A DNA stretch of 64,000 nt, taken from contig LBNX01000003.1 of NCBI GenBank assembly GCA_000989185.1, positions 33,704 to 97,703 on the forward strand. Reading direction: 5' to 3'. This document shows positions 1 through 64,000 of the stretch, piece after piece. A program made the translations under genes and the position numbers. A model generated the notes under the pieces. It was given only the letters and a program-made list of their open reading frames with translations, did no database searches and had not been told where the DNA came from. This DNA is from a candidate division TM6 bacterium GW2011_GWF2_28_16 (GTDB lineage: Bacteria > Babelota > Babeliae > Babelales > UASB340). Within the stretch, counting starts at the first letter, position 1. Every line of letters starts with the position of its first letter.

Positions 1-1
1 T

Positions 2-241
2 TGTGATAGATATTATAAAATTTGGCTTAATCTTGAATTTGAAAATATATTTAATATCTGGAAAGAAAAATTAAATTATTTAATTAATAAAAATATTTTG
101 ATACATAAATTTGATGGTGAAAAAATTACTGGAAAATTTATAGGTGTGCTAGAAAATGGTGATATAGTTCTTGAGTTTGAAAACAAAATTCAGGAAGCTA
201 TTTCTTTTAATATTGTTGAAAATATTTTAGTAAAAAAATAA
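2..241 (+). CDS. 3' end of a biotin-protein ligase (BirA)-like gene, truncated by the window edge
   Basis: The frame is open from the window edge to TAA at 239-241. The tail ...HKFDGEKITGKFIGVLENGDIVLEFENKIQEAISF... resembles the small C-terminal domain of BirA-type ligases. A hairpin follows. Confidence 0.4.
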   Translation, partial: CDRYYKIWLNLEFENIFNIWKEKLNYLINKNILIHKFDGEKITGKFIGVLENGDIVLEFENKIQEAISFNIVENILVKK

Positions 242-263
242 GGGCCTGAATTTCTTCAGGCCC
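242..263. terminator. Bidirectional hairpin terminator between convergent genes
   Basis: GGGCCTGAA-tttc-TTCAGGCCC is a perfect 9-bp stem, followed by a T-run on + and preceded by an A-run. Confidence 0.6.
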
Positions 264-282
264 AGTTTTTTAAACGCTAAGA

Positions 283-504
283 TTAGTCTTCGTCTTCGTC
301 CCAATCTTCGTCATCTTCGTCTTCATCCCAATCTTCATCATCAAGATCTTCATCGTCGAAGTCTTCATCATCAAGATCTTCGTCGTCAAAATCTTCATCA
401 TCAAAATCTTCGAAATCATCTTCTTCTTCATCTTTTTTTGCTAGAAGAGAAATATTCTCTTCCATTATTCTTAATAGTTCTTCATTTAATGTTAATGAAA
501 CCAT
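283..504 (-). CDS. Small hyper-acidic protein (about 22-aa N-terminal helix plus about 50-aa D/E tail with periodic F/L/W)
   Basis: 73-aa ORF, MVSLTLNEELLRIMEENISLLAKK followed by (DDEDF/DDEDL/DEDW) repeats. The DNA shows the matching tandem periodicity. It lies between two terminator-like contexts. Confidence 0.55.
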   Translation of the reverse strand: MVSLTLNEELLRIMEENISLLAKKDEEEDDFEDFDDEDFDDEDLDDEDFDDEDLDDEDWDEDEDDEDWDEDED

Positions 505-593
505 AAACCTTCTTTCCTGAAAATATATTATTAATATTTATTACAATTTCATTGATAATATAATGTTTGATAAAAAATATGCAATAGTTAATT

Positions 594-1262
594 TTATTTT
601 TCATTAAACATATTTGTTTTATTTAGTTTTTTCCAATCATTATCAAACTTTTCTATCCCTTGTATTGTTAATGGATGTTTAAAAACTTTATCTAATAATA
701 ATGGTGGAATTGTTGCTACATCAGCACCATATAATATAGATTTTTGTAAATGTATAACGTTTCTTATTGAGGCTGCAAGAATTTCTGTTTTAAAGTTATA
801 ATTCTTTTTCATAGTTACAAGATCTTTTATTAATTCCATGCCATCTATATCGATATCATCCCATCTACCAATAAATGGAGAAATATATTTTACATTTAAT
901 TTAGATACTAAAAGAGCTTGTGTTAAAGAAAATATTAAAGTTACATTAATTTTAATATTTTCTTTTGTTAATTTAGAAATCACTGGTAAATATTCTTGTG
1001 CAAAAGGTATTTTGACTACAACATTTTTTGCTAAATTACTAATTTCTTTTGCTTGAGCGTAAACTTTTTCGGGTGTTTTTTCTACAACTTCTATGCTAAC
1101 ATCGCCATTTACCATATTGCATATATCTAGAAGAGCAGCTTTAATGTTGCCATTTTTTTCTTGTGCTATTAACGATGGGTTTGTCGTAACACCATCTATA
1201 ACGCCAGTGGGCATCCATTGTTTAATTAAATCTATGTTTGCTGTGTCTAAAAAGAGTTTCAT
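594..1262 (-). CDS. tal: Short-type transaldolase / fructose-6-phosphate aldolase family protein
   Basis: 222 aa. MKLFLDTANIDLIKQW...GVIDGVTTNPSL and the VVVKIP Schiff-base lysine region are family hallmarks. Confidence 0.9.
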   Translation of the reverse strand: MKLFLDTANIDLIKQWMPTGVIDGVTTNPSLIAQEKNGNIKAALLDICNMVNGDVSIEVVEKTPEKVYAQAKEISNLAKNVVVKIPFAQEYLPVISKLTKENIKINVTLIFSLTQALLVSKLNVKYISPFIGRWDDIDIDGMELIKDLVTMKKNYNFKTEILAASIRNVIHLQKSILYGADVATIPPLLLDKVFKHPLTIQGIEKFDNDWKKLNKTNMFNEK

Positions 1263-1270
1263 ATTTTCCC

Positions 1271-3700
1271 TTATTTTATTACAAAATTTATTAATCTATT
1301 TGGTACAAAAATTACTTTTACTATAGTTTTATCTTCAAGCCATTTGCTTATAATTTCTTTTGCTTGTTTTTCTATAATATTTTGTTCTGTATCTTTTGTT
1401 GTGTCTAAAGTACCTCGTAATTTGCCATTAACTTGTATTGCTATTTCTATATTATTTATTTGTGTATATCTTGTGTCGTATTTTGGAAAACTCAAATCTT
1501 GTAGTTTTTTGTTTAACAATTTTTCTAATAATTCACTAGAAAAATGTGGTGCCATAGCTGATATTGCAACTAAAAATTGTTCTAAGATTTCTTTATTAAT
1601 TTTTAGTTTTTTACCTGTTAAATCGTTTAAATATTCCATAATTGCCGAAACTGCTGTATTGGTTTTAAAGTTTTCTATTCGAGTTTCGTATTCTTTTAAG
1701 AATATATGAAATCTAGATAAAGACTCTTGTGTAATATCTTGATTATTTTTTAATATATTTTCTGGTGTGTTTAAATAAACCCATAATCTATTTAAAAAGT
1801 TTTTAACACCTTTTATAGAATCCGTTTGCCAGACAACATCGTCTTCTGGTGGGCCCATAAACAAAATATACATGCGTAAGGCATCTGTTCCAAATTCTGC
1901 AATCATATCATCTGGGTTAACAACGTTGCCTTTAGATTTTGACATTTTTTCTACACGCCCAGATTTTTCTGAATACATACAAACTAGGCCCTGATTAAAT
2001 AATTGCGTAAACGGTTCGTCAAAGTTTAAATAACCAAGATCGTATAAAACTTTTATATAAAATCTTGAATATAATAAATGTAGTACAGCGTGTTCGATAC
2101 CTCCAACATAAAAATCTACTGGTAGCCAGTATTTCATATCTTGTGGGTCAAAAGCTTTGTCTTTTAAATTTGGGTTTGGGTAGCGTAAAAAATACCAACA
2201 AGACCCAGCCCATTGGGGCATAGTGTTTGTTTCTCTTTTTGCAGCGTTACCACATTTTGGACATGTTGTATTTACAAAACTTTCTATCGTGGCAAGTGGT
2301 GATTCGCCTGTGCCTGAAGGTAAATAATTTTCTACTTCTGGTAATAATACCGGCAATTGGTCTTCAGGAACTGGGACAATGCCACATTTTTGGCAGTGTA
2401 TTATAGGTATTGGTTCACCCCAATATCTTTGGCGAGAGAATATCCAGTCTCTTAATTTATAAGTTGTTTTAAATTCTGCTAAATTATTTTTTGCTAAAAA
2501 TTCTACTATAGCCTGTGCACCTTTTGTTTTGGCTTCAAGACCATTAAATTCTCCGGAGTTAATTAAAATCCCGTCATCTTCTATGGCACTAGTTAAATTA
2601 TTATTATTATTATTATTAGCTTTTATTACTTGTACTATCTCGAGATTAAATTTTTTGGCAAAATCAAAATCTCTTTGGTCGTGTGCAGGTACGCACATAA
2701 TTGCGCCAGTACCGTAATGTTTTAGAACATAACTTGATAACCAAATTGGTATACGTTTATTGTTTACAGGATTTATTGCATAAGAGCCTGTAAATACACC
2801 AGTTTTTTCTTTGTTTTCTGCAGTTCTGTCTATTTCACTTAAATTTAAAACTTCTTCTTGATATTTTTTGATTATATTTTTTTGTGAACTAGTGACAATT
2901 TCGTCTACTAAATCATGATCTGGAGCCATTACCATGAAAGTAGCACCAAAAAGAGTATCTGGTCTTGTTGTAAATACAGTTATATCAATATTGTTTTCTG
3001 TTTTAAAAATTATATTGGCGCCTTTGCTTTTGCCTATCCAGTTGCGTTGCATAAGTTTTACTTTTTCGGCCCAATTTAAATTATCTAGGCCATCAAGTAA
3101 TTTTTCGGCATATTCTGTTATTTTTAAAACCCATTGTCTTATATTTTTTTTCTCAACTTTTGTACCACAACGTTCACAGCCTCCTGCAACAACTTCTTCA
3201 TTAGCAAGGCCTGTTAAACATGAGGGGCACCAGTTTATGGGCATATTGCTTTCGTAAGCAAGTCCCTTTTTGTACATTTGCAAAAATATCCATTGTGTCC
3301 ATTTATAATAATCTGGGTCTGTAGTGTTTAATTCTTTTGTCCAATCGTATATAGCACCCATTTGGTTAATTTGTTTTTTAAATATTGCAACATTATCTTG
3401 AGTGCTTTTTTTTGGATGCATTTTATTTTTAATAGCATAATTTTCTGCAGGCAAGCCAAATGCATCCCATCCCATAGGGTGCAACACATTATAGCCTTGT
3501 AATAATTTTATTCTGGCATATAAATCTGAAAATACATAACCCTTCCAGTGCCCTATGTGTAGGCCCGAACCAGACGGATATGGGAACATATCCAAGCAAT
3601 AAAATTTCTTTAAATTTTTATTATCTTTAGAGTTATAATATGGGTTTTTTTCCCAATAATTTTGCCATTTTTTTTCTATATCTAAAAAATTATAGCTCAT
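1271..3700 (-). CDS. leuS: Leucyl-tRNA synthetase
   Basis: 809 aa. It has the HIGH-type motif (PSGSGLHIGH), the KMSKS motif, Cys clusters and an overall LeuRS layout. Confidence 0.95.
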   Translation of the reverse strand: MSYNFLDIEKKWQNYWEKNPYYNSKDNKNLKKFYCLDMFPYPSGSGLHIGHWKGYVFSDLYARIKLLQGYNVLHPMGWDAFGLPAENYAIKNKMHPKKSTQDNVAIFKKQINQMGAIYDWTKELNTTDPDYYKWTQWIFLQMYKKGLAYESNMPINWCPSCLTGLANEEVVAGGCERCGTKVEKKNIRQWVLKITEYAEKLLDGLDNLNWAEKVKLMQRNWIGKSKGANIIFKTENNIDITVFTTRPDTLFGATFMVMAPDHDLVDEIVTSSQKNIIKKYQEEVLNLSEIDRTAENKEKTGVFTGSYAINPVNNKRIPIWLSSYVLKHYGTGAIMCVPAHDQRDFDFAKKFNLEIVQVIKANNNNNNNLTSAIEDDGILINSGEFNGLEAKTKGAQAIVEFLAKNNLAEFKTTYKLRDWIFSRQRYWGEPIPIIHCQKCGIVPVPEDQLPVLLPEVENYLPSGTGESPLATIESFVNTTCPKCGNAAKRETNTMPQWAGSCWYFLRYPNPNLKDKAFDPQDMKYWLPVDFYVGGIEHAVLHLLYSRFYIKVLYDLGYLNFDEPFTQLFNQGLVCMYSEKSGRVEKMSKSKGNVVNPDDMIAEFGTDALRMYILFMGPPEDDVVWQTDSIKGVKNFLNRLWVYLNTPENILKNNQDITQESLSRFHIFLKEYETRIENFKTNTAVSAIMEYLNDLTGKKLKINKEILEQFLVAISAMAPHFSSELLEKLLNKKLQDLSFPKYDTRYTQINNIEIAIQVNGKLRGTLDTTKDTEQNIIEKQAKEIISKWLEDKTIVKVIFVPNRLINFVIK
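2597..2617. repeat. (ATT)7 trinucleotide microsatellite inside leuS, encoding Asn7
   Basis: attattattattattattatt on +. On the coding strand it is (AAT)7, giving KANNNNNNNLTS in LeuRS. Confidence 0.9.
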
Positions 3701-3944
3701 CTATTTGTCCTAATTAAAAATTTATAATTAATATTTACTATAAAATTTCATTTAACAGTTTTAACAATTTAACATAAAAAACAAAAAAAATATTTTACTA
3801 AGAAATATTTTGTCTGATTTTAATTCAAACTATATTTCTTTAAAACAAATTTTCCAATAGAAAATTATAAGCTTAAAAAGGCTTTTTTTAGATAAAAATT
3901 ATTGAGTTGATTTTTATCTAGGTAATTTCATATTGTAAATTATA

Positions 3945-3990
3945 GGGAAAATATTGGGAAATATTTGGGGATAGTATCAGGGGGGAAGGG
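3945..3990 (+). promoter_or_regulatory. G-tract cluster in the 5' leader/RBS of the C11 peptidase gene
   Basis: GGGaaaatattGGGaaatattTGGGGatagtatcaGGGGGGaaGGGact precedes the ATG. That is five G-runs within 46 nt of an otherwise AT-rich spacer, and the first two units form a direct repeat. Confidence 0.35.
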
Positions 3991-3993
3991 ACT

Positions 3994-5355
3994 ATGAATA
4001 TAAGATATAATTTAAAATTATTTTTAATTTTAATCTTGTTTTCTTTTAATTATATATTTTCTGTAGCAGACTGGACAGTTTTAATTTATGTTCAGGCTAA
4101 AAATAATTTAAGTAAATTTGCGACACAAAATTTATATTCTATGTCCAAAATAGGATCTGATAATAATTTAAATATTTTGGTTCAATGGTATCAACCAGGT
4201 AAAGATGGTGTTTGGAGATATCAAATATTAAAAGATCAAATTAAATTAGATTCTTATTTACCAATAAATAGTGATGGTACCAATGTTAAAGACCTTGTAG
4301 ATTCTATGGACTGGGCTGTAAAAAAATATCCAGCAAACAAAAACTTTTTGATTTTATGGAATCATGGCGTTGGAATTGTTGATCCTATTTGGCAAAGAAG
4401 AATAAATTATGGAACAGGGCATAGTATTAGTTTTGGTAATGAGCAAACAATAAACTTAACAGAATATAGTGAGCATCAAGAATTTGTAGAAAATGAATTG
4501 CCAATAAAAATAGATGGTTTGTTAACTCAAAATTTAGGCATGTCTCAAGATTTTGATTTTACTTCTTTAGAGCATAGAGGGATTTTGTTTAATGAACAAT
4601 CTAGAACTTATTTAAATAATGAAGAATTATTAGAAGCTTTAAAACAAATAAAAACAAATGTTTTAAAAAATAAAAAATTAGATATCTTTGGCATGGACGC
4701 ATGTTTAATGTCTATGGTTGAAATTGGATATTTGGCCAAGGGTTATGCAAAATATATGATAAGTTCTCAAGAAGTTGAACTTGCATATGGCTGGAATTAT
4801 ATAGATTTACTTGGATCTATGAAAGCGACAACACTTTCACCAATAGATCTTGCAAAAACTTCTGTAATTTCTTATCAAAATTTTTATAAAAATAAAATAG
4901 ATTTTTATACTCAATCTGTTGTAGATTTAGATCGAATGGATGATATAAAAGACAGTATTAACAGTATTGTATTACGTGTTAATAATGCTAAAAAAATATC
5001 TCGTGATGTTGTAAAAAATTTAATAAAAATAGCACGAAGAGCATCTATTCAATTTACGAATAAAAGTTATATAGATTTACATTCTTTTTATACAGAGTTT
5101 TTAAAACAAATAGATAATTCTTTAAACAATATTAATAATGCGCAATTAAGAACAAGTCTTGTAGATCTAAAAACACAGCTTAATTTGGGCAAAAAAGTTA
5201 TAGAATCTGTTGTTATTGCAAAGACTGCAGGACAAAGGTTTCCAACAGCTAGTGGACTTTCTATATATTTCCCTGTAGCTGGAGTAGATAATTCTTATTA
5301 TAAAACAAATTTTGTAAAAGAATGTTTATGGCTAGATTTAATTAAAGATATATAA
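3994..5355 (+). CDS. Secreted clostripain-like (MEROPS C11-type) cysteine peptidase
   Basis: 453 aa. An N-terminal hydrophobic signal is followed by WTVLIYVQAKNNL. The His-Gly (LILWNHGVG) and Cys (FGMDACLMS) dyad spacing is typical of the C11 family. Confidence 0.65.
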   Translation: MNIRYNLKLFLILILFSFNYIFSVADWTVLIYVQAKNNLSKFATQNLYSMSKIGSDNNLNILVQWYQPGKDGVWRYQILKDQIKLDSYLPINSDGTNVKDLVDSMDWAVKKYPANKNFLILWNHGVGIVDPIWQRRINYGTGHSISFGNEQTINLTEYSEHQEFVENELPIKIDGLLTQNLGMSQDFDFTSLEHRGILFNEQSRTYLNNEELLEALKQIKTNVLKNKKLDIFGMDACLMSMVEIGYLAKGYAKYMISSQEVELAYGWNYIDLLGSMKATTLSPIDLAKTSVISYQNFYKNKIDFYTQSVVDLDRMDDIKDSINSIVLRVNNAKKISRDVVKNLIKIARRASIQFTNKSYIDLHSFYTEFLKQIDNSLNNINNAQLRTSLVDLKTQLNLGKKVIESVVIAKTAGQRFPTASGLSIYFPVAGVDNSYYKTNFVKECLWLDLIKDI

Positions 5356-5428
5356 CGCTATAAAAGTTAAAAATAATATTTAAAATTTAAAAAATTTATT
5401 AAGACTTACTTTCTCGTTTCTTTGTGTT

Positions 5429-5474
5429 ACCCTGCTTATTAAATAATATTAAAATTTAGTAAGCAGGGTTTTTT
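5429..5474 (+). terminator. Long hairpin terminator after the C11 peptidase gene, abutting the next start codon
   Basis: ACCCTGCTTATTAAAT...ATTTAGTAAGCAGGGT forms a 16-bp stem with 1 mismatch, followed by TTTTTT. The 3' arm GCAGGG may double as the SD for the next gene. Confidence 0.6.
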
Positions 5475-6092
5475 ATGCAAAATCAAAAAGAAAATTTAAA
5501 AAATGTTTTTGTAAAAAAAGAAGATGAAAAAATTTTAGTTATAAAAAGAGATATTTTATTTAATAAAAAAAGTATCTCTGGTTTAGAAAAAGTTGATTTT
5601 GATTATTATCAAGATCTAATCGAAAAAAATCAAGAATTTATTTGGCGTTCTGTAGCAGAAACAGATAATAGTTATAAACAAGTAATCCCATATTTAATTT
5701 TTAATTTTCAAGATAAATATTTTTTAATGCAACGTAAATCTAAAGCAAGCGAAGTTAGATTACAGAATTTATATTCACTCGGTATCGGCGGCCATATACG
5801 TCAAGAAGATATTACAGGGAGTGATATTTATAGTTGGGCTAAAAGAGAATTTTTAGAAGAAGTAGAATATTCTGGAAATTTAAAAATAAAAGCTCTTGGT
5901 ATTTTAAATGACGATTCTAACTCTGTTGGACAAGTTCATGTAGGTTTTGTTTTTTTATTAACAGGTGATTCAAGTAATATTAAGGTTAAAGAAGAATTAA
6001 AATCTGGTGAGTTATTAACTTTAAGTGAATGTAAAAAATATTACGAAAATATGGAAAATTGGACTAAATTGGTTTTTGATTTTTTGAAGTAA
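5475..6092 (+). CDS. Divergent Nudix-like hydrolase
   Basis: 205 aa. GIGGHIRQE...WAKREFLEEVEY resembles a Nudix box (G-x5-E...REUxEE) with a longer than canonical insert. Confidence 0.45.
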   Translation: MQNQKENLKNVFVKKEDEKILVIKRDILFNKKSISGLEKVDFDYYQDLIEKNQEFIWRSVAETDNSYKQVIPYLIFNFQDKYFLMQRKSKASEVRLQNLYSLGIGGHIRQEDITGSDIYSWAKREFLEEVEYSGNLKIKALGILNDDSNSVGQVHVGFVFLLTGDSSNIKVKEELKSGELLTLSECKKYYENMENWTKLVFDFLK

Positions 6093-6100
6093 TTTAGTTT

Positions 6101-6122
6101 GCCCAGCGCATGTGCGCTGGGC
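6101..6122. terminator. GC-rich palindromic hairpin between convergent genes (also a repeat-family module)
   Basis: GCCCAGCGCA-tg-TGCGCTGGGC is a perfect palindrome. The near-identical GCCCAGTGCGTGTGCGCTGGGC recurs at 59223-59244. Confidence 0.6.
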
Positions 6123-6134
6123 AACAATTAATTT

Positions 6135-7163
6135 TTATATAACAGGATAAGGTCTGTGAAACTTCGGTTCATAAGCCTCATTTTTAATTATTTTTCTTAC
6201 AATCTCTTTTTCATTTCTTGCTGATTCTTGTGCGTTTTTTACTGTTAAACGAAGATTATTTACATATAAATATATTTCAATAAAAGTATTCGAGCTTGTT
6301 GATAGCATTGGATCAATTTCTTTTGTAAAAATATCTTCTGAATATGCAAGATTTCCACAACCCTTATTTGTAGATTCTCCTGTCCAATACCAGGCTGTTA
6401 AATTACGAAGCCCCATTGGGTCTTCAAATTTTTTTACAAAATATTCATTAGCTTTTATACATTCTTCTGTAATATTATTACCATATAATCTTATAGAAAA
6501 TGGATAATTCGTTGTATTTATAATTTTTACGAATTGGCCATATACTTCTTCTTTTTTTCTATCTATTTTTTTTATTTCAAAATCTATACCTTTATTATCA
6601 AATTTAATATGAGTTTGTTTGAAGTCTAGTATATTTACAGGATAATCTGTTTTATCTATATCAAAACGTCTTATAAGCTTATTATTACTTTTTTTATAAA
6701 CTTTAATTTCTTTTAAGTTTATATTTTCTCTAAATAACTTTTTACTTTTTTTAGGTTCTATAGTTGTAGATCTATTTTTACCCATAGCGACATTTAAATC
6801 GACTTTTATTGAATAATCTAAATCGTTATAAAGTTTTAAAGTATAAAATGGGTTTACGGAAATTTTGGGTTTTTTTGTTCCTGATATATTAATTACAGTA
6901 GCTTGATTGTTTTTGACATTTATTTTTTTTGTATATTTTGATGTGTTATCATTAAAAGATGCTTCGATATTTTTGATATCCATATTTGAGTTTATAACTT
7001 TATGTGAATTTGCATTTACAGTAAATTCTTTATCTGGTCCGGTTTGATCTAATTTTATAGTAACTTTTTGTTTGCTTTTGTTATTGAATATTGCTTTGCC
7101 CTGATCGCAATATAAACTTGTTGTTAATAATAAAAACAATATAAATAAATTATATCTTTTCAT
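6135..7163 (-). CDS. Hypothetical secreted protein
   Basis: 342-aa ORF with an N-terminal signal-like segment, MKRYNLFILFLLLTTSLYC. I recognise no motif. Confidence 0.6.
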   Translation of the reverse strand: MKRYNLFILFLLLTTSLYCDQGKAIFNNKSKQKVTIKLDQTGPDKEFTVNANSHKVINSNMDIKNIEASFNDNTSKYTKKINVKNNQATVINISGTKKPKISVNPFYTLKLYNDLDYSIKVDLNVAMGKNRSTTIEPKKSKKLFRENINLKEIKVYKKSNNKLIRRFDIDKTDYPVNILDFKQTHIKFDNKGIDFEIKKIDRKKEEVYGQFVKIINTTNYPFSIRLYGNNITEECIKANEYFVKKFEDPMGLRNLTAWYWTGESTNKGCGNLAYSEDIFTKEIDPMLSTSSNTFIEIYLYVNNLRLTVKNAQESARNEKEIVRKIIKNEAYEPKFHRPYPVI

Positions 7164-7278
7164 AAAACTCTCCCTTAAAAAAATATTAGAAAAATAAACG
7201 TATAAGAATATTATTAATATTATTTTTGTACGTTAAGCAATAATATAATTATTTTTTATATAATTTATTTAAATTTAT

Positions 7279-8079
7279 TTAGTTTTTATTAATTAAATCC
7301 CAGATATTTAAAAAATCTTTAAAAGATAATTGCTGGGCTCTAAGTTTGAGAGTCTCTGGAGAAAATTTACTTAAATCATAATGTGTTGTTTTTAAATTAT
7401 TTACTAATGTTCTTCTTGGAGCTAAAAAGCATAATTTTAAAAATTTCCAGAATTCTATTTCGTTATTTATTGGTGTGATATTTTCTTTGGGTTTAAAATA
7501 AATTAATCTTGAATCAACTTTGGGTGGTGGGGTAAAAGCCTCTGGTCCAATTTTTTCCATTAATTCAAAATCAAAATAATGCTGCAAAAATAGAGAAGTA
7601 GAATTATATCCCCTGCCAGATTTGGCTACAATTTTTTGAGCTACTTCTTCTTGTATCATGACTACGCCTTCTTTAAATAAGTCACGATTTTTTTGTATTA
7701 AATAAAATATTGGAAAAGTTATTTGATATGGCAAATTAGCGAGTAATACCCAAGGCTTTAATTCTTGTAAATTACTTAAATCGACATCTAAAATATTAGT
7801 TATATTTATTTTTAATCTAGAATCTTTAATTGTATTTTGAACATAATCAGCCCATTCCGGATCAATTTCATAAACAAAAAGTTCTTTGCATTTTGTTAAG
7901 TTTAAAACTGCTTTGGTCAAAAAACCTTCGCCGCAGCCAATTTCTAAAACTCTAGTTTCTGGTGTTATAGTAACTTTTTTTATCATGTTTTCTACAACAG
8001 AGAATTTTTTTAAAAAGTGCTGGCCAAACTGCTTTTTTTTGGCAGGCTTATTTTCTATATTATTAAAATTATTATTCAT
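7279..8079 (-). CDS. rsmA: 16S rRNA (adenine1518/1519-N6)-dimethyltransferase
   Basis: 266 aa. It has FGQHFL, the SAM motif VLEIGCGEGFLT and NLPYQIT. Confidence 0.9.
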   Translation of the reverse strand: MNNNFNNIENKPAKKKQFGQHFLKKFSVVENMIKKVTITPETRVLEIGCGEGFLTKAVLNLTKCKELFVYEIDPEWADYVQNTIKDSRLKINITNILDVDLSNLQELKPWVLLANLPYQITFPIFYLIQKNRDLFKEGVVMIQEEVAQKIVAKSGRGYNSTSLFLQHYFDFELMEKIGPEAFTPPPKVDSRLIYFKPKENITPINNEIEFWKFLKLCFLAPRRTLVNNLKTTHYDLSKFSPETLKLRAQQLSFKDFLNIWDLINKN

Positions 8080-8169
8080 AAATATTATTTTATCTGGTTT
8101 ACATATTGTTTTAATATGATAGAACTATAACATATTTTTAATTAATAGTGAATTTTGAAGGGTTTTTAT

Positions 8170-9516
8170 ATGAATTTTAGATTAAGAATGGCGATAATAA
8201 TTTTATTAGGATTAAGTGGTTTTTTGGGAATTAAGGCATATTCTCATTGGGATTCTTATCATGATCTTGAAACGGCAAAAAAAGCGGTTAATAATGGGGC
8301 TGATATAAATGCTATAGATCAATATGGGCAGACGCCGTTGATGTTTGCTGCAGAAGATGGACTTGCGGATGTAGCAGAATTTTTAATAAAAAATGGTGCG
8401 GATGTAAATTTTAAAAATAATGAAGGAGAAACATCCTTAATGTTGGCGTGCTATTGTATTGATGATTATAATTATGATGGTCGTGTTCGTATTGTTGAGA
8501 TGTTAATAAAGAATGAGGCCGATTTACATGCAAAAAATGATTCGGGAAGGACAGCGTTAAGGTATGCGGCTGTATCCAATTTTGAATTGGATATCATTAA
8601 ATTATTAGTTGAAAAAGGTGCATTGGTAAATGATCCTCAATCTACTGGGTCTGCATTAATAGATTCACTTTATAACTATGCGATATGGGATATTGAAGAA
8701 TTTAGTGACAAAGATTACCGAAATATTAAGTTTTTGATAAAAAATGGAGCAGATGTAAATGCTAGATTTAAGCCTGATGAAGAATTGGTTTCTGTTCTTG
8801 ATATTGCTATTACTACTGGAAGATTAGAGTTAGTCGACCTGTTAATAGGGTATGGAGCCACATCCGAAATTAAAGCTCCGGATGCATTTGGTTGGGCGGT
8901 TATTCGCAAAAATATGAGTGATATTGAGAAATTGTTAGATCGTGATGGTTGTGATTTAATAACTCAAGAGGATAATTTGGGAATTACTGCTTTTGGTTAT
9001 GCTATTTTGTATAATCATAAAAATATTGTTGAGTTGTTTTTGAAAAAAGATCCAAATATAGTAAAAAATAATGTGGATCTATATTCTGATATTCTTACTT
9101 GGGCTTCTAAGCGGGGATACAAAGATATTGTTGAATCTTTGGTAAAAATAGATAAGAGTTTAACTTCTGTTGATGGTAGTGATGAGGCATTAATAAATGC
9201 TATAAAATTTGGACGGATCGATGTAGCTAAATTTTTGATTGAAAATGGTATTAATGTAAATGCAAAAAATTATGATGAAAAAACGGCATTAATGATGGCA
9301 TTAGAAAATGGTTTGTTTGATATTGCTAAGTTACTTATAAAAAATGGAGCAGATGTAAATAGAAAAGTTGTACTATATGGAGAAGAAATTTCTGCTTTAG
9401 GTTATGCTATTAGTTGGGCCATGCATAATAAAAATTATGAAATGGTTCAATTGCTTATAGTTTCTGGAGCAGATACAAATGTAGAAGCGGCAAAATTCTT
9501 GGTAATAAAGAAATAG
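8170..9516 (+). CDS. Ankyrin-repeat protein with N-terminal membrane/signal segment (3' end apparently frameshifted)
   Basis: There are multiple GADVN...G.T.L..A repeats. I prefer the ATG at 8170, which follows GAAGGGTTTTTAT, to the track start at 8155. The last repeat continues in the -1 frame to 9551. Confidence 0.85.
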   Translation: MNFRLRMAIIILLGLSGFLGIKAYSHWDSYHDLETAKKAVNNGADINAIDQYGQTPLMFAAEDGLADVAEFLIKNGADVNFKNNEGETSLMLACYCIDDYNYDGRVRIVEMLIKNEADLHAKNDSGRTALRYAAVSNFELDIIKLLVEKGALVNDPQSTGSALIDSLYNYAIWDIEEFSDKDYRNIKFLIKNGADVNARFKPDEELVSVLDIAITTGRLELVDLLIGYGATSEIKAPDAFGWAVIRKNMSDIEKLLDRDGCDLITQEDNLGITAFGYAILYNHKNIVELFLKKDPNIVKNNVDLYSDILTWASKRGYKDIVESLVKIDKSLTSVDGSDEALINAIKFGRIDVAKFLIENGINVNAKNYDEKTALMMALENGLFDIAKLLIKNGADVNRKVVLYGEEISALGYAISWAMHNKNYEMVQLLIVSGADTNVEAAKFLVIKK

Positions 9517-9561
9517 TAGATATTTTGATAAAAGCAGGGGCTGTTGATTGAGGTAAATTAC

Positions 9562-10212
9562 ATGTTAAAATTTTTAAAGTTAAAAAATACAGTGACTAAA
9601 GGTTTACTATTATTTTTGTTTATATTTTCTATAAATAATCTTGATGCAGGAGAGCGTAAGAAGATTAAGAGAGAGTTTTGTGGCCTGCCAATCCCCTTTA
9701 CCGAAATGCCATTGATCAATGAGATATTAAAACGCACACAAGATTTAGCTGATGATAACTCTAGCTTTCATAATTATAATGATGATATTTCTGCTGCAGT
9801 AGAAGGTATGAAGAGTGATGGCTTTATGGTGCAAGAATTTGCGATAGAATTATTTGAAGCATTGTTTAAAAAAGACAAAGGTTTTGATGAGGTGATTAAA
9901 ATAGCTGGAGAACTTATAATGACAGATCTTTGTTATCAAAGTTTTGCTGTTAAATTATTTAAATGTTTATTTAAAAAAGGCAAAGGATTTGGTGAGGCCA
10001 TTAAAGTTGCTGAAGAAGCCATAAAGTTTGATAATTGGCGTATTCAAAGAAATGCTATAAATTTATTTAGGGCATTGGTAAAAAAAAGACATGAGCCTGC
10101 ATATATACCAGCAATTAAAGCAATGGCATCATGTTTAAGAAGTAATGTTTCCGGATTAAACGTTGAACTAGAAAATTTACTTGAAGATTTGTCTTCACTA
10201 TCTTCACTATAA
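9562..10212 (+). CDS. Hypothetical secreted protein with three HEAT-like helical repeats
   Basis: The ATG at 9562 follows GAGGT. The internal repeats are EFAIELFEALFKKDKGFDEVIKIA, SFAVKLFKCLFKKGKGFGEAIKVA and RNAINLFRALVKKRHEP. Confidence 0.6.
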   Translation: MLKFLKLKNTVTKGLLLFLFIFSINNLDAGERKKIKREFCGLPIPFTEMPLINEILKRTQDLADDNSSFHNYNDDISAAVEGMKSDGFMVQEFAIELFEALFKKDKGFDEVIKIAGELIMTDLCYQSFAVKLFKCLFKKGKGFGEAIKVAEEAIKFDNWRIQRNAINLFRALVKKRHEPAYIPAIKAMASCLRSNVSGLNVELENLLEDLSSLSSL

Positions 10213-10265
10213 TTATAAAAAACGTGATTTTTATTATGTTTTACATATAAAATAGTTGCTTATGC

Positions 10266-10294
10266 TTGACAAATAGACATGATTTTAGTTGAAT
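10266..10294 (+). promoter_or_regulatory. Candidate sigma-70 promoter for tmRNA
   Basis: TTGACA (10266-10271), a 17-nt spacer, then TTGAAT (10289-10294), about 95 nt upstream of the mature tmRNA 5' end. Confidence 0.3.
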
Positions 10295-10300
10295 AAAAAT

Positions 10301-10367
10301 GATCCTCGATCCCTCGATACATCCCCCTTCGCTAAAGCTACGGAGGACACTCGGGACGAACGGGGCA
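10301..10367. repeat. GC-rich repeat, class C with embedded M core
   Basis: GATCCTCGATCCCTCGATACAT-cccCCTTCGCTAAAGCTACGGagg-ACACTCGGGACGAACGGGG. The arms match the mutL copy at 42921-42973. Confidence 0.8.
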
Positions 10368-10389
10368 CTTTAAAATCTTTGAAATTTAT

Positions 10390-10747
10390 GGGGGCGTCAC
10401 GGTTTCGACGTGATATTTGATGTTTTGAGAGCATGTCGAGTTTTGTATGGGAACTCGTAAAAAACATACAAAACAAATAAGTGCAGAACCTGTTTCCGCA
10501 TACGCTTAATAGTAGTTATTAAGTGACTTGTCAGTAAAGCATGTCTATCTGTGGAACTGACTCGTATTAAAAAGATAGAACTCGCTAAGTAGATTTTTTG
10601 GTTTTGTATTTAGCGAAAATCACTAAACTGGCTTTTATTTCAATCTATGCTCTTGAGGTGAAGTAAGAGTATATTCAAGAGATAAACATGTAGTGCTTGG
10701 AACTGATAGTGTTGCGGACATGGGTTCGACTCCCATCGCCTCCACCA
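10390..10747 (+). ncRNA. ssrA: tmRNA (SsrA)
   Basis: The 5' GGGGGCG pairs with CGCCTCC at the 3' end, including the G3:U wobble. GGTTTCGACG is present, as is the T-arm ATGGGTTCGACTCCCAT and an encoded ACCA. The candidate tag ORF is GCA GAA CCT GTT TCC GCA TAC GCT TAA TAG (10483-10512). Confidence 0.9.
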
Positions 10748-10788
10748 GTCTTCGCTCTAATGAGCTACGACTGGCGGGCCAGTACCGG
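10745..10788. repeat. CCA-anchored M-type hairpin at the tmRNA 3' end
   Basis: CCAGTC-ttcgctctaatgagctac-GACTGG, followed by cgggccagtaccgg. The first three bases are the tmRNA CCA. Confidence 0.75.
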
Positions 10789-10811
10789 AATTTTTTTTGA
10801 TATTAGTAGAA

Positions 10812-10858
10812 CCAGTGCGAAGACTGCCCGGCGAAGCCTTGGCGTAGTCGGGCCTGAG
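10812..10858. repeat. GC-rich repeat with M core
   Basis: ccagtgcgaagactgCCCGGC-gaagccttggcgta-GTCGGGcctgag. Confidence 0.7.
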
Positions 10859-10918
10859 TTTGACATTAAAATTTTGCTCGCGCTGTCTAGAAAAATATAG
10901 CTTTAAAATTACTAAAGT

Positions 10919-10990
10919 GAGCCTGCGCCTGTCCACCGTAGCTTTAGCGAAGGTTGGATGAGCGGGCGTATTTGAGGTAGCCCTGCGGCG
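10919..10990. repeat. GC-rich repeat, class A
   Basis: GAGCCTGCGCCTGTCCACCGTAGCTTTAGCGAAGGTTGGATGAGCGGGCGTATTTGAGGTAGCCCTGCGGCG. It is near-identical over the first ~45 nt to 45167-45282. Confidence 0.85.
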
Positions 10991-10991
10991 T

Positions 10992-11047
10992 AAATAATTT
11001 ATGGATGCACATCTATCTCCTTTTAAAATATAAAATTTCTAAAATAT
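10992..11047 (+). repeat. Decayed duplicate of the rarA promoter-proximal/5' coding region
   Basis: aaataatttatggatgcaca at 10992-11011 is identical to 12952-12971. Gapped similarity continues (atctcc/atctct, ttttaaaa, tataaaa, aaaatat). The copy reads ATG GAT GCA CAT ... TAA after 10 codons. Confidence 0.7.
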
Positions 11048-11165
11048 TTTATAAAAACTAATGTTTTTTGTTAAATAATGCATTTGCAGTCTGTAATATA
11101 TTTATGTAATATATATTACATGTGTTACAAATAGAAATGTATTTTTGATAAAAATGGAGGTTTTT

Positions 11166-12839
11166 ATGAATTTTTTAATAAAAACAGTGCAAATATTCAC
11201 ATTTTTGGCATTTTTTGGCCAAACTTTTGCCATGAATCAATTTTTAACTCGATCTGAGACTGTTAAAAATATTTTAGAAAGAAATAACGTTAAACACGAA
11301 ATATTACAAGAAGAACCCAAAGGTTCACCTTTGGGAGAATATTTATTTCTTGGAGTTAAAGAAGTTAATAAATTTGGAAAATTTAATATTGAAGGTGAAG
11401 TAATAGAAATAGAACATGACGATGAAAATGTTTTATTAAATATTGAAAGTAATTTTTTTGTCAAAATATCATCTGATGATCTTGAATTTCTTATAATAAA
11501 TAAAATTTTAGATGTTGAATGGAATGATTTAAGTAATATCGATAAAAATGAAAATAAAAAGTTTAACGTAAGTAATATTTTGTCTAAAGTTGGTAAAGGA
11601 TTAATCTATTATTGTTTGGCTTATAGTATTATTACATCAATACATAGCAAAACAAATGATAAAGTAAAAATGAATGAACAATCTTTTTCTTTTAGACCGA
11701 TTGAAATTAAAGATGATGAAAGAAGATTGAATTATACAATATTTAATAATAAGCATATGAGAGTATGTCATCAAGATACAGGTGAATGTGTTAATGTATT
11801 AGTCGACCATATTTTTGGTCAAACTGATTATTTTCCACAAACTTGTTGTGAAGTTAATAATGTTACTACATCTGTAGAATGTTCTACTTGTGAAAAATCA
11901 AAATTAAATAATTTGGATTTCGATTGGAATCAACGTCTTGACCAAACAGAACGACAACCATTAATGGATACAATAAAAAGTTTTATAAATAAAAATGAAG
12001 GTGATGATAATAAAATAAATTGTATGATTGCATTTCCTGATGATAGTAGTGAATCTGCAATTGAGACTTATAGAAATTGTTATGAATATACAGAACCATT
12101 GTTTTATGGTGGCGCTGGGATAAAATGCGATTCAATAATACATTCTAAAGATTTAGAAAAAAATTTAACATCTTATTATAAAAAATTTAATTTTAATCGG
12201 CCTATAATGATTGTTATTGGTAATATTCGTATAAATAATTTATTTGTGTGGGCTCCGGATTCAGATGAAAGATATAGAAGAGAATATGAAGGTTGTTACA
12301 AAAATATACCGAATGGTAAGATGCCAGTAAAAATACATATATCAACGAAAAACGAGGACGTTTGTTCGATTCCGCTACCTTTTATGTTGCATGAATTAGG
12401 CCATAATAAAGAAGAGGACGATAAATTGATGGAATATCTAGAACAACTACAAGATATTTCTTATAAAGAAAAATTCGAATTATTTAATAGAGAGATAAGA
12501 TCAGACTATTTAGGATTGATTACATCTGAGCCAGAGTCAAGAGTTGCTGCGCTTAAATCTTTTTTTTCATACTTATTTAATGATTTTTGTTTACGGAAAA
12601 ATTTGTATGATTTTGATAATTTAAATGAGGCATTTAAGTCTATATTTGGATATAATCCAAATAAGGGTGATGTTGAGAAGCTTTTAAATTGTGATAGGAT
12701 TACTTACATAGATTCAAATGAAGATGCTCGGGATCCTCATCCAGATATTTTTGATAGAATACAACGGAATTTAGAATATATATACAAAATTGGTGCGGCT
12801 GAAAGATATTTGTTAAATAATGCAAAATCTGAAAATTAA
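11166..12839 (+). CDS. Orphan secreted protein with Cys-rich region and a lone HELGH motif
   Basis: The ATG at 11166 follows GGAGGTTTTT. It has the signal-like MNFLIKTVQIFTFLAFFGQTFA and an HEXXH motif (MLHELGHN). I recognise no wider family. Confidence 0.6.
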   Translation: MNFLIKTVQIFTFLAFFGQTFAMNQFLTRSETVKNILERNNVKHEILQEEPKGSPLGEYLFLGVKEVNKFGKFNIEGEVIEIEHDDENVLLNIESNFFVKISSDDLEFLIINKILDVEWNDLSNIDKNENKKFNVSNILSKVGKGLIYYCLAYSIITSIHSKTNDKVKMNEQSFSFRPIEIKDDERRLNYTIFNNKHMRVCHQDTGECVNVLVDHIFGQTDYFPQTCCEVNNVTTSVECSTCEKSKLNNLDFDWNQRLDQTERQPLMDTIKSFINKNEGDDNKINCMIAFPDDSSESAIETYRNCYEYTEPLFYGGAGIKCDSIIHSKDLEKNLTSYYKKFNFNRPIMIVIGNIRINNLFVWAPDSDERYRREYEGCYKNIPNGKMPVKIHISTKNEDVCSIPLPFMLHELGHNKEEDDKLMEYLEQLQDISYKEKFELFNREIRSDYLGLITSEPESRVAALKSFFSYLFNDFCLRKNLYDFDNLNEAFKSIFGYNPNKGDVEKLLNCDRITYIDSNEDARDPHPDIFDRIQRNLEYIYKIGAAERYLLNNAKSEN

Positions 12840-12863
12840 GTTTAAAAAAATAAATTAATAAAT

Positions 12864-12899
12864 AAAGGCTTAATGAGATAACAAAAACATTAAGCCTTT
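12864..12899 (+). terminator. Hairpin terminator of the orphan cassette gene
   Basis: AAAGGCTTAATG-agataacaaaaa-CATTAAGCCTTT followed by a T-rich tail. Confidence 0.6.
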
Positions 12900-12960
12900 A
12901 TTTATTTTTGGCTATCTGTTATTTTTTAAAATATTAAAAAATTTTAAATTAAAATAATTT

Positions 12961-14280
12961 ATGGATGCACAACAATCTCTTTTTAAAAAAAATATAAAAC
13001 CTTTATCAGAAAATATGCGACCCAAAAATTTGGATGATATTTTTGGTCAAGAGCACTTGCTAGCGCAGGGCGCTATATTCAGAAAATTAGTCGAAAATGA
13101 TAGTTTGGGTAGCGTAATTTTTTGGGGGCCTCCTGGTACAGGCAAAACAACTATAGCAAATGTTATTGCTAATATCACAGAGCGCAAATTTATTACATTT
13201 CATGCAGCGTTTAATGGTGCAAAAGAAGTAAAAGATGTAATAGAATTAGCACAAAAAGAAATAAGTTTTGGTGCTAAAAGTTTAATATTGTTTGTAGATG
13301 AAATTCATAGATTTAATAAAGCACAGCAAGATTTATTTTTAAAACCTATAGAGCACGGTCAAATAATTTTAATAGGGGCTACAACAGAAAATCCTAGTTT
13401 TGCTGTAAATAATGCTTTATTAAGCAGATGCTCTGTTTATGCACTTAATCAATTAAAAGATATAGATCTAGAAAAAATAATTAATAAAATTCTTGAATAT
13501 TATAAAGCTTTAAATAAACAAGTCTTAATAGACGAACAAGCTAGAAAAATATTAATCGATTATTCTAATGGCGATGCTAGAAATATTATTAATATTATAG
13601 AATTAGCTGTTAGTGCATCTAAAGGATTAGTTAAAAATTGTGTAATTATAACTGTTGATATTATAAAAGAATTATTATCGACCAGAAAATTTGCTTATGA
13701 TAAAAATGGAGAACAGCATTATAATTTGCTATCAGCTTTGCATAAGTCTATTAGAGGCTCTGATGCTCAGGCTGGTATTTACTGGCTTGCAAGATTGCTT
13801 GAATCGGGTGCTGACCCATTAATTATTGTAAGAAGATTAATAGTAGCTGCAAGTGAAGATGTTGGTCTTGCAGATCCAGACGCACTACTTCAAGCTATTG
13901 CTGTAAAACATGCTATAGAACATTTGGGTTTGCCTGAGTGTAAAATAAATTTATCACAGTTAGTTATTTATTTGGCTACAGCACCAAAATCTAATAGTGC
14001 TTATATTGCTATAAATAATGCAATAAAAGATGTACATGAAAAAAATAATTTACCTGTGCCTTTAAATATTTGTAATGCAGAATCAAAGCTTATGACAAAT
14101 TTAGGATATGGTGCATATTATAAGTATGATCATGAATTTAAGTATCATTATGCAGGGCAAGAATTTTTGCCAGAAGATTTAAAAAATAGTATATATTATT
14201 CTCCAGGGGATTTGGGGTTTGAAAAAGAAATAAAAAGAAGAATAGAATTTTGGAAAAATTTAAAGGAATCTCATGGTTGA
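12961..14280 (+). CDS. rarA: Replication-associated recombination protein A (MgsA/RarA AAA+ ATPase)
   Basis: 439 aa. It has MRPKNLDDIFGQEHLL, Walker A GPPGTGKTT, Walker B LFVDEIHRFNK and the conserved C-terminal YW..R......DP block. Confidence 0.92.
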   Translation: MDAQQSLFKKNIKPLSENMRPKNLDDIFGQEHLLAQGAIFRKLVENDSLGSVIFWGPPGTGKTTIANVIANITERKFITFHAAFNGAKEVKDVIELAQKEISFGAKSLILFVDEIHRFNKAQQDLFLKPIEHGQIILIGATTENPSFAVNNALLSRCSVYALNQLKDIDLEKIINKILEYYKALNKQVLIDEQARKILIDYSNGDARNIINIIELAVSASKGLVKNCVIITVDIIKELLSTRKFAYDKNGEQHYNLLSALHKSIRGSDAQAGIYWLARLLESGADPLIIVRRLIVAASEDVGLADPDALLQAIAVKHAIEHLGLPECKINLSQLVIYLATAPKSNSAYIAINNAIKDVHEKNNLPVPLNICNAESKLMTNLGYGAYYKYDHEFKYHYAGQEFLPEDLKNSIYYSPGDLGFEKEIKRRIEFWKNLKESHG

Positions 14281-15190
14281 ACGTGTTGTTATAATTGGTT
14301 CTGGTCCAGCAGGACTTACTGCTGGTATTTATTTGGGTAGGGCAAAATTTGAGCCATTATTAATTGAGGGCATGCAACCTGGTGGTCAGCTTACTACAAC
14401 AACTAAAGTTGAAAATTGGCCAGGGATAAAAGAAGTTATGGGCTTTAAACTCATGATGGATATGAAAGATCATGCAAAGGCTTCTGGCTGTAAAATTATT
14501 TCTGATACAGTAGAAAGAGTAGATTTTTCTGGCATACCATATAAAATTTTTACAAAATTGGGAAAAGAATTTTTGGCTGAATCTGTAATAATTGCTACAG
14601 GAGCAAGTCACAAAAAATTAGGCATACAGGGAGAACAAGAATATTGGGCTAAAGGTGTTTCTGTTTGTGCAACATGTGATGCTCCATTTTTTCAGGATAA
14701 AAATGTGATTATAGTTGGCGGTGGTGATAGTGCTGTGACAGAAGCTGAGCATTTAACTCACTTTGCTAAAACAGTAACTATAGTTCATTTATTAGAAGAG
14801 CTAACTGCAAAAGATCCAATTAAATATAAAGTTCTTGAAAATAAAAAAGTAAATGTAATTTATAATTCAAGTGTTAAAAAAATAGATGGGGATGGTCTAC
14901 GTATGACCAAAGTTACTATAGAACATCAACAGACAGGTGATACTAAGGTTATCCCTGCAGAGGGTCTTTTTGTAGCCATTGGTATGAAGCCTAATACTGA
15001 TTTTTTAAAATCACAATTAGATTTAGATAATTATGGTTATGTTGTTCTTACTGGAAAAACTACAACTTCAAAAGAGGGCGTTTTTGCTGCAGGCGATGTT
15101 GCTGATTTTGTTTATAAACAAGCTATAACGGCTTCTGGTTTTGGGACTCAAGCTGCACTTGATTGTCAAAGATATTTATCAAAAAAATAA
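14273..15190 (+). CDS. trxB: Thioredoxin reductase (cytosolic type)
   Basis: 305 aa. It has the FAD motif IIGSGPAG, the redox CATCDAPFF and the NADPH motif IIVGGGDSA. There is an 8-nt overlap with rarA. Confidence 0.92.
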   Translation: MVERVVIIGSGPAGLTAGIYLGRAKFEPLLIEGMQPGGQLTTTTKVENWPGIKEVMGFKLMMDMKDHAKASGCKIISDTVERVDFSGIPYKIFTKLGKEFLAESVIIATGASHKKLGIQGEQEYWAKGVSVCATCDAPFFQDKNVIIVGGGDSAVTEAEHLTHFAKTVTIVHLLEELTAKDPIKYKVLENKKVNVIYNSSVKKIDGDGLRMTKVTIEHQQTGDTKVIPAEGLFVAIGMKPNTDFLKSQLDLDNYGYVVLTGKTTTSKEGVFAAGDVADFVYKQAITASGFGTQAALDCQRYLSKK

Positions 15191-15259
15191 TTTAAAAATT
15201 TTTTAAAAAAAGCTTGAATTAATATAAAGATATTGTATAGTATAATCCCCTTAATTTTT

Positions 15260-15290
15260 AGGCGCCTTTTCCTGAACATGGAAGGCGCCT
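15260..15290. terminator. Bidirectional hairpin between trxB and the ATAD3-like gene
   Basis: AGGCGCCTT-ttcctgaacatg-GAAGGCGCCT followed by a T-rich tail. Confidence 0.6.
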
Positions 15291-15297
15291 TTCTTAT

Positions 15298-16821
15298 TTA
15301 ATTAACAGCAATTAAAGTATTCTCTTTTATTTTTCTATCAATAGCAGTGTTAGCAAGTTCTTTTGTTAATATGCCATTTCCTCTGTTATATGCACTAATT
15401 TGCATTTCTAAAACAGCTTGAGATAAATCTCTACCCGAAAGACCAGCTGTTATTTGTGCTAAATTTTTTACAAAAGTTTGATCTATTTCTGGTGACATAT
15501 TTAACTTGCGTTCTACTTTTTGATTATTTATTTTTACGATTTTTGTATAGTCAGTAATATATTTTTTAAGATATAAATTTATTATTTGTTTACGTTCTTC
15601 TTGTCCAGGTAAATTAAAATTTATTTTGGTATCCATTCTGCTTAAAACTGCAGGATCTAATTGTGTTGCATGATTTGTAGCTAGTATTATCATTGTTTTA
15701 TTATTAACATCACCTGTGTTTGATAAAAATGCATTAACTAAATCTATTCTATTACTATCTAAGTCTTTTCTATTTCTTAAAAGTGCATCAGCTTCATCGA
15801 TAAAAATTATTAATCCCTTTGAGCTGCGTTTTGCCCAATCAAATAATTTGTGCATTTCTTGAATGGCTTTTTTGTGTTCAAATTGAGCAAAATCTGCTCC
15901 AGAAAGTATTGCATAATCCATGTTGCAGTATTTAGCTAATCGCTTTGCAAACATAGTTTTGCCTGTTCCTGGTACACCAAAGAATATAGTGTTTCTGTAA
16001 TTTAAGCCGTTAGCATGTGTTGCCTTTGTATCATATGCAAAATTACTTAAAGTTGTTTTTAACTCAGGGCTTAAAATTATTTCTTCTAGATTTTCTTCTT
16101 TTAATGGGTGTCCCATTATTTTATGTAACCAGAAATTTTTGAGTGTATTTTTAAAATTTATTTTATTAGATTCTCTTACTAAAACAGGTTGGCCCATTAA
16201 GCTTTCGATATAATTATAGCCTAATTTACTTGTGTAATAAGCAGCAGTTGAAAGACCTACGGCTAAACCTGTAGCAGCGCTTATATTTTTTAAATTTTCT
16301 ATTTTTAAAACTTCTTTTACAGAATCAACAGCTATTTTTATTTTATTTTGTCTTTCTTTGTCATTTTCTTCTGCCATTATTTTGTTTTTTTCGTCTAAAG
16401 CTTTTAAGTTTAAATTGTGATTTTCAGCTTCATGAAGCTTTTCTCTTTGATTTAATAATTCATTTTTGTAGCTGGTAACTTTTTCAATACAAAAATTAAG
16501 ACTTGCTTTTGCCATTACAAGATTATTGGTTTTAGTTTTTTCAAGATATTTAATTCTTTCTGTGGCCCAAGCAATATATTCAGTCCATATTTCTATTTTT
16601 TTTGTTAATTCAGATATATTTTTTTGAGCTTTTTGGCTTATAGTTTCAAATGTATTGTTAGCATAAAATAATTCTAGAATTGGTTCTTCTGGTGTTTTTC
16701 CTAAGCTATAAGGTTCATTATTGCCAAACATAGAATAATTGTTCTTTATAAAAAATACGTTTACAAATATAATTAAAATTATTGTTTTATTAATTTTTTT
16801 AAAATTTAAATTTATGAACAT
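15298..16821 (-). CDS. Membrane-anchored AAA ATPase resembling eukaryotic mitochondrial ATAD3
   Basis: 507 aa. The order is N-terminal TM, long coiled coil, a second hydrophobic segment, then the AAA module (GVPGTGKTMFAKRLA, IIFIDEAD). The blocks PVLVRES, YRNTIFFGVPGTGKT, MDYAILSGADFA, MHKLFDWA and LPGQEER match ATAD3 as I remember it. Confidence 0.7.
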   Translation of the reverse strand: MFINLNFKKINKTIILIIFVNVFFIKNNYSMFGNNEPYSLGKTPEEPILELFYANNTFETISQKAQKNISELTKKIEIWTEYIAWATERIKYLEKTKTNNLVMAKASLNFCIEKVTSYKNELLNQREKLHEAENHNLNLKALDEKNKIMAEENDKERQNKIKIAVDSVKEVLKIENLKNISAATGLAVGLSTAAYYTSKLGYNYIESLMGQPVLVRESNKINFKNTLKNFWLHKIMGHPLKEENLEEIILSPELKTTLSNFAYDTKATHANGLNYRNTIFFGVPGTGKTMFAKRLAKYCNMDYAILSGADFAQFEHKKAIQEMHKLFDWAKRSSKGLIIFIDEADALLRNRKDLDSNRIDLVNAFLSNTGDVNNKTMIILATNHATQLDPAVLSRMDTKINFNLPGQEERKQIINLYLKKYITDYTKIVKINNQKVERKLNMSPEIDQTFVKNLAQITAGLSGRDLSQAVLEMQISAYNRGNGILTKELANTAIDRKIKENTLIAVN

Positions 16822-16952
16822 AAAGTCCCCCTGTTAAATTCCCTAAAATGAGGCCTTAATATAGCATAAAATTTTTTAAAGAAAAAAGGCTTAAATTAAT
16901 TGCTGTTTGAATTTAATAACATTTATATTATGTGTATACAATATCTTTATAT

Positions 16953-17077
16953 CGCAGCAGGCGATAGCCTGCCGCTACCACAATATTGCCTACATAAACG
17001 TAGGCCTTTTGATTAATTCAATAAAGCCTGCCTTTAGGCATGGCGTAACTGAGGTAGAGGATGGCTATCGCCATCCG
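16953..17077. repeat. Cluster of GC-rich hairpins between two minus-strand genes
   Basis: The hairpins are GCAGGC-gata-GCCTGC, GCCTAC-ataaac-GTAGGC and GATGGC-tatc-GCCATC. The GAGGTAG motif is shared with class A repeats. Confidence 0.65.
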
Positions 17078-17081
17078 TTAT

Positions 17082-18599
17082 TTAATTATTTAATTTTTCG
17101 TTAATAATTTGTTTAAATGCAACTTCATCTCTGCCACCAGAGAATCTGGCAACCTCTTGGCCATTTTCGAATAATATAAATGTAGGTACTCCTCTAATGC
17201 CCCAAATTTGGGCTAGAATTTCTACATTAGCAACATCTGTTTTTATAAATTTTATAGTGTTTAATTCTTTTGCTAATTTTTCAACAATAGGATGCATCAT
17301 TTTACAAGGGAAGCACCAGTGGGCATAAAAATCTGCAACAACTTTGCCTTTGTAATTTAAAACTTCTTTTGCAAATTGTTGCTCATCTGTAACTTCTATT
17401 ACAGAGCCGAATGTTTGAGATTTTTGGGTTAGGTTCTTTGTAGGTACACTTTTTTTTGCTGGTGCTATTTCTTGAACGTCTTGTTTTTCAGGCGTTATTT
17501 TTTGTGCTTGATCTTGCACATTATTTTCTATATTTGTGTTTGGTGTGCTAAAACCAATTTTTGCTAAAAAACTTTGTGCATGCATTGCTGATCTTGCACC
17601 ATCACCTGCTGCTATAATTAATTGTTTATATTCAGGTTCACAGACATCTCCACAGGCAAAGATACCAGATTTAGAAGTTTTTTGGTTTTTATGGGTTAAG
17701 ATATAACCTTGTTCATCTAAATCTATTTTATTTTTAAATAATTCTGTATTTGGTTTAGCACCTATGGCCAAGAACATGCCATCAATATTAAGTTCACTTG
17801 TACTATTATTTTTATTATTAAATATTTCTAATTTTATAACTTTGTTATTATCGCCAATAACTTTTTTAATATTAGTATTATAAATTATCTCAATATTACT
17901 TTTGTTTTTTACAGTATCTGTTTGTTTGCCAGAAGCTCTTAATGTATCTCTTCTTACTATTAAATAAACTTTTTTCGCAATATTAGAAAGATATAAAGCA
18001 TCTGTAATTGCTGTATTACCACCACCAACTATAGCAACAGTTTTCTCTTTATAAAATGGGCCATCGCATGTTGCACATTTAGAAACGCCGTGCCCAAAAT
18101 ATTCTTTTTCGCCTGGTATATCCAAAAAGTTTGCTGTAGCACCAGTTGCTATAATACAAGATAATGCTTGTATTATTTTATCTTGGTTATTTTCTTTTAT
18201 ATTTATTAAATATGGCCAAACAGAAAAATCTACAGAATTAACTTGAGCGTTTATTATATTTGCACCAGAAGATATAGCATGCTCTTTTATTTTATTAGCC
18301 AAATCTATGCCAGAGATATTTTTTTCACCAGGCCAGTTACAGACAGAGTGTGATGCTGTTATAGCTCCACCAGGGATTGTGCCTTCTAATAAAACATGTT
18401 TTATGTTGCCTTGGCTTAAATAAATACTGGATGTTAACCCTGCAAACCCACCACCAATGATTACAACTGGGTAAGTGCTATCGTCTATTTTTACAACACT
18501 GGCGTCTAATTTTTTGAAATTTTTGGTAGAAGAATAGTTAAGACAACCTACTAAAAATACTAAACATAATATTAACGTTAAATTTTTTATGGCCTTCAT
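17082..18599 (-). CDS. Thioredoxin reductase-thioredoxin fusion with N-terminal lipoprotein signal peptide
   Basis: 505 aa. The signal is MKAIKNLTLILCLVFLVGC (lipobox LVGC). It has FAD (VIIGGGFAG), CATCDG and NADPH (IVGGGNTA) motifs, a low-complexity linker, then a thioredoxin fold with WCFPC. Confidence 0.8.
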   Translation of the reverse strand: MKAIKNLTLILCLVFLVGCLNYSSTKNFKKLDASVVKIDDSTYPVVIIGGGFAGLTSSIYLSQGNIKHVLLEGTIPGGAITASHSVCNWPGEKNISGIDLANKIKEHAISSGANIINAQVNSVDFSVWPYLINIKENNQDKIIQALSCIIATGATANFLDIPGEKEYFGHGVSKCATCDGPFYKEKTVAIVGGGNTAITDALYLSNIAKKVYLIVRRDTLRASGKQTDTVKNKSNIEIIYNTNIKKVIGDNNKVIKLEIFNNKNNSTSELNIDGMFLAIGAKPNTELFKNKIDLDEQGYILTHKNQKTSKSGIFACGDVCEPEYKQLIIAAGDGARSAMHAQSFLAKIGFSTPNTNIENNVQDQAQKITPEKQDVQEIAPAKKSVPTKNLTQKSQTFGSVIEVTDEQQFAKEVLNYKGKVVADFYAHWCFPCKMMHPIVEKLAKELNTIKFIKTDVANVEILAQIWGIRGVPTFILFENGQEVARFSGGRDEVAFKQIINEKLNN

Positions 18600-18782
18600 G
18601 ATAATCTTTCGTTTATATAAATTTAATCAACTATAAAAATATTAGCAAAATCAAAACTTAAGTTAAGTGCTATAAAAATTAAATTTTTTGTATTTGTTGA
18701 TTGGCTTAAGTTTTTTATTGGATATTATTGTGAATAAAGAGATTAAGCAAAAATTAAAAAATTAAAGAGAAAGGGGATTAGC

Positions 18783-19916
18783 ATGTTTGCTGCTATCAAA
18801 AAAATGGGGTACAAAAAGATCGTTTTTATTTTATTTACGTTTATTTTGGCTATAAATTTTGCTTTTATTAGTAATAAAATTATGGCATTGCCAGATAGCT
18901 TAAATAGTCCAGAAAATATAAGTACTCAAGTAACAAATAAGAGTAATGTTGCTGAAAAAGCAAAAATAAGCTCTTTTTTTAATTTAGAAAATTTAAAACA
19001 AATATTTTCGCCCGAAAAATCTGTATTATATTTATTTATATTGGCATTTTTAATAGGTTTAATTACGAGTTTTACTCCATGTGTTTATCCTATGATTCCA
19101 ATAACTTTGGGAATATTACAAACCCAAGCTAGTGGGTCTGTATTAAGAAATTTTATGTTATCTGTAAGTTATGTTCTTGGTATTAGTACAATATATGCAT
19201 TTTTGGGTTATTTAGCTGCAACAACAGCTATTATGTTTGGTCAATGGTTAGCTAATCCATGGCTTATATTTTTTATAATATTATTTTTTATTTATTTAGC
19301 TTTTTCTATGTTTGGTTTTTACGAAATTAAAATGCCTCGTTTTTTAACTAAAAGAGAAAATGTAAGTGTTAAAGGTTCTTATTTTTATAGTTATTTATTT
19401 GGTTTAATTTCTGGCACAGTTGCATCTCCATGTTTAACACCATCGCTTGCTATAGTTTTGAGCTTTGTAGCAAAAGCTGGTAGCCCGGTAATAGGCTTTT
19501 TTGCCTTGTTTTTCTTTTCTTTAGGGATGGGGATTTTATTAATTTTAATTGGTACATTTTCAGCATCACTTTCTATTTTGCCAAGAGCTGGTATGTGGAT
19601 GATAGAGATTAAAAAGTTTTTTGGTTTTGTTTTGCTTTTTATGTCTATTTATTTTTTACAGCCATTATTGGGTGGATTTGCTGCATATAAATTATATGCG
19701 ATTTTAATTTTAATTTCTGGAGTTTATTATTTAGTAAAAGCTCAAAATAGTAAGATAAAAATTTATTTGGGTATTTTATTAATTATAAGTTCGTTAATAT
19801 TAACGGGATGGATTATAAGAGAAAAAAACACGAGAAGAACAAGGCTTTTGGCTACAAATTTAAAGCCTGACAGTATGCTTGTTTGTTTAAGTACCGCCAG
19901 GCACCAAAGATTATAA
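18783..19916 (+). CDS. CcdA/DsbD-family thiol:disulfide electron-transfer membrane protein
   Basis: 377 aa and polytopic. The conserved Cys motifs are FTPCVYPMIP and VASPCLTP. Confidence 0.8.
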   Translation: MFAAIKKMGYKKIVFILFTFILAINFAFISNKIMALPDSLNSPENISTQVTNKSNVAEKAKISSFFNLENLKQIFSPEKSVLYLFILAFLIGLITSFTPCVYPMIPITLGILQTQASGSVLRNFMLSVSYVLGISTIYAFLGYLAATTAIMFGQWLANPWLIFFIILFFIYLAFSMFGFYEIKMPRFLTKRENVSVKGSYFYSYLFGLISGTVASPCLTPSLAIVLSFVAKAGSPVIGFFALFFFSLGMGILLILIGTFSASLSILPRAGMWMIEIKKFFGFVLLFMSIYFLQPLLGGFAAYKLYAILILISGVYYLVKAQNSKIKIYLGILLIISSLILTGWIIREKNTRRTRLLATNLKPDSMLVCLSTARHQRL

Positions 19917-19920
19917 AAAA

Positions 19921-20355
19921 TTATAATAATTTATTAATAGCTTCTTCGAGTTCTTGTTCAGAAATTTCACCAGCAATTTGTGTTACAATATTATTATCTT
20001 TAAATAATACAAAAGTTGGTACACCTAGTATATTATATTTGTCTGTTATTTCGCCTAAATTGCTTGCATCAACTTTGAAAAAGTTTATTTTTGTAAAATA
20101 TTTATTTGCTAATTTTTCGTAAATAGGTTCCATAACTTTGCATGCGCTGCACCATTTAGTTTCGAACTTAACTACGCAAGGTTTTTGATTTGAAAAAACT
20201 TGGGAATCAAAGTCTTGAGAGCTTGTTATATTAATTATTTTTGAGTTTAAAGTTTCTTGAGAGATATTTATTTGATTGTCGTTGGTTTTTTTTTCTAAAG
20301 AATTACACCCAGAGAAAATAGTCAAAATTATTGTACCAATAAATATTTTTTTCAT
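19921..20355 (-). CDS. Periplasmic (lipoprotein) thioredoxin-like protein
   Basis: 144 aa. The signal MKKIFIGTIILTIFSGC is followed by a thioredoxin fold with WCSAC. Confidence 0.8.
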   Translation of the reverse strand: MKKIFIGTIILTIFSGCNSLEKKTNDNQINISQETLNSKIINITSSQDFDSQVFSNQKPCVVKFETKWCSACKVMEPIYEKLANKYFTKINFFKVDASNLGEITDKYNILGVPTFVLFKDNNIVTQIAGEISEQELEEAINKLL

Positions 20356-20490
20356 AATCTTTCTCCCCTTATTTAAATAAAAAAACTACTTAAAACTTAT
20401 AATATCTAGAAAAATTTTTATTGTATATATACCATTATTAAATATAATAAAAAAAGTAATAAAATTCAGTATTAGTTCAGGTATATAATA

Positions 20491-20763
20491 ATGACAAGAA
20501 AAAAATATTTTTCGCTACTATTTTTTATATCTGTTTCGTTTATGTTTTTTAAAATATATCAACATAATTTACTAATAAAATTAAACTATGAAAAACAGAG
20601 ATTAGAAATAAAAAAGGAACAACTAAAACAAAAGAAAAATTCGCTTTTGGTTGAATTTTTTAAATTAAAAGATTTTAAACGTATCAAAAATATTGCACAG
20701 CAAGACTTTGGGTTTCAAGATTTAAAACTATCCCAAATAAAAACATTTACTTGTGATGTTTAA
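20491..20763 (+). CDS. FtsL-like small bitopic division protein
   Basis: 90 aa with one TM plus a coiled coil, immediately upstream of ftsI. The call rests on position and architecture only. Confidence 0.45.
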   Translation: MTRKKYFSLLFFISVSFMFFKIYQHNLLIKLNYEKQRLEIKKEQLKQKKNSLLVEFFKLKDFKRIKNIAQQDFGFQDLKLSQIKTFTCDV

Positions 20764-20783
20764 AAAAAAGGATAAAAAAATAT

Positions 20784-22439
20784 ATGCTTAAAAATGATTA
20801 TAAGCCGAGAGTTGTAGTTGTTTTTATTGTTTTTTTATTGCTCTATTTAATAATTTTTACCAGACTTTATGTTTTACAAATCCATGGTAAAAATTTTTTT
20901 AAAAATTTGGCAGACCAACAATATTTGGTAGAACTTAAAATAAGCCCAGATAGAGCAAAAATTTACGATAGAACAGGTAAAAATCCATTAGCATTTAATA
21001 TTCAATCTTATTCTGCTTTTATTTTACCAAAACAATTTCAGGAAAAAGATAAAATTTTAAAATTTTTAAAAAATAATTATGATCATGTTTATAAAAAAAT
21101 TAATAAAAATAAACATGTTAAATTTTTGTGGTTAGAAAGGCATCTGACTACAGAAAAAGTTGAAAAATTTAAAAAATTAAAGCTTCAAGATATTTTATTT
21201 ATGCCTGAATCTTCTCGTTTTTATCCGTATAATTGTATAAGCCCAATTGTTGGTTTTACAGATATTGATAATATTGGTTTGGCCGGAATAGAACTGTTTT
21301 TTAATGACAGATTACAGGGCACTCCCACTACAATAGAAATAAAAAGAGACGCAAGAAATAGTGATTTTTATTTTGATAAAAAAATAATTCGAGAGGGAAA
21401 AAAAGGAAATTCTGTAATATTGACAATAGATTCTAAATTACAATTTTTAGCACAAGAAGAGTTAGAAAAAACTGTCAATGAATTTGAAGCTGCTCAGGGT
21501 TCTGTTTTGATTATGAATCCAGATAATGGCGAAATTTTGGTAATGGCAAATTATCCAGGTTTTGATCCAAATTCTGGCGTAATCGAAAATGTTGAAAATA
21601 CTAAAAATAAAATAGTAACAGAGTGTTATGAATTTGGTTCAGTAATAAAAACATTTGCAGCTCTTGCAGCATTGGAAGAAGGCTTGGTAACGCCAGATGA
21701 GATGATAGACTGTGAAGGTAAAGTAGCTTTTATAAATAATGTTAGAGTAGAAAATTGGAAATCTGTAGACACAATTTCATTTGCAGATGTTATTAAAAAT
21801 TCAAGTAATGTTGGAATTGCAAAAGTAGCTAGTCGACTTGGACCAAAGTTTTATAATCATTTAAAGCGTTTGGGTTTTGGGCAAAAATCAGGAATTTGGT
21901 TTCCGGGTGAACGTGCTGGTTTTGTAAATCCTCCACAGAATTGGTCTCGACCATCTTTAATTGTTATGTCTTTTGGTTATGAACTTATGGCAACTATTTT
22001 ACAGTTGGGTAAAGCTTTTTCTATTATTGCAAATGGTGGATATTCTGTAGAGCCTGTTTTGGTTAAAGATCCTGCAAGACCAAAAAATAGCTTTAGAAAA
22101 AAGATTTATAAATCAAAAACTATAAGCGATATAAAAAATATTTTAGAACCAATAGGTGCTTTATATGCTAAAAATCTAGAGGGCTTTAGAGTTATGGGTA
22201 AAACTGGTACAGCCAGAGGAATGGAAGACGGCAAATATTCTACAAAAAAACATGTATATTCTTTTGCAGGTATAGTAGAAAAAGGCGATTATAAAAGAGT
22301 TATTGTTACTTTTATAAAAGAACCTAAAGGCTCTGGTTGGTGGGCATCGCAAATAGCCGCACCTCTTTTTGCAAAAGTTGCCGAAAAAATGATTATTCAG
22401 GATTTAACGAGTAATTCTTTAAAAGAAGTAGAAAGTTAG
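20784..22439 (+). CDS. ftsI: Penicillin-binding protein 3-type transpeptidase
   Basis: 551 aa with an N-terminal TM. The motifs are SxxK (GSVIKT), SxN (SSN) and KTG (KTGTA). Confidence 0.9.
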   Translation: MLKNDYKPRVVVVFIVFLLLYLIIFTRLYVLQIHGKNFFKNLADQQYLVELKISPDRAKIYDRTGKNPLAFNIQSYSAFILPKQFQEKDKILKFLKNNYDHVYKKINKNKHVKFLWLERHLTTEKVEKFKKLKLQDILFMPESSRFYPYNCISPIVGFTDIDNIGLAGIELFFNDRLQGTPTTIEIKRDARNSDFYFDKKIIREGKKGNSVILTIDSKLQFLAQEELEKTVNEFEAAQGSVLIMNPDNGEILVMANYPGFDPNSGVIENVENTKNKIVTECYEFGSVIKTFAALAALEEGLVTPDEMIDCEGKVAFINNVRVENWKSVDTISFADVIKNSSNVGIAKVASRLGPKFYNHLKRLGFGQKSGIWFPGERAGFVNPPQNWSRPSLIVMSFGYELMATILQLGKAFSIIANGGYSVEPVLVKDPARPKNSFRKKIYKSKTISDIKNILEPIGALYAKNLEGFRVMGKTGTARGMEDGKYSTKKHVYSFAGIVEKGDYKRVIVTFIKEPKGSGWWASQIAAPLFAKVAEKMIIQDLTSNSLKEVES

Positions 22440-22518
22440 TAATTAATTCTTGAGTTAAAATTTTTTTTAATTAAGCTAAAAAAGCTTTTTGATAAATTTT
22501 AATTTAAGGGTTTTTATT

Positions 22519-23202
22519 ATGTTTAAAAAAATAATTTTATTTTTATCTTTTGCTTTTGTTTCGCAATGTGCTTTTTCTGGTAATTCGGTTGAATTGGGAT
22601 CAGGTTTTAATTCTGGTAATTTGCCTAATATTTTATTTGATAACTATAAAAAATATATTGAAAAAAATAATATAACAGATACAGAGGTAACGCGCTTAAA
22701 TTTTTTAGTTGATACATTAACAAAATATCTTGAACCTGAAAATGAATATTATCAAATTTTTTCACAACAAAATTTACTTGAGTCATTTGCAAAAAAATTT
22801 GAAATAGAAAAGTTGTTTTTAATTAACTTTGATAAAAATTATAAACCTGGTGATTATTACATTCATTGGTTAATTAGAACAGAAAAATTAAATTTTGAAC
22901 TAAAATATAAAAATATAAAAAATTTGTTGGTTGATGATGTTGATCCAAATGTTTTAGATGCCGAAAATAAAACCCCAATAGATTTAGTTTTAAAAAATAA
23001 TTTTACCGTAGAATTTGCTAAATTATTTTGTGATTTTAAGGTAAACATTTATCCACACACTTATGATTTATTAAAAGATTATGAACCTGAAGATTTTAGT
23101 CAAGAAACATGGATTGATATTTTTGAGAAGTTTAAAAATAATTGTAAAGACTGTGAAGAAATATCAAAAGATGTAAAAACTGAAAAAAACGTTGAAAATT
23201 AA
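22519..23202 (+). CDS. Hypothetical secreted protein (C-terminal ANK-like remnant)
   Basis: The ATG at 22519 follows AAGGGTTTTTATT. It has the signal-like MFKKIILFLSFAFVSQCAFS. The C-terminus (DAENKTPIDLVLKNNF) resembles that of the next gene. Confidence 0.55.
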   Translation: MFKKIILFLSFAFVSQCAFSGNSVELGSGFNSGNLPNILFDNYKKYIEKNNITDTEVTRLNFLVDTLTKYLEPENEYYQIFSQQNLLESFAKKFEIEKLFLINFDKNYKPGDYYIHWLIRTEKLNFELKYKNIKNLLVDDVDPNVLDAENKTPIDLVLKNNFTVEFAKLFCDFKVNIYPHTYDLLKDYEPEDFSQETWIDIFEKFKNNCKDCEEISKDVKTEKNVEN

Positions 23203-23288
23203 ACAAAAACACGTTTTTCTATCTGTAATATTTTTGCTATAATAAATATGTGTAAAAGTTAGAAAATCGTTTAAAAATGGGGGTTTTT

Positions 23289-24359
23289 ATGAAAATGTAT
23301 TCAAAAATTATATTATTTTTGTGCTTTTTAGGTGTTTCTCATGATTATGTGAATGCTTCTATTAGAAAAAAGTTGAGAAAGAAGAGAAATCCTAATAATA
23401 TGCTTGAGCGTGAGTTAAAAAGATTAAAAATAAAAAAAGAAGAAGATATAATTTGGTTAGAAAAGTGTCCATATTCTTTACGTAGTAAAATTTTTTCAAA
23501 ATTAGACTTAAATAGTTTGTTAAAAACAGCAGAGTTAAATAAAGTTCTTTATAAAGATGTCTGTGATTTTGTATTTTATAAATTAGAAAATAAACAAGGT
23601 CAATTGGTATTTTTAGCTTATTTTAAAGAATGGGAATTATTAAAAAATAAGTTAAATGAATTTAAAGAAAATACTATTTCGGTACCGTATGAATTTAAAG
23701 ATATAAATCCATTAATATTAATGATAGAAAATCAAGCTCCTGTAGAGATAATAGAATTAATGGTTGATATGTATCCACATTTTTTATTTATACATAATGC
23801 AAGACTTACTTATGCTTTTACTGGATTTGAAAATTCATATCATAGGTATGCAGCTCTTGGAACATTGCTTATTAATTTTAAAAATTATGAAAAAGAATGG
23901 TTTTATGAGGTTTTGGATATTATATTATCAATAAATAGAGATTTTTTATTTCGTATTTCTGAATTTCAGGAAGATTATGATGATTTTGATTCGTATTTAC
24001 ATTGGGTATTAAAAACAAAAAATATGGATCATGATACTAAGATTGATGTTCTTCAGCAATTTTTAACTTATGGCGCTAATCTAAATAAATTGAATAACGA
24101 AGAAAAAACTCCATTACATATTGTAATAGAAAATAAAATGAGTTTAGATTTTATAGTTTTATTAATTGATGCAGACGCTGTAGTAGATCAAGATATTATT
24201 GATACTTTTGAACAAAATTATAAGGATCAAGAAGATAAAACGGAATATGAAGAATTTTTAAATATTCTTAAAGTACATTTTAATTATAATCCTGAAATTG
24301 AAAATAATTTAGTCTTTGCAAATAATAGCGATGATTTTGCTTCTGGTTTAGAAGATTAA
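23289..24359 (+). CDS. F-box-like plus ankyrin-repeat protein
   Basis: The ATG at 23289 follows GGGGGTTTTT. The F-box-like block is WLEKCPYSLRSKIFSKLDLNSLLKTAELNKVLYKDVCD (about 23448-23567). ANK-like GANLNKLNNEEKTPLHIVIEN lies near the C-terminus. Confidence 0.6.
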   Translation: MKMYSKIILFLCFLGVSHDYVNASIRKKLRKKRNPNNMLERELKRLKIKKEEDIIWLEKCPYSLRSKIFSKLDLNSLLKTAELNKVLYKDVCDFVFYKLENKQGQLVFLAYFKEWELLKNKLNEFKENTISVPYEFKDINPLILMIENQAPVEIIELMVDMYPHFLFIHNARLTYAFTGFENSYHRYAALGTLLINFKNYEKEWFYEVLDIILSINRDFLFRISEFQEDYDDFDSYLHWVLKTKNMDHDTKIDVLQQFLTYGANLNKLNNEEKTPLHIVIENKMSLDFIVLLIDADAVVDQDIIDTFEQNYKDQEDKTEYEEFLNILKVHFNYNPEIENNLVFANNSDDFASGLED

Positions 24360-24381
24360 TAATAAAATTTAATTATAAAAA

Positions 24382-24404
24382 AATCCCGGATAAAACTTCC
24401 GGGA
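24382..24404. terminator. Bidirectional hairpin terminator
   Basis: ATCCCGGA-taaaact-TCCGGGAT is flanked by an A-run and a T-run. The stem sequence matches the arms of the B-short repeat. Confidence 0.65.
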
Positions 24405-24442
24405 TTTTTTTTGTTTAAATAAATTTTTTAAAAATATTTTAT

Positions 24443-25219
24443 TTATAAAATAGCTTTAAATTCTTCAAAAATTTGATCTGGTGTTTTTTGTGAAACACTT
24501 AATATTTCTATATTTATACCAGAATCTTGATACGCTTTTATAAGCTCATCTTCGTTTTTATAATAAACATCAAATCTTTGTGAAATAACTTCTGGCTTAT
24601 CATCATTTCTTTGTATTAAAACACTACTACATTTTAAGCATTTGCCTGCAGCAATTTCTGGCATAGAGGTATTATAAACAGCCTGACAAGATTTATTAGG
24701 GCAAACGCGTCTATTAACAAGTCTATTGGTTATCTCGCCTTTTGATATTTCTAGTTTTACTACTCTAAAATTATGTTCGGGTAAATTATTTTTAATTAAA
24801 GTTATTAATTTTTGAGCTTGAACATCTGTTCTTGGAAATCCATCTAAAATTATTTGTCTATCTGTATCTTTTACAGATAACAGCCATTCCTTTACCATGC
24901 TAATTACAAGATCGTCTGGTACTAGTTCGCCTTTGTCCATATACTTTTTAAGTTCTTGGCCAATAGTAGTATTGTTTGCAATATGTTGTCTGAATAAATC
25001 ACCTGTCGAAAGAACGATAAAATTTAATTTGCTTGCTGCTTGTTGAGCTAATGTGCCTTTGCCAGCACCAGGAGCACTTAAAAATGTGAATATAAATTTT
25101 TTATTTTTTAGCATGTTATTTTTGACCTCTTTACTATTATTTATAAAATTAGAGCAACCTGATAATAAAATTAAACAAAAAATAAATATATTTGTCACGA
25201 TCTTAGTTATTGTCTGCAT
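24443..25219 (-). CDS. adk: Adenylate kinase with an in-frame N-terminal lipoprotein signal peptide (alternative internal start at 25114)
   Basis: P-loop SAPGAGKGT and Zn-lid Cys pairs (CPNKSC...CLKC) are present. The 35-codon extension MQTITKIVTNIFIFCLILLSGC has a classic lipobox. Both ATGs have SD-like purine runs upstream. Confidence 0.85.
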   Translation of the reverse strand: MQTITKIVTNIFIFCLILLSGCSNFINNSKEVKNNMLKNKKFIFTFLSAPGAGKGTLAQQAASKLNFIVLSTGDLFRQHIANNTTIGQELKKYMDKGELVPDDLVISMVKEWLLSVKDTDRQIILDGFPRTDVQAQKLITLIKNNLPEHNFRVVKLEISKGEITNRLVNRRVCPNKSCQAVYNTSMPEIAAGKCLKCSSVLIQRNDDKPEVISQRFDVYYKNEDELIKAYQDSGINIEILSVSQKTPDQIFEEFKAIL

Positions 25220-25272
25220 ATGTACCCCATAAAAATAAAATTTTACTAAAAAATAATTAATTTAAAAATTAT

Positions 25273-26958
25273 TTAAAAAATAGGCTCAAATTCGCAGTTT
25301 TTTGGTTTTGGTAAGTTTAATATTTTTGCAACTGTTGCAGGTAGTTGTGGTATCCATACTCTATTTTTAAATTTTTTATGTTCAAAAACACCTGGTTGAT
25401 AAATTATTAATGGAACATGCGTATTAAATTTACTACCAGTTCTATGCCCTGTACCATATTTTTCTTCAGCAACTGTAGAATATTTATTTGGTATGATAAT
25501 TATGTGACCAGATCTTTTTAGATATATTTGATTTTTATAAAAGTTTTCAACAGAGCTAAACTTAAAATTACCATTTAGTAATTCTTGATCTGTATAAACT
25601 TTGCTTACTCCTGGCTTGGAGCGTATTATTTTTTTAATATTTTTAAATAAGCTATTTTTAGTATCTACTGGAATTTTGTTTAGTTCTTTAACGTTTAAAT
25701 ATAGTTGGCATGATTTAATTTCGTAAACAATATTATTTATATTATATTTAGTTTTTATTTTATTATTGATTTCAGCTTTGAGTTCATTTGCTTTTATAAC
25801 ATGTGCATCGTAACCGCGTTTTTTGCTTATTTTTACTAATGGTTGTATGCCATGATCTGCTGTTAAAATAAATAATATATTTTTTTCGCCAATTTTTTTA
25901 TTAATAAAATTTGTAAATTCTTTTATTTGATGGTCTAGGTGGTAAATCATGTCTATAGCTTCTATGCTATCTGGACCGTATGTATGACCTAAATAATCTA
26001 ACGGAGAAAGTGAAATCCATAAAAGCATTGGTTTTATGGGTTTTGTATTATCAAAATTTTTTTCTATACATGTTTTACTTAAATCAAGTAATACTTTATT
26101 TGCTAAAGGTGTTTTAATAAATTCACTATATTCAGGGTATTCGTAAATATTTTTTTTAAAATAATCTTTTAAATATTTATTTGAAATTAATGTTTTATTA
26201 TCTTGAACATATTTATAATGTGTTTTTTTATGAAAATCTATATAGTCAAAATTGTAATATTTAGTTTTGCTATTTATTGTATATAAATATTTATTATGTA
26301 ATTTATAAAATAACTCCCATTTATAATTTTTTATAATATTATCAAGGTTATAATTTGCATTAAAATCTTGAACCCATTCTGGTATTTCATTAAAAAAAGC
26401 TTTAGATGTTGTAAAAATTCCTGTTTTATCATCAAACCAAATAGGATTGCCAGACGCACCAGACATACCAATAGATGCTCTAGATTTTAGTGATATAGAA
26501 TATGTTTTATAATCTGGATATTTTTTTGTAAATTCATAAGTAAGCCCTGAGCACATAGTATTTTTAGCACTTTTACCGTAATTTTGTAGTTTGTTCTCTG
26601 GACCAAAAACTAAAGAATTTTGTGAATCATCTTGATCACTTTTTACTTTTTGATATTCCGGGGTTATCCAAGCATTATTTATTATTCCATGATCGCGAGC
26701 AAAAGCTCCTGTGTTTAATGCTGTATGCCCGGTTGCTGTAGCTGGCGTTCCATGAGGATGATGCGCGTTTCTGCAAGTAATACCATTCTTTAGTAAATCT
26801 TTAAATGCATAATTAAAATTTTCATTTAATTTTTCTATATAATTATAAGCAAACTGATCTATTACCATTATTATAGTTAAGTCTGGTATATTGCTAAAAA
26901 TATTTAAACTAAAAATTAAATTTAATAATAATATTTTAATAAATAAAGATGTTTTCAT
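25273..26958 (-). CDS. Secreted alkaline-phosphatase-superfamily enzyme (PafA/NPP-like)
   Basis: 561 aa with a signal peptide. The metal/nucleophile region is VIDQF...GTPATATGHTALNTGAFARDHGIINNAW, with a distal ADHG. Confidence 0.6.
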   Translation of the reverse strand: MKTSLFIKILLLNLIFSLNIFSNIPDLTIIMVIDQFAYNYIEKLNENFNYAFKDLLKNGITCRNAHHPHGTPATATGHTALNTGAFARDHGIINNAWITPEYQKVKSDQDDSQNSLVFGPENKLQNYGKSAKNTMCSGLTYEFTKKYPDYKTYSISLKSRASIGMSGASGNPIWFDDKTGIFTTSKAFFNEIPEWVQDFNANYNLDNIIKNYKWELFYKLHNKYLYTINSKTKYYNFDYIDFHKKTHYKYVQDNKTLISNKYLKDYFKKNIYEYPEYSEFIKTPLANKVLLDLSKTCIEKNFDNTKPIKPMLLWISLSPLDYLGHTYGPDSIEAIDMIYHLDHQIKEFTNFINKKIGEKNILFILTADHGIQPLVKISKKRGYDAHVIKANELKAEINNKIKTKYNINNIVYEIKSCQLYLNVKELNKIPVDTKNSLFKNIKKIIRSKPGVSKVYTDQELLNGNFKFSSVENFYKNQIYLKRSGHIIIIPNKYSTVAEEKYGTGHRTGSKFNTHVPLIIYQPGVFEHKKFKNRVWIPQLPATVAKILNLPKPKNCEFEPIF

Positions 26959-27127
26959 GAAAATCCCCCCCTAATAATTTTATATGTTTATTTTAACGAT
27001 ATATTGTAGCAATATTTCTAGTTGAAAATAAATAAATTTAATTTTATTAATAATTTTAGCTATATTTATATTGTTTAAGCTAAAAAATCATTTGCGAGAA
27101 TTTTCTTTTTTGATAGTATTATGCTTT

Positions 27128-27174
27128 CCTCGTTGTCGTAAATTATAGTAAAGACGGCGAGGGTTCTTTTTTTT
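27128..27174 (+). promoter_or_regulatory. Terminator-like hairpin inside the 5' leader of the first NTT gene (candidate attenuator)
   Basis: CCTCGTTGTC-(15 nt)-GACGGCGAGG forms a 10-bp stem with two G:U pairs, followed by gttcTTTTTTTT. It sits 48 nt before the ATG. The upstream gene is divergent, so this does not terminate anything. Confidence 0.4.
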
Positions 27175-27221
27175 AAATAAAAGTTTTTTATATAATATTA
27201 TTATTTTTTATAGGAGACCCT

Positions 27222-28574
27222 ATGTTTTTTCGTATTATCAAGTTTTTTTGGCCAGATTTATCTAATGAAGAGATAAAAAAATATGGAATGCTTTCCATGG
27301 CTTTCTTTTTCATTATTGGAGCATACTGGTTATTGCGCCCATTAAAAGATGGTTTCTTTTTTAGTGCAGTAGGTGGAAAATATCAACCAACAGCAAAAAT
27401 GCTTTCAGTTCTTATTGTTGGTATTTTGGTAATGGTTTATTCAAAGCTTGTAGATATAGTCGAGAAACATAAATTATTTTATATTTTGGGTTCTATATAT
27501 ACAGTTTTGTTTGCAATAGTTGCTTACGTAGTAAACTTCCCAGTTGAAGGACCGGGCGCTTTAAACCCATCAATCTTAAGATTTTTTGGTTGGGCTTCTT
27601 ACTTTATTATAGAAAGTTTTGGTTCTATAGTAGTTGCACTTTTTTGGTCTTTTACTGCTAGCGTTTCTGATGCTAAATCTGCAAAAAAAGGTTATTCATT
27701 AGTTATAGCCGGTGCTCAAATTGGCGCAATATTTGGACCCTTTATGGCAACATATGCAAAAAGCTGGGGTTTAATGCCGTTATTTTTAATTGGTACAGTT
27801 TCTATAATGCTTATGATGTTTATCATAAACCGTTTTATGGCTGTAACTCCAAAAGAACAATTAGAAATAAATAAACAAGAAGTTAAATCTGAATCTGCTC
27901 CAAAAACAGGCTTTTTAGAAGGTTTAAAACTTTTATTAACAAGACCATATTTATTAGGAATATTTGCAGTAGTTACAATTTATGAAGTTGTTGGAACTAT
28001 TGTTGACTATCAAATGAAGATGCAAGCACAAGCATTGCCTCAGTATGCATCAAGAGAATCTTTAACAGCATTCTTGGGTGTATTTGGTATGTCTGCAAAT
28101 GCATTAGCATTCTTTATGGCTCTTTTAGGTACAGGTTATATGATGAAAAAACTTGGCCTAAGATTTTGTTTATTAACATTCCCTATTGTTTTGGGTCTTG
28201 CTGTTGCTGGTTTATATGCTGCATATACTTGGGGTCATTTTAATCCAATGATGCTATTGTGGGCAACCTTTGGTGTTATGATGATTGCAAAAGGTTTAAG
28301 CTATGCATTAAATAATCCTGCAAAAGAAATGATGTATATTCCAACAAGTAAAGATGTAAAATTCAAATCTAAAGGTTGGATTGATATGTTTGGCTCAAGA
28401 AGCTCAAAAGCTGTTGGTGCAGCATTTACCGATTCATTAAAAGGTAATGCATATAATTTAATGGCTTATGGAACAATTTTATCTTTAGGCTTTATTGGTG
28501 TTTGGATTGTTGTTGCATTCTTTGTAAGCAATAAATTTGAACGTCTTACAGCAGAAGGCAAAATTGTTGAATAA
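27222..28574 (+). CDS. NTT/Tlc-family nucleotide (ATP/ADP) antiporter, paralog 1
   Basis: 450 aa and polytopic. The blocks LLRPLKDGFFF, ESFGSIVVALFWSF...SAKKGY and NNPAKEMMYIP...KFKSKGWIDMFG match Chlamydia/Rickettsia Npt/Tlc proteins as I remember them. Confidence 0.75.
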   Translation: MFFRIIKFFWPDLSNEEIKKYGMLSMAFFFIIGAYWLLRPLKDGFFFSAVGGKYQPTAKMLSVLIVGILVMVYSKLVDIVEKHKLFYILGSIYTVLFAIVAYVVNFPVEGPGALNPSILRFFGWASYFIIESFGSIVVALFWSFTASVSDAKSAKKGYSLVIAGAQIGAIFGPFMATYAKSWGLMPLFLIGTVSIMLMMFIINRFMAVTPKEQLEINKQEVKSESAPKTGFLEGLKLLLTRPYLLGIFAVVTIYEVVGTIVDYQMKMQAQALPQYASRESLTAFLGVFGMSANALAFFMALLGTGYMMKKLGLRFCLLTFPIVLGLAVAGLYAAYTWGHFNPMMLLWATFGVMMIAKGLSYALNNPAKEMMYIPTSKDVKFKSKGWIDMFGSRSSKAVGAAFTDSLKGNAYNLMAYGTILSLGFIGVWIVVAFFVSNKFERLTAEGKIVE

Positions 28575-28607
28575 GATAAATAAATATAATTTTATTTAAA
28601 ATTTTTA

Positions 28608-28638
28608 AGACCGGCATAACTTGCCGGTCTTTTTTTTA
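28608..28638 (+). terminator. Rho-independent terminator between the two NTT paralogs
   Basis: AGACCGGCA-taac-TTGCCGGTCT followed by T8. Confidence 0.7.
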
Positions 28639-28728
28639 TTTAAAATTTTAAATTTATTTTGTATGCTATACTTTCTTCTTGTAAAAAGGTAATTATTTAA
28701 TAACAAATAATACGAAAGTGTAGAGTTT

Positions 28729-30075
28729 ATGTTTACACGATTTTTTAAATTTTTCGGTAAAGATTTAAGTAGTAAAGAAGTTGAAAAATTTAGTCTTCTT
28801 GCTTTAGCATTTTTTTTTACAGTTGGTGGCTACTGGCTTTTAAAAACATTAAAAGACGGTTTCTTTTTTAATGTCGTTGGTGGTCAATTTCAGCCTAGAG
28901 CAAAAATGCTCTCACTTGTTGTTATTTCTATATTAGTACTTGTTTATAGTAAACTTGTAGATATATTTCATAGACATCAATTATTTTATATTTTTGGAAC
29001 TTTTTTTGCAGTTTTTTTTGCACTTGTATCAATATCTTTGGCTTTACCTGTGCATAGTTTTGGCCCGGCTTATTTGCAATATATAAAAATTTTAGGATGG
29101 GCTTCGTACGTTATGGTCGAAAGCTTTGGATCTATTATGATTGCATTATTCTGGTCTTTTGTAACAAGTATTACAGATACAGAATCTGCAAAGCGTGGTT
29201 ATTTTTTAATTGTTGCAGGCGCTCAACTTGGTGCAATATTTGGTCCCTTTTTATCTTGGAATGCTAAATTTTTTGGATTACCAATATTGTTCGCTATGGC
29301 AACAGCATGCATATTAGCTTTAATTTTAGTCATAAAAAAATTTATTTCAGTTACTCCACAAGAAGAACTTATTGGAGGTAAACAAGATATAAGACCTCAG
29401 GAAAAGACAGGCTTTTGGCAAGGTTTAAAACTTATTACAACCAAACCATATTTATTTGGGATTTTATTATTAGTTATTTTTTATGAAACAGTTACAACTA
29501 TAGTTGATTATCAAATGAAAATTCTAGCACAAGCATTACCTGAGTATGCAACTAAAGAAGCTTTGACATCTTTTATGGGTATATTTGGTATGGCGACCAA
29601 TGGTTTATCTTTATTAATGGCTCTTTTTGGTACAGGTTATTTAATTAAAAAATTTGGGTTACGTTTTTGTTTGTTGGCATTTCCGGTTGCTGTAGGGTTT
29701 GCTATAGCTGCATTATATGGAGTTATTAAATTAGATTTTTTAACTACTCAAAGTATGTTATGGGCAACTTTTACAGTTGTAATTATAGCCAAAGGCTTAA
29801 GTTATGCTCTTAATAATCCTGCAAAAGAGGTTATGTATATTCCAACAAGTAGAGACGCTAAATTTAAAGCTAAAGGTTGGATAGATATGTTTGGTGCCAG
29901 AGGTGCTAAAGCAATAGGTTCTGGGTTTAATGAATATTTAATTAGAACTCCAGATGTTTTATTATATCTTGGTTCTATTTTGTCTTTGGGTTTAATAGGT
30001 ATATGGATTATAGTGGCTCTTCTTGTGGGTAATAAATTTAATAGATTAATAAAAAACAATCAGATAGTCGGATAA
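28729..30075 (+). CDS. NTT/Tlc-family nucleotide antiporter, paralog 2
   Basis: 448 aa, colinear with paralog 1 (LLKTLKDGFFF, ESFGSIMIALFWSF...SAKRGY, NNPAKEVMYIP...KFKAKGWIDMFG). Confidence 0.75.
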   Translation: MFTRFFKFFGKDLSSKEVEKFSLLALAFFFTVGGYWLLKTLKDGFFFNVVGGQFQPRAKMLSLVVISILVLVYSKLVDIFHRHQLFYIFGTFFAVFFALVSISLALPVHSFGPAYLQYIKILGWASYVMVESFGSIMIALFWSFVTSITDTESAKRGYFLIVAGAQLGAIFGPFLSWNAKFFGLPILFAMATACILALILVIKKFISVTPQEELIGGKQDIRPQEKTGFWQGLKLITTKPYLFGILLLVIFYETVTTIVDYQMKILAQALPEYATKEALTSFMGIFGMATNGLSLLMALFGTGYLIKKFGLRFCLLAFPVAVGFAIAALYGVIKLDFLTTQSMLWATFTVVIIAKGLSYALNNPAKEVMYIPTSRDAKFKAKGWIDMFGARGAKAIGSGFNEYLIRTPDVLLYLGSILSLGLIGIWIIVALLVGNKFNRLIKNNQIVG

Positions 30076-30146
30076 AGCTTGTTTTTATTATTTGACAAAG
30101 AGATATATGGCCGTATAATTAAGGCGTAATTGAATTTAGTTTTTAT

Positions 30147-30223
<77 letters not shown>

Positions 30224-30233
30224 AAAGAAAATT

Positions 30234-31007
30234 ATGTACCCAAAATTATTACACATTTTTGGTCCAATATGGATCCACAGTTACGGAACAATGATAGCTG
30301 TGGGTTTTTTATTTTTTGTTTATTTTCTCTATAAAAATCCAAAAAGAATACAATTAATATCTGACGAAAAATTTTTAAATTTATTATTTATAGGACTTAC
30401 TTCTGGAATAATTGGAGGTAGGCTTATTTTTGTTATATACGACTGGGAATTATTTCGAGATAATTTTTGGCAAGTATTTTACCCGTGGGTTGGTGGATTT
30501 GGAATATTGGGTTCTGTTATTGGTGTTTTGTTTTCTTGTTATATATTTTTAAAAAAAAATAAAATAAATTTTTTAAAAATATTTGATCTTGTTGGTGTTT
30601 ATGCAGCATTATTAGAGGGTTTTGGACGTATAGGTTGTTTTTTGGCAGGGTGTTGTTATGGCAAAATAGCTGATGCTAGCTGTACATGCTCTGTTGTATT
30701 TAAAAATCCAGAAGGTCTTGCGCCGCTAAATATACCATTACATCCAACACAGTTATATTCAAGCTTGGCTTCATTTTTAATATTTTTAATTATTTATTTT
30801 AGATCTAAATATTTTTCTTATAAAAATGGTGAAATTATATTTAGTTATTTATTATTGTTTAGTTTGTCGCGAATTATTATAGATTTTTTTAGAGGCGATA
30901 GAGATTTTGTTAATAATTTTTATTTACTTTCTTATTATCAACTAATAGCGATTGTTGTTTTTATTGTTTCGCTTATATCTATAATTTACATTCGAATTAA
31001 AAAATAA
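30234..31007 (+). CDS. lgt: Prolipoprotein diacylglyceryl transferase
   Basis: 257 aa and polytopic. The motifs are IHSYGTMIAVGF, GGRL, GRIGCFLAGCCYG and HPTQLY. Confidence 0.85.
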   Translation: MYPKLLHIFGPIWIHSYGTMIAVGFLFFVYFLYKNPKRIQLISDEKFLNLLFIGLTSGIIGGRLIFVIYDWELFRDNFWQVFYPWVGGFGILGSVIGVLFSCYIFLKKNKINFLKIFDLVGVYAALLEGFGRIGCFLAGCCYGKIADASCTCSVVFKNPEGLAPLNIPLHPTQLYSSLASFLIFLIIYFRSKYFSYKNGEIIFSYLLLFSLSRIIIDFFRGDRDFVNNFYLLSYYQLIAIVVFIVSLISIIYIRIKK

Positions 31008-31012
31008 ATTTT

Positions 31013-32797
31013 ATGCCAATATTTAGTTTTTTAAAATCAAATCTTTCTATTTTAGATTTAATATCAGAATATGTACCGTTAAAACAAGCTGGTAATTATT
31101 GGAAAGGCCCTTGTCCTTTTCATTATGAAAAAGAAGCTTCTTTTACAGTGAGTCCTGATAAGCAAATTTTTTATTGTTTTGGATGCCATGCTAAAGGCGA
31201 TTTGATTTCTTTTGTTGCAAAAAAAGAAAATTTGTCACAGGTAGAAGCAGCAAAGTATCTTATAGATAAATATCAAATAGAATTACCAGAACAAATAAAA
31301 GAAAATTTTTCCAAAAATTTTAATACAAATTTAAATGAAAAAAATAATTATTTTAATGCTTGTAAATTTTTTGCTAATTGGTTGCACGAAAAATTAATCG
31401 AAACGCCAGATGCATTTAATTATTTGGTTAACAGAAATATAAATAAACAAGATATAGAATATTTTAAAATAGGTTATTTTCCTGGAGGGGTCAGAAATAT
31501 TGGTAATTTACTAAAAATGGCTAGTAATTCAGGGTTAATGGCAAAAGATTTTATAGATGCCGGTATTTTGGTTCAAAATAATTCTGTTATTTATTCGCCA
31601 TTTGAAGAGAGAATAATTTTCCCAATTTATGATATTATGTCGCGTTGTGTTGGCTTTGGAGGACGTGTTTTTAGAATTGGTGATGATAGGGCCAAATATT
31701 ATAACAGTAAAGAATCGCTCTGGTTTTTAAAGGGTAAATTATTATTTGGTTTGGATATAGCAAAACAATATATGCAAGAAAAAAAACATGCATTTTTAGT
31801 CGAAGGTTATACAGACTGTGTTGCTATGGCAAAATATGGGTATAAAAATGTTGTCGCAACGCTTGGTACAGCTTGTACTGTTGAACATTTACGCTTAATT
31901 TCTAGATATGTTGATACTGTTTATGTTTTGTATGATGGCGATAATGCTGGTCAAAATGCTATGTTGCGTTTAACGCAATTGTGTTGGGATGTAGATTTAG
32001 AATTAAAAATAATAAAATTGCCTGCAAAACAGGACCCTGCAGATTTTTTGATATCTGGAGGAAATTTAGATTTATTAGTAGAAAGTGCAGATACTGTATT
32101 TGAGTTTTTTATAGATAGTACTAGTAGTAATTTTTTAAGTTTGACATTATCAGAGCAAATGACTGCAGGACGTAGTATTTTAAGTTTAATAGCCAAAATA
32201 GATGATTCTTTAAAACGTGAAATTTTGATAAATAGAGCTGCAAAACACCTTGGAATACAGGCAACAACAATTACGAGCATGGTTTTTGAAGAAAAATCTA
32301 AGTTTATTGCTAATATTCAAGATAATAATATTACTAATAATAAATATATTAAGCCAAGCGAACAGCAAAAAACGGGTTTAAGTATACCCATTTTGGAGGA
32401 ACGCATTTTTTCTGCTATAATAAACAGCTTTGATGGGGCAGATATATTCTTTGTTCCGGGTTATTTGATAGAATATTTTTCTAAAGATATTCAGTTATTA
32501 TTAAAAATAGTTGGTGATTTTATCGCTAGCACTGAATTACAGAAAAATTTTGACTCATTTATAAATACTGTTGACCCAGAGTACAAAGATTGGTTAATAG
32601 CTTGTAGTCTAAAATACGAACCTATGAAAACCAAAGAAGCATTTGATGATCTTGTTGCTATTTTTTTTAAAAAAAATTGGAAAGAAATAGTACAAGATGT
32701 AAAAAGTAAAATGCAAAAGGCAAAAAGCGAAGGTAATGAAGAACGAGTTAAAGATTTATTAAATTTATTTACCCAGCTTAAAAGGGGGTTAATATGA
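31013..32797 (+). CDS. dnaG: DNA primase
   Basis: It has the Zn ribbon [13 protein letters not shown]...CFGCHAKGD and the TOPRIM motifs EGYTDC and YDGDNAG. Confidence 0.92.
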
Positions 32798-35157
32798 AAA
32801 AAATTAACAAAAACGTAAAAAAAATAAACACAAAAAATAAACACAAAAAAACTTTAAGCAAAAAAACTTCTAGTAAAAAAATTAGTGGGTCCCGAATTAA
32901 ACATGGGATAGCAAAAAAAAGTGTAAAGGGTAGGGTAAAAGTGAAGACAAAAAAAACAATATTGAAAAAGGTAGTTGGAAAAATAAAAAGTAGTGTTAAA
33001 ACTATTTTAAAAAGAAAAACTAAGCCAGCAACTGTTCAAATTAATAAAAAGAGTAGTGCTAAAATAGTTGCTACAAAAAAACCTGTATTAAAAAAAATAG
33101 AAAATAAAAAAAATCAGGTTAAAAGTGTTGCAACTAAGCCTGTTAATGTTTCTGTAAATAAAAAGATTATAGTCAAAAGTTTGCCCGAAAAACAAATGAC
33201 AGTTAAAGCTATACCTGTAAAGGTTGAGCCTGTTAAACCTGAACCAGTTAAAACTTTGCCAGTTAAGCAAGAGCAAGAAATTAAAATTTCTGAAAAAATA
33301 AATAAACAAAAAACAAAAAAAGTTGTAGAAAAAAAAGAAAAGAAAGAAAAAAGTTATTCTTTGTCAGATATTAATAGCAAAGTTAAAATATTATTACAAA
33401 AAGGTAAACGTTCAGGTGTTTTAAGTATAGAGGAAGTAGCTGTTTTTTCTAGAAAATATAGATTAACAGAAGAGAGTGTAAATGAACTTTTGCATATGTT
33501 TGAAAAAGAAGATATAGATTTACTTTCTAAAGAAGAATTAGATGCACAATCAGAAGGCTTACAGGTATTTTCCAAAGAAGACGAAAAAAGTTTGCCGGTA
33601 GATCTTAAATCTTTAGAATCGGGATCTTTTTCTGCTGATACATACGAAGAAAAGGGCACAGAAAAATTAAGATCTTTAGCCGAACCTTCTCAATTAAATG
33701 ATCCTGTAAAATTATATTTAAAAGAAATAGGTAAAATACCATTATTAAATAAGGCAACAGAAACTGTTATTGCAACTGATATTGCTCAAAGTAAAGCAAA
33801 ATCAATTGATTCTATAGCACATTTTCCTTTTGTGGTAAAAGATTTACTTTCTTTTGAAGAGAGATTACAAAAAGATCCATTAATATTAAAAGATTTAATA
33901 CAGTTTTCGGACTTTGATGCTGACAATTCGCCTAGATTTGAAGAAGAAAAGAAAAACTTTTTAAAAAGTATAGGCAATTTAAAAAAACTTGTAGAAAAAG
34001 AAGAAGAAATTTATAAAACATATAGAAGTAAATTAGGTAATGAATCAGCAAAAGCCGAGATGCTTTCGCTTGTTGAAAAAAATAAAGAAGAGAGAATTGA
34101 ATTAATAAAAAGTATTAAACTTGCTAACAAATTAATTTATAAACTTGGTAAAAAAATAGAAAAAATTGTTAGTAAAATTAGAGAACGTGAAGATGAAATT
34201 AAATCTGTAGAAGAAAAATTAAAGTTTTATAAAAATATTAAAAATCCAACAGAGCAAGATTTAAAATTTACTGAAGAATTAGAAAATCAAATTAGAACTG
34301 CAAACAAAATTATTAAAAAAAGTGAAGGTGAAGCTGGTATTTCTTTAGATAAAATAAATAAATACTATAAACAGTTTGTGGTTGCTCAACGAAAAGATAA
34401 ATTAGCAAAAGATGATCTTGCAAGAGCAAATTTACGCCTTGTTGTTAATATTGCAAAAAAATATATAAATAGAGGCTTACACTTTTTGGATTTAATTCAA
34501 GAGGGTAATATTGGTTTATTAAAAGCTGTAGAAAAATTTGAATTTGAACGAGGATTTAAATTTTCTACATATGCAACATGGTGGATAAGACAGGCTATAA
34601 CAAGAGCTATTGCAGATCAATCTAGAACAATTCGTGTTCCTGTGCATATGGTTGAAACATTAAGTAAGATTAATAAAATTACAAGAACTTATATGCAAGA
34701 ACAGGGCCGAGAACCTTCTTATGCAGAACTTGCTAAAGAATTAAATTTAGACGAAAAGAAAATAAAAAATATTATTAAGATATCAAAAGAGCCTGTATCT
34801 TTAGAAACGCCTGTTGGAGACAGCGAAGATATTTATCTTAAAGATTTTATTGAAGATGAAAATGAATATACTCCAATGGATGCAGTTGTAAATGATGATC
34901 TTAAAGAAAAAGTTCGTGAAGTTTTAAAATCTTTAACACCTAGAGAAGAAAAAGTGTTAAAAATGCGTTTTGGAATAGACGTTGCTTCTGAACATACATT
35001 AGAAGAAGTAGGAAAAGATTTTTCTGTTACTCGTGAGCGTATAAGACAGATCGAAGTCAAAGCATTAAGAAAATTAAGACATCCATCAAGAAGTAAAAGA
35101 TTACAAAGCTTTTTTGATAAAGAATATGATATGTCAGGTGCTGACGGTATAGAGTAA
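32794..35157 (+). CDS. rpoD: Primary sigma factor (sigma-70 family) with ~190-aa lysine-rich N-terminal extension
   Basis: Regions 2-4 are present ([27 protein letters not shown]; [18 protein letters not shown]). ATGA overlaps the dnaG stop. The N-terminus is K/P/V-rich. Confidence 0.92.
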
Positions 35158-35165
35158 TTTTTATA

Positions 35166-36296
35166 ATGAAAATAGTTCATGTTATAACTAGTTTAAAAAT
35201 AGGCGGGGCCGAATCGGCCCTGCTTAATTTTTTAAGAGCAGATTTAAACTCTGGGCATGAGCATTATGTTGCTTATTTTTACCCTGGGCCAAATCTTGAA
35301 AAAATAAAAAATTTGGGTATAAAAACTTTTTGTGTATCAGGTCTTTTTAGTAAATACGATCTTTTTGCTTATTTAAAATTAAAAAAAATTATTAAAAATA
35401 TAAATCCGGATATAATTCATAGTTCTTTATGGCTTGCTAATTTTTATTCTAAATTTATAGCGAAATCTTTAAATATTCCTATAGTTTGTGATTTACATAG
35501 TAATTTTTTACACGATGGTAAATTGCGTAAATATCTTGAGTATTTTAATATATTAAATGCAAACAAATATATAGCTGTATCTAACAATGTAAAAACAGGT
35601 TTTCTTGAAACTTTTAAAAGTTTCAAACATAAGCTCGAAAAAAAAATTATAGTTATTAATAATGGGATTAATATAAATAATATAATTAATAATAATTTAA
35701 ATAATATAACAAAAGAGAGTTTGGGTTTTGGCAAAAGTGATTTTATAGTTGGTGCTGTTGGGCGACTTGAGCCCATAAAGTTATATAATATATTAATTAA
35801 TGCTATTTCTGTTTGTAATAAAAATAAATATAATAATATAAAATTATGTCTAGTAGGATCTGGTTCGCAAGAGCAAGAGCTTAAAAAATTAAGTATAAAA
35901 CTTGGGCAAGCAAAAAATATATTTTTTGCTGGGAGTACAGATAATCCATATATATATTATAAACTATTTAATTGCTTTGTGATTTCATCTAAAAGTGAAG
36001 GTTTATCTATATCTTTATTAGAGGCTATGGCTTTTGGGTTGCCTATTATAAGTACAGTTTATGAAAAAAAACATGAAGTATTACAAGATAAAATTACGGG
36101 TCTTTTAGTAAAACCAGGTGATATTTACGCTATGGCTAATGCCATACAAAATATCTATCAAGATAAAATTATAGCTGAAAGAATAGGTGCTGCCTGTGCT
36201 GCTTTGGTTGAAAAAAATTACTCAATAAATACAGTTAAAGATAGTTATCATAAAATTTTTAAGCAAACTTATTTAGAGCGCGAAAAGATAGTTTAA
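35166..36296 (+). CDS. Family 4-type glycosyltransferase
   Basis: 376 aa. It has KIVHVITSLKIGGAE at the N-terminus and EGLSISLLEAMAFGLPII (E-x7-E). Confidence 0.75.
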   Translation: MKIVHVITSLKIGGAESALLNFLRADLNSGHEHYVAYFYPGPNLEKIKNLGIKTFCVSGLFSKYDLFAYLKLKKIIKNINPDIIHSSLWLANFYSKFIAKSLNIPIVCDLHSNFLHDGKLRKYLEYFNILNANKYIAVSNNVKTGFLETFKSFKHKLEKKIIVINNGININNIINNNLNNITKESLGFGKSDFIVGAVGRLEPIKLYNILINAISVCNKNKYNNIKLCLVGSGSQEQELKKLSIKLGQAKNIFFAGSTDNPYIYYKLFNCFVISSKSEGLSISLLEAMAFGLPIISTVYEKKHEVLQDKITGLLVKPGDIYAMANAIQNIYQDKIIAERIGAACAALVEKNYSINTVKDSYHKIFKQTYLEREKIV

Positions 36297-36476
36297 AAAA
36301 ATTACAAATTATATTGCAATTTATTTTTAAGTTGTTTATAATAATTTTAATTATTTAAATATTGATAACCTCCATTTCCCCTGTCCTCGACTTTCTTGTC
36401 AGGATGGGGGTTTTCATTTATATGCTTTTTTATACAGGGGTTAAATTTTAAAGTTAAATTTGGGAATTTTATTTAC

Positions 36477-37247
36477 ATGCAGAATTATAAAATAGTTTTT
36501 TCCTACGATGGTACAGACTTTTGTGGTTGGCAGACGCAGCCCAATGGAGTAAGTATACAAACTACTTTGATAAATACTTTTAAGCATGCATTTAAACATG
36601 AGGCAGTTATTATTGCCTCTTCGCGAACAGATTCTGGTGTTCATGCTAACGGTGCTGTTGCTTTGGTTAGAAGTACTTTAGATTTGCCTGTAAGTGAAGT
36701 TTTAAAAACATGGAATAGAGTTTTACCAAAATCTATATTAATTAAGTCTCTTAAAAGAGTAAGTTCAACTTTTTACCCATTAAAAAATGTAAAACAAAAA
36801 ACTTATTCTTATACATTATTTTTAAAGCATCCAAATCCATTTATTTCACGATTTGGCTGGTATTATAGATTTATAGATAATATAGATATTAAAAAATTTC
36901 AGGCTGCATTAAATTTATATATAGGTACACATGATTTTGGATCTTTTTGTAAGTTAGATAAAACAGATAAAAGATCAACAATAAAAAAAATAGATAGCAT
37001 AAATATTAAAAAAAATAATAAACTTAATGCATTAGTAATAACAATTAAGGGTAAGTCTTTTTTGCGCTTTCAAATAAGACGTATGATTGGGTATGCATTA
37101 GATTTGTCTAGACAAAAAGATAAACCTTTAAGCTATTTAAAAAATATTTTAGATAACCCAAATCCAAACCAAACGTTATCAAAAGCTGATGCGTGTGGCT
37201 TGTGTTTAGAAAGAGTAGTATATAATGCTAAAAGAAATATTAAATAA
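36477..37247 (+). CDS. truA: tRNA pseudouridine synthase A
   Basis: I prefer the start at ATG 36477 (MQNYKIVFSYDGTDFCGWQ). The catalytic motif SRTDSGVHA is present. Confidence 0.88.
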   Translation: MQNYKIVFSYDGTDFCGWQTQPNGVSIQTTLINTFKHAFKHEAVIIASSRTDSGVHANGAVALVRSTLDLPVSEVLKTWNRVLPKSILIKSLKRVSSTFYPLKNVKQKTYSYTLFLKHPNPFISRFGWYYRFIDNIDIKKFQAALNLYIGTHDFGSFCKLDKTDKRSTIKKIDSINIKKNNKLNALVITIKGKSFLRFQIRRMIGYALDLSRQKDKPLSYLKNILDNPNPNQTLSKADACGLCLERVVYNAKRNIK

Positions 37248-37914
37248 TGAAAATTTTAAAAGATTTTTAACAGGGTCTATTTTAGGTTTTTGTTTTTTTT
37301 ATTCTTATTTTCACACGACATTATTATTTACGTTTATTTTATTTGCTCTTTTATTAATAATATTATTTTTTGAATGGCCAAAATTAATAAATTATCAATT
37401 AAATAGTTATAAATTTTGGTTAATATCTTTTTTTTATCCCATATTACCAGTATTTAGTTTAATTTATTTAAATATTTTTTATCGAGAACAAGATTTTATT
37501 TTGCCATTATATCCATTTATTGTATCGTGGGTCGCAGATACAGGAGCATATATTTTAGGTAAATTATTTGGTAAACACAAAATTTGTCCAACAATAAGTC
37601 CTGGTAAATCGTGGCAAGGTTTATTTGGTGGCTTTATATCTGTATTTATTTTTAATATATTTTTTTTACCGGGTATAAAAAGTGCCCCATTTATTTTTTA
37701 TTTAAATAATATTTATTTTATATTATTATTTTCGTTTTTAGTAACAATAATATCTTTTTTTGGTGATATTTTTATATCTAAATTAAAAAGAAATAAAGGT
37801 CTAAAAGATACAGGATCTTTATTACCTGGTCATGGTGGGTTACTAGATAGGTTCGATTCTGTATTATTTGTTGCTGTGTTAATATTTATAATAATTATTT
37901 TTAATAAATTATAA
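37225..37914 (+). CDS. cdsA: Phosphatidate cytidylyltransferase
   Basis: It has SPGKSWQG and the signature GDIFISKLKRNKGLKDTGSLLPGHGGLLDRFDS. Confidence 0.9.
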   Translation: MLKEILNNENFKRFLTGSILGFCFFYSYFHTTLLFTFILFALLLIILFFEWPKLINYQLNSYKFWLISFFYPILPVFSLIYLNIFYREQDFILPLYPFIVSWVADTGAYILGKLFGKHKICPTISPGKSWQGLFGGFISVFIFNIFFLPGIKSAPFIFYLNNIYFILLFSFLVTIISFFGDIFISKLKRNKGLKDTGSLLPGHGGLLDRFDSVLFVAVLIFIIIIFNKL

Positions 37915-39150
37915 ATTTACCAAAACTTCTGTTTGTTTAATTTTTACACTTTCACCTGTTTGCATATTTTTAATAGTAACAGTACCGGTGTTTTGTTCAT
38001 CTTCGCCCAAAATTAATACTTTTTTGGCTCCCATTTTATTTGCTTTTTTCATCATGTTTTTAATTGAGCTGCCTTCAAGTAGAACATCTATACTTATTTT
38101 ATTTGCTATTAATTCATCTGCAAGTAATAAAGCTAAATTGTGTTGCTCTTTTTCCATGGGTAATATTAAATAAAGAGCTTTTTGCTCTGGCAAATTTAAA
38201 TTTTGTATATTTTGTTCTACAAGTAATAAAAGTCTACCCAAACCAATGGCAGCACCAACAGATGGAAAATTTTCTGGAGCGCCTACATCTTTGCCCAACA
38301 AATATCTACCACCACCACAAAATGCACTTTGTGCTCCTAAAAATGGCGAAGCAAATTCAAAAACTATTTTATTATAGTAATCAAGCCCTCTAACTAATTT
38401 AAAATCTATTACAAAATTTATAGATAATATATTTAATTTTTCTTGTAACTCTTGCCATTCTGTTGCACATTCTGTGCATAAAAAATCTGTAAGTTTTGGT
38501 GCATCTTTATATGCTTTTTGACAAGCTTCGTTTTTGCAATCAAATACTCGTAAAATATTTGTTTCTTTTCTTGTTTTACAGGTATCACAAATTTGGGAAT
38601 CTATATTATCCAAAAATTTTTTAAGAGCTATTTTGTGTTTTTGTCTATCTTGACTGCAACCTAAATAATTTAATTTTAAAACGTAACTTTCAAGATTTAA
38701 TTCTTGGCTAAAAAAACTATCTAACATTTTTATAAATAAAACATCTTGAGCTATAGAGTTAGAATTTATAACTTCAAAATTTAATTGATCAAACTGGCGC
38801 CAGCGGCCTTTTTGAGGTCTTTCGCGCCTGAACATTGGGCCATAATTAAAAACTTTGTATGGTTTTTCTTCTATTTTATTTTCATAATAAGCTCTTATAA
38901 CGCCAGAGGTTGCTTCTGGACGCAAGCAAATACTATCTTCTTCATTTTCTGCAGGGAATGTATACATTTCTTTAGAAACTACATCTGTATTTGAACCCAA
39001 TGAATGAATAAATAGCTTAGTATATTCAAGAACTGGAGTTTCTATATGTTTAAAATTATATAAATTTATATAATTTTTTAATTTTTCTAAAACAAAATTT
39101 TGTAGATTTAAATCTAATAAATCTTGTGTCCCTCTAACTCTATTTATCAT
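37909..39150 (-). CDS. hisS: Histidyl-tRNA synthetase
   Basis: 413 aa with class II motifs, including FRRERPQKGRWRQFDQ and GGGRY. Confidence 0.92.
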   Translation of the reverse strand: MINRVRGTQDLLDLNLQNFVLEKLKNYINLYNFKHIETPVLEYTKLFIHSLGSNTDVVSKEMYTFPAENEEDSICLRPEATSGVIRAYYENKIEEKPYKVFNYGPMFRRERPQKGRWRQFDQLNFEVINSNSIAQDVLFIKMLDSFFSQELNLESYVLKLNYLGCSQDRQKHKIALKKFLDNIDSQICDTCKTRKETNILRVFDCKNEACQKAYKDAPKLTDFLCTECATEWQELQEKLNILSINFVIDFKLVRGLDYYNKIVFEFASPFLGAQSAFCGGGRYLLGKDVGAPENFPSVGAAIGLGRLLLLVEQNIQNLNLPEQKALYLILPMEKEQHNLALLLADELIANKISIDVLLEGSSIKNMMKKANKMGAKKVLILGEDEQNTGTVTIKNMQTGESVKIKQTEVLVNL

Positions 39151-39242
39151 TTTAACTCCTGGGATTAATATTTTAAAATTTGTTATATAATAGCAAAAAT
39201 ATATATATTTTTTAAAAAATATAAAAAGAGTTGGGTTTTAAT

Positions 39243-40256
39243 ATGCAAAAAACGGTTTTAGTGTTGGGCGGTGCTGGTTATATAGGTTCAAATACTGCTT
39301 ATTTATTATCACAAAAAGATTATAACGTAATAATTTTAGATAAATTAATTTATAACCAAAAATTTGATCATAATTTTGCCAAATTAATTATTGGTGATTT
39401 TGCAGATGAAAAAATACTTGAAAATATTTTTAAAACTTACAAAATAGACGCTGTTTTACATTTTGCAGCTTTGATAGAAGTTGGTCTTTCTGTTATAAAT
39501 CCAGTGCAATTTTATAATAATAACGTGATTAAAACTTTAAAATTTTTAGATATTATGCTTTCTTATAATATTAAAAAATTTATATTTTCTTCTAGTTGTG
39601 CCGTATATGGTAACCCTGTACAAATACCAATACCAGAAGAACATAAATATAATCCTATAAGCCCGTATGGTAAAAATAAATTAATTATAGAATATGCACT
39701 TCAAGATTATGCGCATGCGTATAATTTAAATTATATTTCTTTAAGATATTTTAATGCAGCGGGAACTGGCGTCATCCCGGACACTGATCCGGGATCTAAA
39801 CCAAAAATATTTTTAGGTGAACAACATATACCGGAAACACATATAATACCGTTATTATTGCGTGCTATAAAAAATAATAAAATATTTACAATTTTTGGTG
39901 ATAATTATAATACTCAAGATGGAACCTGCGTACGTGATTATATACATGTGCAAGATTTAGCACATGCACATTATTTGGCGCTTGAATATTTAATTGGTAA
40001 CAATAATAACATTAATAATTCGCAAGTCTTTAATTTAGGTACAGGTTTGGGGTATTCTGTAAAAGATTTAATATTATGTGCACAAAAAATAACAGGTAAA
40101 AAAGCAAATATACAAATTTGTCCAAGACGCGAAGGTGACGTAGATACACTTGTTGCAGATAATAAAAAAATAAAGAATACTTTAGGGTGGAGTCCAGAGT
40201 ATTCAAGTTTAGAAAATATAATGCGTAGTGCATGGGAATGGGAAAATAGGAGTTAA
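39243..40256 (+). CDS. galE: UDP-glucose 4-epimerase
   Basis: I prefer the ATG at 39243. It has GGAGYIGS and YxxxK (SPYGKNK). It carries a 27-nt GC-rich palindrome in-frame. Confidence 0.9.
   Translation: MQKTVLVLGGAGYIGSNTAYLLSQKDYNVIILDKLIYNQKFDHNFAKLIIGDFADEKILENIFKTYKIDAVLHFAALIEVGLSVINPVQFYNNNVIKTLKFLDIMLSYNIKKFIFSSSCAVYGNPVQIPIPEEHKYNPISPYGKNKLIIEYALQDYAHAYNLNYISLRYFNAAGTGVIPDTDPGSKPKIFLGEQHIPETHIIPLLLRAIKNNKIFTIFGDNYNTQDGTCVRDYIHVQDLAHAHYLALEYLIGNNNNINNSQVFNLGTGLGYSVKDLILCAQKITGKKANIQICPRREGDVDTLVADNKKIKNTLGWSPEYSSLENIMRSAWEWENRS
39771..39797. repeat. B-short GC-rich palindromic repeat inserted in-frame in galE
   Basis: GTCATCCCGG-acactga-TCCGGGATCT codes VIPDTDPGS. Compare 43001-43030. 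Confidence 0.75.
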
Positions 40257-40257
40257 T

Positions 40258-41610
40258 ATGTCAGCGTTAAGAATTTTAGATATTTCACCAGCAAGAATTT
40301 TAATAGGTTCGTTTTTGTTTGTAATTTTGGCTGGAACGTTTTTGTTGTCTTTGCCAGTATCAAGATTAGTAGATATGCATTTAATAGATCTTTTTTTTAC
40401 GGCTACAACATCTACATGTGTGACGGGTTTATTCACTGTTCCAATGTCATATTTTTCGTTTTTTGGGCAATGTGTAATTTTAGCCTTAATTCAAATTGGT
40501 GGGCTAGGGCTTATGACATTGTCGATATTTTTAGTATCTCTGGTTTTAAATTTAAGTTTGACTACAAAATTTCTTGCAGGGCAAATTTTGGATTTTGCTT
40601 TTTCTGGAAAACTAAAAACGTTTTTAAAAACTATTATAGGTTTTACTATTTTTACAGAAATTATTGGTGCTTTAATTTTGTATAAATCTTTTATTAAAAT
40701 TTTGCCACGAGATAAAGCTATTTTTTATTCTATATTTCATTCTGTTTCTGCTTTTTGTAATTCTGGAGCAAGTTTATTTGAGCCTGGGATTTCTAATTTG
40801 GCACAAGATAGTTTATCACTATTAACAATGGCAGTATTAATATTTTTAGGTGGTATAGGTTTTATAGTTTGGTATGAAGCAGTAAGCAATTTAGTAAATT
40901 ATATAAAAAATTGGTGGAACGAAGAACCAAAAAAATTAACAATGTCTTTGCATACAAAAATTGTTTTAATAACATCTTCAACATTAATTTTTTTGGGATC
41001 ACTTTTATTTTTTATTTTGGAAAGAACTAATACTCTTGCTGGTCTTAGTACTTGGCATCAAATAGTAAATTCTATATTTATTTCTGTTACTGCTCGAACT
41101 GCAGGCTTTGAAAATGTTGATATGAGCAATCTTGGGTTACCAATACTTTTGATATTAATTATTTTAATGTTTATTGGAGCAAGTTCATCTTCTACAGGCG
41201 GTGGCGTAAAAGTTACAACATTTACTGTTTTTGTTGCGACTATTGCTGCAACAATTAGAGGTAAAAATAATGTCGAAATTTTTGGACGAACTATTTCACC
41301 AGAGCAAATTTTTAAAACTACAGCTATTATAGCGCTTTCTCTTAGCTTCGTTTTGGCTACAACTTTTATACTTTTAATAACAGATCCTGAATTTAGTTTT
41401 ATGCAAATTTTATTTGAAGCTGTTTCTGCATTTGCAACAGTTGGACTTTCTACAGGCATTACGCCATATTTTTCTATTTTTGGTAAAATAGTTTTAATGC
41501 TTGCAATGCTTTTAGGACGAGTTGGTGCTTTAACTCTTGTTTTGGCCTTGCGTAAAGGGCAGGAAACTCAGCTTTATAAATATCCAGAAGAACGAGTTTT
41601 GTTGGGTTAA
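40258..41610 (+). CDS. trkH: TrkH/KtrB-family potassium transporter subunit
   Basis: The ATG at 40258 follows AGGAG. The protein is polytopic with repeated pore-loop-like segments (GGLG, STGGGVKVTT). Confidence 0.8.
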   Translation: MSALRILDISPARILIGSFLFVILAGTFLLSLPVSRLVDMHLIDLFFTATTSTCVTGLFTVPMSYFSFFGQCVILALIQIGGLGLMTLSIFLVSLVLNLSLTTKFLAGQILDFAFSGKLKTFLKTIIGFTIFTEIIGALILYKSFIKILPRDKAIFYSIFHSVSAFCNSGASLFEPGISNLAQDSLSLLTMAVLIFLGGIGFIVWYEAVSNLVNYIKNWWNEEPKKLTMSLHTKIVLITSSTLIFLGSLLFFILERTNTLAGLSTWHQIVNSIFISVTARTAGFENVDMSNLGLPILLILIILMFIGASSSSTGGGVKVTTFTVFVATIAATIRGKNNVEIFGRTISPEQIFKTTAIIALSLSFVLATTFILLITDPEFSFMQILFEAVSAFATVGLSTGITPYFSIFGKIVLMLAMLLGRVGALTLVLALRKGQETQLYKYPEERVLLG

Positions 41611-41623
41611 AAATATTGGTTGA

Positions 41624-43708
41624 TTATAATTTTCTTTTAAACTGTTTTTCAATAAAATCTTTATTGAGTATCCAGGTTGTTGGCCTGCCGTGTGGGCAGG
41701 TCAACAAATTTTCTGTTTTATATAAGTTATTAACAATTTCTTGCATTTGCGTTTCAGTTAAAATATCGCCTGCTTTAACTGCAGATTTGCAAGCAATTTG
41801 TGCATGAATTTTGTCGTTTAATTTTTTTCTAAAAAGTTCTTGATCTAGATTTTCAAATTCTCTAATAAATTCTAAAATTTCAAAAATTAATTCTTTTAAA
41901 GATTGATTTTGAATTCCTGCAGGGCTAGATTTTATGGCTAGTTGGCTTTTGCCAAAAACTTCGATATTTATTCCCTGATTAGCTAAAAACTCTTGAGCTA
42001 ATTTTATTTGTTCAAGTTCAAGATTATTTAAATTTATTATTTCTGGAAACATTAATTTGATTCCAGATTTAGTTTCAAAATTTTTAGTTATATTATCGTA
42101 AATTATTCTTTCGTGTGCTGCATGCTGGTCGATAATAATTAAATTTGTTTCGCTCTGAGCGATAATATACGTTGTTAAAAATTGGCCTATTATTTTAAAG
42201 GATCTAGATCCCCAGCCTACGCCCTTCGTGGCTTCCAACTTCGCCAAGGCTTCGATGGACACGTCGGCGGGCAGGCCGGTTTCTCTGGTAGGGATAACAA
42301 ACTCTGTTTGAGTTGGATTTATATTGCTGGATCCTGAATCAAGTTCAGGATGACAAACGGGGTGGGCAATATAACTATTATATTTAAAAGTACGCGACTG
42401 AGATCCCCAGCCTTCGCCCTTCGTGGCTTCCAACTTCGCCAAGGCTTCGATGGACACGTCGGCGGGCAGGCCGGTTTCTCTGGCCGGGATGACAGCGCTA
42501 AGAGTTGTGTTGAGCAAGCCAGAAGACATACTAGGGCTGACTATATCTGTGTTAAGGTTGGTTTCTCTGGTCGGGATGACATTGCCAATAAAACTGCGAA
42601 CGTTTGCATCCAGAGTTTCTTTAATAATTCTTTGCAATAAATTTGTTACAGTATGTGGCTTTAAAAAGCGAACTTCTTCTTTTTTGGGATGAACATTAAT
42701 ATCAACAAAATTACTTGGTGTGTTTATAAAAATAAAACTAGCCGGGAATTTTGCCGGAGGTAAAACTCCAGTGTAGCCTTTAAAGAGTGCCTTATTTAAT
42801 TCTGTGTCTTTTATATAACGATTATTAACAAAAAAGAATATTTGGTGTTTGCCATAACGCCATAGGTTGTGATTACTGGTAAGACCAGAGATTGAGATTG
42901 ATGTATTGTTTTTATTACTAGATCCTGATCCCTCGATACATTTTTCTTGCGAAAAACACTCGGGATGAACGGGTTTAGGAGTACAAGTTGTGGGTTGGTT
43001 GTCATCCCGGGCTTGACCCGGGATCTCTCCATTATTTATCTCTAGCATGCTTTCGCTTAAGCTATGCCCCCAGAGTTGGGCAACGCGATCTTTAATGTTT
43101 TGTGTAGCAGGCGCATTAAGTATAATTTTGTCGTCTTTAAAAAGTTTAAAATTAATATTAATATTGCTTAAACAAAATGCATTAAAAATATTTAATATCT
43201 GGTTAAATTCAGTTTCGTCTTGTTTTAAAAATTTTTTACGAACAGGTAAATTAAAAAAAAGATCATATATTTGTAAATCTGTTCCTATTGGACATGAAAC
43301 ACTTTCTTGAGAGTGTAATTTATTTTCGTAATAAATTATTTTGGTACCAACTTCTTGATTGTTAGTTTTAGTTATTAAAGTTACTTTGCTAACAGCACTA
43401 ATGCTTGCAAGAGCTTCACCTCTAAAACCAAAAGATGCTATATTTTCTAGGTCATTTATATTTTCTATTTTACTTGTTGCGTGCTTTTCAAAACACAATA
43501 AAGCATCTTGTTCGCCCATGCCAGAGCCGTTATCTACAAGTCTAATTAAACTCTTGCCAGAATCTTTTATATATAAATTTATTTGAGTGCTATTGGCATC
43601 TATAGAATTTTCTATTATTTCTTTAACTATATTTGCTGGACGCTCGACAACTTCGCCAGCTGCAATTTTTGCAGCCTGCTCAGGTGCTAATATTTTTATC
43701 TTGTTCAT
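41624..43708 (-). CDS. mutL: DNA mismatch repair protein MutL (linker expanded by repeat insertions)
   Basis: It has the GHKL motifs (ERPANIVKEIIENSIDA, DNGSGM, GFRGEAL) and the C-terminal domain (IIGQFLTTYII...DQHAAHERI). The ORF is intact at 694 aa. Confidence 0.92.
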   Translation of the reverse strand: MNKIKILAPEQAAKIAAGEVVERPANIVKEIIENSIDANSTQINLYIKDSGKSLIRLVDNGSGMGEQDALLCFEKHATSKIENINDLENIASFGFRGEALASISAVSKVTLITKTNNQEVGTKIIYYENKLHSQESVSCPIGTDLQIYDLFFNLPVRKKFLKQDETEFNQILNIFNAFCLSNININFKLFKDDKIILNAPATQNIKDRVAQLWGHSLSESMLEINNGEIPGQARDDNQPTTCTPKPVHPECFSQEKCIEGSGSSNKNNTSISISGLTSNHNLWRYGKHQIFFFVNNRYIKDTELNKALFKGYTGVLPPAKFPASFIFINTPSNFVDINVHPKKEEVRFLKPHTVTNLLQRIIKETLDANVRSFIGNVIPTRETNLNTDIVSPSMSSGLLNTTLSAVIPARETGLPADVSIEALAKLEATKGEGWGSQSRTFKYNSYIAHPVCHPELDSGSSNINPTQTEFVIPTRETGLPADVSIEALAKLEATKGVGWGSRSFKIIGQFLTTYIIAQSETNLIIIDQHAAHERIIYDNITKNFETKSGIKLMFPEIINLNNLELEQIKLAQEFLANQGINIEVFGKSQLAIKSSPAGIQNQSLKELIFEILEFIREFENLDQELFRKKLNDKIHAQIACKSAVKAGDILTETQMQEIVNNLYKTENLLTCPHGRPTTWILNKDFIEKQFKRKL
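42207..42298. repeat. 92-nt GC-rich repeat unit, copy 1, in-frame in mutL
   Basis: gatccccagcctacgcccttcgtggcttCCAACttcgccaaggcttcGATGGacacgtcggcgggcaggccggtttctctggtagggataac. It translates as IPTRETGLPADVSIEALAKLEATKGVGWGS. Confidence 0.9.
42326..42362. repeat. B-type hairpin repeat, in-frame in mutL
   Basis: gctgGATCCTGAAtcaagTTCAGGATgacaaacgggg codes HPELDSGSS. Confidence 0.8.
42402..42493. repeat. 92-nt GC-rich repeat unit, copy 2, in-frame in mutL
   Basis: It differs from 42207-42298 at 4 of 92 positions and lies 195 nt away. It translates as IPARETGLPADVSIEALAKLEATKGEGWGS. Confidence 0.9.
42560..42580. repeat. Solo terminal fragment of the 92-nt unit, in mutL
   Basis: ggtttctctggtcgggatgac matches the end of the 92-nt units and codes VIPTRET. 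Confidence 0.7.
42921..42973. repeat. Class C GC-rich repeat, in-frame in mutL
   Basis: GATCCTGATCCCTCGATACAT-ttttcttgcgaaaa-ACACTCGGGATGAACGGG has arms matching 10301-10367. Confidence 0.8.
43001..43030. repeat. B-short palindromic repeat, in-frame in mutL
   Basis: GTCATCCCGG-gcttgac-CCGGGATCTCTCC codes GEIPGQARDD. Confidence 0.8.
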
Positions 43709-44312
43709 GTTTTTTATTCTTATTTTTTGATGAATTTGTTAAGCCTGGATAATTTTCTAATACGATAACTGTACTTACTGGAGATGTTGTATTACCCAAA
43801 ACATTTATTTCTTCTGTTATTAAATTTAAATTAGCTTTGTCACATTTAGTGCTTATAGGCAAATCTTTTGGATTTAATTTTTTTTGTTCTATTTCTATAT
43901 TTCCTGATAATTTACATATTTTAGTATTTATAAATATTTTTGCATTATCAGCTTTTATGCTTTTATTTTTTTGTGTAATAAAAATATTTTTATTTAAATT
44001 TATTTCTTCTATTGGCCCATTATTAACTTTTTGTGAATTATTTTCTTGATTTAGAGTTTTATTATTTTTAGTATTTATTTTAATTTTTAATTCTTCGCAT
44101 TTGGCAGTTGAGCCATCTGCAAATTTTATTAAAACGTTATCAAGATAATTAAAGTAAAATATATCTTTTACTTTGTTATCTTTGTATCCAGAAGCTCTTT
44201 CACTTGTTATTTCTATTCTAGAAAAAGGGGATACTTTTTGTTGTGAATATAAATTAAAATTTGTGCAATATAATATTGTGATAAAAATATATATAAAACT
44301 TTTTTTATTCAT
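43680..44312 (-). CDS. Secreted OstA/LptA-like protein (tentative)
   Basis: 210 aa with a signal peptide. The beta-rich repeats have spaced GN.(E/V)I and AD.A patterns reminiscent of the LptA/LptC fold. It lies near bamA. Confidence 0.35.
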   Translation of the reverse strand: MNKKSFIYIFITILYCTNFNLYSQQKVSPFSRIEITSERASGYKDNKVKDIFYFNYLDNVLIKFADGSTAKCEELKIKINTKNNKTLNQENNSQKVNNGPIEEINLNKNIFITQKNKSIKADNAKIFINTKICKLSGNIEIEQKKLNPKDLPISTKCDKANLNLITEEINVLGNTTSPVSTVIVLENYPGLTNSSKNKNKKHEQDKNIST

Positions 44313-44380
44313 AAACCTAATTCCTGTTTTAAAACGAAATTAAGTTTATAGAAAATAACAGATAATGGGAAGTTAATAAA

Positions 44381-45007
44381 TTAAGCTTTAGTTGCAAACT
44401 TTGCTTTAACTGCAAAGACAATGCCTTCAAAAACATTTTTTAAAATGCTGCCTAAAGAAATCCATCTTAGTGAATATCTAATTTCTTTAAATATTTCTAA
44501 AGTTACTTGGGAAGTTAAAATGCCTTTTACTTGTGCTAATGCAACCATTACAGTAAAACAAATTAGACCATATTTGGTTGTAAAAATATTTTTAGCACTA
44601 TTTATAAATAATTTTTTATAAGAATATTTATCTGGGTTATTTTTATTTGAAATAAGCTCTTTAAGAATTTTATTTACAGTTTCTTTATCTTTTTGTGCTT
44701 CGTCACTTTCTTTTGATAGCTCTTTTAATTGGGTATAATTAGTTTTTAAACTATCTTTTAAAGATTTTATTGTCGCATTTTTTAATTCGTGATCTTTATC
44801 TTTTTTTATAAAATTTAATATATCGACTAATTTTTGTTCGCCCAAGTTATTTTTATTGGTAATATTTTGTTTTTCTTCTTGATTTTGTTCAGGGCTTTGG
44901 GTTTTGCTTTTAATATTAAAATTTTTTATTTTATTTTCTAGTGCAATTTCTGTTGCATTTAAATTTGTTAAACAAGCTATTGTTAATGCAAATAAAATTT
45001 TGTTCAC
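44381..45007 (-). CDS. Hypothetical secreted/membrane coiled-coil protein
   Basis: 208-aa ORF with a GTG start, a signal-like N-terminus and a C-terminal hydrophobic segment. Confidence 0.5.
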   Translation of the reverse strand: MNKILFALTIACLTNLNATEIALENKIKNFNIKSKTQSPEQNQEEKQNITNKNNLGEQKLVDILNFIKKDKDHELKNATIKSLKDSLKTNYTQLKELSKESDEAQKDKETVNKILKELISNKNNPDKYSYKKLFINSAKNIFTTKYGLICFTVMVALAQVKGILTSQVTLEIFKEIRYSLRWISLGSILKNVFEGIVFAVKAKFATKA

Positions 45008-45103
45008 GACGTTGCCTTTTAAAAAGTAAAATTAATTAAAAAACGTATAAGAGTGCGATACTAGTATTTATTTTTTTAAATGGCAAGTTGTTTTTTATTT
45101 TTA

Positions 45104-45140
45104 TTACTGGATGCTGAAATAAATTCAGCATGACAAAGGG
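45104..45140. repeat. B-type hairpin repeat
   Basis: ttactgGATGCTGAAataaaTTCAGCATgacaaaggg. It is the reverse complement of the 51576 copy apart from one compensated stem pair. Confidence 0.85.
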
Positions 45141-45166
45141 TTTCGTAATAACTGTAAAATTTTTTT

Positions 45167-45282
45167 GAGCCTGCGCCTGTCCGCCGTAGCTTTAGCGAAG
45201 GCTGGACAAGCAGGCGAATTTATGGTAGCCCAGTGGCAGCCTGCCCGCCATAGCCTTGGCGACGGCTAGGTAAGTCCTGGGC
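45167..45282. repeat. Class A GC-rich repeat (long form, two M cores)
   Basis: GAGCCTGCGCCTGTCCGCCGTAGCTTTAGCGAAGGCTGGACAAGCAGGCG...GGTAGCCCAGTGGCAGCCTGCCCGCCATAGCCTTGGCGACGGCTAGG... Confidence 0.85.
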
Positions 45283-45289
45283 TTATAAT

Positions 45290-47719
45290 TTACCAAGCGT
45301 AATTCATATTAAGATGAAACTCATGAGCGCTTTCGCCTGCAGCTTTGTCTCGATCAAGTTTATAACCCCAATCGATTTTAGCTGGCATAGGCTGAGTAAG
45401 ATTTAATCCAAAGCCTACAGCGTGTCTTAAATCGAACTTGTCTCGTTTAATAAAAGCTTTATTTGTGATTTCATCTTTTGGAGTATTCCATCCAGCACCA
45501 GCATCGTAAAACAAGTGTCCGCGCATAGAGTAATCTGGAATTAATGGGAACTGTAATTCAACATTTAGCTGTATCATATATTTTGCACCCAATGGAGCAT
45601 TGGTGATCCATGCAGGTTCTATACCACCCCAGATAAAGCCTCTTACTGTATCTTGACCACCCATATGAAAGAGTTCTTTATATGGAATAATTTTTTTCTT
45701 TCTAGTGTCTTGTGTTATATAAGTTCCACCAACAGGTGTTACAACGCCAGTTTTGCCGTGTATCATAAATACAAGATTGTCATCACCAATAAGTGGCGTA
45801 TACCAACTGCCTTCTAATTCACTTTTTATAAAACTATATTCTAAGTTAATAGCAGGCGGTGCTATTTTGTTGTGCCACATAATTCTGTAACCATGATTAG
45901 GATAAATTTTATGATTTCTTGTATCTTTTATTAAATCTAAACAAAGCCAAGAAAGTGTTCCCTGTTGGAATTTTTGTCTGACTAAAGGTTCAAAAACTTC
46001 ACTGTTTGCTCCAACAGCATGAGGTTGATTATTTTTAATGTTTTCTATACCAAGCTCTGTAACAAATTGTAATCTTTTATCCCATTTTGGTAACAAAAAT
46101 CCAAAGCGGCCGCTGGCACCAAGTGTACTTTCTTTTGGCATTACGTTTACGTTTGCCCATTGTTCGTATTCTTCCCAACGTTTATATATTGTTGCGAATA
46201 CAGAAGAATCAGAATCAAATAATGCTGGGTCATAATAAGTTGCTTCTAACCGCTGAAAGCCATGTCTGTTACCTTGCATCATTGCTCCGGCATCAAAGCC
46301 CATACCAAATAAATTTTTCTTTTCTACGCTTACTTGGCCTTTTAGCGATGGTCTTGGATTAAATTTGTCACTACCATAAGAGATACCAACATTAGCATTT
46401 CCTGTTTTTGTTTCTTTTACGTTAAGTTCTAAGTTTGCTTTTTCATCATTTAATCTGTGTATCTTCCAGTTAACACCACCACGTTCAAAAAAACTTAAAT
46501 ATTCTACGTTAGCTTTTGATCTATTTAATTTTTTGGTTGTAATTAAATCGCCTTCTTCAAGATCTATTTGTCTTCTAATAACTTTATCTCTTGTAAAAGT
46601 GTTGCCAGTTATATTAACTCTGTTTACATAAAGTTTTTTTCCGGGTTCTACAAAGAAAGTAATATTTACAGATTTTGTTTCTTCATCAGGTTTTACTTGA
46701 GGGTAAACGTCTGCGTTTATATATCCCATTGTTCCCCAATAATCTCTAAGGCTTGTAATAGATTCCGCCATTTTAGACTGAGAATATGGTTTGTTTTCTT
46801 CTAAAGAGATATATTCTAATTGTTTTTCAGTTGTTACTTTTTCGTCATTATCTTCGTTAGAAACATCTATTTTAGAAATTTTAAATTGATCGCCTTCTTT
46901 TATATAAAAAGTAACTTCTATATTTTTATTTTCTTTTGAATATTTAACATCGGCTTTTTGTACTGTTGTTGTTAGATAGCCCTTGTCTCTGTATAAAAAT
47001 TCTATTCTGTGTTTATCCATTTCAAGATCATCTTGTTTGAATTTTCCTGCATCTTCGACAAAACCTAATAGCCATTCTTCTCTTGTTGTAATCATTTTGC
47101 GTAATTTGCGTTCAGGTATTTTTGTATTGCCTATAAAATTTACTCTTACTACATTAGATTTTGGCCCTTGATCTACTATAAATTTAGCAGTTACTTTTTC
47201 TGGTACGTTAGGATCGGGAATAATTAAATATTTAACTTCTGTTTTGTGATAACTTTCATCTGCATATAATTTTTTGATGCCGTTACAAATTCTGTGACCT
47301 GTTTCTTCGTCTACAGTTGTTAGTTTGTCTAGAGCAAGTTCTTCGCGTATTTTTTTACTATCTATAACCTTGTTGCCTTCAAATTCAAGTTTTGCTAATA
47401 ATTTTTTTTCTTCAACTTTTACGTAAATATTAACTTTGTGATGTTTTAAAATTTCTTTTTTTATTTTAACTTGTCTAAAATATCCAAGATTATAAACATT
47501 ATTTATAGCAATGGCACTTTTTGATTCATCAAAATCTTCGCCTGGCTTCCAAGGGAGCCTATTCATGATAGTATATTTTTTTACGTGATTATTCCCATTA
47601 ATAATAATTTTATTTATTTTAAGTGATTCACTAGCCTGCAGGATATTTAGTGATAGAAAACAAAAAGAAACAACTATTAAAAACAAAAATTTATTTAAAT
47701 AAAACTTTTTATGCATCAT
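45290..47719 (-). CDS. bamA: Outer membrane protein assembly factor BamA (Omp85)
   Basis: 809 aa. It has a signal peptide, repeated POTRA-like units, a C-terminal beta-barrel with a terminal aromatic (...NMNYAW) and the VRGF motif. Confidence 0.9.
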   Translation of the reverse strand: MMHKKFYLNKFLFLIVVSFCFLSLNILQASESLKINKIIINGNNHVKKYTIMNRLPWKPGEDFDESKSAIAINNVYNLGYFRQVKIKKEILKHHKVNIYVKVEEKKLLAKLEFEGNKVIDSKKIREELALDKLTTVDEETGHRICNGIKKLYADESYHKTEVKYLIIPDPNVPEKVTAKFIVDQGPKSNVVRVNFIGNTKIPERKLRKMITTREEWLLGFVEDAGKFKQDDLEMDKHRIEFLYRDKGYLTTTVQKADVKYSKENKNIEVTFYIKEGDQFKISKIDVSNEDNDEKVTTEKQLEYISLEENKPYSQSKMAESITSLRDYWGTMGYINADVYPQVKPDEETKSVNITFFVEPGKKLYVNRVNITGNTFTRDKVIRRQIDLEEGDLITTKKLNRSKANVEYLSFFERGGVNWKIHRLNDEKANLELNVKETKTGNANVGISYGSDKFNPRPSLKGQVSVEKKNLFGMGFDAGAMMQGNRHGFQRLEATYYDPALFDSDSSVFATIYKRWEEYEQWANVNVMPKESTLGASGRFGFLLPKWDKRLQFVTELGIENIKNNQPHAVGANSEVFEPLVRQKFQQGTLSWLCLDLIKDTRNHKIYPNHGYRIMWHNKIAPPAINLEYSFIKSELEGSWYTPLIGDDNLVFMIHGKTGVVTPVGGTYITQDTRKKKIIPYKELFHMGGQDTVRGFIWGGIEPAWITNAPLGAKYMIQLNVELQFPLIPDYSMRGHLFYDAGAGWNTPKDEITNKAFIKRDKFDLRHAVGFGLNLTQPMPAKIDWGYKLDRDKAAGESAHEFHLNMNYAW

Positions 47720-47811
47720 AAAACTCCAAACCTACTCACTACTTTTTAAGTGTTCATCAAGAAAATAGAATACAAGTTTGTGAAAAATTTACCATATTTT
47801 TGTGTAATATT

Positions 47812-49365
47812 CTAATTTTGTGCTTGATAATTTTTTATAGTTTCAAAATCTTTTTTGATAGAATGCTCACTTGGAGCCCAATCTAAAAGCTTAGATTTGA
47901 TTGAGTTAACAAAGTTTTTTGATATTGCAACTTTGTTTTCTAATAATTTTATTTTTTCTTTATGCTTGAATACATAAACTTTTAAATTTTTACTTGTAAG
48001 TCTTATGTTTATATCTAAATCTTGTGTATTGTTAGAAATATTTTCTATAGATTTTAAAATTAATGGTGTAAAAATAACAGAAGGTAAACATTCTAAAGGT
48101 TCGCTAGTTTTGTCTTTTAATTTATTCCACGAAACAAACCATAATTCTTTGTGCGTAGGATCTTTTGATTTTTTGCAAAACATTCTACTTGGAGAAAATA
48201 GTTTTTGCCAAAAGCTTTCATAATGTCTGTTTGGTTGAGTTGTAGTGGTATCAAGGCTTAATACCTGCTGTGTATTTACTATTACCTTTTGCATTTCTCT
48301 ATCTGTCATAATTTTTAATTGAACAAATTTTGGTTTATCTTTTATTTTTGTAGTATCAATATTTTTTATTATTTTAAATCTTCGTTTACTGTCTTTTTTT
48401 GTAGAAAACACGTCTAGATCTTGTATTACGTCTTCTTGTGAATATATGCTATAAATATTTTTAAAAAAATTATTTAAAATAAAGCTTTCTGTTTCTGGCT
48501 GCACTGGGCATCCAAACATTAAAAGTTCATTTACTATTAAATTTTTATTTTCTGGAAAATAATCATATTTTTTTTGATTAGTATAAGCTTTAATGGCACT
48601 TTTTTTAGGTAAAGCTTTAATAATTTCGTACATACATTTTAATGATTCATGTTCGTCATTATTAATAGTATTTTTTAATATTAAATCTATATTTTCAAAA
48701 TTATTAATAACAGTATGCACTGCAGCTAAATTTAATGCTAAGTTACCACCATGACTATGAGTTATAATTCTAATTTCGGGAATTTTCTCAAAAGATTTAT
48801 AATTTTCGAGTTCTTCTGAAAGTGAATTATAAAAACGTACAGCTTCTAATCTTCTTCTATTTTGACTTAATAAACCAGACCAGCCAAAGGTATAAAAGTT
48901 GTTATTAATATTTTTATTATTTTCTTGATCAAATTGTTCATAAGCTTTAATTATTGGATAAGCTGCAAAGTGAGTATTTGATGTTGATGCCAAATCAAAA
49001 GTAGGTTCAATTTTAATTAAACCTTTTTGCATAATTGTTTGGCTGCTATAAAAATCTGGATTTTTTCGCATTTTTGATACGGTTTTTTTGTATTTGGTGT
49101 TATCTACATTATCGTCTAAAACTTTAAATAAGTTCATTAATCCAATAACAGATCCAAAAGAACCATGAGTAAAAACAGTTATTTTTTCTTGAGTGTATTT
49201 TTTGGGAACAATATTTGTGATTTTTGGTTGTTTTTTATAATAATTAAATAAAATAACACCAAGTAATATTGTAAAAAGAAGTAAAAAAGATGTAAAAAAC
49301 ACTATAATTCGATGTTTTTTCCCCATTTTTTTATTAATTTTTATATCTTTTTTACTGTTTTTCAT
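47812..49365 (-). CDS. Membrane-anchored alpha/beta-hydrolase (lipase/esterase-like)
   Basis: I prefer the ATG at 49365, which follows GGAGA at 7 nt (MKNSKKDIK...). It has an N-terminal TM, HGSFGS and a nucleophile-elbow-like THSHGGN. The track N-terminus (to 49482) is read from a repeat element. Confidence 0.5.
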   Translation of the reverse strand: MKNSKKDIKINKKMGKKHRIIVFFTSFLLLFTILLGVILFNYYKKQPKITNIVPKKYTQEKITVFTHGSFGSVIGLMNLFKVLDDNVDNTKYKKTVSKMRKNPDFYSSQTIMQKGLIKIEPTFDLASTSNTHFAAYPIIKAYEQFDQENNKNINNNFYTFGWSGLLSQNRRRLEAVRFYNSLSEELENYKSFEKIPEIRIITHSHGGNLALNLAAVHTVINNFENIDLILKNTINNDEHESLKCMYEIIKALPKKSAIKAYTNQKKYDYFPENKNLIVNELLMFGCPVQPETESFILNNFFKNIYSIYSQEDVIQDLDVFSTKKDSKRRFKIIKNIDTTKIKDKPKFVQLKIMTDREMQKVIVNTQQVLSLDTTTTQPNRHYESFWQKLFSPSRMFCKKSKDPTHKELWFVSWNKLKDKTSEPLECLPSVIFTPLILKSIENISNNTQDLDINIRLTSKNLKVYVFKHKEKIKLLENKVAISKNFVNSIKSKLLDWAPSEHSIKKDFETIKNYQAQN

Positions 49366-49390
49366 ACTTTTTCTCCAGATTTTTATTACA

Positions 49391-49476
49391 CGAACGTTTC
49401 GTTCGCCCTGCCTGTGCGCCATAGTCTTAACGACGGCGTAAGCGTAGTCGAAGGGCAAACAGATCAGGGATCTCTC
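49391..49476. repeat. GC-rich repeat in the 5' region of the hydrolase gene
   Basis: cgaacgtttcgttcgccctgcctgtGCGCCatagtcttaacgacGGCGtaagcgtagtcgaagggcaaacagatcagggatctctc. It shares cgttcgccctg with 59278-59327 (reverse complement) and the GGGATCTCTC end with the mutL units. Confidence 0.75.
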
Positions 49477-49743
49477 TTCCAATATTTATCTTATATTTAT
49501 CTTATTAAATAGGGCTAAAAATGCAACCGGTATATTATTATTTGTCAATTTTTTGTATTAAAAATTTTAAAATAGATTCTGGAAGCAATTTTTTGTTTAG
49601 TCTCTGCCATAGCGTATATACAATATAAGGAGGGCATTTGAAAATTTATTTTTAAAGTGCTAATATTTAGGCCTATATGGGATGTTATTTAGGGGTTTTT
49701 AGGGCCATTTTTAATTATGGCAATTTTAATTGGGGGGCTTTTT

Positions 49744-51513
49744 GTGAAAAACAGTTTACAAAAAATTCTAACATGTTCGTTATTTTCTTTATCTATCGTT
49801 TTTTCTGGTCATGCATTAGTTGCTGAGCACAAACAACCAAATCCAGATTTAGACTATTTTAAGTCTAGAAAAATAGATCTTAATTTAGGTGTTATAAATA
49901 TTCGTGTAAATTTTGAACTAGGTCATGATAAATTGTTTAAGGGCTTTAATGAAGAAGGTATTAACCTTACGTTTGGTCAAGGATTAAAGCAAAAGCAAAC
50001 TGATTCAAAACAAGGTTCGTTAGAAGATAGAATAGGTTCATTAAATCTTGGAGATTTTACTAAAGTTTTAGCAGTTAATGTTGCAAAAAATGAAATAAAA
50101 AAATATCTCGAAAATAATAAAATAGATGAATTATTAAATGGATTACCACCATATGCTAAATGGTTTATATCAAGAATTATTAAAAATGGTAAATTAACGC
50201 CAACAGATGTATTTATTTTAAAAACTTATATGTTGTATGTTACAGATTTGGGTGTTGGTTACGAAAATTTAAAAACTGTAGAGTTTTTAATTCTTGTTAT
50301 TAAGCTTATAAATTCAAGTGTAAATTTTGATATTAATAAGATTAATAGTTTAATTGAAAAATTATCAGAATATTTTGAACCTGAATTTATTAGTTTTGTT
50401 CGTGATTTAGTAAATGATTTTAAAACAGGTTTTAAAAATATAGATTTTGAAAATATTAAACTAAAAAACAGTGAAAATAAGCAACAAGTTTTGGGCTATG
50501 CTTTTGATAATAATGATGCAGCGCAGGCTTTTTATGATCGTGTTAAATCTGTAAGTAATTTAAATACAGAAGTATTCAAAAGTTTAGCTAAAAGCTTTAC
50601 ACAAAGTTATGATGCTAATACTAAGCATGATATTTTTGATAAAGTTGATACTCAAAACTTAGAAAATCAAATTGTATTGGTTAAAGATTTAGATCCAAAT
50701 CTTGTTAAGGATAAAGCTAATGGTGTTTATCTTGATTCAAGTGATGACAAAAATACTGTTTATTGTGTAAATAATAATAAAGAAAATAATTTAGATTATG
50801 CTCTTTTAACTAAATCTGTTGTTGCAGCTATTTATCATGCTATAAGTGAATATAAAGAAATAAGTGGCTTTGAATTTAATGATATTATTAAATCTTTTAA
50901 TTCTAAAGAGCTTGAAAATAATTTAGGAACTTTAAATAAAGAGAAGGCTAAATTACAAAATAAACTTGATATTATTAATAAAAATATAGCTTATAATCAA
51001 AAAAATATAGAGCATGAACTTAGTACTCCTTGGTTTGTTAGAACATTTAATAGAATGTTTAAAAATAGTACGTTAAATAGTGATAAAGTTAGTTTACTTG
51101 ATTATGAAAAAGTAAAACAAGAAACAGAACAAGAATTAACTATAATAAGCAACAAGCTTGATAAGTTAAATATTATTGTAACAGGACAATATTCGCAAAA
51201 TTTTCTAAATACTGTTAAAGATAAAACTTTAATAGAAACATTTAAAACTATATTCTCTTTTGATAATAATTTTACAAAAATATTAAAAGATATTTTAACT
51301 GATAATAATTATAAAATAGTTAGAGAAAATTTGTTTAATCGTTTGGCTGCAGTATCTGGTAACTTTGAACTTGTTAAAGAATATTGGCCAACAATTGAAT
51401 ATGTTTTAGAAAATAAATTCCCAGAATTAAAAGAAAACATTTCTACTTTTAGTAAAAAACTAGAAGAAGAACCAGGTTTGGAAACATCTTTATTGAAGTT
51501 ATCACTTAAATAA
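49744..51513 (+). CDS. Hypothetical secreted coiled-coil protein
   Basis: I prefer the GTG at 49744, which follows GGGGGGCTTTTT. It has the signal-like KNSLQKILTCSLFSLSIVFSGHA. I recognise no domain. Confidence 0.55.
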   Translation: MKNSLQKILTCSLFSLSIVFSGHALVAEHKQPNPDLDYFKSRKIDLNLGVINIRVNFELGHDKLFKGFNEEGINLTFGQGLKQKQTDSKQGSLEDRIGSLNLGDFTKVLAVNVAKNEIKKYLENNKIDELLNGLPPYAKWFISRIIKNGKLTPTDVFILKTYMLYVTDLGVGYENLKTVEFLILVIKLINSSVNFDINKINSLIEKLSEYFEPEFISFVRDLVNDFKTGFKNIDFENIKLKNSENKQQVLGYAFDNNDAAQAFYDRVKSVSNLNTEVFKSLAKSFTQSYDANTKHDIFDKVDTQNLENQIVLVKDLDPNLVKDKANGVYLDSSDDKNTVYCVNNNKENNLDYALLTKSVVAAIYHAISEYKEISGFEFNDIIKSFNSKELENNLGTLNKEKAKLQNKLDIINKNIAYNQKNIEHELSTPWFVRTFNRMFKNSTLNSDKVSLLDYEKVKQETEQELTIISNKLDKLNIIVTGQYSQNFLNTVKDKTLIETFKTIFSFDNNFTKILKDILTDNNYKIVRENLFNRLAAVSGNFELVKEYWPTIEYVLENKFPELKENISTFSKKLEEEPGLETSLLKLSLK

Positions 51514-51551
51514 AAGACGCCTAAAAATTTGGGGGATAGCTGGGATTTATA

Positions 51552-51573
51552 GGGCTGCGATTTATCGCAGCCC
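51552..51573 (+). terminator. Hairpin terminator
   Basis: GGGCTGCGA-ttta-TCGCAGCCC followed by TTTT. Confidence 0.65.
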
Positions 51574-51575
51574 TT

Positions 51576-51608
51576 TTGTCATCCTGAATTTATTTCAGGA
51601 TCCAGTAA
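51576..51608. repeat. B-type hairpin repeat
   Basis: ttgtcATCCTGAAtttatTTCAGGATccagtaa. Confidence 0.85.
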
Positions 51609-51677
51609 TTATTTTGTATTTAAACATAAATATTTTCATGACAAATATTTGAAATATGCTAGAATTTAACTCAGTTC

Positions 51678-51751
51678 TGGGATGTCGTCTAGTGGTAGGA
51701 CTGCGGATTCTGGATCCGTTAACAGAGGTTCGAATCCTCTCGTCCCAGCCA
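51678..51751 (+). tRNA. tRNA-Gln (CTG)
   Basis: A cloverleaf can be drawn by hand. The acceptor is TGGGATG/CGTCCCA, the anticodon loop is TTCTGGA, the T-arm is AGAGGTTCGAATCCTCT and the CCA is encoded. Confidence 0.88.
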
Positions 51752-52061
51752 AATTTTTGTATTAAATGTGTGGTGTTTTTTACAAAATTCTAGCAGTATT
51801 AGAGAATATTTAATCAAATATATTTCATCTTTTATAATAATTTAAATAACTTTTGACTATGTGTCCTTTTATCTATTATATGTTGCCAGAAATATATTCC
51901 AGAATTAAGATTGTTTCAAATTGTTATAATGTGCAATAGTTTGATTAATAAATTGTTTCAAGTTGTGGCCTTTGATGAATATGTCTAATTAAGGCATCAT
52001 TAAATTGTATAAATGGAATAGTTTTAGATTTTATATTTAAGATTTATTTGGGGGTTATATT

Positions 52062-53048
52062 ATGAATATTCGTAAATTTACTTTTTTTTACATTATCGCG
52101 TCAATATTTCTTTTTACAAATATATGTAGAATAGATGCAACAGGATATATTACAGAAATAATAAATAATACCGATGAAGAAATAATAATTTCTAGTCCTT
52201 CATTGTATACTCAAAAATTAGAAGGGAATATTGTTAAAGCTATATCTTTAAATACAGGCAAAGAACTTCAACCAAAATTGAATCAATTAAGTTTATTTCC
52301 TAGATCTTTAAATAAAATTAAGGGTTTTGGAATACCTATAATACCTTTAGGGGTTGATAACAACAATAGTTTTAAAATACCTCATCATTATGCTAATTTA
52401 AATTTTAAACCTTTATTAACGTTAAATATAGATTTATTTATTGCTTTTTGTCAAAAAGGGAATTTATTGGAGATTTTTGGTTGTGATGGAATAAAAGAAA
52501 TTTTTTTATCAAACAAAAAAATATTTTCAGGAACTAATAATTCAAGTTTTAGAATCGTTACAAACGAAGTTATTTCAAATGAAGCTAAATATTCAATTGA
52601 AATTAAAAAAATATCTAGTTTCCCTTCTTTATTTTATAATATTTTACAATATGGGCCTTATCATAAGCCCAATTTATTCAAAAATACACTTCAAATTATT
52701 ATTAAACCAGACGAATCAGTTGTTTGTGATACAAAACCTATACAGCCTAAGGCTTTCATAGGATCATATTTTGCAGGTTCAGAAAATTGTGGAATTATCA
52801 AGGTGAGCATAGAATTTGATGCAATAGGAACGGAATTATATTTTAAAAACTTCACTAAATTTATGGAGACTAAATTATTAAATATAGCTAAAATTAGAAC
52901 AATTAATAAGGACGGACATATATATTTATGTTTAGACATATATGATAAGATAACTCGCGAATTTATACAATTATTACTTGATGAAGCAAATAATAATACT
53001 GAATTACTTTCTGGTAATTTTAGGCCATTGTCTATTCTTAAGAATTAA
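52062..53048 (+). CDS. Orphan secreted protein
   Basis: 328-aa ORF that follows GGGGGTTATATT. It has the signal-like MNIRKFTFFYIIASIFLFTNICRIDA. Confidence 0.55.
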   Translation: MNIRKFTFFYIIASIFLFTNICRIDATGYITEIINNTDEEIIISSPSLYTQKLEGNIVKAISLNTGKELQPKLNQLSLFPRSLNKIKGFGIPIIPLGVDNNNSFKIPHHYANLNFKPLLTLNIDLFIAFCQKGNLLEIFGCDGIKEIFLSNKKIFSGTNNSSFRIVTNEVISNEAKYSIEIKKISSFPSLFYNILQYGPYHKPNLFKNTLQIIIKPDESVVCDTKPIQPKAFIGSYFAGSENCGIIKVSIEFDAIGTELYFKNFTKFMETKLLNIAKIRTINKDGHIYLCLDIYDKITREFIQLLLDEANNNTELLSGNFRPLSILKN

Positions 53049-53064
53049 TACAATTAAAATAAAA

Positions 53065-53106
53065 AATCCTAGATTTATCAAAAATATTAATTGGTAGTCT
53101 AGGATT
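53065..53106 (+). terminator. Hairpin terminator
   Basis: AATCCTAGA...(24 nt)...TCTAGGATT followed by a T-run. Confidence 0.55.
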
Positions 53107-53175
53107 TTTTATTTTTAATTTGTCAGATATATAAATAATTATTTTTAGTTAAAGTGATTAAATGTAAATTTTGTT

Positions 53176-53223
53176 GTAAACTTTTCCAGTCGAAAAGTTC
53201 GAAGTGCATTGAGAGTGGGTAGC
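53176..53223 (+). repeat. Imperfect direct repeat, copy a (hairpin plus GC-rich tail)
   Basis: gtAAACTTTTCcagtcGAAAAGTTcgaagtgcattgagagtgggtagc. Compare 54366-54412. Confidence 0.7.
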
Positions 53224-53460
53224 TAGCTCCACCAAGGCTGTGGCTGGTCAAGGTTAAAAAGTATGATGGTTTTAAAAAAAATATTAATAGAAAAGAATAC
53301 GAAGATGTTTGTCGAAGCTTAAAGAGTGTAAGAGGACAAAATGAGTGTAAATTTATTAGATTTGAAAAATATATTAGTATTAAATTGTAAAAAAATATTT
53401 ATGATATAATGCGTGCATACAGTTATTTTAGTATTTTTAATAAATAATTATGTGAAATAA

Positions 53461-54165
53461 ATGAATAACAAAAGTAGTATAAAAAAAACTTCTTATTTAC
53501 ATAAGCCATTTGGTGAAATATTTAATGAAATTGCAGTACTTTTAAAATATTTAAAAAATAGCTCAGATTTTGATAAGAGATGCCTAAATAATTTAATTTG
53601 TCACACAACTATTAGAATGCTTGAAGGAATTGTAAATATAATTATTGAATCTACGAAATTAAATGATAAATTAAAAAAAAATTTGGATAAGTTGTCACTA
53701 ATAGATAAATTTGACTTATTGCTCTTTTTGAAATCTGAAGAAAAGTTGAATCTAGGATATCATTTGGTGGGAGGAGTTATTGAATTAATAATTTATAGAA
53801 ATAATTCAATTCATCCCAAAGTCATTGAAACAGAAATAGAATTTTATGAAGAATCAGGTTGTGTTTACTTCAAACCTAAAAAATCATGGTCTTCTAATGA
53901 GAAAGAACTTGCCATAAAATTTTTAAAAAATGCATTTAAATTTTTAGATTATTATTTAATTGATTTGTGCAAATGCGATATAGACTTTTTATCAACACTA
54001 TTATTAGACACAGTAAAATATTCTGATACAGAATATGGAATTTTACAATTAAAACAGTTATCAGAGTCTAAAAAGTTTATAGAATTAGAACTTAAAATAA
54101 ATATTGAATTTTTATTATTTTTAGATAGGCCTTTAATAAAAGAGTGTTTAAATTTAAAAATTTAA
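53461..54165 (+). CDS. Orphan cytoplasmic protein
   Basis: 234-aa ORF with no signal peptide and no motif I recognise. It is bracketed by the 47-nt direct repeats. Confidence 0.5.
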   Translation: MNNKSSIKKTSYLHKPFGEIFNEIAVLLKYLKNSSDFDKRCLNNLICHTTIRMLEGIVNIIIESTKLNDKLKKNLDKLSLIDKFDLLLFLKSEEKLNLGYHLVGGVIELIIYRNNSIHPKVIETEIEFYEESGCVYFKPKKSWSSNEKELAIKFLKNAFKFLDYYLIDLCKCDIDFLSTLLLDTVKYSDTEYGILQLKQLSESKKFIELELKINIEFLLFLDRPLIKECLNLKI

Positions 54166-54365
54166 TTATAATTATATTTGATAGAAACGTTTCAATTCTT
54201 TAAATTAAAGGGTAGAGATGTAGCTTAAAAATGGAATTTGGACTTGCCATTTAGATAGTTCATTAAACTTTTTTCAAAATTTATATAAATAGTATGGAAT
54301 AAATTTAAAAAATGACATCTCATTACTAATAGTAGGTAAATAGTGGTTAAGGTAATTTTTTTTAT

Positions 54366-54412
54366 GCAAACTTTTTCAGTCAAAAGTTTGAAGTGAGTTA
54401 AGGTTGGGCAGC
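54366..54412 (+). repeat. Imperfect direct repeat, copy b
   Basis: gcAAACTTTTtcagtcAAAAGTTTgaagtgagttaaggttgggcagc. The stem is retained with different bases. Confidence 0.7.
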
Positions 54413-54583
54413 CAAATTTTACCTAATTCATATCTACAATATAATAAAATTTCTACCTGTAATCTTTTATTCTCTCTGTAAATAAAATAATTTTAATATT
54501 TAATATATCGATTCAGTCTGCATTTAAGCATGTTTGGCGTTTGTTTTATTATTTAAAAATGCGAAAATATAGATGTGTAGGTT

Positions 54584-54609
54584 GTCACCTCGGGCTGTGA
54601 CCCGTGGTC
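54584..54609. repeat. Degenerate B-short repeat
   Basis: GTCACCTCGGGCTGTGACCCGTGGTC compared with GTCATCCCGGGCTTGACCCGGGATC (mutL copy). Confidence 0.5.
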
Positions 54610-54654
54610 TTAAATTAATAATATAAAAATTATGGCGGGGGCCTAGGGATTTTT

Positions 54655-55287
54655 ATGACAAATGTAAATTCAAAAAAGTTAATGTTTCCAGTTATATCTA
54701 TTGTTTCTGTTGCAGCTCTTTTATTAGCATCTGGTTGTGCTAAATACAGAGGACAAAATTTAGAAACATTGGCTTATCCATCTTCAGAAGCTAAAAAAGA
54801 ATCTGTGTTTATGGCATATAAACCATTTAATGCTTCTGATTGTAAAGTTTATTTAGATAGAGATGTTTTGGCTAAAGGTTATCAGCCGATTCAAGTTACA
54901 ATAGTAAATAATTCTAAAAAATATTTAGACTTCTCTTTAGATAGAATTAGTTTGCCATCTGTTCCAGCTAGAGAAATTGCTAGAAAGGTTCATACATCTA
55001 CAGCTGCTCGTGCTGGTGGGTATGGTGCAGCTTCGTTAGTTTTATGGCCATTTATTATACCAGCTATTGTTGATGGTAATAAATCTGCAAGAGCTAATGA
55101 TAGATTAGATGAAGATTTTAATAGAAAAGAATTAAAGACCCAAATTATAAGCCCATATCATTCTGTTAATGGTATTATATTTGTGCCAAGAGAAAGATTT
55201 AATCCAGATTTTAAGGTTACATTAGTAGAAGTAGAGAATAATAATAAAATAGAATTGGGCAGTACAAAGACTAGTTTTAATTTTTAA
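54655..55287 (+). CDS. Orphan probable lipoprotein
   Basis: 210 aa. The signal ends in LLLASGC. The ORF follows CTAGGGATTTTT. Confidence 0.6.
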   Translation: MTNVNSKKLMFPVISIVSVAALLLASGCAKYRGQNLETLAYPSSEAKKESVFMAYKPFNASDCKVYLDRDVLAKGYQPIQVTIVNNSKKYLDFSLDRISLPSVPAREIARKVHTSTAARAGGYGAASLVLWPFIIPAIVDGNKSARANDRLDEDFNRKELKTQIISPYHSVNGIIFVPRERFNPDFKVTLVEVENNNKIELGSTKTSFNF

Positions 55288-55332
55288 GTTTTAATTTAAA
55301 TTTGAATAATATATTTAAAAGTGGAGGCTTTT

Positions 55333-56121
55333 ATGAAAAAATATGTTTTTGGTGCAGTAGCACTTAGTTTGGCTATGGCGTATTCTTGTGCAATAGCTGG
55401 AAATACAAAAGTTGAATCACCTTTTGGTGATATTCAGTTTGGCTTGGTTGTAGAAAAGTCACAAGATTTACAAGAACAAGATATAGATTTAAATCAAAAA
55501 GATTTAGATCAAATAAAAGGTGCTTTGGGTTACATAATTCAGGATTTAAAAGAGCTTAAAGAAAAGCAACCTAATCTTGGTAAAGATGAAACTGTAAATT
55601 TAATACAAAATATTGTAGAAAACAGAAGAGTGATAAATTCTGAAAATAAGCCGGGTTTTGTTAAACGATACTTTTTAAAGTTTGATAAAGCTTTAGATTA
55701 TATGTTAACAGTAAAAGGTTTTATTAAGACGCAGATAATCTTAAGCCCTATTTATATTACAATATTGTACTTATTCGGGCCAGAGATGCTTAATGGGTTT
55801 ATAGAGACCGTTGTTGGTTATTCTTCTAATGCCGCTGCTAAGATTACAGATGCGATTATTGATTCTATAGAAAAAAATAAAGATAAAATTATGCCTATGA
55901 TAGGTAAATCAGCAAGAATATATGGAGAAATGGCACAAAGAGTTTCTTCTAATCAAGAAGTTGGTAAAAATGTTGGAATTTGGAATAATTGGGATTTGAA
56001 AAAAGCTGGGACTTATGTTGCTAATGGAATAAAGTGGGTTATTCCTCTTTTTATAGGTGAATTAATTAAGGCTAAAACAGGAGCTGCGTTTAAGACAGCT
56101 GATATTTTAAATAAAAAATAA
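55333..56121 (+). CDS. Orphan secreted/membrane protein
   Basis: The ATG at 55333 follows GGAGGCTTTT. It has the signal MKKYVFGAVALSLAMAYSCAIA and an internal hydrophobic segment. Confidence 0.55.
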   Translation: MKKYVFGAVALSLAMAYSCAIAGNTKVESPFGDIQFGLVVEKSQDLQEQDIDLNQKDLDQIKGALGYIIQDLKELKEKQPNLGKDETVNLIQNIVENRRVINSENKPGFVKRYFLKFDKALDYMLTVKGFIKTQIILSPIYITILYLFGPEMLNGFIETVVGYSSNAAAKITDAIIDSIEKNKDKIMPMIGKSARIYGEMAQRVSSNQEVGKNVGIWNNWDLKKAGTYVANGIKWVIPLFIGELIKAKTGAAFKTADILNKK

Positions 56122-56150
56122 ATATTAAGATTCTAATATGTATCAAAAAA

Positions 56151-56186
56151 AAGAGGTTTGCATATTTGTGAGCCTCTTTTTTTTTT
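56151..56186 (+). terminator. Rho-independent terminator
   Basis: AAGAGGTT-tgcatatttgtg-AGCCTCTT followed by T10. Confidence 0.65.
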
Positions 56187-56258
56187 CATAAGATTTGCTA
56201 GCTTGTATCAACGTAAATAAAAATTGTGTTTAATATTCATAGATTATGGAATTTTAAG

Positions 56259-57137
56259 ATGAAAAATTTTTTTAAAATATATGTGTTGTTTTCTCTCTTA
56301 TTTTCTTCAAGATATGTGTTTGGTATGAGTGATGATGATTATAATCGATATTATTTTAAATCATATTCTAATCAAGTGTTAAGAGATTGTGATTTAAGTG
56401 GTTATAATTTTATTGGTGAAGATTTGGTTTGTACAAGTTTTAATAGAAGTATTTTAAAGCAAGCTAAGTTTTTTAAAGCCAATGCTAATAATGCAACTTT
56501 TATTGATGCCCATTTGGAATCAGCTAACTTGACTGGAGGATTTTTTAGAAGGGCATATTTTACAGGCGCTTATTTAAATAATGTTGTTGCCTACGTCCTT
56601 GTAGAAAAAAAAGGTAAAATTTTTGAATATTGTGCAAATTTTATTAAAGCAGATTTTACCGGTGCTGATTTGACTGGGGCTGTTTTTAAAAAAGCTTATT
56701 TATCTAGGGCTAATTTTGATGGTGCTATTGTTAAAGATTTAGATTTGGAAGGTGCAGTTGGGCTTACAAATGAACAAAAACAGTACATGCGTGACAATGG
56801 GGCAATAAATGTGCCTGCTGATTTGACGGAGCAAGAATTTAAAGAAGAATGGTTAGCTATTAAAAAGAAATATCACAGCACATTAAAAACAATATTTGAT
56901 AATAGTCTTGGATTGTTACTTTTGCCATTAGCTAAAATTGTTAATTTTACAGTTGATTCTGGTGAACGTTTATATGACAAAATATTTATTGGATTAAGAG
57001 AATTTGGCATTAAATCTTGGCAAGAGGTTAAGAATTTAAACGAAAAGACTCAAAGAAAATTGCTCAAATATTTGATTGAAAAATATCCAGAAATAAAAGA
57101 ATATCCAGAAATAGTTGAAGAACAAGTAAAAAATTAG
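56259..57137 (+). CDS. Pentapeptide-repeat protein with signal peptide and helical C-terminal domain
   Basis: I prefer the ATG at 56259. There are about 25 consecutive A(D/N)LXX-type pentads (CDLSGYNFIGEDLVCTSFNRSILKQAKFFKANANNATFIDAHLESANLTGG...). Confidence 0.75.
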   Translation: MKNFFKIYVLFSLLFSSRYVFGMSDDDYNRYYFKSYSNQVLRDCDLSGYNFIGEDLVCTSFNRSILKQAKFFKANANNATFIDAHLESANLTGGFFRRAYFTGAYLNNVVAYVLVEKKGKIFEYCANFIKADFTGADLTGAVFKKAYLSRANFDGAIVKDLDLEGAVGLTNEQKQYMRDNGAINVPADLTEQEFKEEWLAIKKKYHSTLKTIFDNSLGLLLLPLAKIVNFTVDSGERLYDKIFIGLREFGIKSWQEVKNLNEKTQRKLLKYLIEKYPEIKEYPEIVEEQVKN

Positions 57138-57222
57138 TTTTCAACAACTTGACCTTTATTTAAAATCTTTCTAGATTACATTTTATTGTAAAAAATATGG
57201 TTTGTCTAAATAAGGGTTTTAT

Positions 57223-57942
57223 ATGAAAAATAAAGTATTGTTGTCTGTTTTGCTTGGTGCATTTTTTGTATCAAATATTTTTGCCGGTAAAGATTGTGAT
57301 ATAACAAAAATATCTGAGCCTGAAGAAACTTATTATAAAGAAGGTAGAGAGTGGGAATATCTTGAAAGAATTCTTATTAAAAATATTGATAGAATGGAAT
57401 CCAAAACAAATGGAATTGTAAACAATACATCAACATTAATAGCTACAGTTATATTTTTTGTAGTTGGTGCAGGAGCTGCCAATGATAATGATATAAAAGG
57501 CGTTGCTGGAAAAATATTAGCTGGGTTAGCATCTGGAGGAATTTCTGCCGGCGTAGTTAAATTAGTTTCAATGTTGACACGTGATTGTTGTTGTGACAAA
57601 AAAATAAAAAAAGAAAGATTTGTAAATGTTCTTGAGAAATTTTTACAAAAATATAATCCTGATAAAGATTTAGAGCTTGACGGTGTGAATTATAAAAATA
57701 TTATACCAGAAGAATTGAATGAAACTTTTGATGCATTACATAAAAAATATTCAGAATTTGGTAAAAATTATTTAACTGAAAATAGTATTGAAATTTTAGA
57801 ATCTATAACAGATGAGATTCGTTACGAAATTAAAAGCAATAAATATAAAGAATTAAGTAAGCAACGCAGGGCAGCAATTAAAAATATTAGTGGTACTATT
57901 AATGCTGTAAGAATTGAACAAGCTATAAGAGAACGAAAATAA
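57223..57942 (+). CDS. Orphan secreted protein with Gly/Ala-rich hydrophobic core and CCC motif
   Basis: 239-aa ORF that follows AAGGGTTTTAT. It has the signal MKNKVLLSVLLGAFFVSNIFA. Confidence 0.55.
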   Translation: MKNKVLLSVLLGAFFVSNIFAGKDCDITKISEPEETYYKEGREWEYLERILIKNIDRMESKTNGIVNNTSTLIATVIFFVVGAGAANDNDIKGVAGKILAGLASGGISAGVVKLVSMLTRDCCCDKKIKKERFVNVLEKFLQKYNPDKDLELDGVNYKNIIPEELNETFDALHKKYSEFGKNYLTENSIEILESITDEIRYEIKSNKYKELSKQRRAAIKNISGTINAVRIEQAIRERK

Positions 57943-57967
57943 AATAATTAATTTATTAGGATTGATC

Positions 57968-59173
57968 ATGATTTTAACAAGAAAAAATGCAAAAATTTTA
58001 TTAACATCAATAGTTGTTTTGAGCTTTAATCTTTTTACAAATATAAAAGCTGAAAATCAAGAAAATCAAGTTGAAAAAGTTTATGTAGAAGAAAATCCTA
58101 CATACAAAATTGCTAAAGAAATTAGAAATTTAAAAGAGCAAGATGAATATATAAAAAAATATTTGAGTATAAAAAATCCAATTATTAGATTTAATCTTGA
58201 AGCTGTCAGAAAAGCAAATATTGTAGCTAACGAAAATTATAAAGATTATGCAAAAATAAATTTTGTGCATAATGAACCTATTAAAGGTTTTGGTATTGTT
58301 ATAAATCAAATATTAAAATTTACAGACACTGTTTATGTAGATAAAAATCAAGCTCCTAAGTTGTATGCTGTAGTTGAAAAAATTTGTAAAAAAGCAAATT
58401 TTAAATTGCCATATATGATGATAGCTTTCTCTGATCATGAATATAATTCTGCAAATAAGCATAACACGCTTAATGCAATGGCTATGCCATTTACTCCAGG
58501 GTTTACTGGTATAGTTTTGGGTGAAGATATAATTAATACAATGTCCGATTCTGAATTAACAGCAATTATTGCGCATGAATTGGGCCATCTGGTTAATGAT
58601 AGTAATAAAATAAGTAGATTTGACAGCCTTTTAAGTGCACAAAATATTTTGGGTTCTTTTGGACTTGTTCTTTTAGAAGCCATCTTTTTGGGACAAATTA
58701 AAGATCTTTATAAACATAATAAATTTTGTAAATATTTAGTTGTTTCTGCTATAACAGCGCAGCTTACATTTTATGCTATTTTGTTAAAGGCTTTTATTGC
58801 AAGAATAAGTTCACAAAAACATGAAAAAAATGCTGATAAATTTGCACTTGAGCATACTCAAGATTTGGAAAATTTTATTTCTGCTATGACAAAATTAAAA
58901 AACATTGTAATAGATGCATATGGTTTAGATGGTAAAGATTTTAATTTTGTTGTTCAAGCTATGAATGAGCTTAAAAATAAATCAGAAAATGAATATAAAA
59001 AATTGTATCCAGAGATTTTGGCATTGCAAGATTTTATAAATTTACAAAAATCGATATTTATAGATTCTGATATTGATATACATCTTGGTTTTAATAAGCG
59101 TATTGAATTTGCAAAAAAAGAGTTTGAAAAGTTAATGAAAAATAAACAAGTTGATGTTGCAGTAGCTAAATAA
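57968..59173 (+). CDS. M48-family (HtpX/Ste24-like) zinc metallopeptidase
   Basis: It has HEXXH in the context AIIAHELGHLVND, downstream TM segments and the third-ligand region HEKNADKFALEH (E..AD..A). Confidence 0.65.
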   Translation: MILTRKNAKILLTSIVVLSFNLFTNIKAENQENQVEKVYVEENPTYKIAKEIRNLKEQDEYIKKYLSIKNPIIRFNLEAVRKANIVANENYKDYAKINFVHNEPIKGFGIVINQILKFTDTVYVDKNQAPKLYAVVEKICKKANFKLPYMMIAFSDHEYNSANKHNTLNAMAMPFTPGFTGIVLGEDIINTMSDSELTAIIAHELGHLVNDSNKISRFDSLLSAQNILGSFGLVLLEAIFLGQIKDLYKHNKFCKYLVVSAITAQLTFYAILLKAFIARISSQKHEKNADKFALEHTQDLENFISAMTKLKNIVIDAYGLDGKDFNFVVQAMNELKNKSENEYKKLYPEILALQDFINLQKSIFIDSDIDIHLGFNKRIEFAKKEFEKLMKNKQVDVAVAK

Positions 59174-59192
59174 AAAAAATTAACTTGCATTT

Positions 59193-59244
59193 GAGCCTGC
59201 TCAAGCAGGCGGCTTTGAGGTAGCCCAGTGCGTGTGCGCTGGGC
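59193..59244. repeat. Class A GC-rich repeat (short form)
   Basis: GAGCCTGCTCAAGCAGGCGGCTTTGAGGTAGCCCAGTGCGTGTGCGCTGGGC. Confidence 0.8.
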
Positions 59245-59277
59245 TAATTTGTTTTGTATTAAAGGGCCTATATTTTT

Positions 59278-59327
59278 CGGCAATGCCCATTCGACTTCGC
59301 AACAAGTTGCTTCGCTCAGGGCGAACG
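59278..59327. repeat. GC-rich repeat related to 49391-49476
   Basis: cggcaatgcccattcgacttcGCAACaaGTTGCttcgctcagggcgaacg. Confidence 0.6.
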
Positions 59328-59356
59328 ATATACACTTAAAAAATATGTAAGTATTT

Positions 59357-60670
59357 TTGATGTGCTTATTTTTTTGGTGTTATATGTTTAATATATTTTT
59401 TTGGAAAAAAGAAACCCGCTTTCAAAAGTTTAAAAATAAAATAAAAAAAATTACAAAAATAGTGGGGCCGGGTTTTGTTACAGGGGCATCAGATGATGAT
59501 CCATCTGGAATTGGAACATACTCTGTTGCAGGAGCAAAATATGGCTTGCAAACACTTTGGCTAGTCCCATTTTTATTTCCATTAATGTTTGTAATTCAAG
59601 AAATGTGTGCAAGAATTGGCATAGCAACGGGGCAGGGGCTTGCTGCAAACATGCAAAAGTTCTTCCCAAAATATATTTTGTATTCGATTATACTTTTTTT
59701 GTGTATAGCTAACATAATAAATATTGGTGCAGATATTTCTATAATGGCTGCCAGTATTAAAATGCTTATTGGTGGTAGTGTTAATTTGTGGGCAATTATA
59801 TTAAGTATTATTATTATTTTATTACAAGTTTTTATTGCATATCATTATTATTCTAAAATTTTATTATTTTTAACTTTATTTTTATTTGCTTATGTAATAA
59901 CTGCTTTTATGACAGTAAATAATTGGTTAGAAGTTATAAAATTTACTTTTATACCTCATGTAAAATTTAATAAAGATTTTATTATTATGCTTACAGCGTT
60001 TATAGGAACTACGATATCGCCATATTTATTTTTTTGGCAAACCTCGCATGAGATAGAAGAAATAGAGGATAACGGTGATCAAAATCCAGGTAGAAGTCTT
60101 AAACGGGATTTAATAAAAAAAATGCGAATAGATACATTTTGGGGTATGTTATTTTCGCAACTTATTGCATTTTTTATAGTTGTAACATGCTTTGCTACTC
60201 TTTATAAAAATGGCATTACAAATATTTTAACAGCCCAAGATGCAGCTATGGCACTAAAACCATTTGCGGGTAATTTTTCTTACTTAGTTTTTACTTTAGG
60301 AATTATTGGAGCAGGGCTTTTGGGTATTCCTGTTCTTGCAGGTTCTAGTGCATATGCTTTGTCACAAATAAGTAATAAAAAATATAGTCTTTCGTTGAAA
60401 TATAACGAGGCTAAATTTTTTTATAATATAATTATCTTTTCTGTAGTTATTGGTTTATTAATTAGCTTTATTAATATTAGCCCAATCAAAGCACTTGTTT
60501 ATGCTGCTGTTGTTAATGGCATTGTTGCTGTGCCTATAATTTTTTTTATAATACTTTTGGCAAATAAAACGCATGTTATGGGTGAGCATAAAAATAGTAA
60601 ATTATCGAATTTTGGTGCATTTTTTACATGTATAATTATGTTTTTATGCGCAATTATAATGTTTTGGTAA
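59357..60670 (+). CDS. NRAMP-family divalent metal transporter
   Basis: 437 aa and polytopic. The motif GPGFVTGASDDDPSGIGTYSVAGAKYGLQTLW is present. The true start may be the internal Met near 59384. Confidence 0.75.
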   Translation: MMCLFFWCYMFNIFFWKKETRFQKFKNKIKKITKIVGPGFVTGASDDDPSGIGTYSVAGAKYGLQTLWLVPFLFPLMFVIQEMCARIGIATGQGLAANMQKFFPKYILYSIILFLCIANIINIGADISIMAASIKMLIGGSVNLWAIILSIIIILLQVFIAYHYYSKILLFLTLFLFAYVITAFMTVNNWLEVIKFTFIPHVKFNKDFIIMLTAFIGTTISPYLFFWQTSHEIEEIEDNGDQNPGRSLKRDLIKKMRIDTFWGMLFSQLIAFFIVVTCFATLYKNGITNILTAQDAAMALKPFAGNFSYLVFTLGIIGAGLLGIPVLAGSSAYALSQISNKKYSLSLKYNEAKFFYNIIIFSVVIGLLISFINISPIKALVYAAVVNGIVAVPIIFFIILLANKTHVMGEHKNSKLSNFGAFFTCIIMFLCAIIMFW

Positions 60671-60683
60671 AAGCTAAAAAAAA

Positions 60684-60700
60684 GCGGGAACAAATCCCGC
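60684..60700. terminator. Bidirectional hairpin terminator
   Basis: GCGGGA-acaaa-TCCCGC has an A-run before it and a T-rich tail after it. Confidence 0.55.
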
Positions 60701-60727
60701 CTTTACTATTTTGTAAGTTTTTAAAAA

Positions 60728-61267
60728 TTAATTAGTTTGTTTTACAACACCCTTTGGTGCTTCAACTACTTGAGGTTTGCCATTTAAATCTATATCTATT
60801 TTAGAAAGCTTTTTTAAATACCAAGCTTTTTCCATTTCTGTTTCTTTTGATATTGCACAAATTACAACATCTCTTGGAACTAATAGATCTTTTGTAATAG
60901 CGCCATTAATGGCTGTTACTTCTACTAAAATATATTCTTTATCTTGATATCTTGGTGACATGTAATTTTCGTTTAATATTTTTATTTCTTTTATTTTTGT
61001 TAAATCTAAAACATTTATAGAATCATCACTTTCTCTTCTTACTCCACCAATTTTGCTGTGGCCAGAAAATGATATTTGTTTTGCTGGTATTACATTTTGA
61101 TCATCATAAATTGTACCATTTACTAAACTTTCGCCATCTAGTACTTTTACAAATTCTGGATTTTGGGCAGCAGAGTCTTTTTTTGCACCATCTGTAAAAT
61201 TTGCGCAAACTAATAGAAGTGTTATTGCCCATGCAATATTTAAAATCATACTTAGTCTTTTATTCAT
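60728..61267 (-). CDS. Orphan secreted protein
   Basis: I prefer the ATG at 61267, which follows AAGGAGAATTTT. It has the signal MNKRLSMILNIAWAITLLLVCA. Confidence 0.55.
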   Translation of the reverse strand: MNKRLSMILNIAWAITLLLVCANFTDGAKKDSAAQNPEFVKVLDGESLVNGTIYDDQNVIPAKQISFSGHSKIGGVRRESDDSINVLDLTKIKEIKILNENYMSPRYQDKEYILVEVTAINGAITKDLLVPRDVVICAISKETEMEKAWYLKKLSKIDIDLNGKPQVVEAPKGVVKQTN

Positions 61268-61382
61268 AAAATTCTCCTTTAAATACAAAAAGACTTAAAT
61301 TGCTTTTTTTAAACGTAAAAGTATGGTAACAAATTAAAGTGGTAAATTTCTAGAATATAATTTTTTATTATAAAAATTATTA

Positions 61383-61424
61383 GCGAAAGCTGGCTGCGCC
61401 ATACGAAGCCTTGGCGAAGTATGG
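61383..61424. repeat. CCA-anchored M-type hairpin at the 3' end of tRNA-Ser(TGA)
   Basis: On the + strand it reads gcgaaagctggctgcgCCATAC-gaagccttggcgaa-GTATGG. The last TGG is the complement of the tRNA CCA. Confidence 0.8.
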
Positions 61425-61513
61425 TGGAGAGAGTGAGATTCGAACTCACGATTCCTGTTTCCAGGAATAACGGTTTTCAAGACCGCCGCATTCAACCACT
61501 CTGCCATCTCTCC
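61422..61513 (-). tRNA. tRNA-Ser (TGA)
   Basis: Reverse complement GGAGAGATGGCAGAGTGGTTGAATGCGGCGGTCTTGAAAACCG...long variable arm...GAGTTCGAATCTCACTCTCTCCACCA. Confidence 0.9.
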
Positions 61514-61610
61514 GGTTATTTTTTTAGGTTGAGATATATTTCAAAAGTTTTTGTGAAGATAAATTTGCATCTAGGCTAATAGATAGCGTTAATTTAATTT
61601 TAAATACCAA

Positions 61611-61688
61611 GTCCAGGTCCGCCGTCGCTCTGGCGAGCTTCCACCGACGCTAAAGCTATGGTGGACATGATGGCGTGACAGCCTACGC
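61611..61688. repeat. GC-rich repeat with M core between the two tRNA-Ser genes
   Basis: gtccaggtccgccgtcgctctggcgagcttCCACCgacgctaaagctatGGTGGacatgatggcgtgacagcctacgc. Confidence 0.75.
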
Positions 61689-61721
61689 AATAGTGCTAAC
61701 AAAGTTTTTATAATATAAATA

Positions 61722-61761
61722 CCGGTCCTGGCATGCCAGCCGTAGCTTTAGCGTAGGCTGG
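61722..61761. repeat. CCA-anchored M-type hairpin at the 3' end of tRNA-Ser(GCT)
   Basis: ccggtcctggcatgCCAGCC-gtagctttagcgta-GGCTGG overlaps the tRNA CCA complement. Confidence 0.8.
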
Positions 61762-61850
61762 TGGAGAGAGAGGGATTCGAACCCTCGATCCCGGTTTCCC
61801 AGGATACTTACTTAGCAGGCAAGCGCTTTCGACCACTCAGCCATCTCTCC
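61759..61850 (-). tRNA. tRNA-Ser (GCT)
   Basis: Reverse complement GGAGAGATGGCTGAGTGGTCGAAAGCGCTTGCCTGCTAAGTAAG...GAGGGTTCGAATCCCTCTCTCTCCACCA. Confidence 0.9.
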
Positions 61851-61860
61851 GTATAATATT

Positions 61861-61937
61861 TGGTGCGCCCAAGAGGAGTTGAACCTCTAACCTTCAGATC
61901 CGTAGTCTGACGCTCTATCCAATTGAGCTATGGGCGC
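61861..61937 (-). tRNA. tRNA-Arg (ACG)
   Basis: Reverse complement GCGCCCATAGCTCAATTGGATAGAGCGTCAGACTACGGATCTGAAGGTTAGAGGTTCAACTCCTCTTGGGCGCACCA. Confidence 0.9.
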
Positions 61938-62060
61938 AATATAGCAATTTCAATAATAATTGCATAATATTTATTTGCAATAATAAAATATTATAAAAAA
62001 TAATATACTATCTTGCAATCGAGATTTACAAATTAATTTATATATTTAGAGGAGATTGGT

Positions 62061-62318
62061 TTGATTATAGATATAAGTGTTACTACAAGCTCAGGCAGGC
62101 AGGCTTTTTTGCTCGATAAATCAGGGATTTTAAAGTGTTACTTAAAAAGTGCCCCAGAGCATGGCAAAGCTAACGATGAAATTATTGAAATTTTGGTTAA
62201 AAAGCTAAAAATAGCCAAAAATTTAATAAATATAATATCTGGTAGAACAAGCAGAAAAAAGAAAGTTAAGATAGATATAGATTTAGAGTATCAAGATTTA
62301 TTAAAAATAATTTTATAA
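62061..62318 (+). CDS. DUF167/YggU-family small protein
   Basis: 85 aa. YLKSAPEHGKANDEIIEILVKKLKIAKNLINIISGRTSRKKKVKI fits the YggU pattern (P..GKAN...G..SR.K). Confidence 0.65.
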   Translation: MIIDISVTTSSGRQAFLLDKSGILKCYLKSAPEHGKANDEIIEILVKKLKIAKNLINIISGRTSRKKKVKIDIDLEYQDLLKIIL

Positions 62319-62342
62319 ATTAAACAAAATTAGGGGAATTTG

Positions 62343-63557
62343 ATGGAGCGTTTTTTTTGGCAGGGCATAAATTTGCAGGGGCAAGATGTTTCTGGAATTA
62401 TTGATGCAAAAGATTCCCAAGAGTTAAATTTTATTTTATTGCGTCATAATATTGCTCTTACAAAATTTAAAATAAAAAATAATAAAAATATTTTATTTAA
62501 TAATTTTTTTAATAAAAATATAAATTTAAAAGATAAATTATTTTTTTTTGAACAGTTATATACATTAAATTCTAGTGGTGTATCACTTTTAGAATCGTTA
62601 AATGTTTTACAAGATCAAATAAAAAATAAAAAATTTAAAAAAATAATTATACAAATAATAGAAGATATAAAAAATGGTAAAAGTTTTGCTCAAGCATTAA
62701 ATATGCATGATACAATATTTTTTCAGGATCAAATTAACATTATAAAATCGGGCGAAAGCTCAGGTAAATTAGATATAGTTCTTGGCAAAATATCTCAGAA
62801 TTTAAATAAAAAATTTAACTTAATTAAAAAATTACAAAATGCAGCTTTATTGCCAATAATTACAGTAATATTTTCAGTGTTTTTAGTTTTGGGTATTTTT
62901 ATTTTTGTTATTCCTCAATTTGAAAGTTTATTTAATTCGTTTGATAAAGAGTTGCCAGAAACTACAAAGTTTATATTCAAAATTAGCAATAATTTACGTT
63001 CAGGGAATATATTTTTAATAATAATATTTTTTTTATTATTTTTATTATTAATAAAATATTTATTTAATTTAAGTTATATAAAAAAATATAAAAACTGGTT
63101 TGTATTTAATTTTTATTTTTTAAATAAAATTTTTATTTATTATTATTTAACTAGTTTTTTTTCGGCACTTTCGATGTTTTTAGTTTCTGGAATAGATCTT
63201 AAAAAGTCTTTAGATTTGGCTTTAAATACAGTTGATAATATTTATTTAAAAGAAAAATTATTAAAATTAAGAGATTTTGTTGTTTTAGGACAACCTTTAA
63301 ATATGGCTTTAAAAAATGTTAATTTAAAATTTATAGCACCAGAGATAATCTCTTTAATCGCTGTTGGAGAAAAAACAGGTAAATTAGATTTAATTCTTGA
63401 GCGTGTTGCAATATTATGCGATCAAAATCTAGAAAAAAAAATAAAATTACTAGTTAGTTTATTCCAGCCAATATTATTAATTTTGGTTGGATTTATTATT
63501 GTCATTTTGATGTTATCTATATATTTACCAATATTTAATGCTGCAAGTCTTGTATAA
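62343..63557 (+). CDS. Type II secretion / type IV pilus platform protein (GspF/PilC family)
   Basis: There are two repeats of the GspF domain (SGESSGKLD, GEKTGKLD), three TM segments and the C-terminal IYLPIFN. Confidence 0.8.
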   Translation: MERFFWQGINLQGQDVSGIIDAKDSQELNFILLRHNIALTKFKIKNNKNILFNNFFNKNINLKDKLFFFEQLYTLNSSGVSLLESLNVLQDQIKNKKFKKIIIQIIEDIKNGKSFAQALNMHDTIFFQDQINIIKSGESSGKLDIVLGKISQNLNKKFNLIKKLQNAALLPIITVIFSVFLVLGIFIFVIPQFESLFNSFDKELPETTKFIFKISNNLRSGNIFLIIIFFLLFLLLIKYLFNLSYIKKYKNWFVFNFYFLNKIFIYYYLTSFFSALSMFLVSGIDLKKSLDLALNTVDNIYLKEKLLKLRDFVVLGQPLNMALKNVNLKFIAPEIISLIAVGEKTGKLDLILERVAILCDQNLEKKIKLLVSLFQPILLILVGFIIVILMLSIYLPIFNAASLV

Positions 63558-63647
63558 TTAAATAATAAATTAAAAATTAAGTATAATTTTCTTGACGATA
63601 ATGCGCATTTTGTTACATTAAAAACGTGATATAAGTGATATTTATTG

Positions 63648-63734
63648 GCCGAAGTGGCGAAATTGGTAGACGCGCGAGACTCAAAATCTCGAGGTGGCAA
63701 CACCGTGTCGGTTCGAGTCCGACCTTCGGCACCA
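63648..63734 (+). tRNA. tRNA-Leu (CAA)
   Basis: GCCGAAGTGGCGAAATTGGTAGACGCGCGAGACTCAAAATCTCG...long variable arm...GGTTCGAGTCCGACCTTCGGCACCA. Confidence 0.9.
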
Positions 63735-63776
63735 GCCGTCGCTCCTGCGGAGCTATGGCTGGCAGGCCAGGACTGG
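63732..63776. repeat. CCA-anchored M-type hairpin at the 3' end of tRNA-Leu
   Basis: CCAGCC-gtcgctcctgcggagctat-GGCTGG followed by caggccaggactgg. The first CCA is the tRNA CCA. Confidence 0.8.
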
Positions 63777-63790
63777 AAGTTTTAAAATTT

Positions 63791-64000
63791 ATGTTTGATT
63801 CTAATTGCATTTTTTGCAAAATAATTCAAAAACAAATACCAAGTAATATTATAAAAGAAACAGAGCATGTTTTAGTTATAAAAGATTTGCATCCAAAAGC
63901 ACCTTATCATTATTTGATAATGCCAAAAAAACATATAGAAAATGTGGGAATGTTGCAAGATGCTGATATTAATTTAATTGTCGATATGGTTTTTGTTGCA
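63791..64000 (+). CDS. HIT-family (histidine triad) protein, 5' part, truncated by the window edge
   Basis: MFDSNCIFCKIIQKQIPSNIIKETEHVLVIKDLHPKAPYHYLIMPKKHIEN is the typical HIT N-terminal half. The HxHxH motif lies beyond the window. Confidence 0.75.
   Translation, partial: MFDSNCIFCKIIQKQIPSNIIKETEHVLVIKDLHPKAPYHYLIMPKKHIENVGMLQDADINLIVDMVFVA

Follow-up and report, generated by a model that had tools for sequence, protein, structure and literature searches.

The galE gene of the candidate division TM6 bacterium GW2011_GWF2_28_16 (phylum Candidatus Babelota, Dependentiae/TM6) contains an in-frame insert of 30 nt that is very probably a CGTC-tagged REP unit copied into the gene in this lineage, selfish DNA that is tolerated as a surface loop of the encoded enzyme. 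The gene lies in a 64-kb window, by which we mean the whole stretch of DNA that was analysed. Its product is 100% identical to P0001, 'UDP-glucose 4-epimerase [candidate division TM6 bacterium GW2011_GWF2_28_16]', and matches the solved structure 8wxk at E = 1e-97. Judged from its sequence, the insert appears to be a single CGTC-tagged REP, a known and widespread class that includes Neisseria dRS3 and Rickettsia RPE-4 and RPE-6. The element type is not private to GW2011_GWF2_28_16, as it falls in the published superfamily of these repeats.

The CGTC-tagged REP superfamily was defined by Di Nocera, De Gregorio and Rocco (2013, BMC Genomics 14:522; PMC3733652). Its members begin with an unpaired head, which is CGTC or, in many repeats, TGTC. 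The stem measures 8-9 bp and pairs A with T at its first two positions, and the tail is short, unpaired, and mostly CCA. The loop is 4 nt long in family 1 and 5 nt long in families 2-4, with a few major types, and other lengths occur in some species. CGTC REPs are found in several phyla, mostly as head-to-head dimers and mainly outside genes, with no dedicated transposase and with no RAYT or IS200-like gene reported as flanked by CGTC units. In-frame copies inside genes are also on record, often in genes for replication and repair. Neisseria dRS3 is classified there as CGTC-1, and in Rickettsia conorii RPE-6 is classified as CGTC-1 and RPE-4 as CGTC-4 (Di Nocera et al, 2013).

The initial annotation described a 27-nt palindromic insert that codes for VIPDTDPGS and leaves the galE reading frame intact. 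The hairpin is present at 39771-39797, translates as described, and lies in frame in an intact open reading frame (39243..40256), but the inserted length is 30 nt, or ten codons, rather than 27 (Table 1). In full, the unit reads ggCGTC-ATCCCGGA-cactga-TCCGGGAT-cta. All 8 of its 8 bp are paired, and as single-stranded DNA the hairpin folds with -7.7 kcal/mol (z = -3.5), a value matched by 0 of 200 shuffles; its exact palindrome pattern is expected by chance 0.01 times per window. The GC content of the insert is 63%, compared with 27% for galE outside the insert and 28% for the whole window, and four of the six reading frames through the unit are open. Because the repeat CGGGAaCT / CGGGAtCT occurs at both edges, placement of the insert is ambiguous by 3 nt, with 39765-39794 an equally valid alternative. 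Other copies of the family suggest that the unit runs from the GG(Y) before the head to GGATCT, and we therefore delimit the insert as 39768-39797. The galE unit has the head and stem of a CGTC REP (CGTC; 8/8 bp, AT start), and the repeated, dispersed occurrence that is typical of the class is seen in the window as well, with six copies in 64 kb where ~0.1 would be expected.

Table 1. The galE insert, its parts, and related hairpins in the 64-kb window.
Feature	Position	Strand	Basis or remark
galE (UDP-glucose 4-epimerase), host of the insert	39243..40256	+	Intact ORF, 337 aa
In-frame 30-nt insert GGCGTCATCCCGGACACTGATCCGGGATCT (GVIPDTDPGS, residues 176-185), apparent CGTC-type REP unit	39768..39797	+	Codon alignment, homolog gaps, GC, pLDDT
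Hairpin cGTC-ATCCCGGA-cactga-TCCGGGAT-ct = GTCATCCCGGACACTGATCCGGGATCT	39771-39797	+	Direct sequence reading
Unpaired CGTC head	39770..39773	+	Fits the head as defined in PMC3733652
Left arm ATCCCGGA, 8 bp, begins AT	39774..39781	+	Perfect pairing
Loop CACTGA, 6 nt	39782..39787	+	Hairpin fold
Right arm TCCGGGAT	39788..39795	+	Perfect pairing
CGGGAACT (CGGGAaCT), imperfect direct repeat of the element 3' end CGGGATCT	39760..39767	+	Probably incidental
Element 3' end CGGGATCT (CGGGAtCT)	39790-39797	+	Partner of the upstream direct repeat
Family copy tGTC-ATCCCGGG-cttga-CCCGGGAT-ct in mutL, antisense to gene, read EIPGQARDD	43000..43026	+	Scan and fold
Family copy GTC-ATCCTGAA-cttga-TTCAGGAT in mutL, sense to gene, read CHPELDSGS	42331..42354	-	Scan and fold
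Intergenic family copy GTC-ATGCTGAA-tttat-TTCAGCAT-ccag	45103..45137	-	Family alignment
Intergenic family copy GTC-ATCCTGAA-tttat-TTCAGGAT-ccag	51578..51605	+	Fold and family alignment
Intergenic degenerate family copy GTC-ACCTCGGG-ctgtga-CCCGTGGT-ct	54584..54608	+	Scan and fold

Comparison with other epimerases separates the filled site from empty ones. The element had been placed between the YFNxAG and PETH blocks, with only a short loop expected there in other epimerases, and both points are borne out. In GalE, the insert places ten extra residues after the YFN strand and ahead of the PETH segment, a clean 10-residue gap faces them in each of the solved GalEs 8wxk, 2c20, and 4twr, and all 32 of the 32 closest Dependentiae homologs are without them. 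These alignments revealed no loop of the same length in unrelated GalEs. Homologs read NAAGA-x-P-xxx-LGEQH at this point and the GalE of the window reads NAAG-TGVIPDTDPG-SKPKIF-LGEQH.

The nearest relative, GCA_030629005.1, encodes a GalE that is ~70% identical and has the gene order hisS, galE, trkH, mutL, lptC-like, bamA in common with the window. At the galE site its codons are GCG GCA GGT GCC GAT CCT AAA, and those of the window are GCA GCG GGA [ACT GGC GTC ATC CCG GAC ACT GAT CCG GGA] TCT AAA CCA AAA, longer by exactly 30 nt. The check in a sister lineage that the initial annotation proposed has thus yielded an empty site in a syntenic setting (hisS-galE-trkH-mutL). By codon alignment GCA_030629005.1 is without the window's inserts, and a search of the syntenic 21 kb for family hairpins found none. 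The 337-residue GalE, insert included, is identical on five contigs from several sources, one of which is an independent Logan assembly of SRR3309375. P0001 is the single member of its 90%-identity cluster, where no same-species allele lacking the insert was found, and the age of the insertion is therefore bounded only by the ~70%-identical relative. The codon alignment shows the 30-nt insert to be lineage-specific, gained, on this comparison, after the split from the nearest sequenced relative.

The AlphaFold2 model of GalE, built on the homolog alignment, has a mean pLDDT of 85 and a pTM of 0.88, and compares to solved GalEs with TM values of 0.86-0.89. Residues 176-187 are the sole segment with pLDDT < 50 and coincide with the insert, which fits the possibility raised at the outset that the insert forms a surface loop. 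Alignment with the 32 closest Dependentiae homologs finds the GxxGxxG motif (NAD-binding glycines), S116/S117, Y142, and K146 invariant, and we take the serine, tyrosine, and lysine positions to be the catalytic Ser-Tyr-Lys set of short-chain dehydrogenases. With the fold kept, these residues invariant, and low pLDDT found at the insert only, the model predicts an intact enzyme that keeps the epimerase fold and its catalytic residues and gains a disordered loop. The insert is predicted to be an unstructured surface loop and is most likely without function for GalE. In E. coli GalE, the YFN asparagine and the segment before PETH presumably help line the UDP-sugar pocket, and the insertion point lies between the two in sequence, which leaves neutrality of the insert for GalE plausible but unproven.

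The galE unit belongs to a family of six hairpins in the window, three of which are intragenic. Two of the relatives, one in mutL (43001-43026) and a degenerate one at 54584 (54584-54608), had been recognized from the start and were found again here. Scanning for GTC-headed, GC-containing hairpins detects four family members, compared with 0.125 +/- 0.33 in Markov simulations; the remaining two of the six are AT-richer and were identified by means other than the hairpin scan. The GTCA head and TC tail are invariant in all six copies. At five of the eight stem pairs both partners vary, 97.9% of cells are paired, and 0 of 500 shuffles reach the observed score; the compensatory variants are ATCCCGGA/TCCGGGAT, ATCCCGGG/CCCGGGAT, ATCCTGAA/TTCAGGAT, and ATGCTGAA/TTCAGCAT. 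The base before GTC is C in the galE copy and T, giving TGTC, in the other five. At 6 nt, the CACTGA loop in galE is one base longer than the common CTTGA, and four of the other window copies have 5-nt loops (CTTGA or TTTAT), both of which are among the commonest types in the matches listed from the metagenome scan described below. The tail is CTA in galE and otherwise CTC, CTT, or CCA. All six copies are singletons, and the open reading frames of galE and mutL are intact despite the in-frame copies.

Several other features of the window were recorded alongside this family. The mutL gene also contains two copies of a ~99-nt element (read VIPARETGLPADVSIEALAKLEATKGEGWGS) that starts with GTC ATC CCG and ends with GGA TCT, in the frame that the galE unit uses, and relative to solved MutL structures the MutL of the window has ~40 extra residues between positions 227 and 272. 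A hairpin at 24381-24407, located between convergent genes and flanked by A/T runs, has the same stem and no GTC head, and was not counted as a family member; it is terminator-like by eye, and a consensus terminator scan made no call there. A search of the whole window with Rfam at gathering thresholds returned a tmRNA and six tRNAs only, and nothing at the galE element.

Hairpins of the same design occur in many other bacteria. A scan of one genome per species with the pattern GTCATCCCGG-N(3-9)-CCGGGATC identified at least 146 exact-terminus copies in at least 120 loci, where the evidence comes from the non-randomness of positions that the pattern leaves free and not from the copy count relative to chance. 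Among the matches listed, the bases just inside the arms are complementary, completing an 8-bp stem, in 95% of copies (25% by chance); GTC is preceded by C in 61% and by T in 34%, corresponding to a CGTC/TGTC head; and the two bases after GGGATC are CA in 61%, corresponding to a CCA tail. GGGATC is followed by C in 70% and by T in 26% of these listed matches, which makes the CT tail a common variant. The dominant loop types among them are CGAAGG, CGAAAG, ACTTGAT, CGCAGG, and GCTTGAC, where chance would give no preferred type. The matches listed come from alpha-, beta-, and gammaproteobacteria, Actinomycetota, Bacteroidota, Fibrobacter, Firmicutes, and CPR lineages, and include a Rickettsiales MAG (L055) and a Coxiellaceae MAG; there is no TM6 record among them. 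The listed copies are mostly extragenic, and inverted pairs are common among the listed copies from genomes and metagenomes alike. The 25-nt core of the mutL copy at 43000..43026 recurs without change in Ramlibacter, Propionicimonas, and other bacteria.

Metagenomes were scanned for the AT-richer CCTGAA variant, TGTCATCCTGAA-N(3-7)-TTCAGGATCC. The loci listed have GC contents of 26-69% (median 42%), and none overlaps the window. Among the matches listed, 15 of 138 copies lie well inside long open frames, and Pfam assigns their hosts to MnmG, RecG, PheT, class-I LysRS, UppP, a glycosyltransferase, MnmA, a RadA-like ATPase, and YbeY. Several of the metagenome copies use the frame CHPEL[V/D]SGS, as does a mutL copy in the window. 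These in-frame copies in housekeeping genes indicate that CGTC REPs inside coding regions are recurrent and not peculiar to the window.

No enzyme that might move these units was evident near them. Pfam searches of the open reading frames of the 64-kb window found no transposase of any kind, and among 42 open reading frames bracketed by inverted hairpins (240 listed loci, 1.55 Mb) no gene family recurs; the bracketed frames that were examined look like ordinary housekeeping genes. This outcome agrees with the published lack of a dedicated CGTC REP transposase (Di Nocera et al, 2013). The unit would have arrived in galE by transposition-like copying catalysed in trans, for which a HUH enzyme that recognizes hairpins in single-stranded DNA is the obvious candidate if GTAG REPs and RAYT are taken as the model. 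Where a gene is essential and the genome compact, selection would then keep only insertions that are a multiple of three in length, free of stop codons, and located in loops. GC-rich palindromes would suit such a filter, as with the four open frames of the galE unit, and the rarity of stop codons in them may explain how they survive inside genes of a compact AT-rich genome.

Other explanations of the insert can be weighed against this evidence. We assign a low probability to exaptation as a nucleic-acid element, with the hairpin kept for a role inside galE such as protein binding, pausing of transcription, or control of the processing or stability of the mRNA, roles of a kind that has been proposed for extragenic REPs. 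The stem is perfect despite the strong AT bias of the genome, stems are kept by compensatory change across copies, and the hairpin at 24381-24407 repeats the same stem with A/T-run flanks between convergent genes. However, descent of the copies from different palindromic masters would also be expected to produce compensatory change, the genes that carry intragenic copies are unrelated to one another, the syntenic relative GCA_030629005.1 does without the hairpin, and the hairpin at 24381 is not called as a terminator by the consensus scan; nothing in the data requires a function at the level of DNA or RNA. Lower again is the probability that the palindrome arose locally and de novo, through a template switch that copied a pre-existing CGGGAWCT of galE in inverted orientation and made the hairpin in situ. 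Such an event would account for the imperfect 8-nt repeat that edges the insert, and the right arm could then be partly ancestral, but it would not recreate the CGTC head outside the stem, the tail CT, or a loop that differs by one base from the pan-bacterial ACTTGAT type, features that recur in copies from other phyla and from the rest of the window. Upstream of 135 other listed copies, CGGGAWCT is also not enriched (6/135, versus 17/270 control segments), and it is therefore not a general signature; as a general target-site duplication, the edge repeat was ruled out on the same count.

An adaptive protein loop, in which the ten residues alter the substrate range, oligomerization, or partner binding of GalE, is very improbable. 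The insertion site, after the conserved YFN and before PETH, is near the substrate-binding region in sequence, but the loop is predicted to be disordered (pLDDT < 50), no homolog carries the ten residues, and the peptide is the translation of a generic repeat, with similar peptides found in unrelated proteins. The chance that the insert is an assembly or sequencing artefact is negligible. The source is a metagenome-assembled genome, repeats can cause chimeric joins, and an independent contig is broken within mutL, a gene with clustered repeats; against this, galE is collinear on both flanks of an insert that is in frame, and an artefact is excluded because independent assemblies, including that of SRR3309375, carry the same insert in an identical protein.

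Copying of a CGTC-tagged REP unit into galE remains our preferred reading. We regard as rather unlikely, though far-reaching, a broader proposal in which CGTC hairpins are a still-active, cross-phylum element that is moved by an unrecognized, perhaps host-universal single-strand DNA enzyme and that routinely seeds loops in core enzymes (GalE, MutL, RecG, MnmG, aminoacyl-tRNA synthetases) of compact AT-rich genomes, such as those of Dependentiae and of AT-rich metagenome lineages. Compatible with it, units of 25-27 nt are near-identical across genomes of 26 to 75% GC, and the frame CHPEL[V/D]SGS is reused in unrelated hosts. If the proposal were true, CGTC hairpins would be a general engine of loop innovation, beyond a Rickettsia curiosity. 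The galE insert itself offers a clean pair of filled and empty sites in a well-understood enzyme, and hence a handy test case both for the tolerance of a repeat-encoded loop in a core enzyme and for what moves CGTC REPs. For annotators, short GC-rich islands in genes of AT-rich genomes are often repeat insertions and not sequencing errors or functional motifs.

CGTC REPs and coding palindromes of the RPE type have both been described before, and we found no earlier report of a case in Dependentiae. Searches of the literature by name returned no palindromic or RPE-type report for Dependentiae or TM6, although 'TM6' is swamped by unrelated uses, and searches for the raw sequence GTCATCCCGG returned primer lists only.

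Among known systems, GC clusters of yeast mitochondrial DNA are likewise short GC-rich palindromes spread through an AT-rich genome, sometimes in frame in coding sequence. Unlike the galE unit, they are organellar, and they differ in having an unrelated sequence and another proposed origin. MITEs, with lengths of 70-300 bp, terminal inverted repeats of 15-30 bp, and a target-site duplication, do not fit a unit of 30 nt whose flanking repeat is not recurrent. GTAG REPs and REPINs resemble the galE unit as short hairpin repeats with an unpaired 5' tag, and a mechanistic analogy is likely, with the hairpin recognized in trans on single-stranded DNA. In contrast to them, the head here is CGTC, and the window has no RAYT or IS200-like gene; the REP/REPIN-RAYT system, which has a GTAG (GT[AG]G) head and a RAYT gene with the repeats on its flanks, was rejected on the CGTC head and on window open reading frames without Y1 or other transposase domains. 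Neisseria dRS3 (ATTCCC-N8-GGGAAT) has the same architecture of head, AT-initiated stem, and tail, whereas its copies are clustered in intergenic mosaic elements and those in the window show no clustering. Phages and IS elements use the dRS3 repeats as sites of integration, of which no sign was seen in the window.

The closest comparisons are with the CGTC-tagged REPs as a class and with the Rickettsia palindromic elements. The galE unit resembles the former in its head, its 8-bp stem with A-T and T-A as the first pairs, its short loop and tail, and the dispersed, multi-copy occurrence of its family. It differs in a loop of 6 nt (4-5 nt published) and a CTA tail (CCA in the consensus), and since deviating loops are allowed by the published definition, the 6-nt loop bears on the subfamily and not on the superfamily. 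None of the window copies forms a head-to-head dimer, all being singletons, half of them lie inside genes, in contrast to the mainly extragenic location of the class, and the host phylum, Babelota/Dependentiae/TM6, is outside the five phyla named in the original description (Di Nocera et al, 2013). Like RPEs, the intragenic copies in the window are GC-richer palindromes placed in frame in housekeeping genes, and in both cases the bacterium is host-dependent and its genome is AT-rich and reduced. RPEs are judged compatible with the fold and function of their host proteins, and the galE and mutL copies share with them an in-frame palindrome in a gene whose open reading frame is intact and plausibly functional, with the fold and catalytic residues of GalE kept in the model. 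RPE-1 differs in size, at ~100-150 bp and 30-50 residues compared with 30 nt and 10 residues for the galE unit, as well as in phylum, and the kinship to RPE-4 and RPE-6 rests on their class assignment in PMC3733652. The galE insert extends Rickettsia-style protein-coding palindromes to Dependentiae/TM6, another host-dependent lineage with reduced genomes.

The window's mutL gene contains at least five GC-rich repeat segments, all in frame. Two are short CGTC hairpins and two are ~99-nt elements that match each other almost exactly (98.8% identity across 83 nt); a third element of the ~99-nt kind is degenerate. These repeats add ~40 residues to MutL in the region of its N-terminal domain (residues 227-272), with further repeat-derived residues found in the linker. 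In an independent assembly, contig L124 terminates within mutL. The ~99-nt elements, which start with GTCATCCCGrCC and end with GGGGATCT, share both their termini and their reading frame with the short CGTC hairpin. There are two readings: an internal deletion shortened the ~99-nt element to the short form, or a hairpin acquired a nested insertion and became the ~99-nt element. The ~99-nt element was predicted to fold no better than its shuffles (z = -1.2).

Positions of repeats and other features in the window, and loci with an upstream half-site
Feature	Position or locus	Strand	Remarks
mutL	41624-43708	-	GC-rich repeats concentrated at 42204-42581 and 42925-43030
~99-nt-type elements in mutL	42392-42502, 42204-42299, 42540-42581	-	
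Second GC-rich repeat family	10918-10983, 45166-45231, 59192-59247, 61381-61416, 61605-61775, 63688-63780		
Hairpin AAATCCCGGAtaaaacttTCCGGGATTT	24381-24407		Between convergent genes, with A and T runs on its flanks
Ankyrin-repeat protein	8155-9516		453 aa
Upstream half-site examples	L018, L023, L036, L041, L059, L063, L075, L084, L088		Genome scan

The window also holds a second family of GC-rich repeats, unrelated to the CGTC hairpins, with motifs such as CCGTAGCTTTAGCGAAGG and GAAGCCTTGGCGAAG. Its copies mostly adjoin tmRNA and tRNA genes or lie in intergenic DNA, and the two longest share 66 nt at 88% identity. The hairpin AAATCCCGGAtaaaacttTCCGGGATTT has an 8-bp stem identical to that of the galE hairpin but lacks the GTC head. 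It resembles a bidirectional terminator, but was not called in a terminator consensus scan.

Two ORFs in the window (27222-28574 and 28729-30075) are tandem paralogs with 80-86% nucleotide identity across parts of their length. At the corresponding position, the syntenic relative GCA_030629005.1 encodes a TLC ATP/ADP translocase (PF03219), the hallmark of energy parasites. Many ORFs near the ankyrin-repeat gene (5475, 6135, 9544, 11145, 22489, 49717-56121) gave zero Pfam matches.

In other bacteria, many CGTC hairpins carry, 8-18 nt upstream, a directly repeated copy of the head and part of the left arm (tGTCATCCCG). Among the matches listed in the genome scan, 13 of 135 copies had GTCATCC upstream, against 2 of 135 segments taken downstream and 3 of 270 control segments located far from the hairpins. 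We know of no description of this half-site. On the metagenome contig Ga0206858_1037 (L136), the CCTGAA-type hairpin, an AT-richer sister variant, occurs seven times in exact form within 14.8 kb; some of these copies bracket genes, and the contig's source is a very REP-dense genome.

The galE gene of another Dependentiae (protein P0089; L245, ~1618-1810) contains a different in-frame palindromic element that adds ~60 residues. Long inverted repeats (CAGGGCGACCCTTCGAGACG ... CGTCTCGAAGGGTCGCCCTG) form its termini, and it is not a CGTC hairpin. It also occupies a different galE site from the window's insert; another repeat class has thus been inserted independently in Dependentiae galE. Published intragenic REPs are biased to DNA repair genes (PMC3733652), a bias echoed by the repeats in the window's mutL.

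Follow-up and report, generated by a model that had tools for sequence, protein, structure and literature searches.

The mutL gene described here (positions 41624–43708, minus strand) lies within the 64-kb window, i.e. the whole stretch of DNA that was analyzed, and encodes an endonuclease-type MutL protein of 694 aa. Proteins of this type act in MutH-independent repair. The gene is found in a neighborhood composed of BamA, two small genes and MutL, with TrkH on the opposite side; this order is direct in the related locus L007, and extra genes are interposed in L006, L014 and L016. The protein consists of an N-terminal domain (approx. aa 1–370), a linker (approx. aa 371–503) and a C-terminal domain (aa 504–694), with Pfam matches to HATPase_c_3 (aa 26–127), DNA_mis_repair (aa 265–366) and MutL_C (aa 507–649), and with PDB matches for both terminal domains.

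The sequence contains the GHKL ATPase, DQHA(X)2E(X)4E, ACR/K, C(P/N)HGRP and FXR motifs of endonuclease-type MutL proteins, those of the endonuclease being located at aa 527–533 (DQHAxxE), C640-K641, aa 671–676 (CPHGRP) and F690/R692. The GHKL and endonuclease motif residues were invariant in a comparison of 24 orthologs, and the invariant residues are all kept (E33, N34, D59, G61, G63, G94–L100, D527–E533, C640-K641, C671–P676, F690 and R692). The preliminary description of this locus had reported an open frame of 694 aa with intact GHKL motifs and an intact C-terminal domain; the ORF call, the Pfam results and the 24 orthologs bear this out, and the insert-bearing MutL, judged by its sequence, is an open frame with all catalytic motifs present.

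Within this gene we found six GC-rich units (45–65% GC, in a window of 28% GC from the AT-rich genome of a Dependentiae/Babeliales bacterium), at the places where they had previously been noted. The longest are A1 (42206–42299, minus strand; aa 471–501, peptide VIPTRETGLPADVSIEALAKLEATKGVGWGS) and A2 (42401–42494, minus strand; aa 406–436, peptide VIPARETGLPADVSIEALAKLEATKGEGWGS), and both translate exactly as first written. A1 is built of a degenerate head (TGTT-ATCCCTACC), a core hairpin (matched by the covariance model R1 at 42230–42262 with 40.4 bits) and a closing GGCTGGGGAT, and it adjoins the start of the C-terminal domain (FKIIGQ). A2 has the head TGTC-ATCCCGGCC, a core hairpin at 42425–42457 and the same closing GGCTGGGGAT. 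According to blastn the two units, each of 94 nt rather than the 92 nt originally given, are 96% identical (4 mismatches, E = 1e-30) and spaced by 195 nt. A solo head fragment (42555–42588, minus strand; TGTC-ATCCCGACC-AGAGAAACC, with GTCATCCCG at 42572–42580) encodes GNVIPTRETN at approx. aa 375–385. It shows 82–85% identity to the head ends of A2 (82%) and A1, has the same orientation and frame as both, and did not fold on its own in the fold test.

Two shorter units are simple hairpins. The B hairpin (42328–42355, minus strand, sense to mutL) encodes CHPELDSGSS at approx. aa 452–461 and comprises the tag TGTC, an 8-bp stem ATCCTGAA/TTCAGGAT, the loop CTTGA and the tail CCA. The B-short hairpin (43000–43027, plus strand, antisense to mutL) is read as GEIPGQARDD (aa 227–236) and comprises the tag TGTC, the stem ATCCCGGG/CCCGGGAT, the loop CTTGA and the tail CTC. 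Their folding scores (z = −5.1 and −4.8, respectively) were reached by none of 200 shuffles in either case, in line with the hairpins first proposed. The sixth unit, of class C (42916–42978, minus strand; approx. aa 244–264, peptide KPVHPECFSQEKCIEGSGS), is a decayed copy which has lost the core hairpin from its center, now AT-rich.

The view that all six copies occupy about 830 bp of the interdomain linker (42207–43030) had to be corrected. The six units are indeed present in this stretch, but only four of them (solo head, A2, B and A1) are in the linker (aa 377–501), and the stretch takes in the whole transducer subdomain (aa 265–366). Class C and B-short (aa 227–263) are located in the N-terminal domain, in a β-hairpin loop of the transducer subdomain.

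Copies of the units outside mutL

Modules of the same kind are dispersed over the window. The 9-mer GTCATCCYG, which A2, the solo fragment, B and B-short have in common in their heads, is present six times (0.1 expected), four times in mutL and once in an epimerase gene; the core motif occurs eight times (0.5 expected). Searches with R1 revealed 13 core hairpins, 11 of them in the 12% of the window that does not code for protein (binomial P of approx. 1.6e-9 for an intergenic fraction of 10.9%), those of A1 and A2 being the only two in coding DNA. The stems covary strongly: in the alignment 92.9% of the cells were paired versus 77% in shuffles (none of 500 reached 92.9%), and both-sided changes were found in 23 cells versus 7.5 expected.

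Outside units A and C, the core hairpin is found in non-coding DNA, often directly 3′ of tRNA or tmRNA genes. Three copies (61396–61428, 61636–61668 and 61733–61765, within 61396–61765) lie between or after tRNA-Ser genes, and in two of them the stem begins with the encoded CCA end of the tRNA. A full-length class C unit is present upstream of the tmRNA gene (10300–10372, plus strand; core hairpin at 10318–10350), and the mutL copy of this class matches it at 10301–10364. A non-coding B hairpin (51568–51609, plus strand; TGTC-ATCCTGAA-TTTAT-TTCAGGAT-CCA), located upstream of tRNA-Gln, is 86% identical to that of mutL (E = 1e-6). The latter also matches 45088–45162, part of a cluster (45088–45284, plus strand) between a small gene ending at 45007 and bamA, which is composed of a degenerate B hairpin (45095–45140) and two core hairpins (45177–45209 and 45241–45273). 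B-short is matched by a degenerate hairpin in non-coding DNA (54574–54622, plus strand).

One further copy, related to B-short, is inserted in frame in a GalE-like epimerase gene (39231–40256). This REP (39770–39798, plus strand) has the tag CGTC, the stem ATCCCGGA/TCCGGGAT, a loop of 6 nt and the tail CTA; the 30-nt insert adds 10 aa (TGVIPDTDPG), and three orthologs lack it. Judging from this copy, repeat insertion would be a genome-wide process.

The earlier statement that the mutL modules also occur in intergenic DNA therefore holds for B, class C and B-short, but not for the full A unit, of which only the 15-nt core and the head motif recur. A second full-length 94-nt A unit outside mutL was seen neither in the window nor in the collections searched. 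An exact 23-mer of the A core gave five chance matches in actinomycetes among 185,579 species genomes (a set from which the source genome is absent), a degenerate 21-mer of the A head gave five chance matches in GC-rich contigs of the JGI metagenomes, and a six-frame search of the A peptide against 5.8 billion proteins returned only a MutL fragment of the same species. The GenBank phage collection contained no double-hairpin match. Rfam, which has no RPE model, yielded only the tmRNA and tRNAs of the window above the gathering threshold, and nothing over the mutL inserts at E values up to 1. Literature searches with the DNA or peptide strings of the units found nothing, and those on repeats of Dependentiae or Babela nothing relevant. 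Neither a transposase nor a RAYT domain was detected among the 48 ORFs scanned in the 64-kb window.

Several other readings were set aside. The units are far too small for an intein or intron and lack the motifs of these elements, and they are too dispersed and heterogeneous for a CRISPR or tandem array. GATC doublets are frequent at the element ends, yet empty sites gave inconsistent support for GATC-targeted insertion. A search for internal terminators gave three consensus sites against 1.6 expected, with a weak 7-pair site overlapping the end of A2.

Relation to known repeat families

CGTC-tagged REPs are dispersed multi-copy repeats, mostly extragenic and without a dedicated adjacent transposase gene, which are defined by an unpaired terminal CGTC tag (variants TGTC and CCTC), a stem of 8–9 bp with complementary A/T at the first and second positions, a loop of 4–5 nt and an unpaired 3-nt tail with the consensus CCA; the superfamily includes RPE-6 (CGTC-1) and RPE-4 (CGTC-4) of Rickettsia and dRS3 of Neisseria (Di Nocera, De Gregorio, Rocco 2013, BMC Genomics 14:522, PMC3733652). 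The tag is TGTC in B, B-short and the heads of A2 and the solo fragment, CGTC in the epimerase copy and a degenerate TGTT in A1. The stems of B, B-short and the epimerase copy are of 8 bp and start with A-T and T-A pairs. B and B-short have the loop CTTGA and the non-coding B copy (at 51578) has TTTAT, whereas the loop of the epimerase copy is 6 nt long. The two B copies carry the tail CCA, B-short has CTC and the copy in the epimerase gene CTA. By the tag, stem and loop of the published structural definition, B and B-short are CGTC-tagged REPs at the sequence level. Judging from stem and loop size, the family of B is probably CGTC-2; it resembles neither RPE-6 nor RPE-4.

B, B-short and the copy in the epimerase gene agree with the known CGTC REPs in occurring singly or as inverted dimers, in lying in frame inside genes, notably those of DNA repair, and in having no transposase gene nearby. 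They differ in the tails CTC and CTA of two copies, and neither Dependentiae as a host phylum nor mutL as a host gene appears in the published survey (PMC3733652). Units A and C depart further from the definition: they share the ATCCC...GGGAT closure of the simple units, with imperfect arms 45–70 nt apart, and these enclose another hairpin module, in which a 15-nt loop region (RWAGCYTTRGCGWAG) is conserved and the stem is variable and covarying. Since this distance is incompatible with the loop of a simple REP, we regard A and C as composites. CGTC REPs are not known to have a transposase.

Hairpins of the B type are not confined to this phylum. A 26-nt identical copy lies in frame in a 4Fe-4S gene of a Sulfurovum mangrovi plasmid, and hairpins with other loops were found in Sphingobium plasmids and in 14 contigs of a viral collection (27–67% GC), one of them inside a Mu-like portal ORF. 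The published examples match the units described here: the supplement contains near-identical encoded peptides, among them RHSELVSGS (a Sulfurovum ferredoxin-like protein), and an RPE-6 example reads VIPAKAGI (PMC3733652).

The parallel with the palindromic elements of Rickettsia (RPE-1 to RPE-10; Ogata et al. 2000, summarized in PMC10969869), drawn already in the preliminary description, proved closer than an analogy, as B and B-short fall under the definition that covers RPE-4 and RPE-6 (PMC3733652). Here too, an obligate intracellular bacterium with an AT-rich genome has palindromic units in frame in unrelated housekeeping genes, where they add peptide at fold-compatible positions, as well as copies in non-coding DNA; the 694 open codons, the intact motifs and the location of the inserts in segments of low predicted confidence are those of an RPE-like in-frame insertion. 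Elements of the RPE-1 type are, however, of approx. 100–150 bp with a conserved peptide, whereas the mutL units are mostly of 28–94 nt, modular, read in several frames and clustered in one gene, and the likeness is one of anatomy.

MITEs such as ERIC, Correia/NEMIS and QMITE1 of Coxiella have also been found inside ORFs (PMC5896051, PMC10969869). The mutL units share with them the short, non-autonomous, multi-copy form with inverted-repeat ends and an occasional in-frame fusion to ORFs, but they are smaller and their core module combines variable stems with a conserved loop. The orthologous empty sites are too diverged to be placed to the nucleotide or to define a target-site duplication, and no parent IS was found for the mutL units.

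The GC clusters of yeast mitochondrial DNA and the double-hairpin elements of fungal mitochondria are GC-rich mobile palindromes of AT-rich genomes, sometimes located in frame (var1). They resemble the mutL units in these respects and differ in being organellar, of unrelated sequence and of other host biology. The mutL repeats are a further example of the known REP/RPE repeats inside genes and not a new kind of system. REPs in repair genes have been known since 2013; MutL and Dependentiae are new hosts.

Orthologs, reading frames and an independent assembly

Comparison with relatives revealed that the insert peptides are not shared. The mutL gene of L007 lacks all six units. In that of L006, which stems from another data source, A1, B and B-short are missing and class C is present at the corresponding site (87.5% identity in 56 nt, E = 1.5e-11); its A2 junction shows another element, with a GTCATCCCGG head, joined to the 27-nt flank found here. 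Class C is, on this sequence comparison, an older insertion common to the closest ortholog. Among 121 MutLs of Dependentiae, the median length is 12 aa for the N-terminal loop (range 5–80) and 95 aa for the linker (range 54–182); the protein described here has 49 and 130 aa, respectively. The MutL of E. coli has 27 residues at the place where this protein has 65.

Across different MutLs the C-type modules align at the DNA level in both orientations relative to mutL and encode PFVPS..EGGCIEGS, DPSIH.. or FAKAT.., and the heads are read as VIP, CHP/RHP, SS or in antisense, so that one module is used in both orientations and at least three frames. In the AlphaFold2 model the domains are confident and pLDDT falls below 50 at aa 233–267 and 376–501, i.e. 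over the inserts, which the model predicts to be disordered. These results, together with the non-coding copies, uphold the claim that the units are nucleotide-level elements and not protein repeats.

A 99.6% identical contig from an independent JGI metagenome (L013), which spans all of the linker and the C-terminal domain, has the solo head, A2, B and A1 in unchanged order, which speaks against the misassembly raised as a caveat at the outset. Its A2 carries an in-frame 30-nt deletion, a polymorphism between two samples of one species. Nothing points to domestication, one half of the original "domesticated or tolerated": A2 is polymorphic, class C is decaying and the inserts are predicted to be disordered. 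Toleration stands.

The repeats are concentrated in mutL, as first suspected, and this is real within the clade. Across six genomes (141 kb), mutL accounts for each of the 11 core hairpins located in coding DNA and for 13 of the 21 head motifs, with four more heads just upstream of mutL in L016; the excess is partly inflated, as three of the five comparison loci were picked because their MutL had inserts and some copies are linked by shared ancestry. It is best explained by an unusually long unconstrained linker in combination with retained ancestral insertions and local or nested duplication. A link between these repeats and repeat stability, proposed at first sight, is speculation.

Origin and meaning of the inserts

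It is likely that the inserts are REP-type units of Dependentiae, derived from DNA-level repeats and tolerated in mutL as disordered peptide. This reading starts from what has been demonstrated, namely that the units are repeats at the level of DNA, that they are missing from orthologs or differ there, that they are used in several frames and orientations, that disorder is predicted for them and that the MutL motifs are intact. In the proposed history, REP-type units that normally reside in non-coding DNA would over time have landed or duplicated in mutL at two places, where the extra peptide would be harmless: a surface β-hairpin turn of the transducer subdomain (class C earlier, B-short later) and the linker between the domains, which is intrinsically disordered (solo head, A2, B and A1). 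Selection would have spared only copies in frame and free of stop codons, and for this reason the units would appear as translated, disordered peptide. The transposition-like mode of insertion, its neutrality and the order of events are what we infer from this pattern.

Not every unit need have arrived on its own. It is quite possible that a single composite A entered the linker and that A2, A1 and the solo head arose from it by duplication, unequal recombination or conversion, in which case the "six insertions" of the preliminary description would shrink to about three or four events; the count is too high in any case, with class C older and A1/A2, perhaps also the solo head, possibly duplicated. 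The identical orientation and frame of all three heads and the marginal similarity of the downstream flanks of A1 and A2 (13/14 nt, p of approx. 0.04) speak for local duplication rather than for independent insertions. Of the four differences between A1 and A2, three fall within the first 12 nt, suggesting that the remainder was converted, and the in-frame length change in the A2 of L013 points to an ongoing process. On the other hand, the 94-nt boundaries are sharp, the upstream flanks are unrelated (p = 0.65–0.87) and the ATCCC...GGGAT closure of A is the REP-like boundary of a discrete element. As no full A unit was found outside mutL (window, genomes, metagenomes and protein search), the two copies may stem from local duplication and the mobility of A as a unit is only putative, although the missing copies are weak evidence in collections that do not hold the source genome.

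We consider it improbable that the mutL REPs are non-neutral and alter the activity or linker length of MutL, with the A1/A2 direct repeats or the hairpins giving rise to reversible in-frame length variation and thereby to mutator or hyper-recombining subpopulations. Such a role would fit the excess of core hairpins and heads in mutL, the 30-nt polymorphism of A2 and the published preference of REPs for repair genes (uvrABCD, recBCD, polA and dnaE2), from which a mutator idea has been raised (PMC3733652). However, the locus choice behind the excess was biased and the copies are not independent, the inserts are located only in regions predicted by the model to be disordered, all catalytic motifs are intact, and the inserts decay and differ between lineages as neutral passengers would.

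Linkers of MutL proteins vary in length and sequence in all lineages. Evolution of a native low-complexity or repeat-containing linker, unrelated to dispersed DNA repeats, is nevertheless very improbable: it is contradicted by the same modules in non-coding DNA, and the use of both orientations and several frames, the presence of modules in an unrelated enzyme gene and in other phyla, and a unit GC content twice that of the genome argue against it as well. Repeats are a common cause of misassembly, but a chimeric join marked by the repeats in a broken gene is the least credible reading of all, given the unit order of the independent contig, the class C copy of L006 and 694 open codons with conserved motifs.

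The toleration of REP-type units in mutL extends the translated repeats of the REP/RPE type to MutL, which is missing from the published list of REP-carrying repair genes (PMC3733652), and to Dependentiae, a little-studied phylum of obligate intracellular bacteria. For annotation, this means that the insert peptides should not be taken for lineage-specific protein motifs.

It is unlikely that in this clade of Dependentiae hairpin repeats are preferentially kept in repair genes because they tune repair, a preference reported elsewhere for uvr, rec and pol genes, and that mutL is more than a permissive landing site. If this were true, units gained, lost or recombined in frame could alter linker length or hairpin load and produce transient mutator or hyper-recombining lineages; such lineages would help the repeats to spread, and the 195-nt A1/A2 direct repeat and the 30-nt polymorphism of A2 would be the candidate events. 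The linked idea that the A/C core hairpin is a functional nucleic-acid structure is equally doubtful; if functional, this hairpin, fused to the CCA ends of tRNA/tmRNA genes, could serve as a signal for protein binding or processing.

Separate lineages have taken up insertions at the same three sites of MutL, namely a loop of the ATPase domain, the first β-hairpin of the transducer subdomain and the linker. The insert sites provide a natural map of the tolerance of MutL for 10–100 extra residues, and mutL offers a tractable case in which to ask whether a load of repeats is neutral in repair genes or alters the mutation rate.

Domain structure of MutL and position of the repeat units

The mutL gene (41624–43708, minus strand), located in a window of 28% GC, forms an ORF of 694 aa. 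Pfam identified the domains HATPase_c_3 (aa 26–127), DNA_mis_repair (aa 265–366) and MutL_C (aa 507–649), solved structures of the N-terminal and C-terminal domains of MutL match the protein, and the GHKL residues and endonuclease motifs (DQHAxxE, C-K, CPHGRP, F-x-R) are invariant in an alignment of 24 sequences. It is a MutL of the endonuclease type, as are those of Bacillus subtilis and Pseudomonas. The frame is thus open, and the ATPase motifs and C-terminal domain are intact, as the preliminary description had proposed. The best 120 homologs were all MutLs (the named ones from Dependentiae, Babeliales or TM6), the nearest of them showing 70% identity overall and 80% over aligned columns. 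The orthology is secure, because the gene order (BamA, two small genes, MutL, and TrkH on the opposite side) was found again around four orthologs: directly from BamA to TrkH at L007, and with extra intervening genes at L006, L014 and L016. A 13-bp palindrome with a T-run after it (41677–41707, plus strand), present also in L006, lies within the 3′ coding part of mutL, 67 nt past the stop codon of the convergent trkH; its minus-strand bases encode the conserved LLTCPHGRPTTW motif of MutL, and it may represent a trkH terminator embedded in mutL.

All six GC-rich units were found within a few bases of the positions first assigned to them, and they encode the peptides originally reported. A1 (42206–42299) and A2 (42401–42494), each of 94 nt, are 96% identical (E = 1e-30) with a spacing of 195 nt, and the solo head (42555–42588) is an 82% match to the head end of A2. 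The units B and B-short are strong palindromes (z about −5 versus shuffles), and the head 9-mer GTCATCCYG is found at 6 places in the window, where 0.1 would be expected.

The assignment of all six units to the interdomain linker holds for the solo head, A2, B and A1 only (aa 377–501). According to Pfam and a comparison with E. coli MutL, class C and B-short (aa 227–263) are placed instead in the N-terminal domain, at the turn that joins strands one and two of the transducer subdomain, a stretch of 65 residues in the window MutL versus 27 in the E. coli protein. In an AlphaFold2 model with an ortholog alignment as input, the folded domains were confident; the insert-bearing segments are those with pLDDT <50 (aa 233–267 and 376–501), the property for which the preliminary description had proposed to check the predicted structure being disorder of the inserts.

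The order of the solo head, A2, B and A1 is reproduced in an independent JGI metagenome contig from a near-identical strain (L013; 99.6% identity), which excludes misassembly of the linker, an outcome that would have undermined the original reading. In this contig A2 carries an in-frame deletion of 30 nt relative to the window, so the inserts continue to vary in length without loss of the frame. Just past the mutL stop codon the two sequences (L013 approx. 1017–1090, from JGI sample 3300037046, and window 41560–41623) diverge completely, and hence what follows mutL, trkH in the window, is not the same in the two strains.

Nucleotide-level elements and their relation to CGTC-tagged REPs

Non-coding copies, orthologs, orientation and frame, and a second gene all agree with the earlier view that the units are nucleotide-level elements rather than protein repeats. 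Non-coding copies of B (51568–51609 and 45088–45162), C (10300–10372) and B-short (54574–54622) are present in the window. Alignment with orthologs, proposed as a check, revealed that the L007 MutL contains none of the six units, and that A1, B and B-short are absent from the closest relative, L006, but class C occupies the same codon position there (87.5% identity over 56 nt, with the same decayed AT-rich centre). At the A2 junction L006 contains a different, GTCATCCCGG-headed element with the same 27-nt flank as A2. The C-type modules of the window, L006, L007 and L016 align as DNA in both orientations relative to mutL and have at least three translations (PFVPS..EGGCIEGS, DPSIH.. and FAKAT..), and the heads are translated as VIP, CHP, RHP or SS, or are read in antisense.

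The second gene encodes a GalE-like NAD-dependent epimerase (ORF 39231–40256) with an in-frame 30-nt CGTC-type hairpin (39770–39798), which adds ten residues (TGVIPDTDPG) directly past the conserved YFNAAG motif and is missing from three orthologs. Unit ends are often doublets of GATC-containing sites (42199–42212, 42920–42935 and 39787–39797), i.e. GGATCTAGATCC after A1, GGGATCAGGATCT after C and GATCCGGGATCT in the epimerase copy; the empty epimerase site of the orthologs contains GATCC. These doublets, which are not consistent across sites, may reflect target preference or duplication. In L016 the TrkH protein (gene at 6765–8270) has 501 aa versus 450–460 aa elsewhere, with a head motif at 8219, near the 5′ end of the gene; the extra length represents either a further insertion in frame or a start called too far upstream.

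B, B-short and the epimerase copy are built alike, with TGTC or CGTC as an unpaired tag, a stem of 8 bp whose first pairs are A-T and T-A (ATCCTGAA, ATCCCGGG or ATCCCGGA), a loop of 5–6 nt and a 3-nt tail (CCA in B). They fit the published definition of CGTC-tagged REPs, a superfamily known from five phyla, to which RPE-6 and RPE-4 of Rickettsia have been assigned; the encoded peptides in the supplement of that study include RHSELVSGS (Sulfurovum ferredoxin-like protein) and VIPAKAGI (Rickettsia) (PMC3733652). A and C are composites, in which imperfect ATCCC...GGGAT arms surround a second module.

Far outside Dependentiae, B-type hairpins turned up in a wide variety of hosts, in DNA ranging from 27% to 67% GC. 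A 26-nt identical copy of the window B hairpin lies in frame in a 4Fe-4S protein gene of Sulfurovum mangrovi (L038, 2501–2530), where it adjoins a B-short-like hairpin. Sphingobium plasmids carry inverted pairs with the same tag and stem and other loops, such as that at 3001–3025 and about 3110–3135 of L037 (about 90 nt apart). In the viral collection B-type hairpins were found in 14 contigs (27–67% GC), one of them within a Mu-like phage portal ORF, past the portal domain (L023, 8402–8428).

The core hairpin module

At the centre of A, as of full-length C, lies a core hairpin in which a loop region of 15 nt (RWAGCYTTRGCGWAG) is conserved, whereas the stem of 5–7 bp varies in sequence among copies but stays complementary. 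Among 14 copies, 92.9% of the stem cells are paired, versus 77% in shuffles (0 of 500 reached 92.9%) and 15–52% with slid partners, and both sides have changed at five of nine pairs. A covariance model detected 13 copies in the window, 11 of which fall within the 12% that does not code for protein (P about 1.6e-9); the only coding ones are those of A1 and A2. Four of the 11 non-coding cores (61396–61428, 61733–61765, 63728–63765 and 10741–10777) start precisely with the encoded 3′-terminal CCA of two tRNA-Ser genes, of tRNA-Leu and of tmRNA, this CCA forming the first three stem bases (CCATAC/GTATGG, CCAGCC/GGCTGG, CCAGTC/GACTGG). Such cores could be processing or termination signals, or could reflect an insertion preference for tRNA ends. 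The core motif was also found in contigs of the viral collection (46–60% GC), and a comparison with Rfam revealed no matching family.

The ORF at 47812–49482 (minus strand) has 556 aa as mechanically called, versus 516 aa in its L006 and L007 orthologs, and in reality it probably begins near 49362, which would leave the GC-rich core at 49412–49444 outside the protein, in non-coding DNA upstream of the gene.

Accumulation of inserts in mutL

In six genomes (141 kb, roughly 120–130 genes) all 11 coding-located cores lie in mutL, as do 13 of the 21 head motifs, with four more just upstream of mutL in L016; these statistics are indicative only, since a MutL with inserts was the reason for choosing three of the five loci compared, and some copies are shared by descent. 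Among 121 Dependentiae MutLs the linker measures 54 to 182 aa, the N-terminal loop is clearly enlarged in 15, and a loop of the ATPase domain carries an insertion in six. The MutLs of L014 (10001–12274; 757 aa) and L016 (2754–5174; 806 aa) contain 74–98 extra residues in the ATPase domain, past the equivalent of aa 115. These inserts, too, consist of the hairpin modules described above (LNQVQDD...CHPELDSGSS; DPSIH...), at a site whose permissiveness is less evident than that of the linker.

As to the order of events, class C appears to be older than the split from L006, and B-short, with its extra flanking codons, is apparently specific to the window lineage. A1 and A2 could have arisen by two separate insertions, or by local duplication or gene conversion. 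To the latter we give somewhat less than an even chance, because no full A unit was found outside mutL in the window or in the genome/metagenome and protein collections searched, A1, A2 and the solo head lie in one orientation and one frame, three of the four positions at which A1 and A2 differ fall within the first 12 nt, and a marginal similarity of the flanks (p about 0.04) is confined to the downstream side. The simplest account of the mutL excess would combine a very long unconstrained linker with old insertions that were retained and with duplication, local or nested.

Over-representation of intragenic REPs among genes for replication and repair (uvrABCD, recBCD, polA, dnaE2) had been noted before, along with speculation about mutators (PMC3733652); MutL is not mentioned in the text or supplements of that paper. 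Tolerance of the inserts by MutL is well supported, and an effect on repair is unsupported.

The window also contains two tandem paralogous TLC-type ATP/ADP translocase genes (27222–30075; 71–76% nucleotide identity over 300-nt blocks), an ankyrin-repeat protein (8155–9516) and a pentapeptide-repeat protein (56226–57137), a gene content that fits an energy-parasitic intracellular lifestyle.

The feature outlined in the preliminary description is therefore real and its interpretation largely correct, with two units relocated and the superfamily placement made more precise. The phenomenon itself was already known; what is new is the host phylum, Dependentiae, and the host gene, mutL.

Follow-up and report, generated by a model that had tools for sequence, protein, structure and literature searches.

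Translation of GIY-YIG homing endonucleases such as I-TevI is classically repressed by hairpins that cover the ribosome-binding site, and SLX1 cuts branched and stem-loop DNA. We know of no strand transfer by GIY-YIG enzymes and of no bacterial UPF0213 protein with a known substrate or partner, and a link of UPF0213 to tRNA genes or repeats was not reported in the searchable literature. Among the described elements, T4 SegB is encoded by a free-standing GIY-YIG homing endonuclease gene within a phage tRNA cluster (PMC2330249), theta (HDV-like) ribozymes are structured elements starting exactly at the tRNA 3' end (PMC10879173), and the CGTC-type REPs are palindromic repeats with a 3' CCA tail and no known transposase, in which the CGTC tag is unpaired, the stem spans 8-9 bp and opens with A/T pairs, and the loop has 4-5 nt (Di Nocera 2013, PMC3733652). 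For the element described in the following, literature searches by exact sequence and by keyword revealed no earlier description.

The window, i.e. the whole stretch of 64,000 nucleotides that was analyzed, has a GC content of ~28%, resembles Dependentiae/TM6 DNA and carries seven tRNA-like genes, four of which end in an encoded CCA that opens a perfect 6-bp stem. These four hairpins, denoted H1, follow the pattern CCANNC-[YWC-GC..GC-TWY]-GNNTGG, and their coordinates and strands are all as given in the original prediction:

10390..10747, plus strand: tmRNA gene (ARAGORN; Rfam RF00023, 167.5 bits), the terminal CCA of which (10745-10747) is shared with H1
10745..10774, plus strand: H1 of the tmRNA, CCAGTC-TTCGCTCTAATGAGCTAC-GACTGG, perfect 6-bp stem, present in the minimum-free-energy fold (z = -3.3)
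10775..10782, plus strand: tail of the tmRNA element, CGGGCCAG (family consensus CARGCCAG, from 64 aligned copies)
61399..61424, minus strand: H1 of tRNA-Ser(TGA) (gene 61422-61513), CCATAC-TTCGCCAAGGCTTC-GTATGG, exact pattern match, followed by the tail CGCAGCCAG (61390-61398)
61736..61761, minus strand: H1 of tRNA-Ser(GCT) (gene 61759-61850), CCAGCC-TACGCTAAAGCTAC-GGCTGG, exact pattern match, followed by the tail CATGCCAG (61728-61735)
63732..63762, plus strand: H1 of tRNA-Leu(CAA) (gene 63648-63734), CCAGCC-GTCGCTCCTGCGGAGCTAT-GGCTGG (z = -2.7), followed by the tail CAGGCCAG (63763-63770; whole feature 63732..63770, plus strand)

ARAGORN and Rfam place the 3' ends of the genes such that the CCA indeed forms the first three bases of the stem, and the outer stem is perfect over 6 bp at each locus although its sequence differs, both as had been proposed; tRNA-fMet, tRNA-Gln and tRNA-Arg are likewise confirmed to lack the hairpin. 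The "loop" of H1 is itself structured, consisting of an inner stem enclosed by a 3x3 internal loop (TTC/TAC or the like). The tmRNA H1 divides into CCAGTC / TTC-GCTC-TAAT-GAGC-TAC / GACTGG and that of tRNA-Leu(CAA) into CCAGCC-GTC-GCTCC-TGC-GGAGC-TAT-GGCTGG, and the inner stem covaries among the copies of the window (GCT/AGC, GCC/GGC, GCTC/GAGC, GCTCC/GGAGC). H1 is part of the minimum-free-energy RNA fold at all four loci, the z scores against shuffles being modest (-1.1 to -3.3). Zero matches to the degenerate 26-mer are expected in shuffles of the window and all four perfect CCANNC/GNNTGG hairpins of the window overlap the CCA of an RNA gene on their own strand, which excludes a chance origin. 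H1 as an intrinsic (Rho-independent) terminator was considered and rejected: such a terminator needs a T-run 0-2 nt past a GC-rich stem-loop, and among the four hairpins only that of the tmRNA has a T-run at all (T8, 8 nt past the tail), located 16 nt off.

In other genomes, the 26-nt degenerate motif was found in at least 124 exact matches at 119 loci from more than 15 phyla, compared to an estimated chance expectation of ~4-6 in 596 Gb (38 bits); since the database scans were seeded with our own pattern or our own protein, these and all other motif and gene frequencies given here are biased estimates. Near-identical cores in more than 15 phyla suggest horizontal spread, and a scan of viral contigs gave only 3 motif matches. 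Culturable carriers of the element include Sphingorhabdus sp. EL138 and Opitutaceae isolates. Fifty-eight of the matches have their start precisely at the CCA of a tRNA or tmRNA on the same strand, other offsets being found in only 2 of 60 tRNA-proximal cases. This 3-nt overlap clearly favors the original prediction, which variable offsets without CCA enrichment would have refuted. Rfam covariance models, applied to the window and 34 related loci at gathering score and E ≤ 5, returned tRNA and tmRNA only and nothing else credible, while adding one tmRNA at a related locus that ARAGORN had missed. The occurrence of H1 at bystander tRNAs is patchy, with 5 of 12 in Dependentiae-like loci vs 2 of 41 in the remaining phyla. 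In Dependentiae the hairpin is present at about half of the tRNAs, and it is kept at orthologous tRNAs of divergent members of this group (the Lys-Glu cluster in 5 genomes, tRNA-Leu(CAA) in 2-3).

H1 is the first module of a compound repeat that, across many bacterial phyla, directly follows tRNA and tmRNA genes. The full-length form starts with [tRNA...C-CA] - arm - TTCGC - inner hairpin - GCTTC - arm' - TGG - CARGCCA tail and continues with a spacer, the segment S3, the hairpin H2 and the gene of a ~80-aa GIY-YIG nuclease of the UPF0213/SLX1 type. S3 (GCGAA-arm'-TG) is an inverted copy of the left end of the element, including the CA, and the full-length consensus of H2 is GYCCNCC-GAAGC..GCGAA-GGNGGRC. 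In the H1 alignment 99.1% of the cells are paired and three pairs covary, which was reached in none of 500 shuffles; this covariation could also stem from quasi-palindrome template-switch correction instead of selection. Comparison of S3 with the local arm in 104 elements gave an exact match in 47 and a single mismatch in 22 cases, whereas the arm-swapped control gave 1 exact match, and the correspondence holds for two different arms both in the window and in a related locus (L062). The pairings of H1 and S3 are mutually exclusive. An alternative hairpin S2, formed by the 3' arm and a downstream CCANNC, was discarded with 69.8% of its cells paired vs 67.4% in shuffles, so that CARGCCA is treated as a sequence motif and not as a helix.

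At least 14 units were counted in the 64 kb, H1 and H2 being inverted relative to each other. H1, S3 and H2 are kept together at the tmRNA and tRNA-Ser(GCT), whereas tRNA-Ser(TGA) and tRNA-Leu(CAA) possess a solo H1, the former without S3 or H2. The other units are:

10322..10347, plus strand: H2-type hairpin TCCCCC-TTCGCTAAAGCTAC-GGAGGA, 43 nt upstream of the tmRNA 5' end
10817..10826, plus strand: S3 of the tmRNA element, GCGAAGACTG, exact reverse complement of 10746-10755 (CAGTCTTCGC, which spans the last two bases of CCA, the arm and the first part of the core)
10827..10852, plus strand: H2 of the tmRNA element, CCCGGC-GAAGCCTTGGCGTA-GTCGGG, with the core in inverted orientation
10932..10957, minus strand: H2-type unit lying inside the loop of a different stem-loop repeat (GAGCCTGC...GCGGGC)
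42206..42494, plus strand: two 94-nt repeats with hairpin units (42206-42299 and 42401-42494)
45180..45269, minus strand: two H2-type units (45180-45205 and 45244-45269) downstream of bamA
61617..61665, minus strand: H2 of the tRNA-Ser(GCT) element, TCCACC-ATAGCTTTAGCGTC-GGTGGA (61640-61665), and a nested second unit (61617-61648)
61679..61688, minus strand: S3 of the tRNA-Ser(GCT) element, GCGTAGGCTG, the complement of CAGCCTACGC in the H1 of this element

The S3 of the tRNA-Ser(GCT) element follows the local TACGC variant of the core, and the counterpart of the tmRNA-element H2 sits just upstream of the GIY-YIG start codon in full-length relatives. The copies at 61603-61689 and 10817-10852, which had been regarded as free-standing, have to be reassigned as the distal parts (S3 and H2) of the tRNA-Ser(GCT) and tmRNA elements. 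The assumption that free-standing copies begin with CCA does not hold for most of them either, as they are of the H2 type with the arms TCCNCC/GGNGGA or GCCCGNC, two or three of them with an extra A (TCC-A-NCC). Both units downstream of bamA are nested in the loops of a composite terminator-like repeat, and a paralogous copy of this repeat at 59184-59252 has both loops empty, i.e. filled and empty paralogous stem-loops coexist in the window. The 94-nt repeats lie in frame within the interdomain linker of mutL, which is encoded on the minus strand.

Given the exact CCA register, the high occupancy of Dependentiae tRNAs with retention at orthologous genes and the presence of the hairpin in the RNA fold, H1 might be considered an RNA signal beneficial to the host, which, once transcribed together with the tRNA, sequesters the CCA and serves as terminator, as guide for 3' processing or cleavage or as protection of the precursor, with the nuclease gene as a mere passenger. 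Theta ribozymes, which abut and process tRNA 3' ends, offer a precedent for such structured RNAs (PMC10879173), and several Dependentiae copies show a T-run after the tail. However, none of the four H1 hairpins of the window is called by a terminator scan, T-runs, where present, begin 8-16 nt past the stem, and at E ≤ 5 no resemblance to an Rfam family, ribozymes included, was detected. Sense-strand G.U pairs are not enriched in H1 (1 G.T vs 4 internal A.C) or S3 (5 vs 12) and only slightly so in H2, an asymmetry that does not clearly separate RNA from DNA. In the TCCTGC soil subfamily both C's of the CCA are left unpaired, and a stable stem which includes the CCA should, judged from established knowledge, hinder rather than help exonucleolytic 3' trimming. 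The same units also occur away from tRNAs, in terminator loops, mutL and tandem arrays, and a universal processing signal would be less patchy than observed for the bystander tRNAs outside Dependentiae. We therefore consider this reading unlikely. Of the functions originally envisaged, that of a canonical terminator had to be abandoned, and for 3' processing and CCA protection the mismatches offer no G.U tolerance that would indicate a sense RNA, and the unpaired C's of the soil subfamily are unfavourable; still, H1 may have an RNA-level or co-opted role, especially in Dependentiae with their many hairpin-bearing tRNAs.

At least 18 of the tRNA-linked motif matches are followed after 50-600 nt by a same-strand ~80-aa GIY-YIG ORF (Pfam PF01541, E = 1e-15 to 1e-17), and roughly two thirds of the tRNA-linked H1 copies have no ORF nearby. 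Starting from the protein side, 60 metagenomic GIY-YIG loci were inspected for which 300 nt or more of upstream sequence was available; at least 42 of the genes (at least 70%) are preceded, at a distance of 50-620 nt, by a tRNA or tmRNA on the same strand. Almost all of these 42 loci display the H1-S3-H2 leader, and several of the remaining ones contain tRNA 3' ends missed by ARAGORN. The ORFs (78-111 aa) comprise the catalytic domain only, with no separate DNA-binding domain, and Y5, Y17, G19, R27, H31, N32 and E63 are invariant in 19 nuclease sequences, leaving the catalytic residues intact. Against PDB sequences the nuclease profile matched UPF0213 (1zg2) with E = 5e-11 and SLX1 with E = 5e-8, I-TevI following with only E = 0.7. 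PHROG profiles gave no match to the nuclease, and the sole PADLOC match (~16 bits, E ~1e-3, partial) is not meaningful. As tblastn detected no GIY-YIG gene in the 64-kb window, the connection of the window to the nuclease rests on the homology of the non-coding module.

Alternatively, the module might act mainly as an RNA leader, in which H1, S3 and H2 are alternative folds of a tRNA-mRNA co-transcript that couple nuclease translation to tRNA 3'-end processing, H2 hides the Shine-Dalgarno sequence and gene-less copies are decayed leaders. In many loci H2 has a GGAGG-like 3' arm at a distance of 7-12 nt from the downstream ATG, a recurrent G.A mismatch in H2 keeps this GGAGG intact, and the mutually exclusive pairings of H1 and S3 as well as the translational repression of I-TevI by a hairpin would fit such a switch. 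In GC-rich lineages the gap measures only 16-22 nt, which leaves no room for a separate promoter. Dependentiae, however, have a ~60-nt spacer between H1 and S3 with promoter-like boxes (by inspection), so that both need not reside on one transcript, and S3 lacks wobble enrichment. Moreover, solo H1 copies kept at many tRNAs and units inserted elsewhere are left unexplained. As the main role of the module a leader function thus appears rather improbable, and it is compatible with the mobile-element explanation preferred here instead of excluding it.

Several related loci bear signatures of insertion. A 1.74-kb segment in L070 is flanked by a 46-nt direct repeat composed of a tRNA-Ala 3' end and H1, and duplicated tRNA 3' ends are found distal to the ORF in L074 (18 nt), L110 and L139 (19 nt). 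L044 contains a decayed tandem cassette, L008 a 32-nt tandem array and L155 an insertion nested after the CCA of another element's tail. Some cassettes occupy non-tRNA sites after YCA, with examples after TCA, and some free copies keep a tRNA 3'-end fragment upstream. In most cassettes no conserved right-end repeat or module and no target duplication after the ORF could be recognized. Inserts measure 0.1-0.5 kb, an integrase-sized ORF cannot fit cassettes of 0.3-0.5 kb, and no integrase was seen among the inspected loci. Turnover is seen at the tRNA-Leu(CAA) locus: its ortholog in TM6 UASB340 shares 86% overall identity but has a different arm and core variant, and this variant is present at tRNA-Ser(TGA) of the window. 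Together with the register and the GIY-YIG linkage, the duplicated tRNA 3' ends strongly support the earlier suggestion that the element targets tRNA 3' ends.

The second half of that suggestion, namely a copy of the tRNA itself, did not withstand the analysis. For a tRNA-derived repeat (SINE-like or a retro-copied 3' end) one may point to the core reverse complement (TAGC..GCGAA), which superficially recalls U8-A9 plus the D-stem, to the D-arm of tRNA-Arg, which was also matched by the regular expression for the hairpin, and to the free copies with a tRNA fragment. Beyond CA/CCA, however, no part of the element matches the adjoining tRNA; each element lineage has its own arms, one and the same arm is found at many different tRNAs, and no reverse transcriptase was seen in the inspected loci. 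A mere coincidence of GC-rich repeats in tRNA flanks is excluded by the fixed 3-nt overlap and the match counts. Both readings, to which we assign a negligible probability, are effectively refuted by the register, the shared arms and the S3 data.

Based on the observed anatomy, CCA register, spread over phyla, GIY-YIG link, S3-arm match and insertion signatures, we favor with reasonable but limited confidence that the H1 hairpins of the window are gene-less remnants or miniatures of a compound palindromic GIY-YIG element, which targets tRNA 3' ends and is probably mobile. The overlap with CCA arises because the CA with which the RNA gene ends is at the same time the left terminus of the element, and this flank is complementary to the TGG at the 3' foot of the hairpin (TG in S3). 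The element may be mobile or selfish. Its small nuclease, presumably of the structure-specific type, would act on extruded hairpins, on single-stranded or on cruciform DNA and thereby promote insertion or gene conversion adjacent to sites where a stem precedes YCA. tRNA and full-length copies would be co-transcribed, the ribosome-binding site of the nuclease being hidden by H2. In Dependentiae, the gene-less hairpins have expanded and are now found at about half of the tRNA genes. A nuclease of 80 aa which consists of the catalytic domain without a DNA-binding domain of its own speaks against a mobile element, as do the missing right ends of most cassettes and the many H1 copies with no ORF nearby, and the persistence of H1 at orthologous Dependentiae tRNAs would fit a host function as well.

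More tentatively, the elements might represent a new class of mobile elements, in which a minimal SLX1-like GIY-YIG nuclease is guided by its own hairpins, tRNA and tmRNA ends are targeted in more than 15 phyla by pairing of the foot with CCA, and the Dependentiae hairpins were perhaps co-opted for tRNA 3'-end handling; this is a possibility we would not yet back as the likelier outcome. Pairing of the hairpin foot with the flanking CCA is proposed to be the reason why the element lands precisely at tRNA and tmRNA 3' ends. If correct, the abundant small uncharacterized GIY-YIG (UPF0213-like) proteins and the GC-rich repeat family of reduced Dependentiae, CPR and many other genomes would be explained as parts of one tRNA-3'-end-associated element, H1 and H2 would be candidate substrates for a nuclease family without known target, and a new way of recognizing tRNA gene ends would be suggested. 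This also draws attention to the maturation of tRNAs in which a stable stem engages the CCA. For annotation, the motif flags tRNA and tmRNA 3' ends as well as small cassettes which are unlabelled by current pipelines.

Regarding known systems, the best sequence matches of the nuclease are SLX1 and UPF0213 (YhbQ-like) proteins, and the substrates of SLX1 fit a hairpin or cruciform. With SegB and I-TevI the element shares the GIY-YIG catalytic domain, a patchy, selfish-looking distribution, residence among tRNA genes and, probably, a hairpin that covers the ribosome-binding site and represses translation. In contrast to them, the ~80-aa nuclease has no separate DNA-binding domain for a long asymmetric target, a UPF0213/SLX1 profile and its own conserved hairpin module, and spreads between different tRNA loci, which is impossible for classical homology-dependent homing into the allelic site. 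As in tRNA/tmRNA genomic islands, tRNA and especially tmRNA genes are preferred; direct repeats of tRNA 3' ends surround the insert in L070, L074, L110 and L139 but were absent or not recognizable in most cassettes. Differences are that the element joins the gene at or behind the CCA instead of within the T-arm or anticodon arm, that the inserts measure 0.1-0.5 kb and that a hairpin and not a tRNA-derived core is conserved. Theta ribozymes differ in that no ribozyme model matches H1. CGTC-type REPs differ from H1 with its 6-bp GC-rich stem, structured core of at least 14 nt and CCA at the 5' foot, and the in-frame insertion into genes, here mutL, resembles Rickettsia palindromic elements (PMC3733652).

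The element is similar to the REP/REPIN-RAYT system with respect to the short GC-rich extragenic palindromes in many copies and inverted pairs, units at times nested in stem-loops or genes, long persistence at orthologous sites and the association of these hairpins with a small nuclease gene of their own, which they flank. Here, however, the gene is GIY-YIG (PF01541) and not a Y1 HUH (IS200-like) transposase, H1 has no terminal GTAG tag, starts with CCA and contains GTAGC/GCTAC strings only inside the core, its 3x3 internal loop is conserved around a variable inner stem, and there is a strong bias to the exact tRNA/tmRNA 3' end. IS200/IS605 elements likewise have a left-end hairpin, insert directly 3' of a short target (here YCA/CCA) and can pair the flanking target inside the element (here TGG at the hairpin foot and TG at the end of S3). 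In that family the hairpins are subterminal and the target is a fixed tetra- or pentanucleotide. No TnpA (HUH Y1) or TnpB ORF was found next to the hairpins described here, and the pairing would be ordinary Watson-Crick within a stem; the proposed targeting of CCA by the hairpin foot would follow a logic analogous to the guide-target pairing of IS200/IS605 with a different chemistry.

All seven tRNA-like genes in the window (GC content ~28%) encode their CCA. The original prediction held that in four of the seven RNA genes this CCA forms the first three bases of a hairpin, and the sequence agrees with it, positions included: the tRNA-proximal hairpin (H1) is carried by the tmRNA, tRNA-Ser(TGA), tRNA-Ser(GCT) and tRNA-Leu(CAA), corresponding to an occupancy of 4/7. 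In each copy the outer stem CCANNC/GNNTGG forms a perfect 6 bp helix, and the "loop" is itself structured, with a 3x3 internal loop (TTC/TAC, TTC/TTC, TAC/TAC or GTC/TAT) enclosing a covarying inner stem (GCT/AGC, GCC/GGC, GCTC/GAGC or GCTCC/GGAGC). The minimum-free-energy fold includes H1 in 4/4 trailers (z-scores -1.1 to -3.3), and the trailers of tRNA-fMet and tRNA-Gln folded no better than shuffles. All four perfect CCANNC hairpins of the window are located on a CCA end. The short form of the H1 pattern, a degenerate 26-mer with 0 matches expected in shuffled sequence, matched exactly only at the two Ser copies.

The position of H1 on the CCA was confirmed and generalised beyond the genome of the window. 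Bacteria and archaea were scanned, at one genome for each species, with the query CCANNCKWCGCYAARGCTWYGNNTGG, which fixes H1 positions 1-3, 6, 21 and 24-26 and leaves two NN pairs and one Y-R pair free; by our own estimate (38 bits, 596 Gb, both strands) ~4-6 matches were expected by chance. At least 124 matches in 119 loci were obtained from other genomes, match frequencies being biased estimates because the scans were seeded with our own pattern. They extended over Verrucomicrobiota, many Patescibacteria (CPR), Pseudomonadota, Bacteroidota, Planctomycetota, Acidobacteriota, Nitrospirota, Bdellovibrionota, Lentisphaerota, Chloroflexota, Bacillota, Armatimonadota, Dependentiae and others. Among the matches listed, 58 overlap by exactly 3 nt, according to ARAGORN, with the CCA of a tRNA or tmRNA on their own strand, and two others lie at -3 and +8; ten or more of the remaining matches lie behind tRNA/tmRNA ends which were missed by ARAGORN or cut by a contig edge. 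The same 3-nt overlap in 58/60 cases favours the original prediction over variable offsets with no enrichment at the CCA. The tRNAs bearing H1 have many different anticodons, and tmRNA is over-represented (7/60 among the matches listed). For 64 distinct tRNA-linked H1 copies, 99.1% of the stem cells hold standard pairs, both sides of the three variable pairs changed in 29, 18 and 24 sequences, and the pairing level was reached by 0/500 shuffles. A chance origin of H1 was rejected.

Within the fetched loci, bystander tRNAs bear H1 in 5/12 cases in Dependentiae-like contigs versus 2/41 in other phyla. The hairpins may serve the host at the tRNA 3' end, by terminating, processing or protecting it, and their persistence at orthologous tRNAs in Dependentiae is consistent with such a function. 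As the primary function, however, it is disfavoured by their patchy occurrence outside Dependentiae, and the H1 hairpins are neither canonical terminators nor do they match a ribozyme or any other Rfam family. In Dependentiae, a role for the host could have been gained as a secondary trait.

H1 is the left end of a larger module. It is followed directly by a tail with the common motif CARGCCA(G) and, after a spacer of 15-100 nt, by S3 (GCGAA-arm'-TG), which is reverse-complementary to the left end (CA of the CCA and the arm, up to TTCGC). S3 corresponds exactly to the local arm in 47/104 elements and with one mismatch in 22/104; when the arms were swapped between loci, it was exact in 1 only. 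Adjoining S3 lies a second hairpin, H2, with an inverted core (GYCCNCC-GAAGC..GCGAA-GGNGGRC). In the window these parts were located as follows.

Module parts behind H1 in the window
10817-10826: S3 of the tmRNA element
10827-10852: H2 of the tmRNA element
61679-61688, minus strand: S3 of the tRNA-Ser(GCT) element
61640-61665, minus strand: H2 of the tRNA-Ser(GCT) element, which also contains a nested unit

The tRNA-Ser(TGA) and tRNA-Leu copies consist of a solo H1 with tail. Copies between the two Ser genes had been regarded as free-standing; given the shared S3 and H2 layout, they belong instead to the tRNA-Ser(GCT) element, as its distal part. An alternative helix between the H1 3' arm and the tail was weakly supported (69.8% paired versus 67.4% in shuffles) and was rejected.

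Further conserved sequences were observed around the module. The ~60-nt H1-S3 spacer of Dependentiae-like loci carries conserved promoter-like boxes, GGATTGAY... and then TTGATAGCAC 3-6 nt before S3 (fetched loci L043, L059, L060, L098, L111, L115, L120 and L126; window 10790-10816 and, on the minus strand, 61689-61727); in GC-rich lineages the gap measures 16-22 nt and is devoid of such boxes. An H2-type hairpin (TCCCCC-TTCGCTAAAGCTAC-GGAGGA, 10322-10347) also lies 43 nt upstream of the tmRNA 5' end, so that family units flank the tmRNA on both sides. Where a tRNA is absent, a motif without Rfam match, AAAGTTCTAAGATAGTCCA, is conserved just upstream of H1 or the nuclease gene in Dependentiae-like metagenome contigs (L141, L153, L178, L183).

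In many loci an ORF starts 5-30 nt past H2, with the pattern M-x-YVY-[LI]-[LI]-x-S...Y-[IV]-G...R-L-x-x-HN...E-x-Y-[LI]-K-[ST]-GSG. Its product of ~80 aa is a GIY-YIG domain (PF01541, E = 1e-15 to 1e-17) with invariant catalytic residues, and at least 18 tRNA-linked motif matches have such an ORF on the same strand within 600 nt. For the reverse test, metagenomes were scanned with the alignment of this protein, which yielded at least 574 confirmed relatives; of the best 80 of these, 60 had 300 nt or more of sequence upstream. A same-strand tRNA/tmRNA end was located 52-620 nt upstream, mostly 95-200 nt, in 42/60 loci, with the H1-S3-H2 module as the intervening sequence in nearly all of them, and several of the other loci have the module behind tRNA ends missed by ARAGORN. 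The 64-kb window itself contains no GIY-YIG gene of this family. A profile search of solved structures returned UPF0213 proteins (1zg2, E = 5e-11) and SLX1, a structure-specific nuclease (E = 5e-8), with I-TevI at E = 0.7 only; PHROG gave no match and PADLOC no meaningful one. The I-TevI ribosome-binding site is hidden by a hairpin. In ORF-bearing copies of our element a GGAGG-like H2 3' arm precedes the ATG by 7-12 nt, and a recurrent G.A mismatch in H2 leaves GGAGG intact, which suggests that the ribosome-binding site of the nuclease is masked by H2. A Babeliaceae MAG (L008, 5950-6290) contains a second GIY-YIG gene, which is larger, belongs to another subfamily (YFYCYILRC...YTGHT...) and is flanked by ~50-bp perfect inverted repeats.

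Insertion and turnover have left signatures at several loci. In an Opitutaceae MAG (L070, 4812-6598) a 46-nt direct repeat, comprising the tRNA-Ala 3' end and H1, surrounds a 1.74-kb segment that holds two small ORFs besides the GIY-YIG cassette, and other small cargo may use H1 for attachment, too. By eye, these two ORFs resemble a DUF433/DUF5615-type (PIN-like) toxin-antitoxin pair. In three further loci (L074, L110, L139) the last part of the tRNA, 18-19 nt of its 3' end, recurs distal to the ORF, L044 has a second, decayed cassette in tandem, and in L008 (5464-5670, partly masked) 32-nt H1 units starting with CA are arrayed in tandem. A soil subfamily with a TCCTGC arm has the identical arm behind Tyr, Val, Met, Leu and Ser tRNAs; since the arm is constant across different tRNAs, it belongs to the element. 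Only the A of the CCA is paired in this subfamily, and both C's thus left unsequestered argue against a primary host function. It is also found at non-tRNA sites, after TCA or TCG. In the tRNA-Tyr-to-ORF spacer of L155, a metagenome contig, a GCC-type H1 has a CAAGCCA tail with a TCCTGC-type element inserted immediately behind its CCA, and the GCCA of the tail may mimic a tRNA end as target there; this H1 is itself interrupted by another unit.

Within the window, three states of a composite terminator-like repeat (GAGCCTGC..GCAGGC..GGTAGCCCAG..CTGGGCT) allow filled and empty sites to be compared in one genome.

Copies of the composite repeat
45155-45290: both stem-loops filled with hairpin units
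10905-11000: one stem-loop filled
59180-59260: both stem-loops empty

At tRNA-Leu(CAA), TM6 bacterium UASB340 and the window share 86% identity over the whole locus, and the UASB340 hairpin is CCATAC-TTCGCCAAGGCTAC-GTATGG; the window has a GCC arm and a 19-nt core there, and the TAC variant is present at its tRNA-Ser(TGA). From the sequences, this difference looks like copy exchange, not point mutation. Furthermore, mutL (41624-43708, minus strand) contains two 94-nt repeats (42206-42299 and 42401-42494; 96% identical, 195 nt apart) with two hairpin cores each, in frame in the DNA_mis_repair/MutL_C linker (translation ...RETGLPADVSIEALAKLEATKG.GWGS...), comparable to the in-frame insertion of Rickettsia palindromic elements. 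Units in such non-tRNA contexts, the MutL linker included, again speak against a primary host function.

Additional units were noticed elsewhere. ORF 47812-49482 (minus strand), for which Pfam gave no match, has a decayed one (GCGCC-ATAGTCTTAACGAC-GGCG, 49388-49460) at its 5' end. Free H1-type hairpins occur within short tandem heptamer-like arrays (GGTTGCA, AGGCGTA, CTGATCC, CTCACG, GGGTTAC) in Bacteroidales and other MAGs (L018, L054, L073, L090, L118). On a viral contig (L201, 1036-1213) ARAGORN called plus-strand tRNA-Val(CAC) and tRNA-Glu(TTC) abutting a minus-strand H1; these are probably wrong-strand calls of minus-strand tRNA-His(GTG) and tRNA-Phe(GAA).

We infer that the element is selfish and mobile. 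Its hairpins, extruded in single-stranded or cruciform DNA, would be the substrate of the small SLX1-like nuclease, and insertion or conversion would take place next to a stem followed by YCA, with the flank paired by the element's own TGG/TG; the tRNA acceptor end would be the commonest such site. Pairing may act at the level of DNA or of RNA: relative to A.C, sense-strand G.T showed no enrichment in H1 (1 versus 4) or S3 (5 versus 12) and a slight one in H2 (7 versus 1). The perfect stems could instead be maintained by template-switch correction of quasi-palindromes. As to the earlier proposal that the element targets, or was copied from, tRNA 3' ends, targeting is supported by the CCA register and the link to the nuclease gene, and copying is unsupported. 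A tRNA-derived origin of the repeat was rejected.

In the papers searched, by exact sequence and by keyword, nothing was found on this element. In its working it comes closest to REP/REPIN-RAYT or the IS200/IS605 left end: a small nuclease of its own accompanies the hairpin repeats, and insertion is 3' of a short target able to pair with the element; nevertheless, our element falls outside their definition because it has neither an HUH transposase nor a GTAG tag. Phage Seg and I-TevI homing endonucleases share the catalytic fold, but their DNA-binding domain and mode of spread are absent here; SegB is located in the T4 tRNA cluster (PMC2330249). Integrative islands have the tRNA/tmRNA preference and occasional direct repeats in common with the element, but no integrase was seen in the inspected loci of the latter. 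The nearest published parallels, CGTC-type REPs with CCA tails and no known transposase (PMC3733652) and theta ribozymes abutting tRNA ends (PMC10879173), do not fit it either, and small COG2827 endonuclease genes were described in multiple copies with unknown role (PMC1839093). We rate the element as a palindromic repeat that prefers tRNA sites and has its own dedicated nuclease, and there is a real chance that its targeting principle is new.
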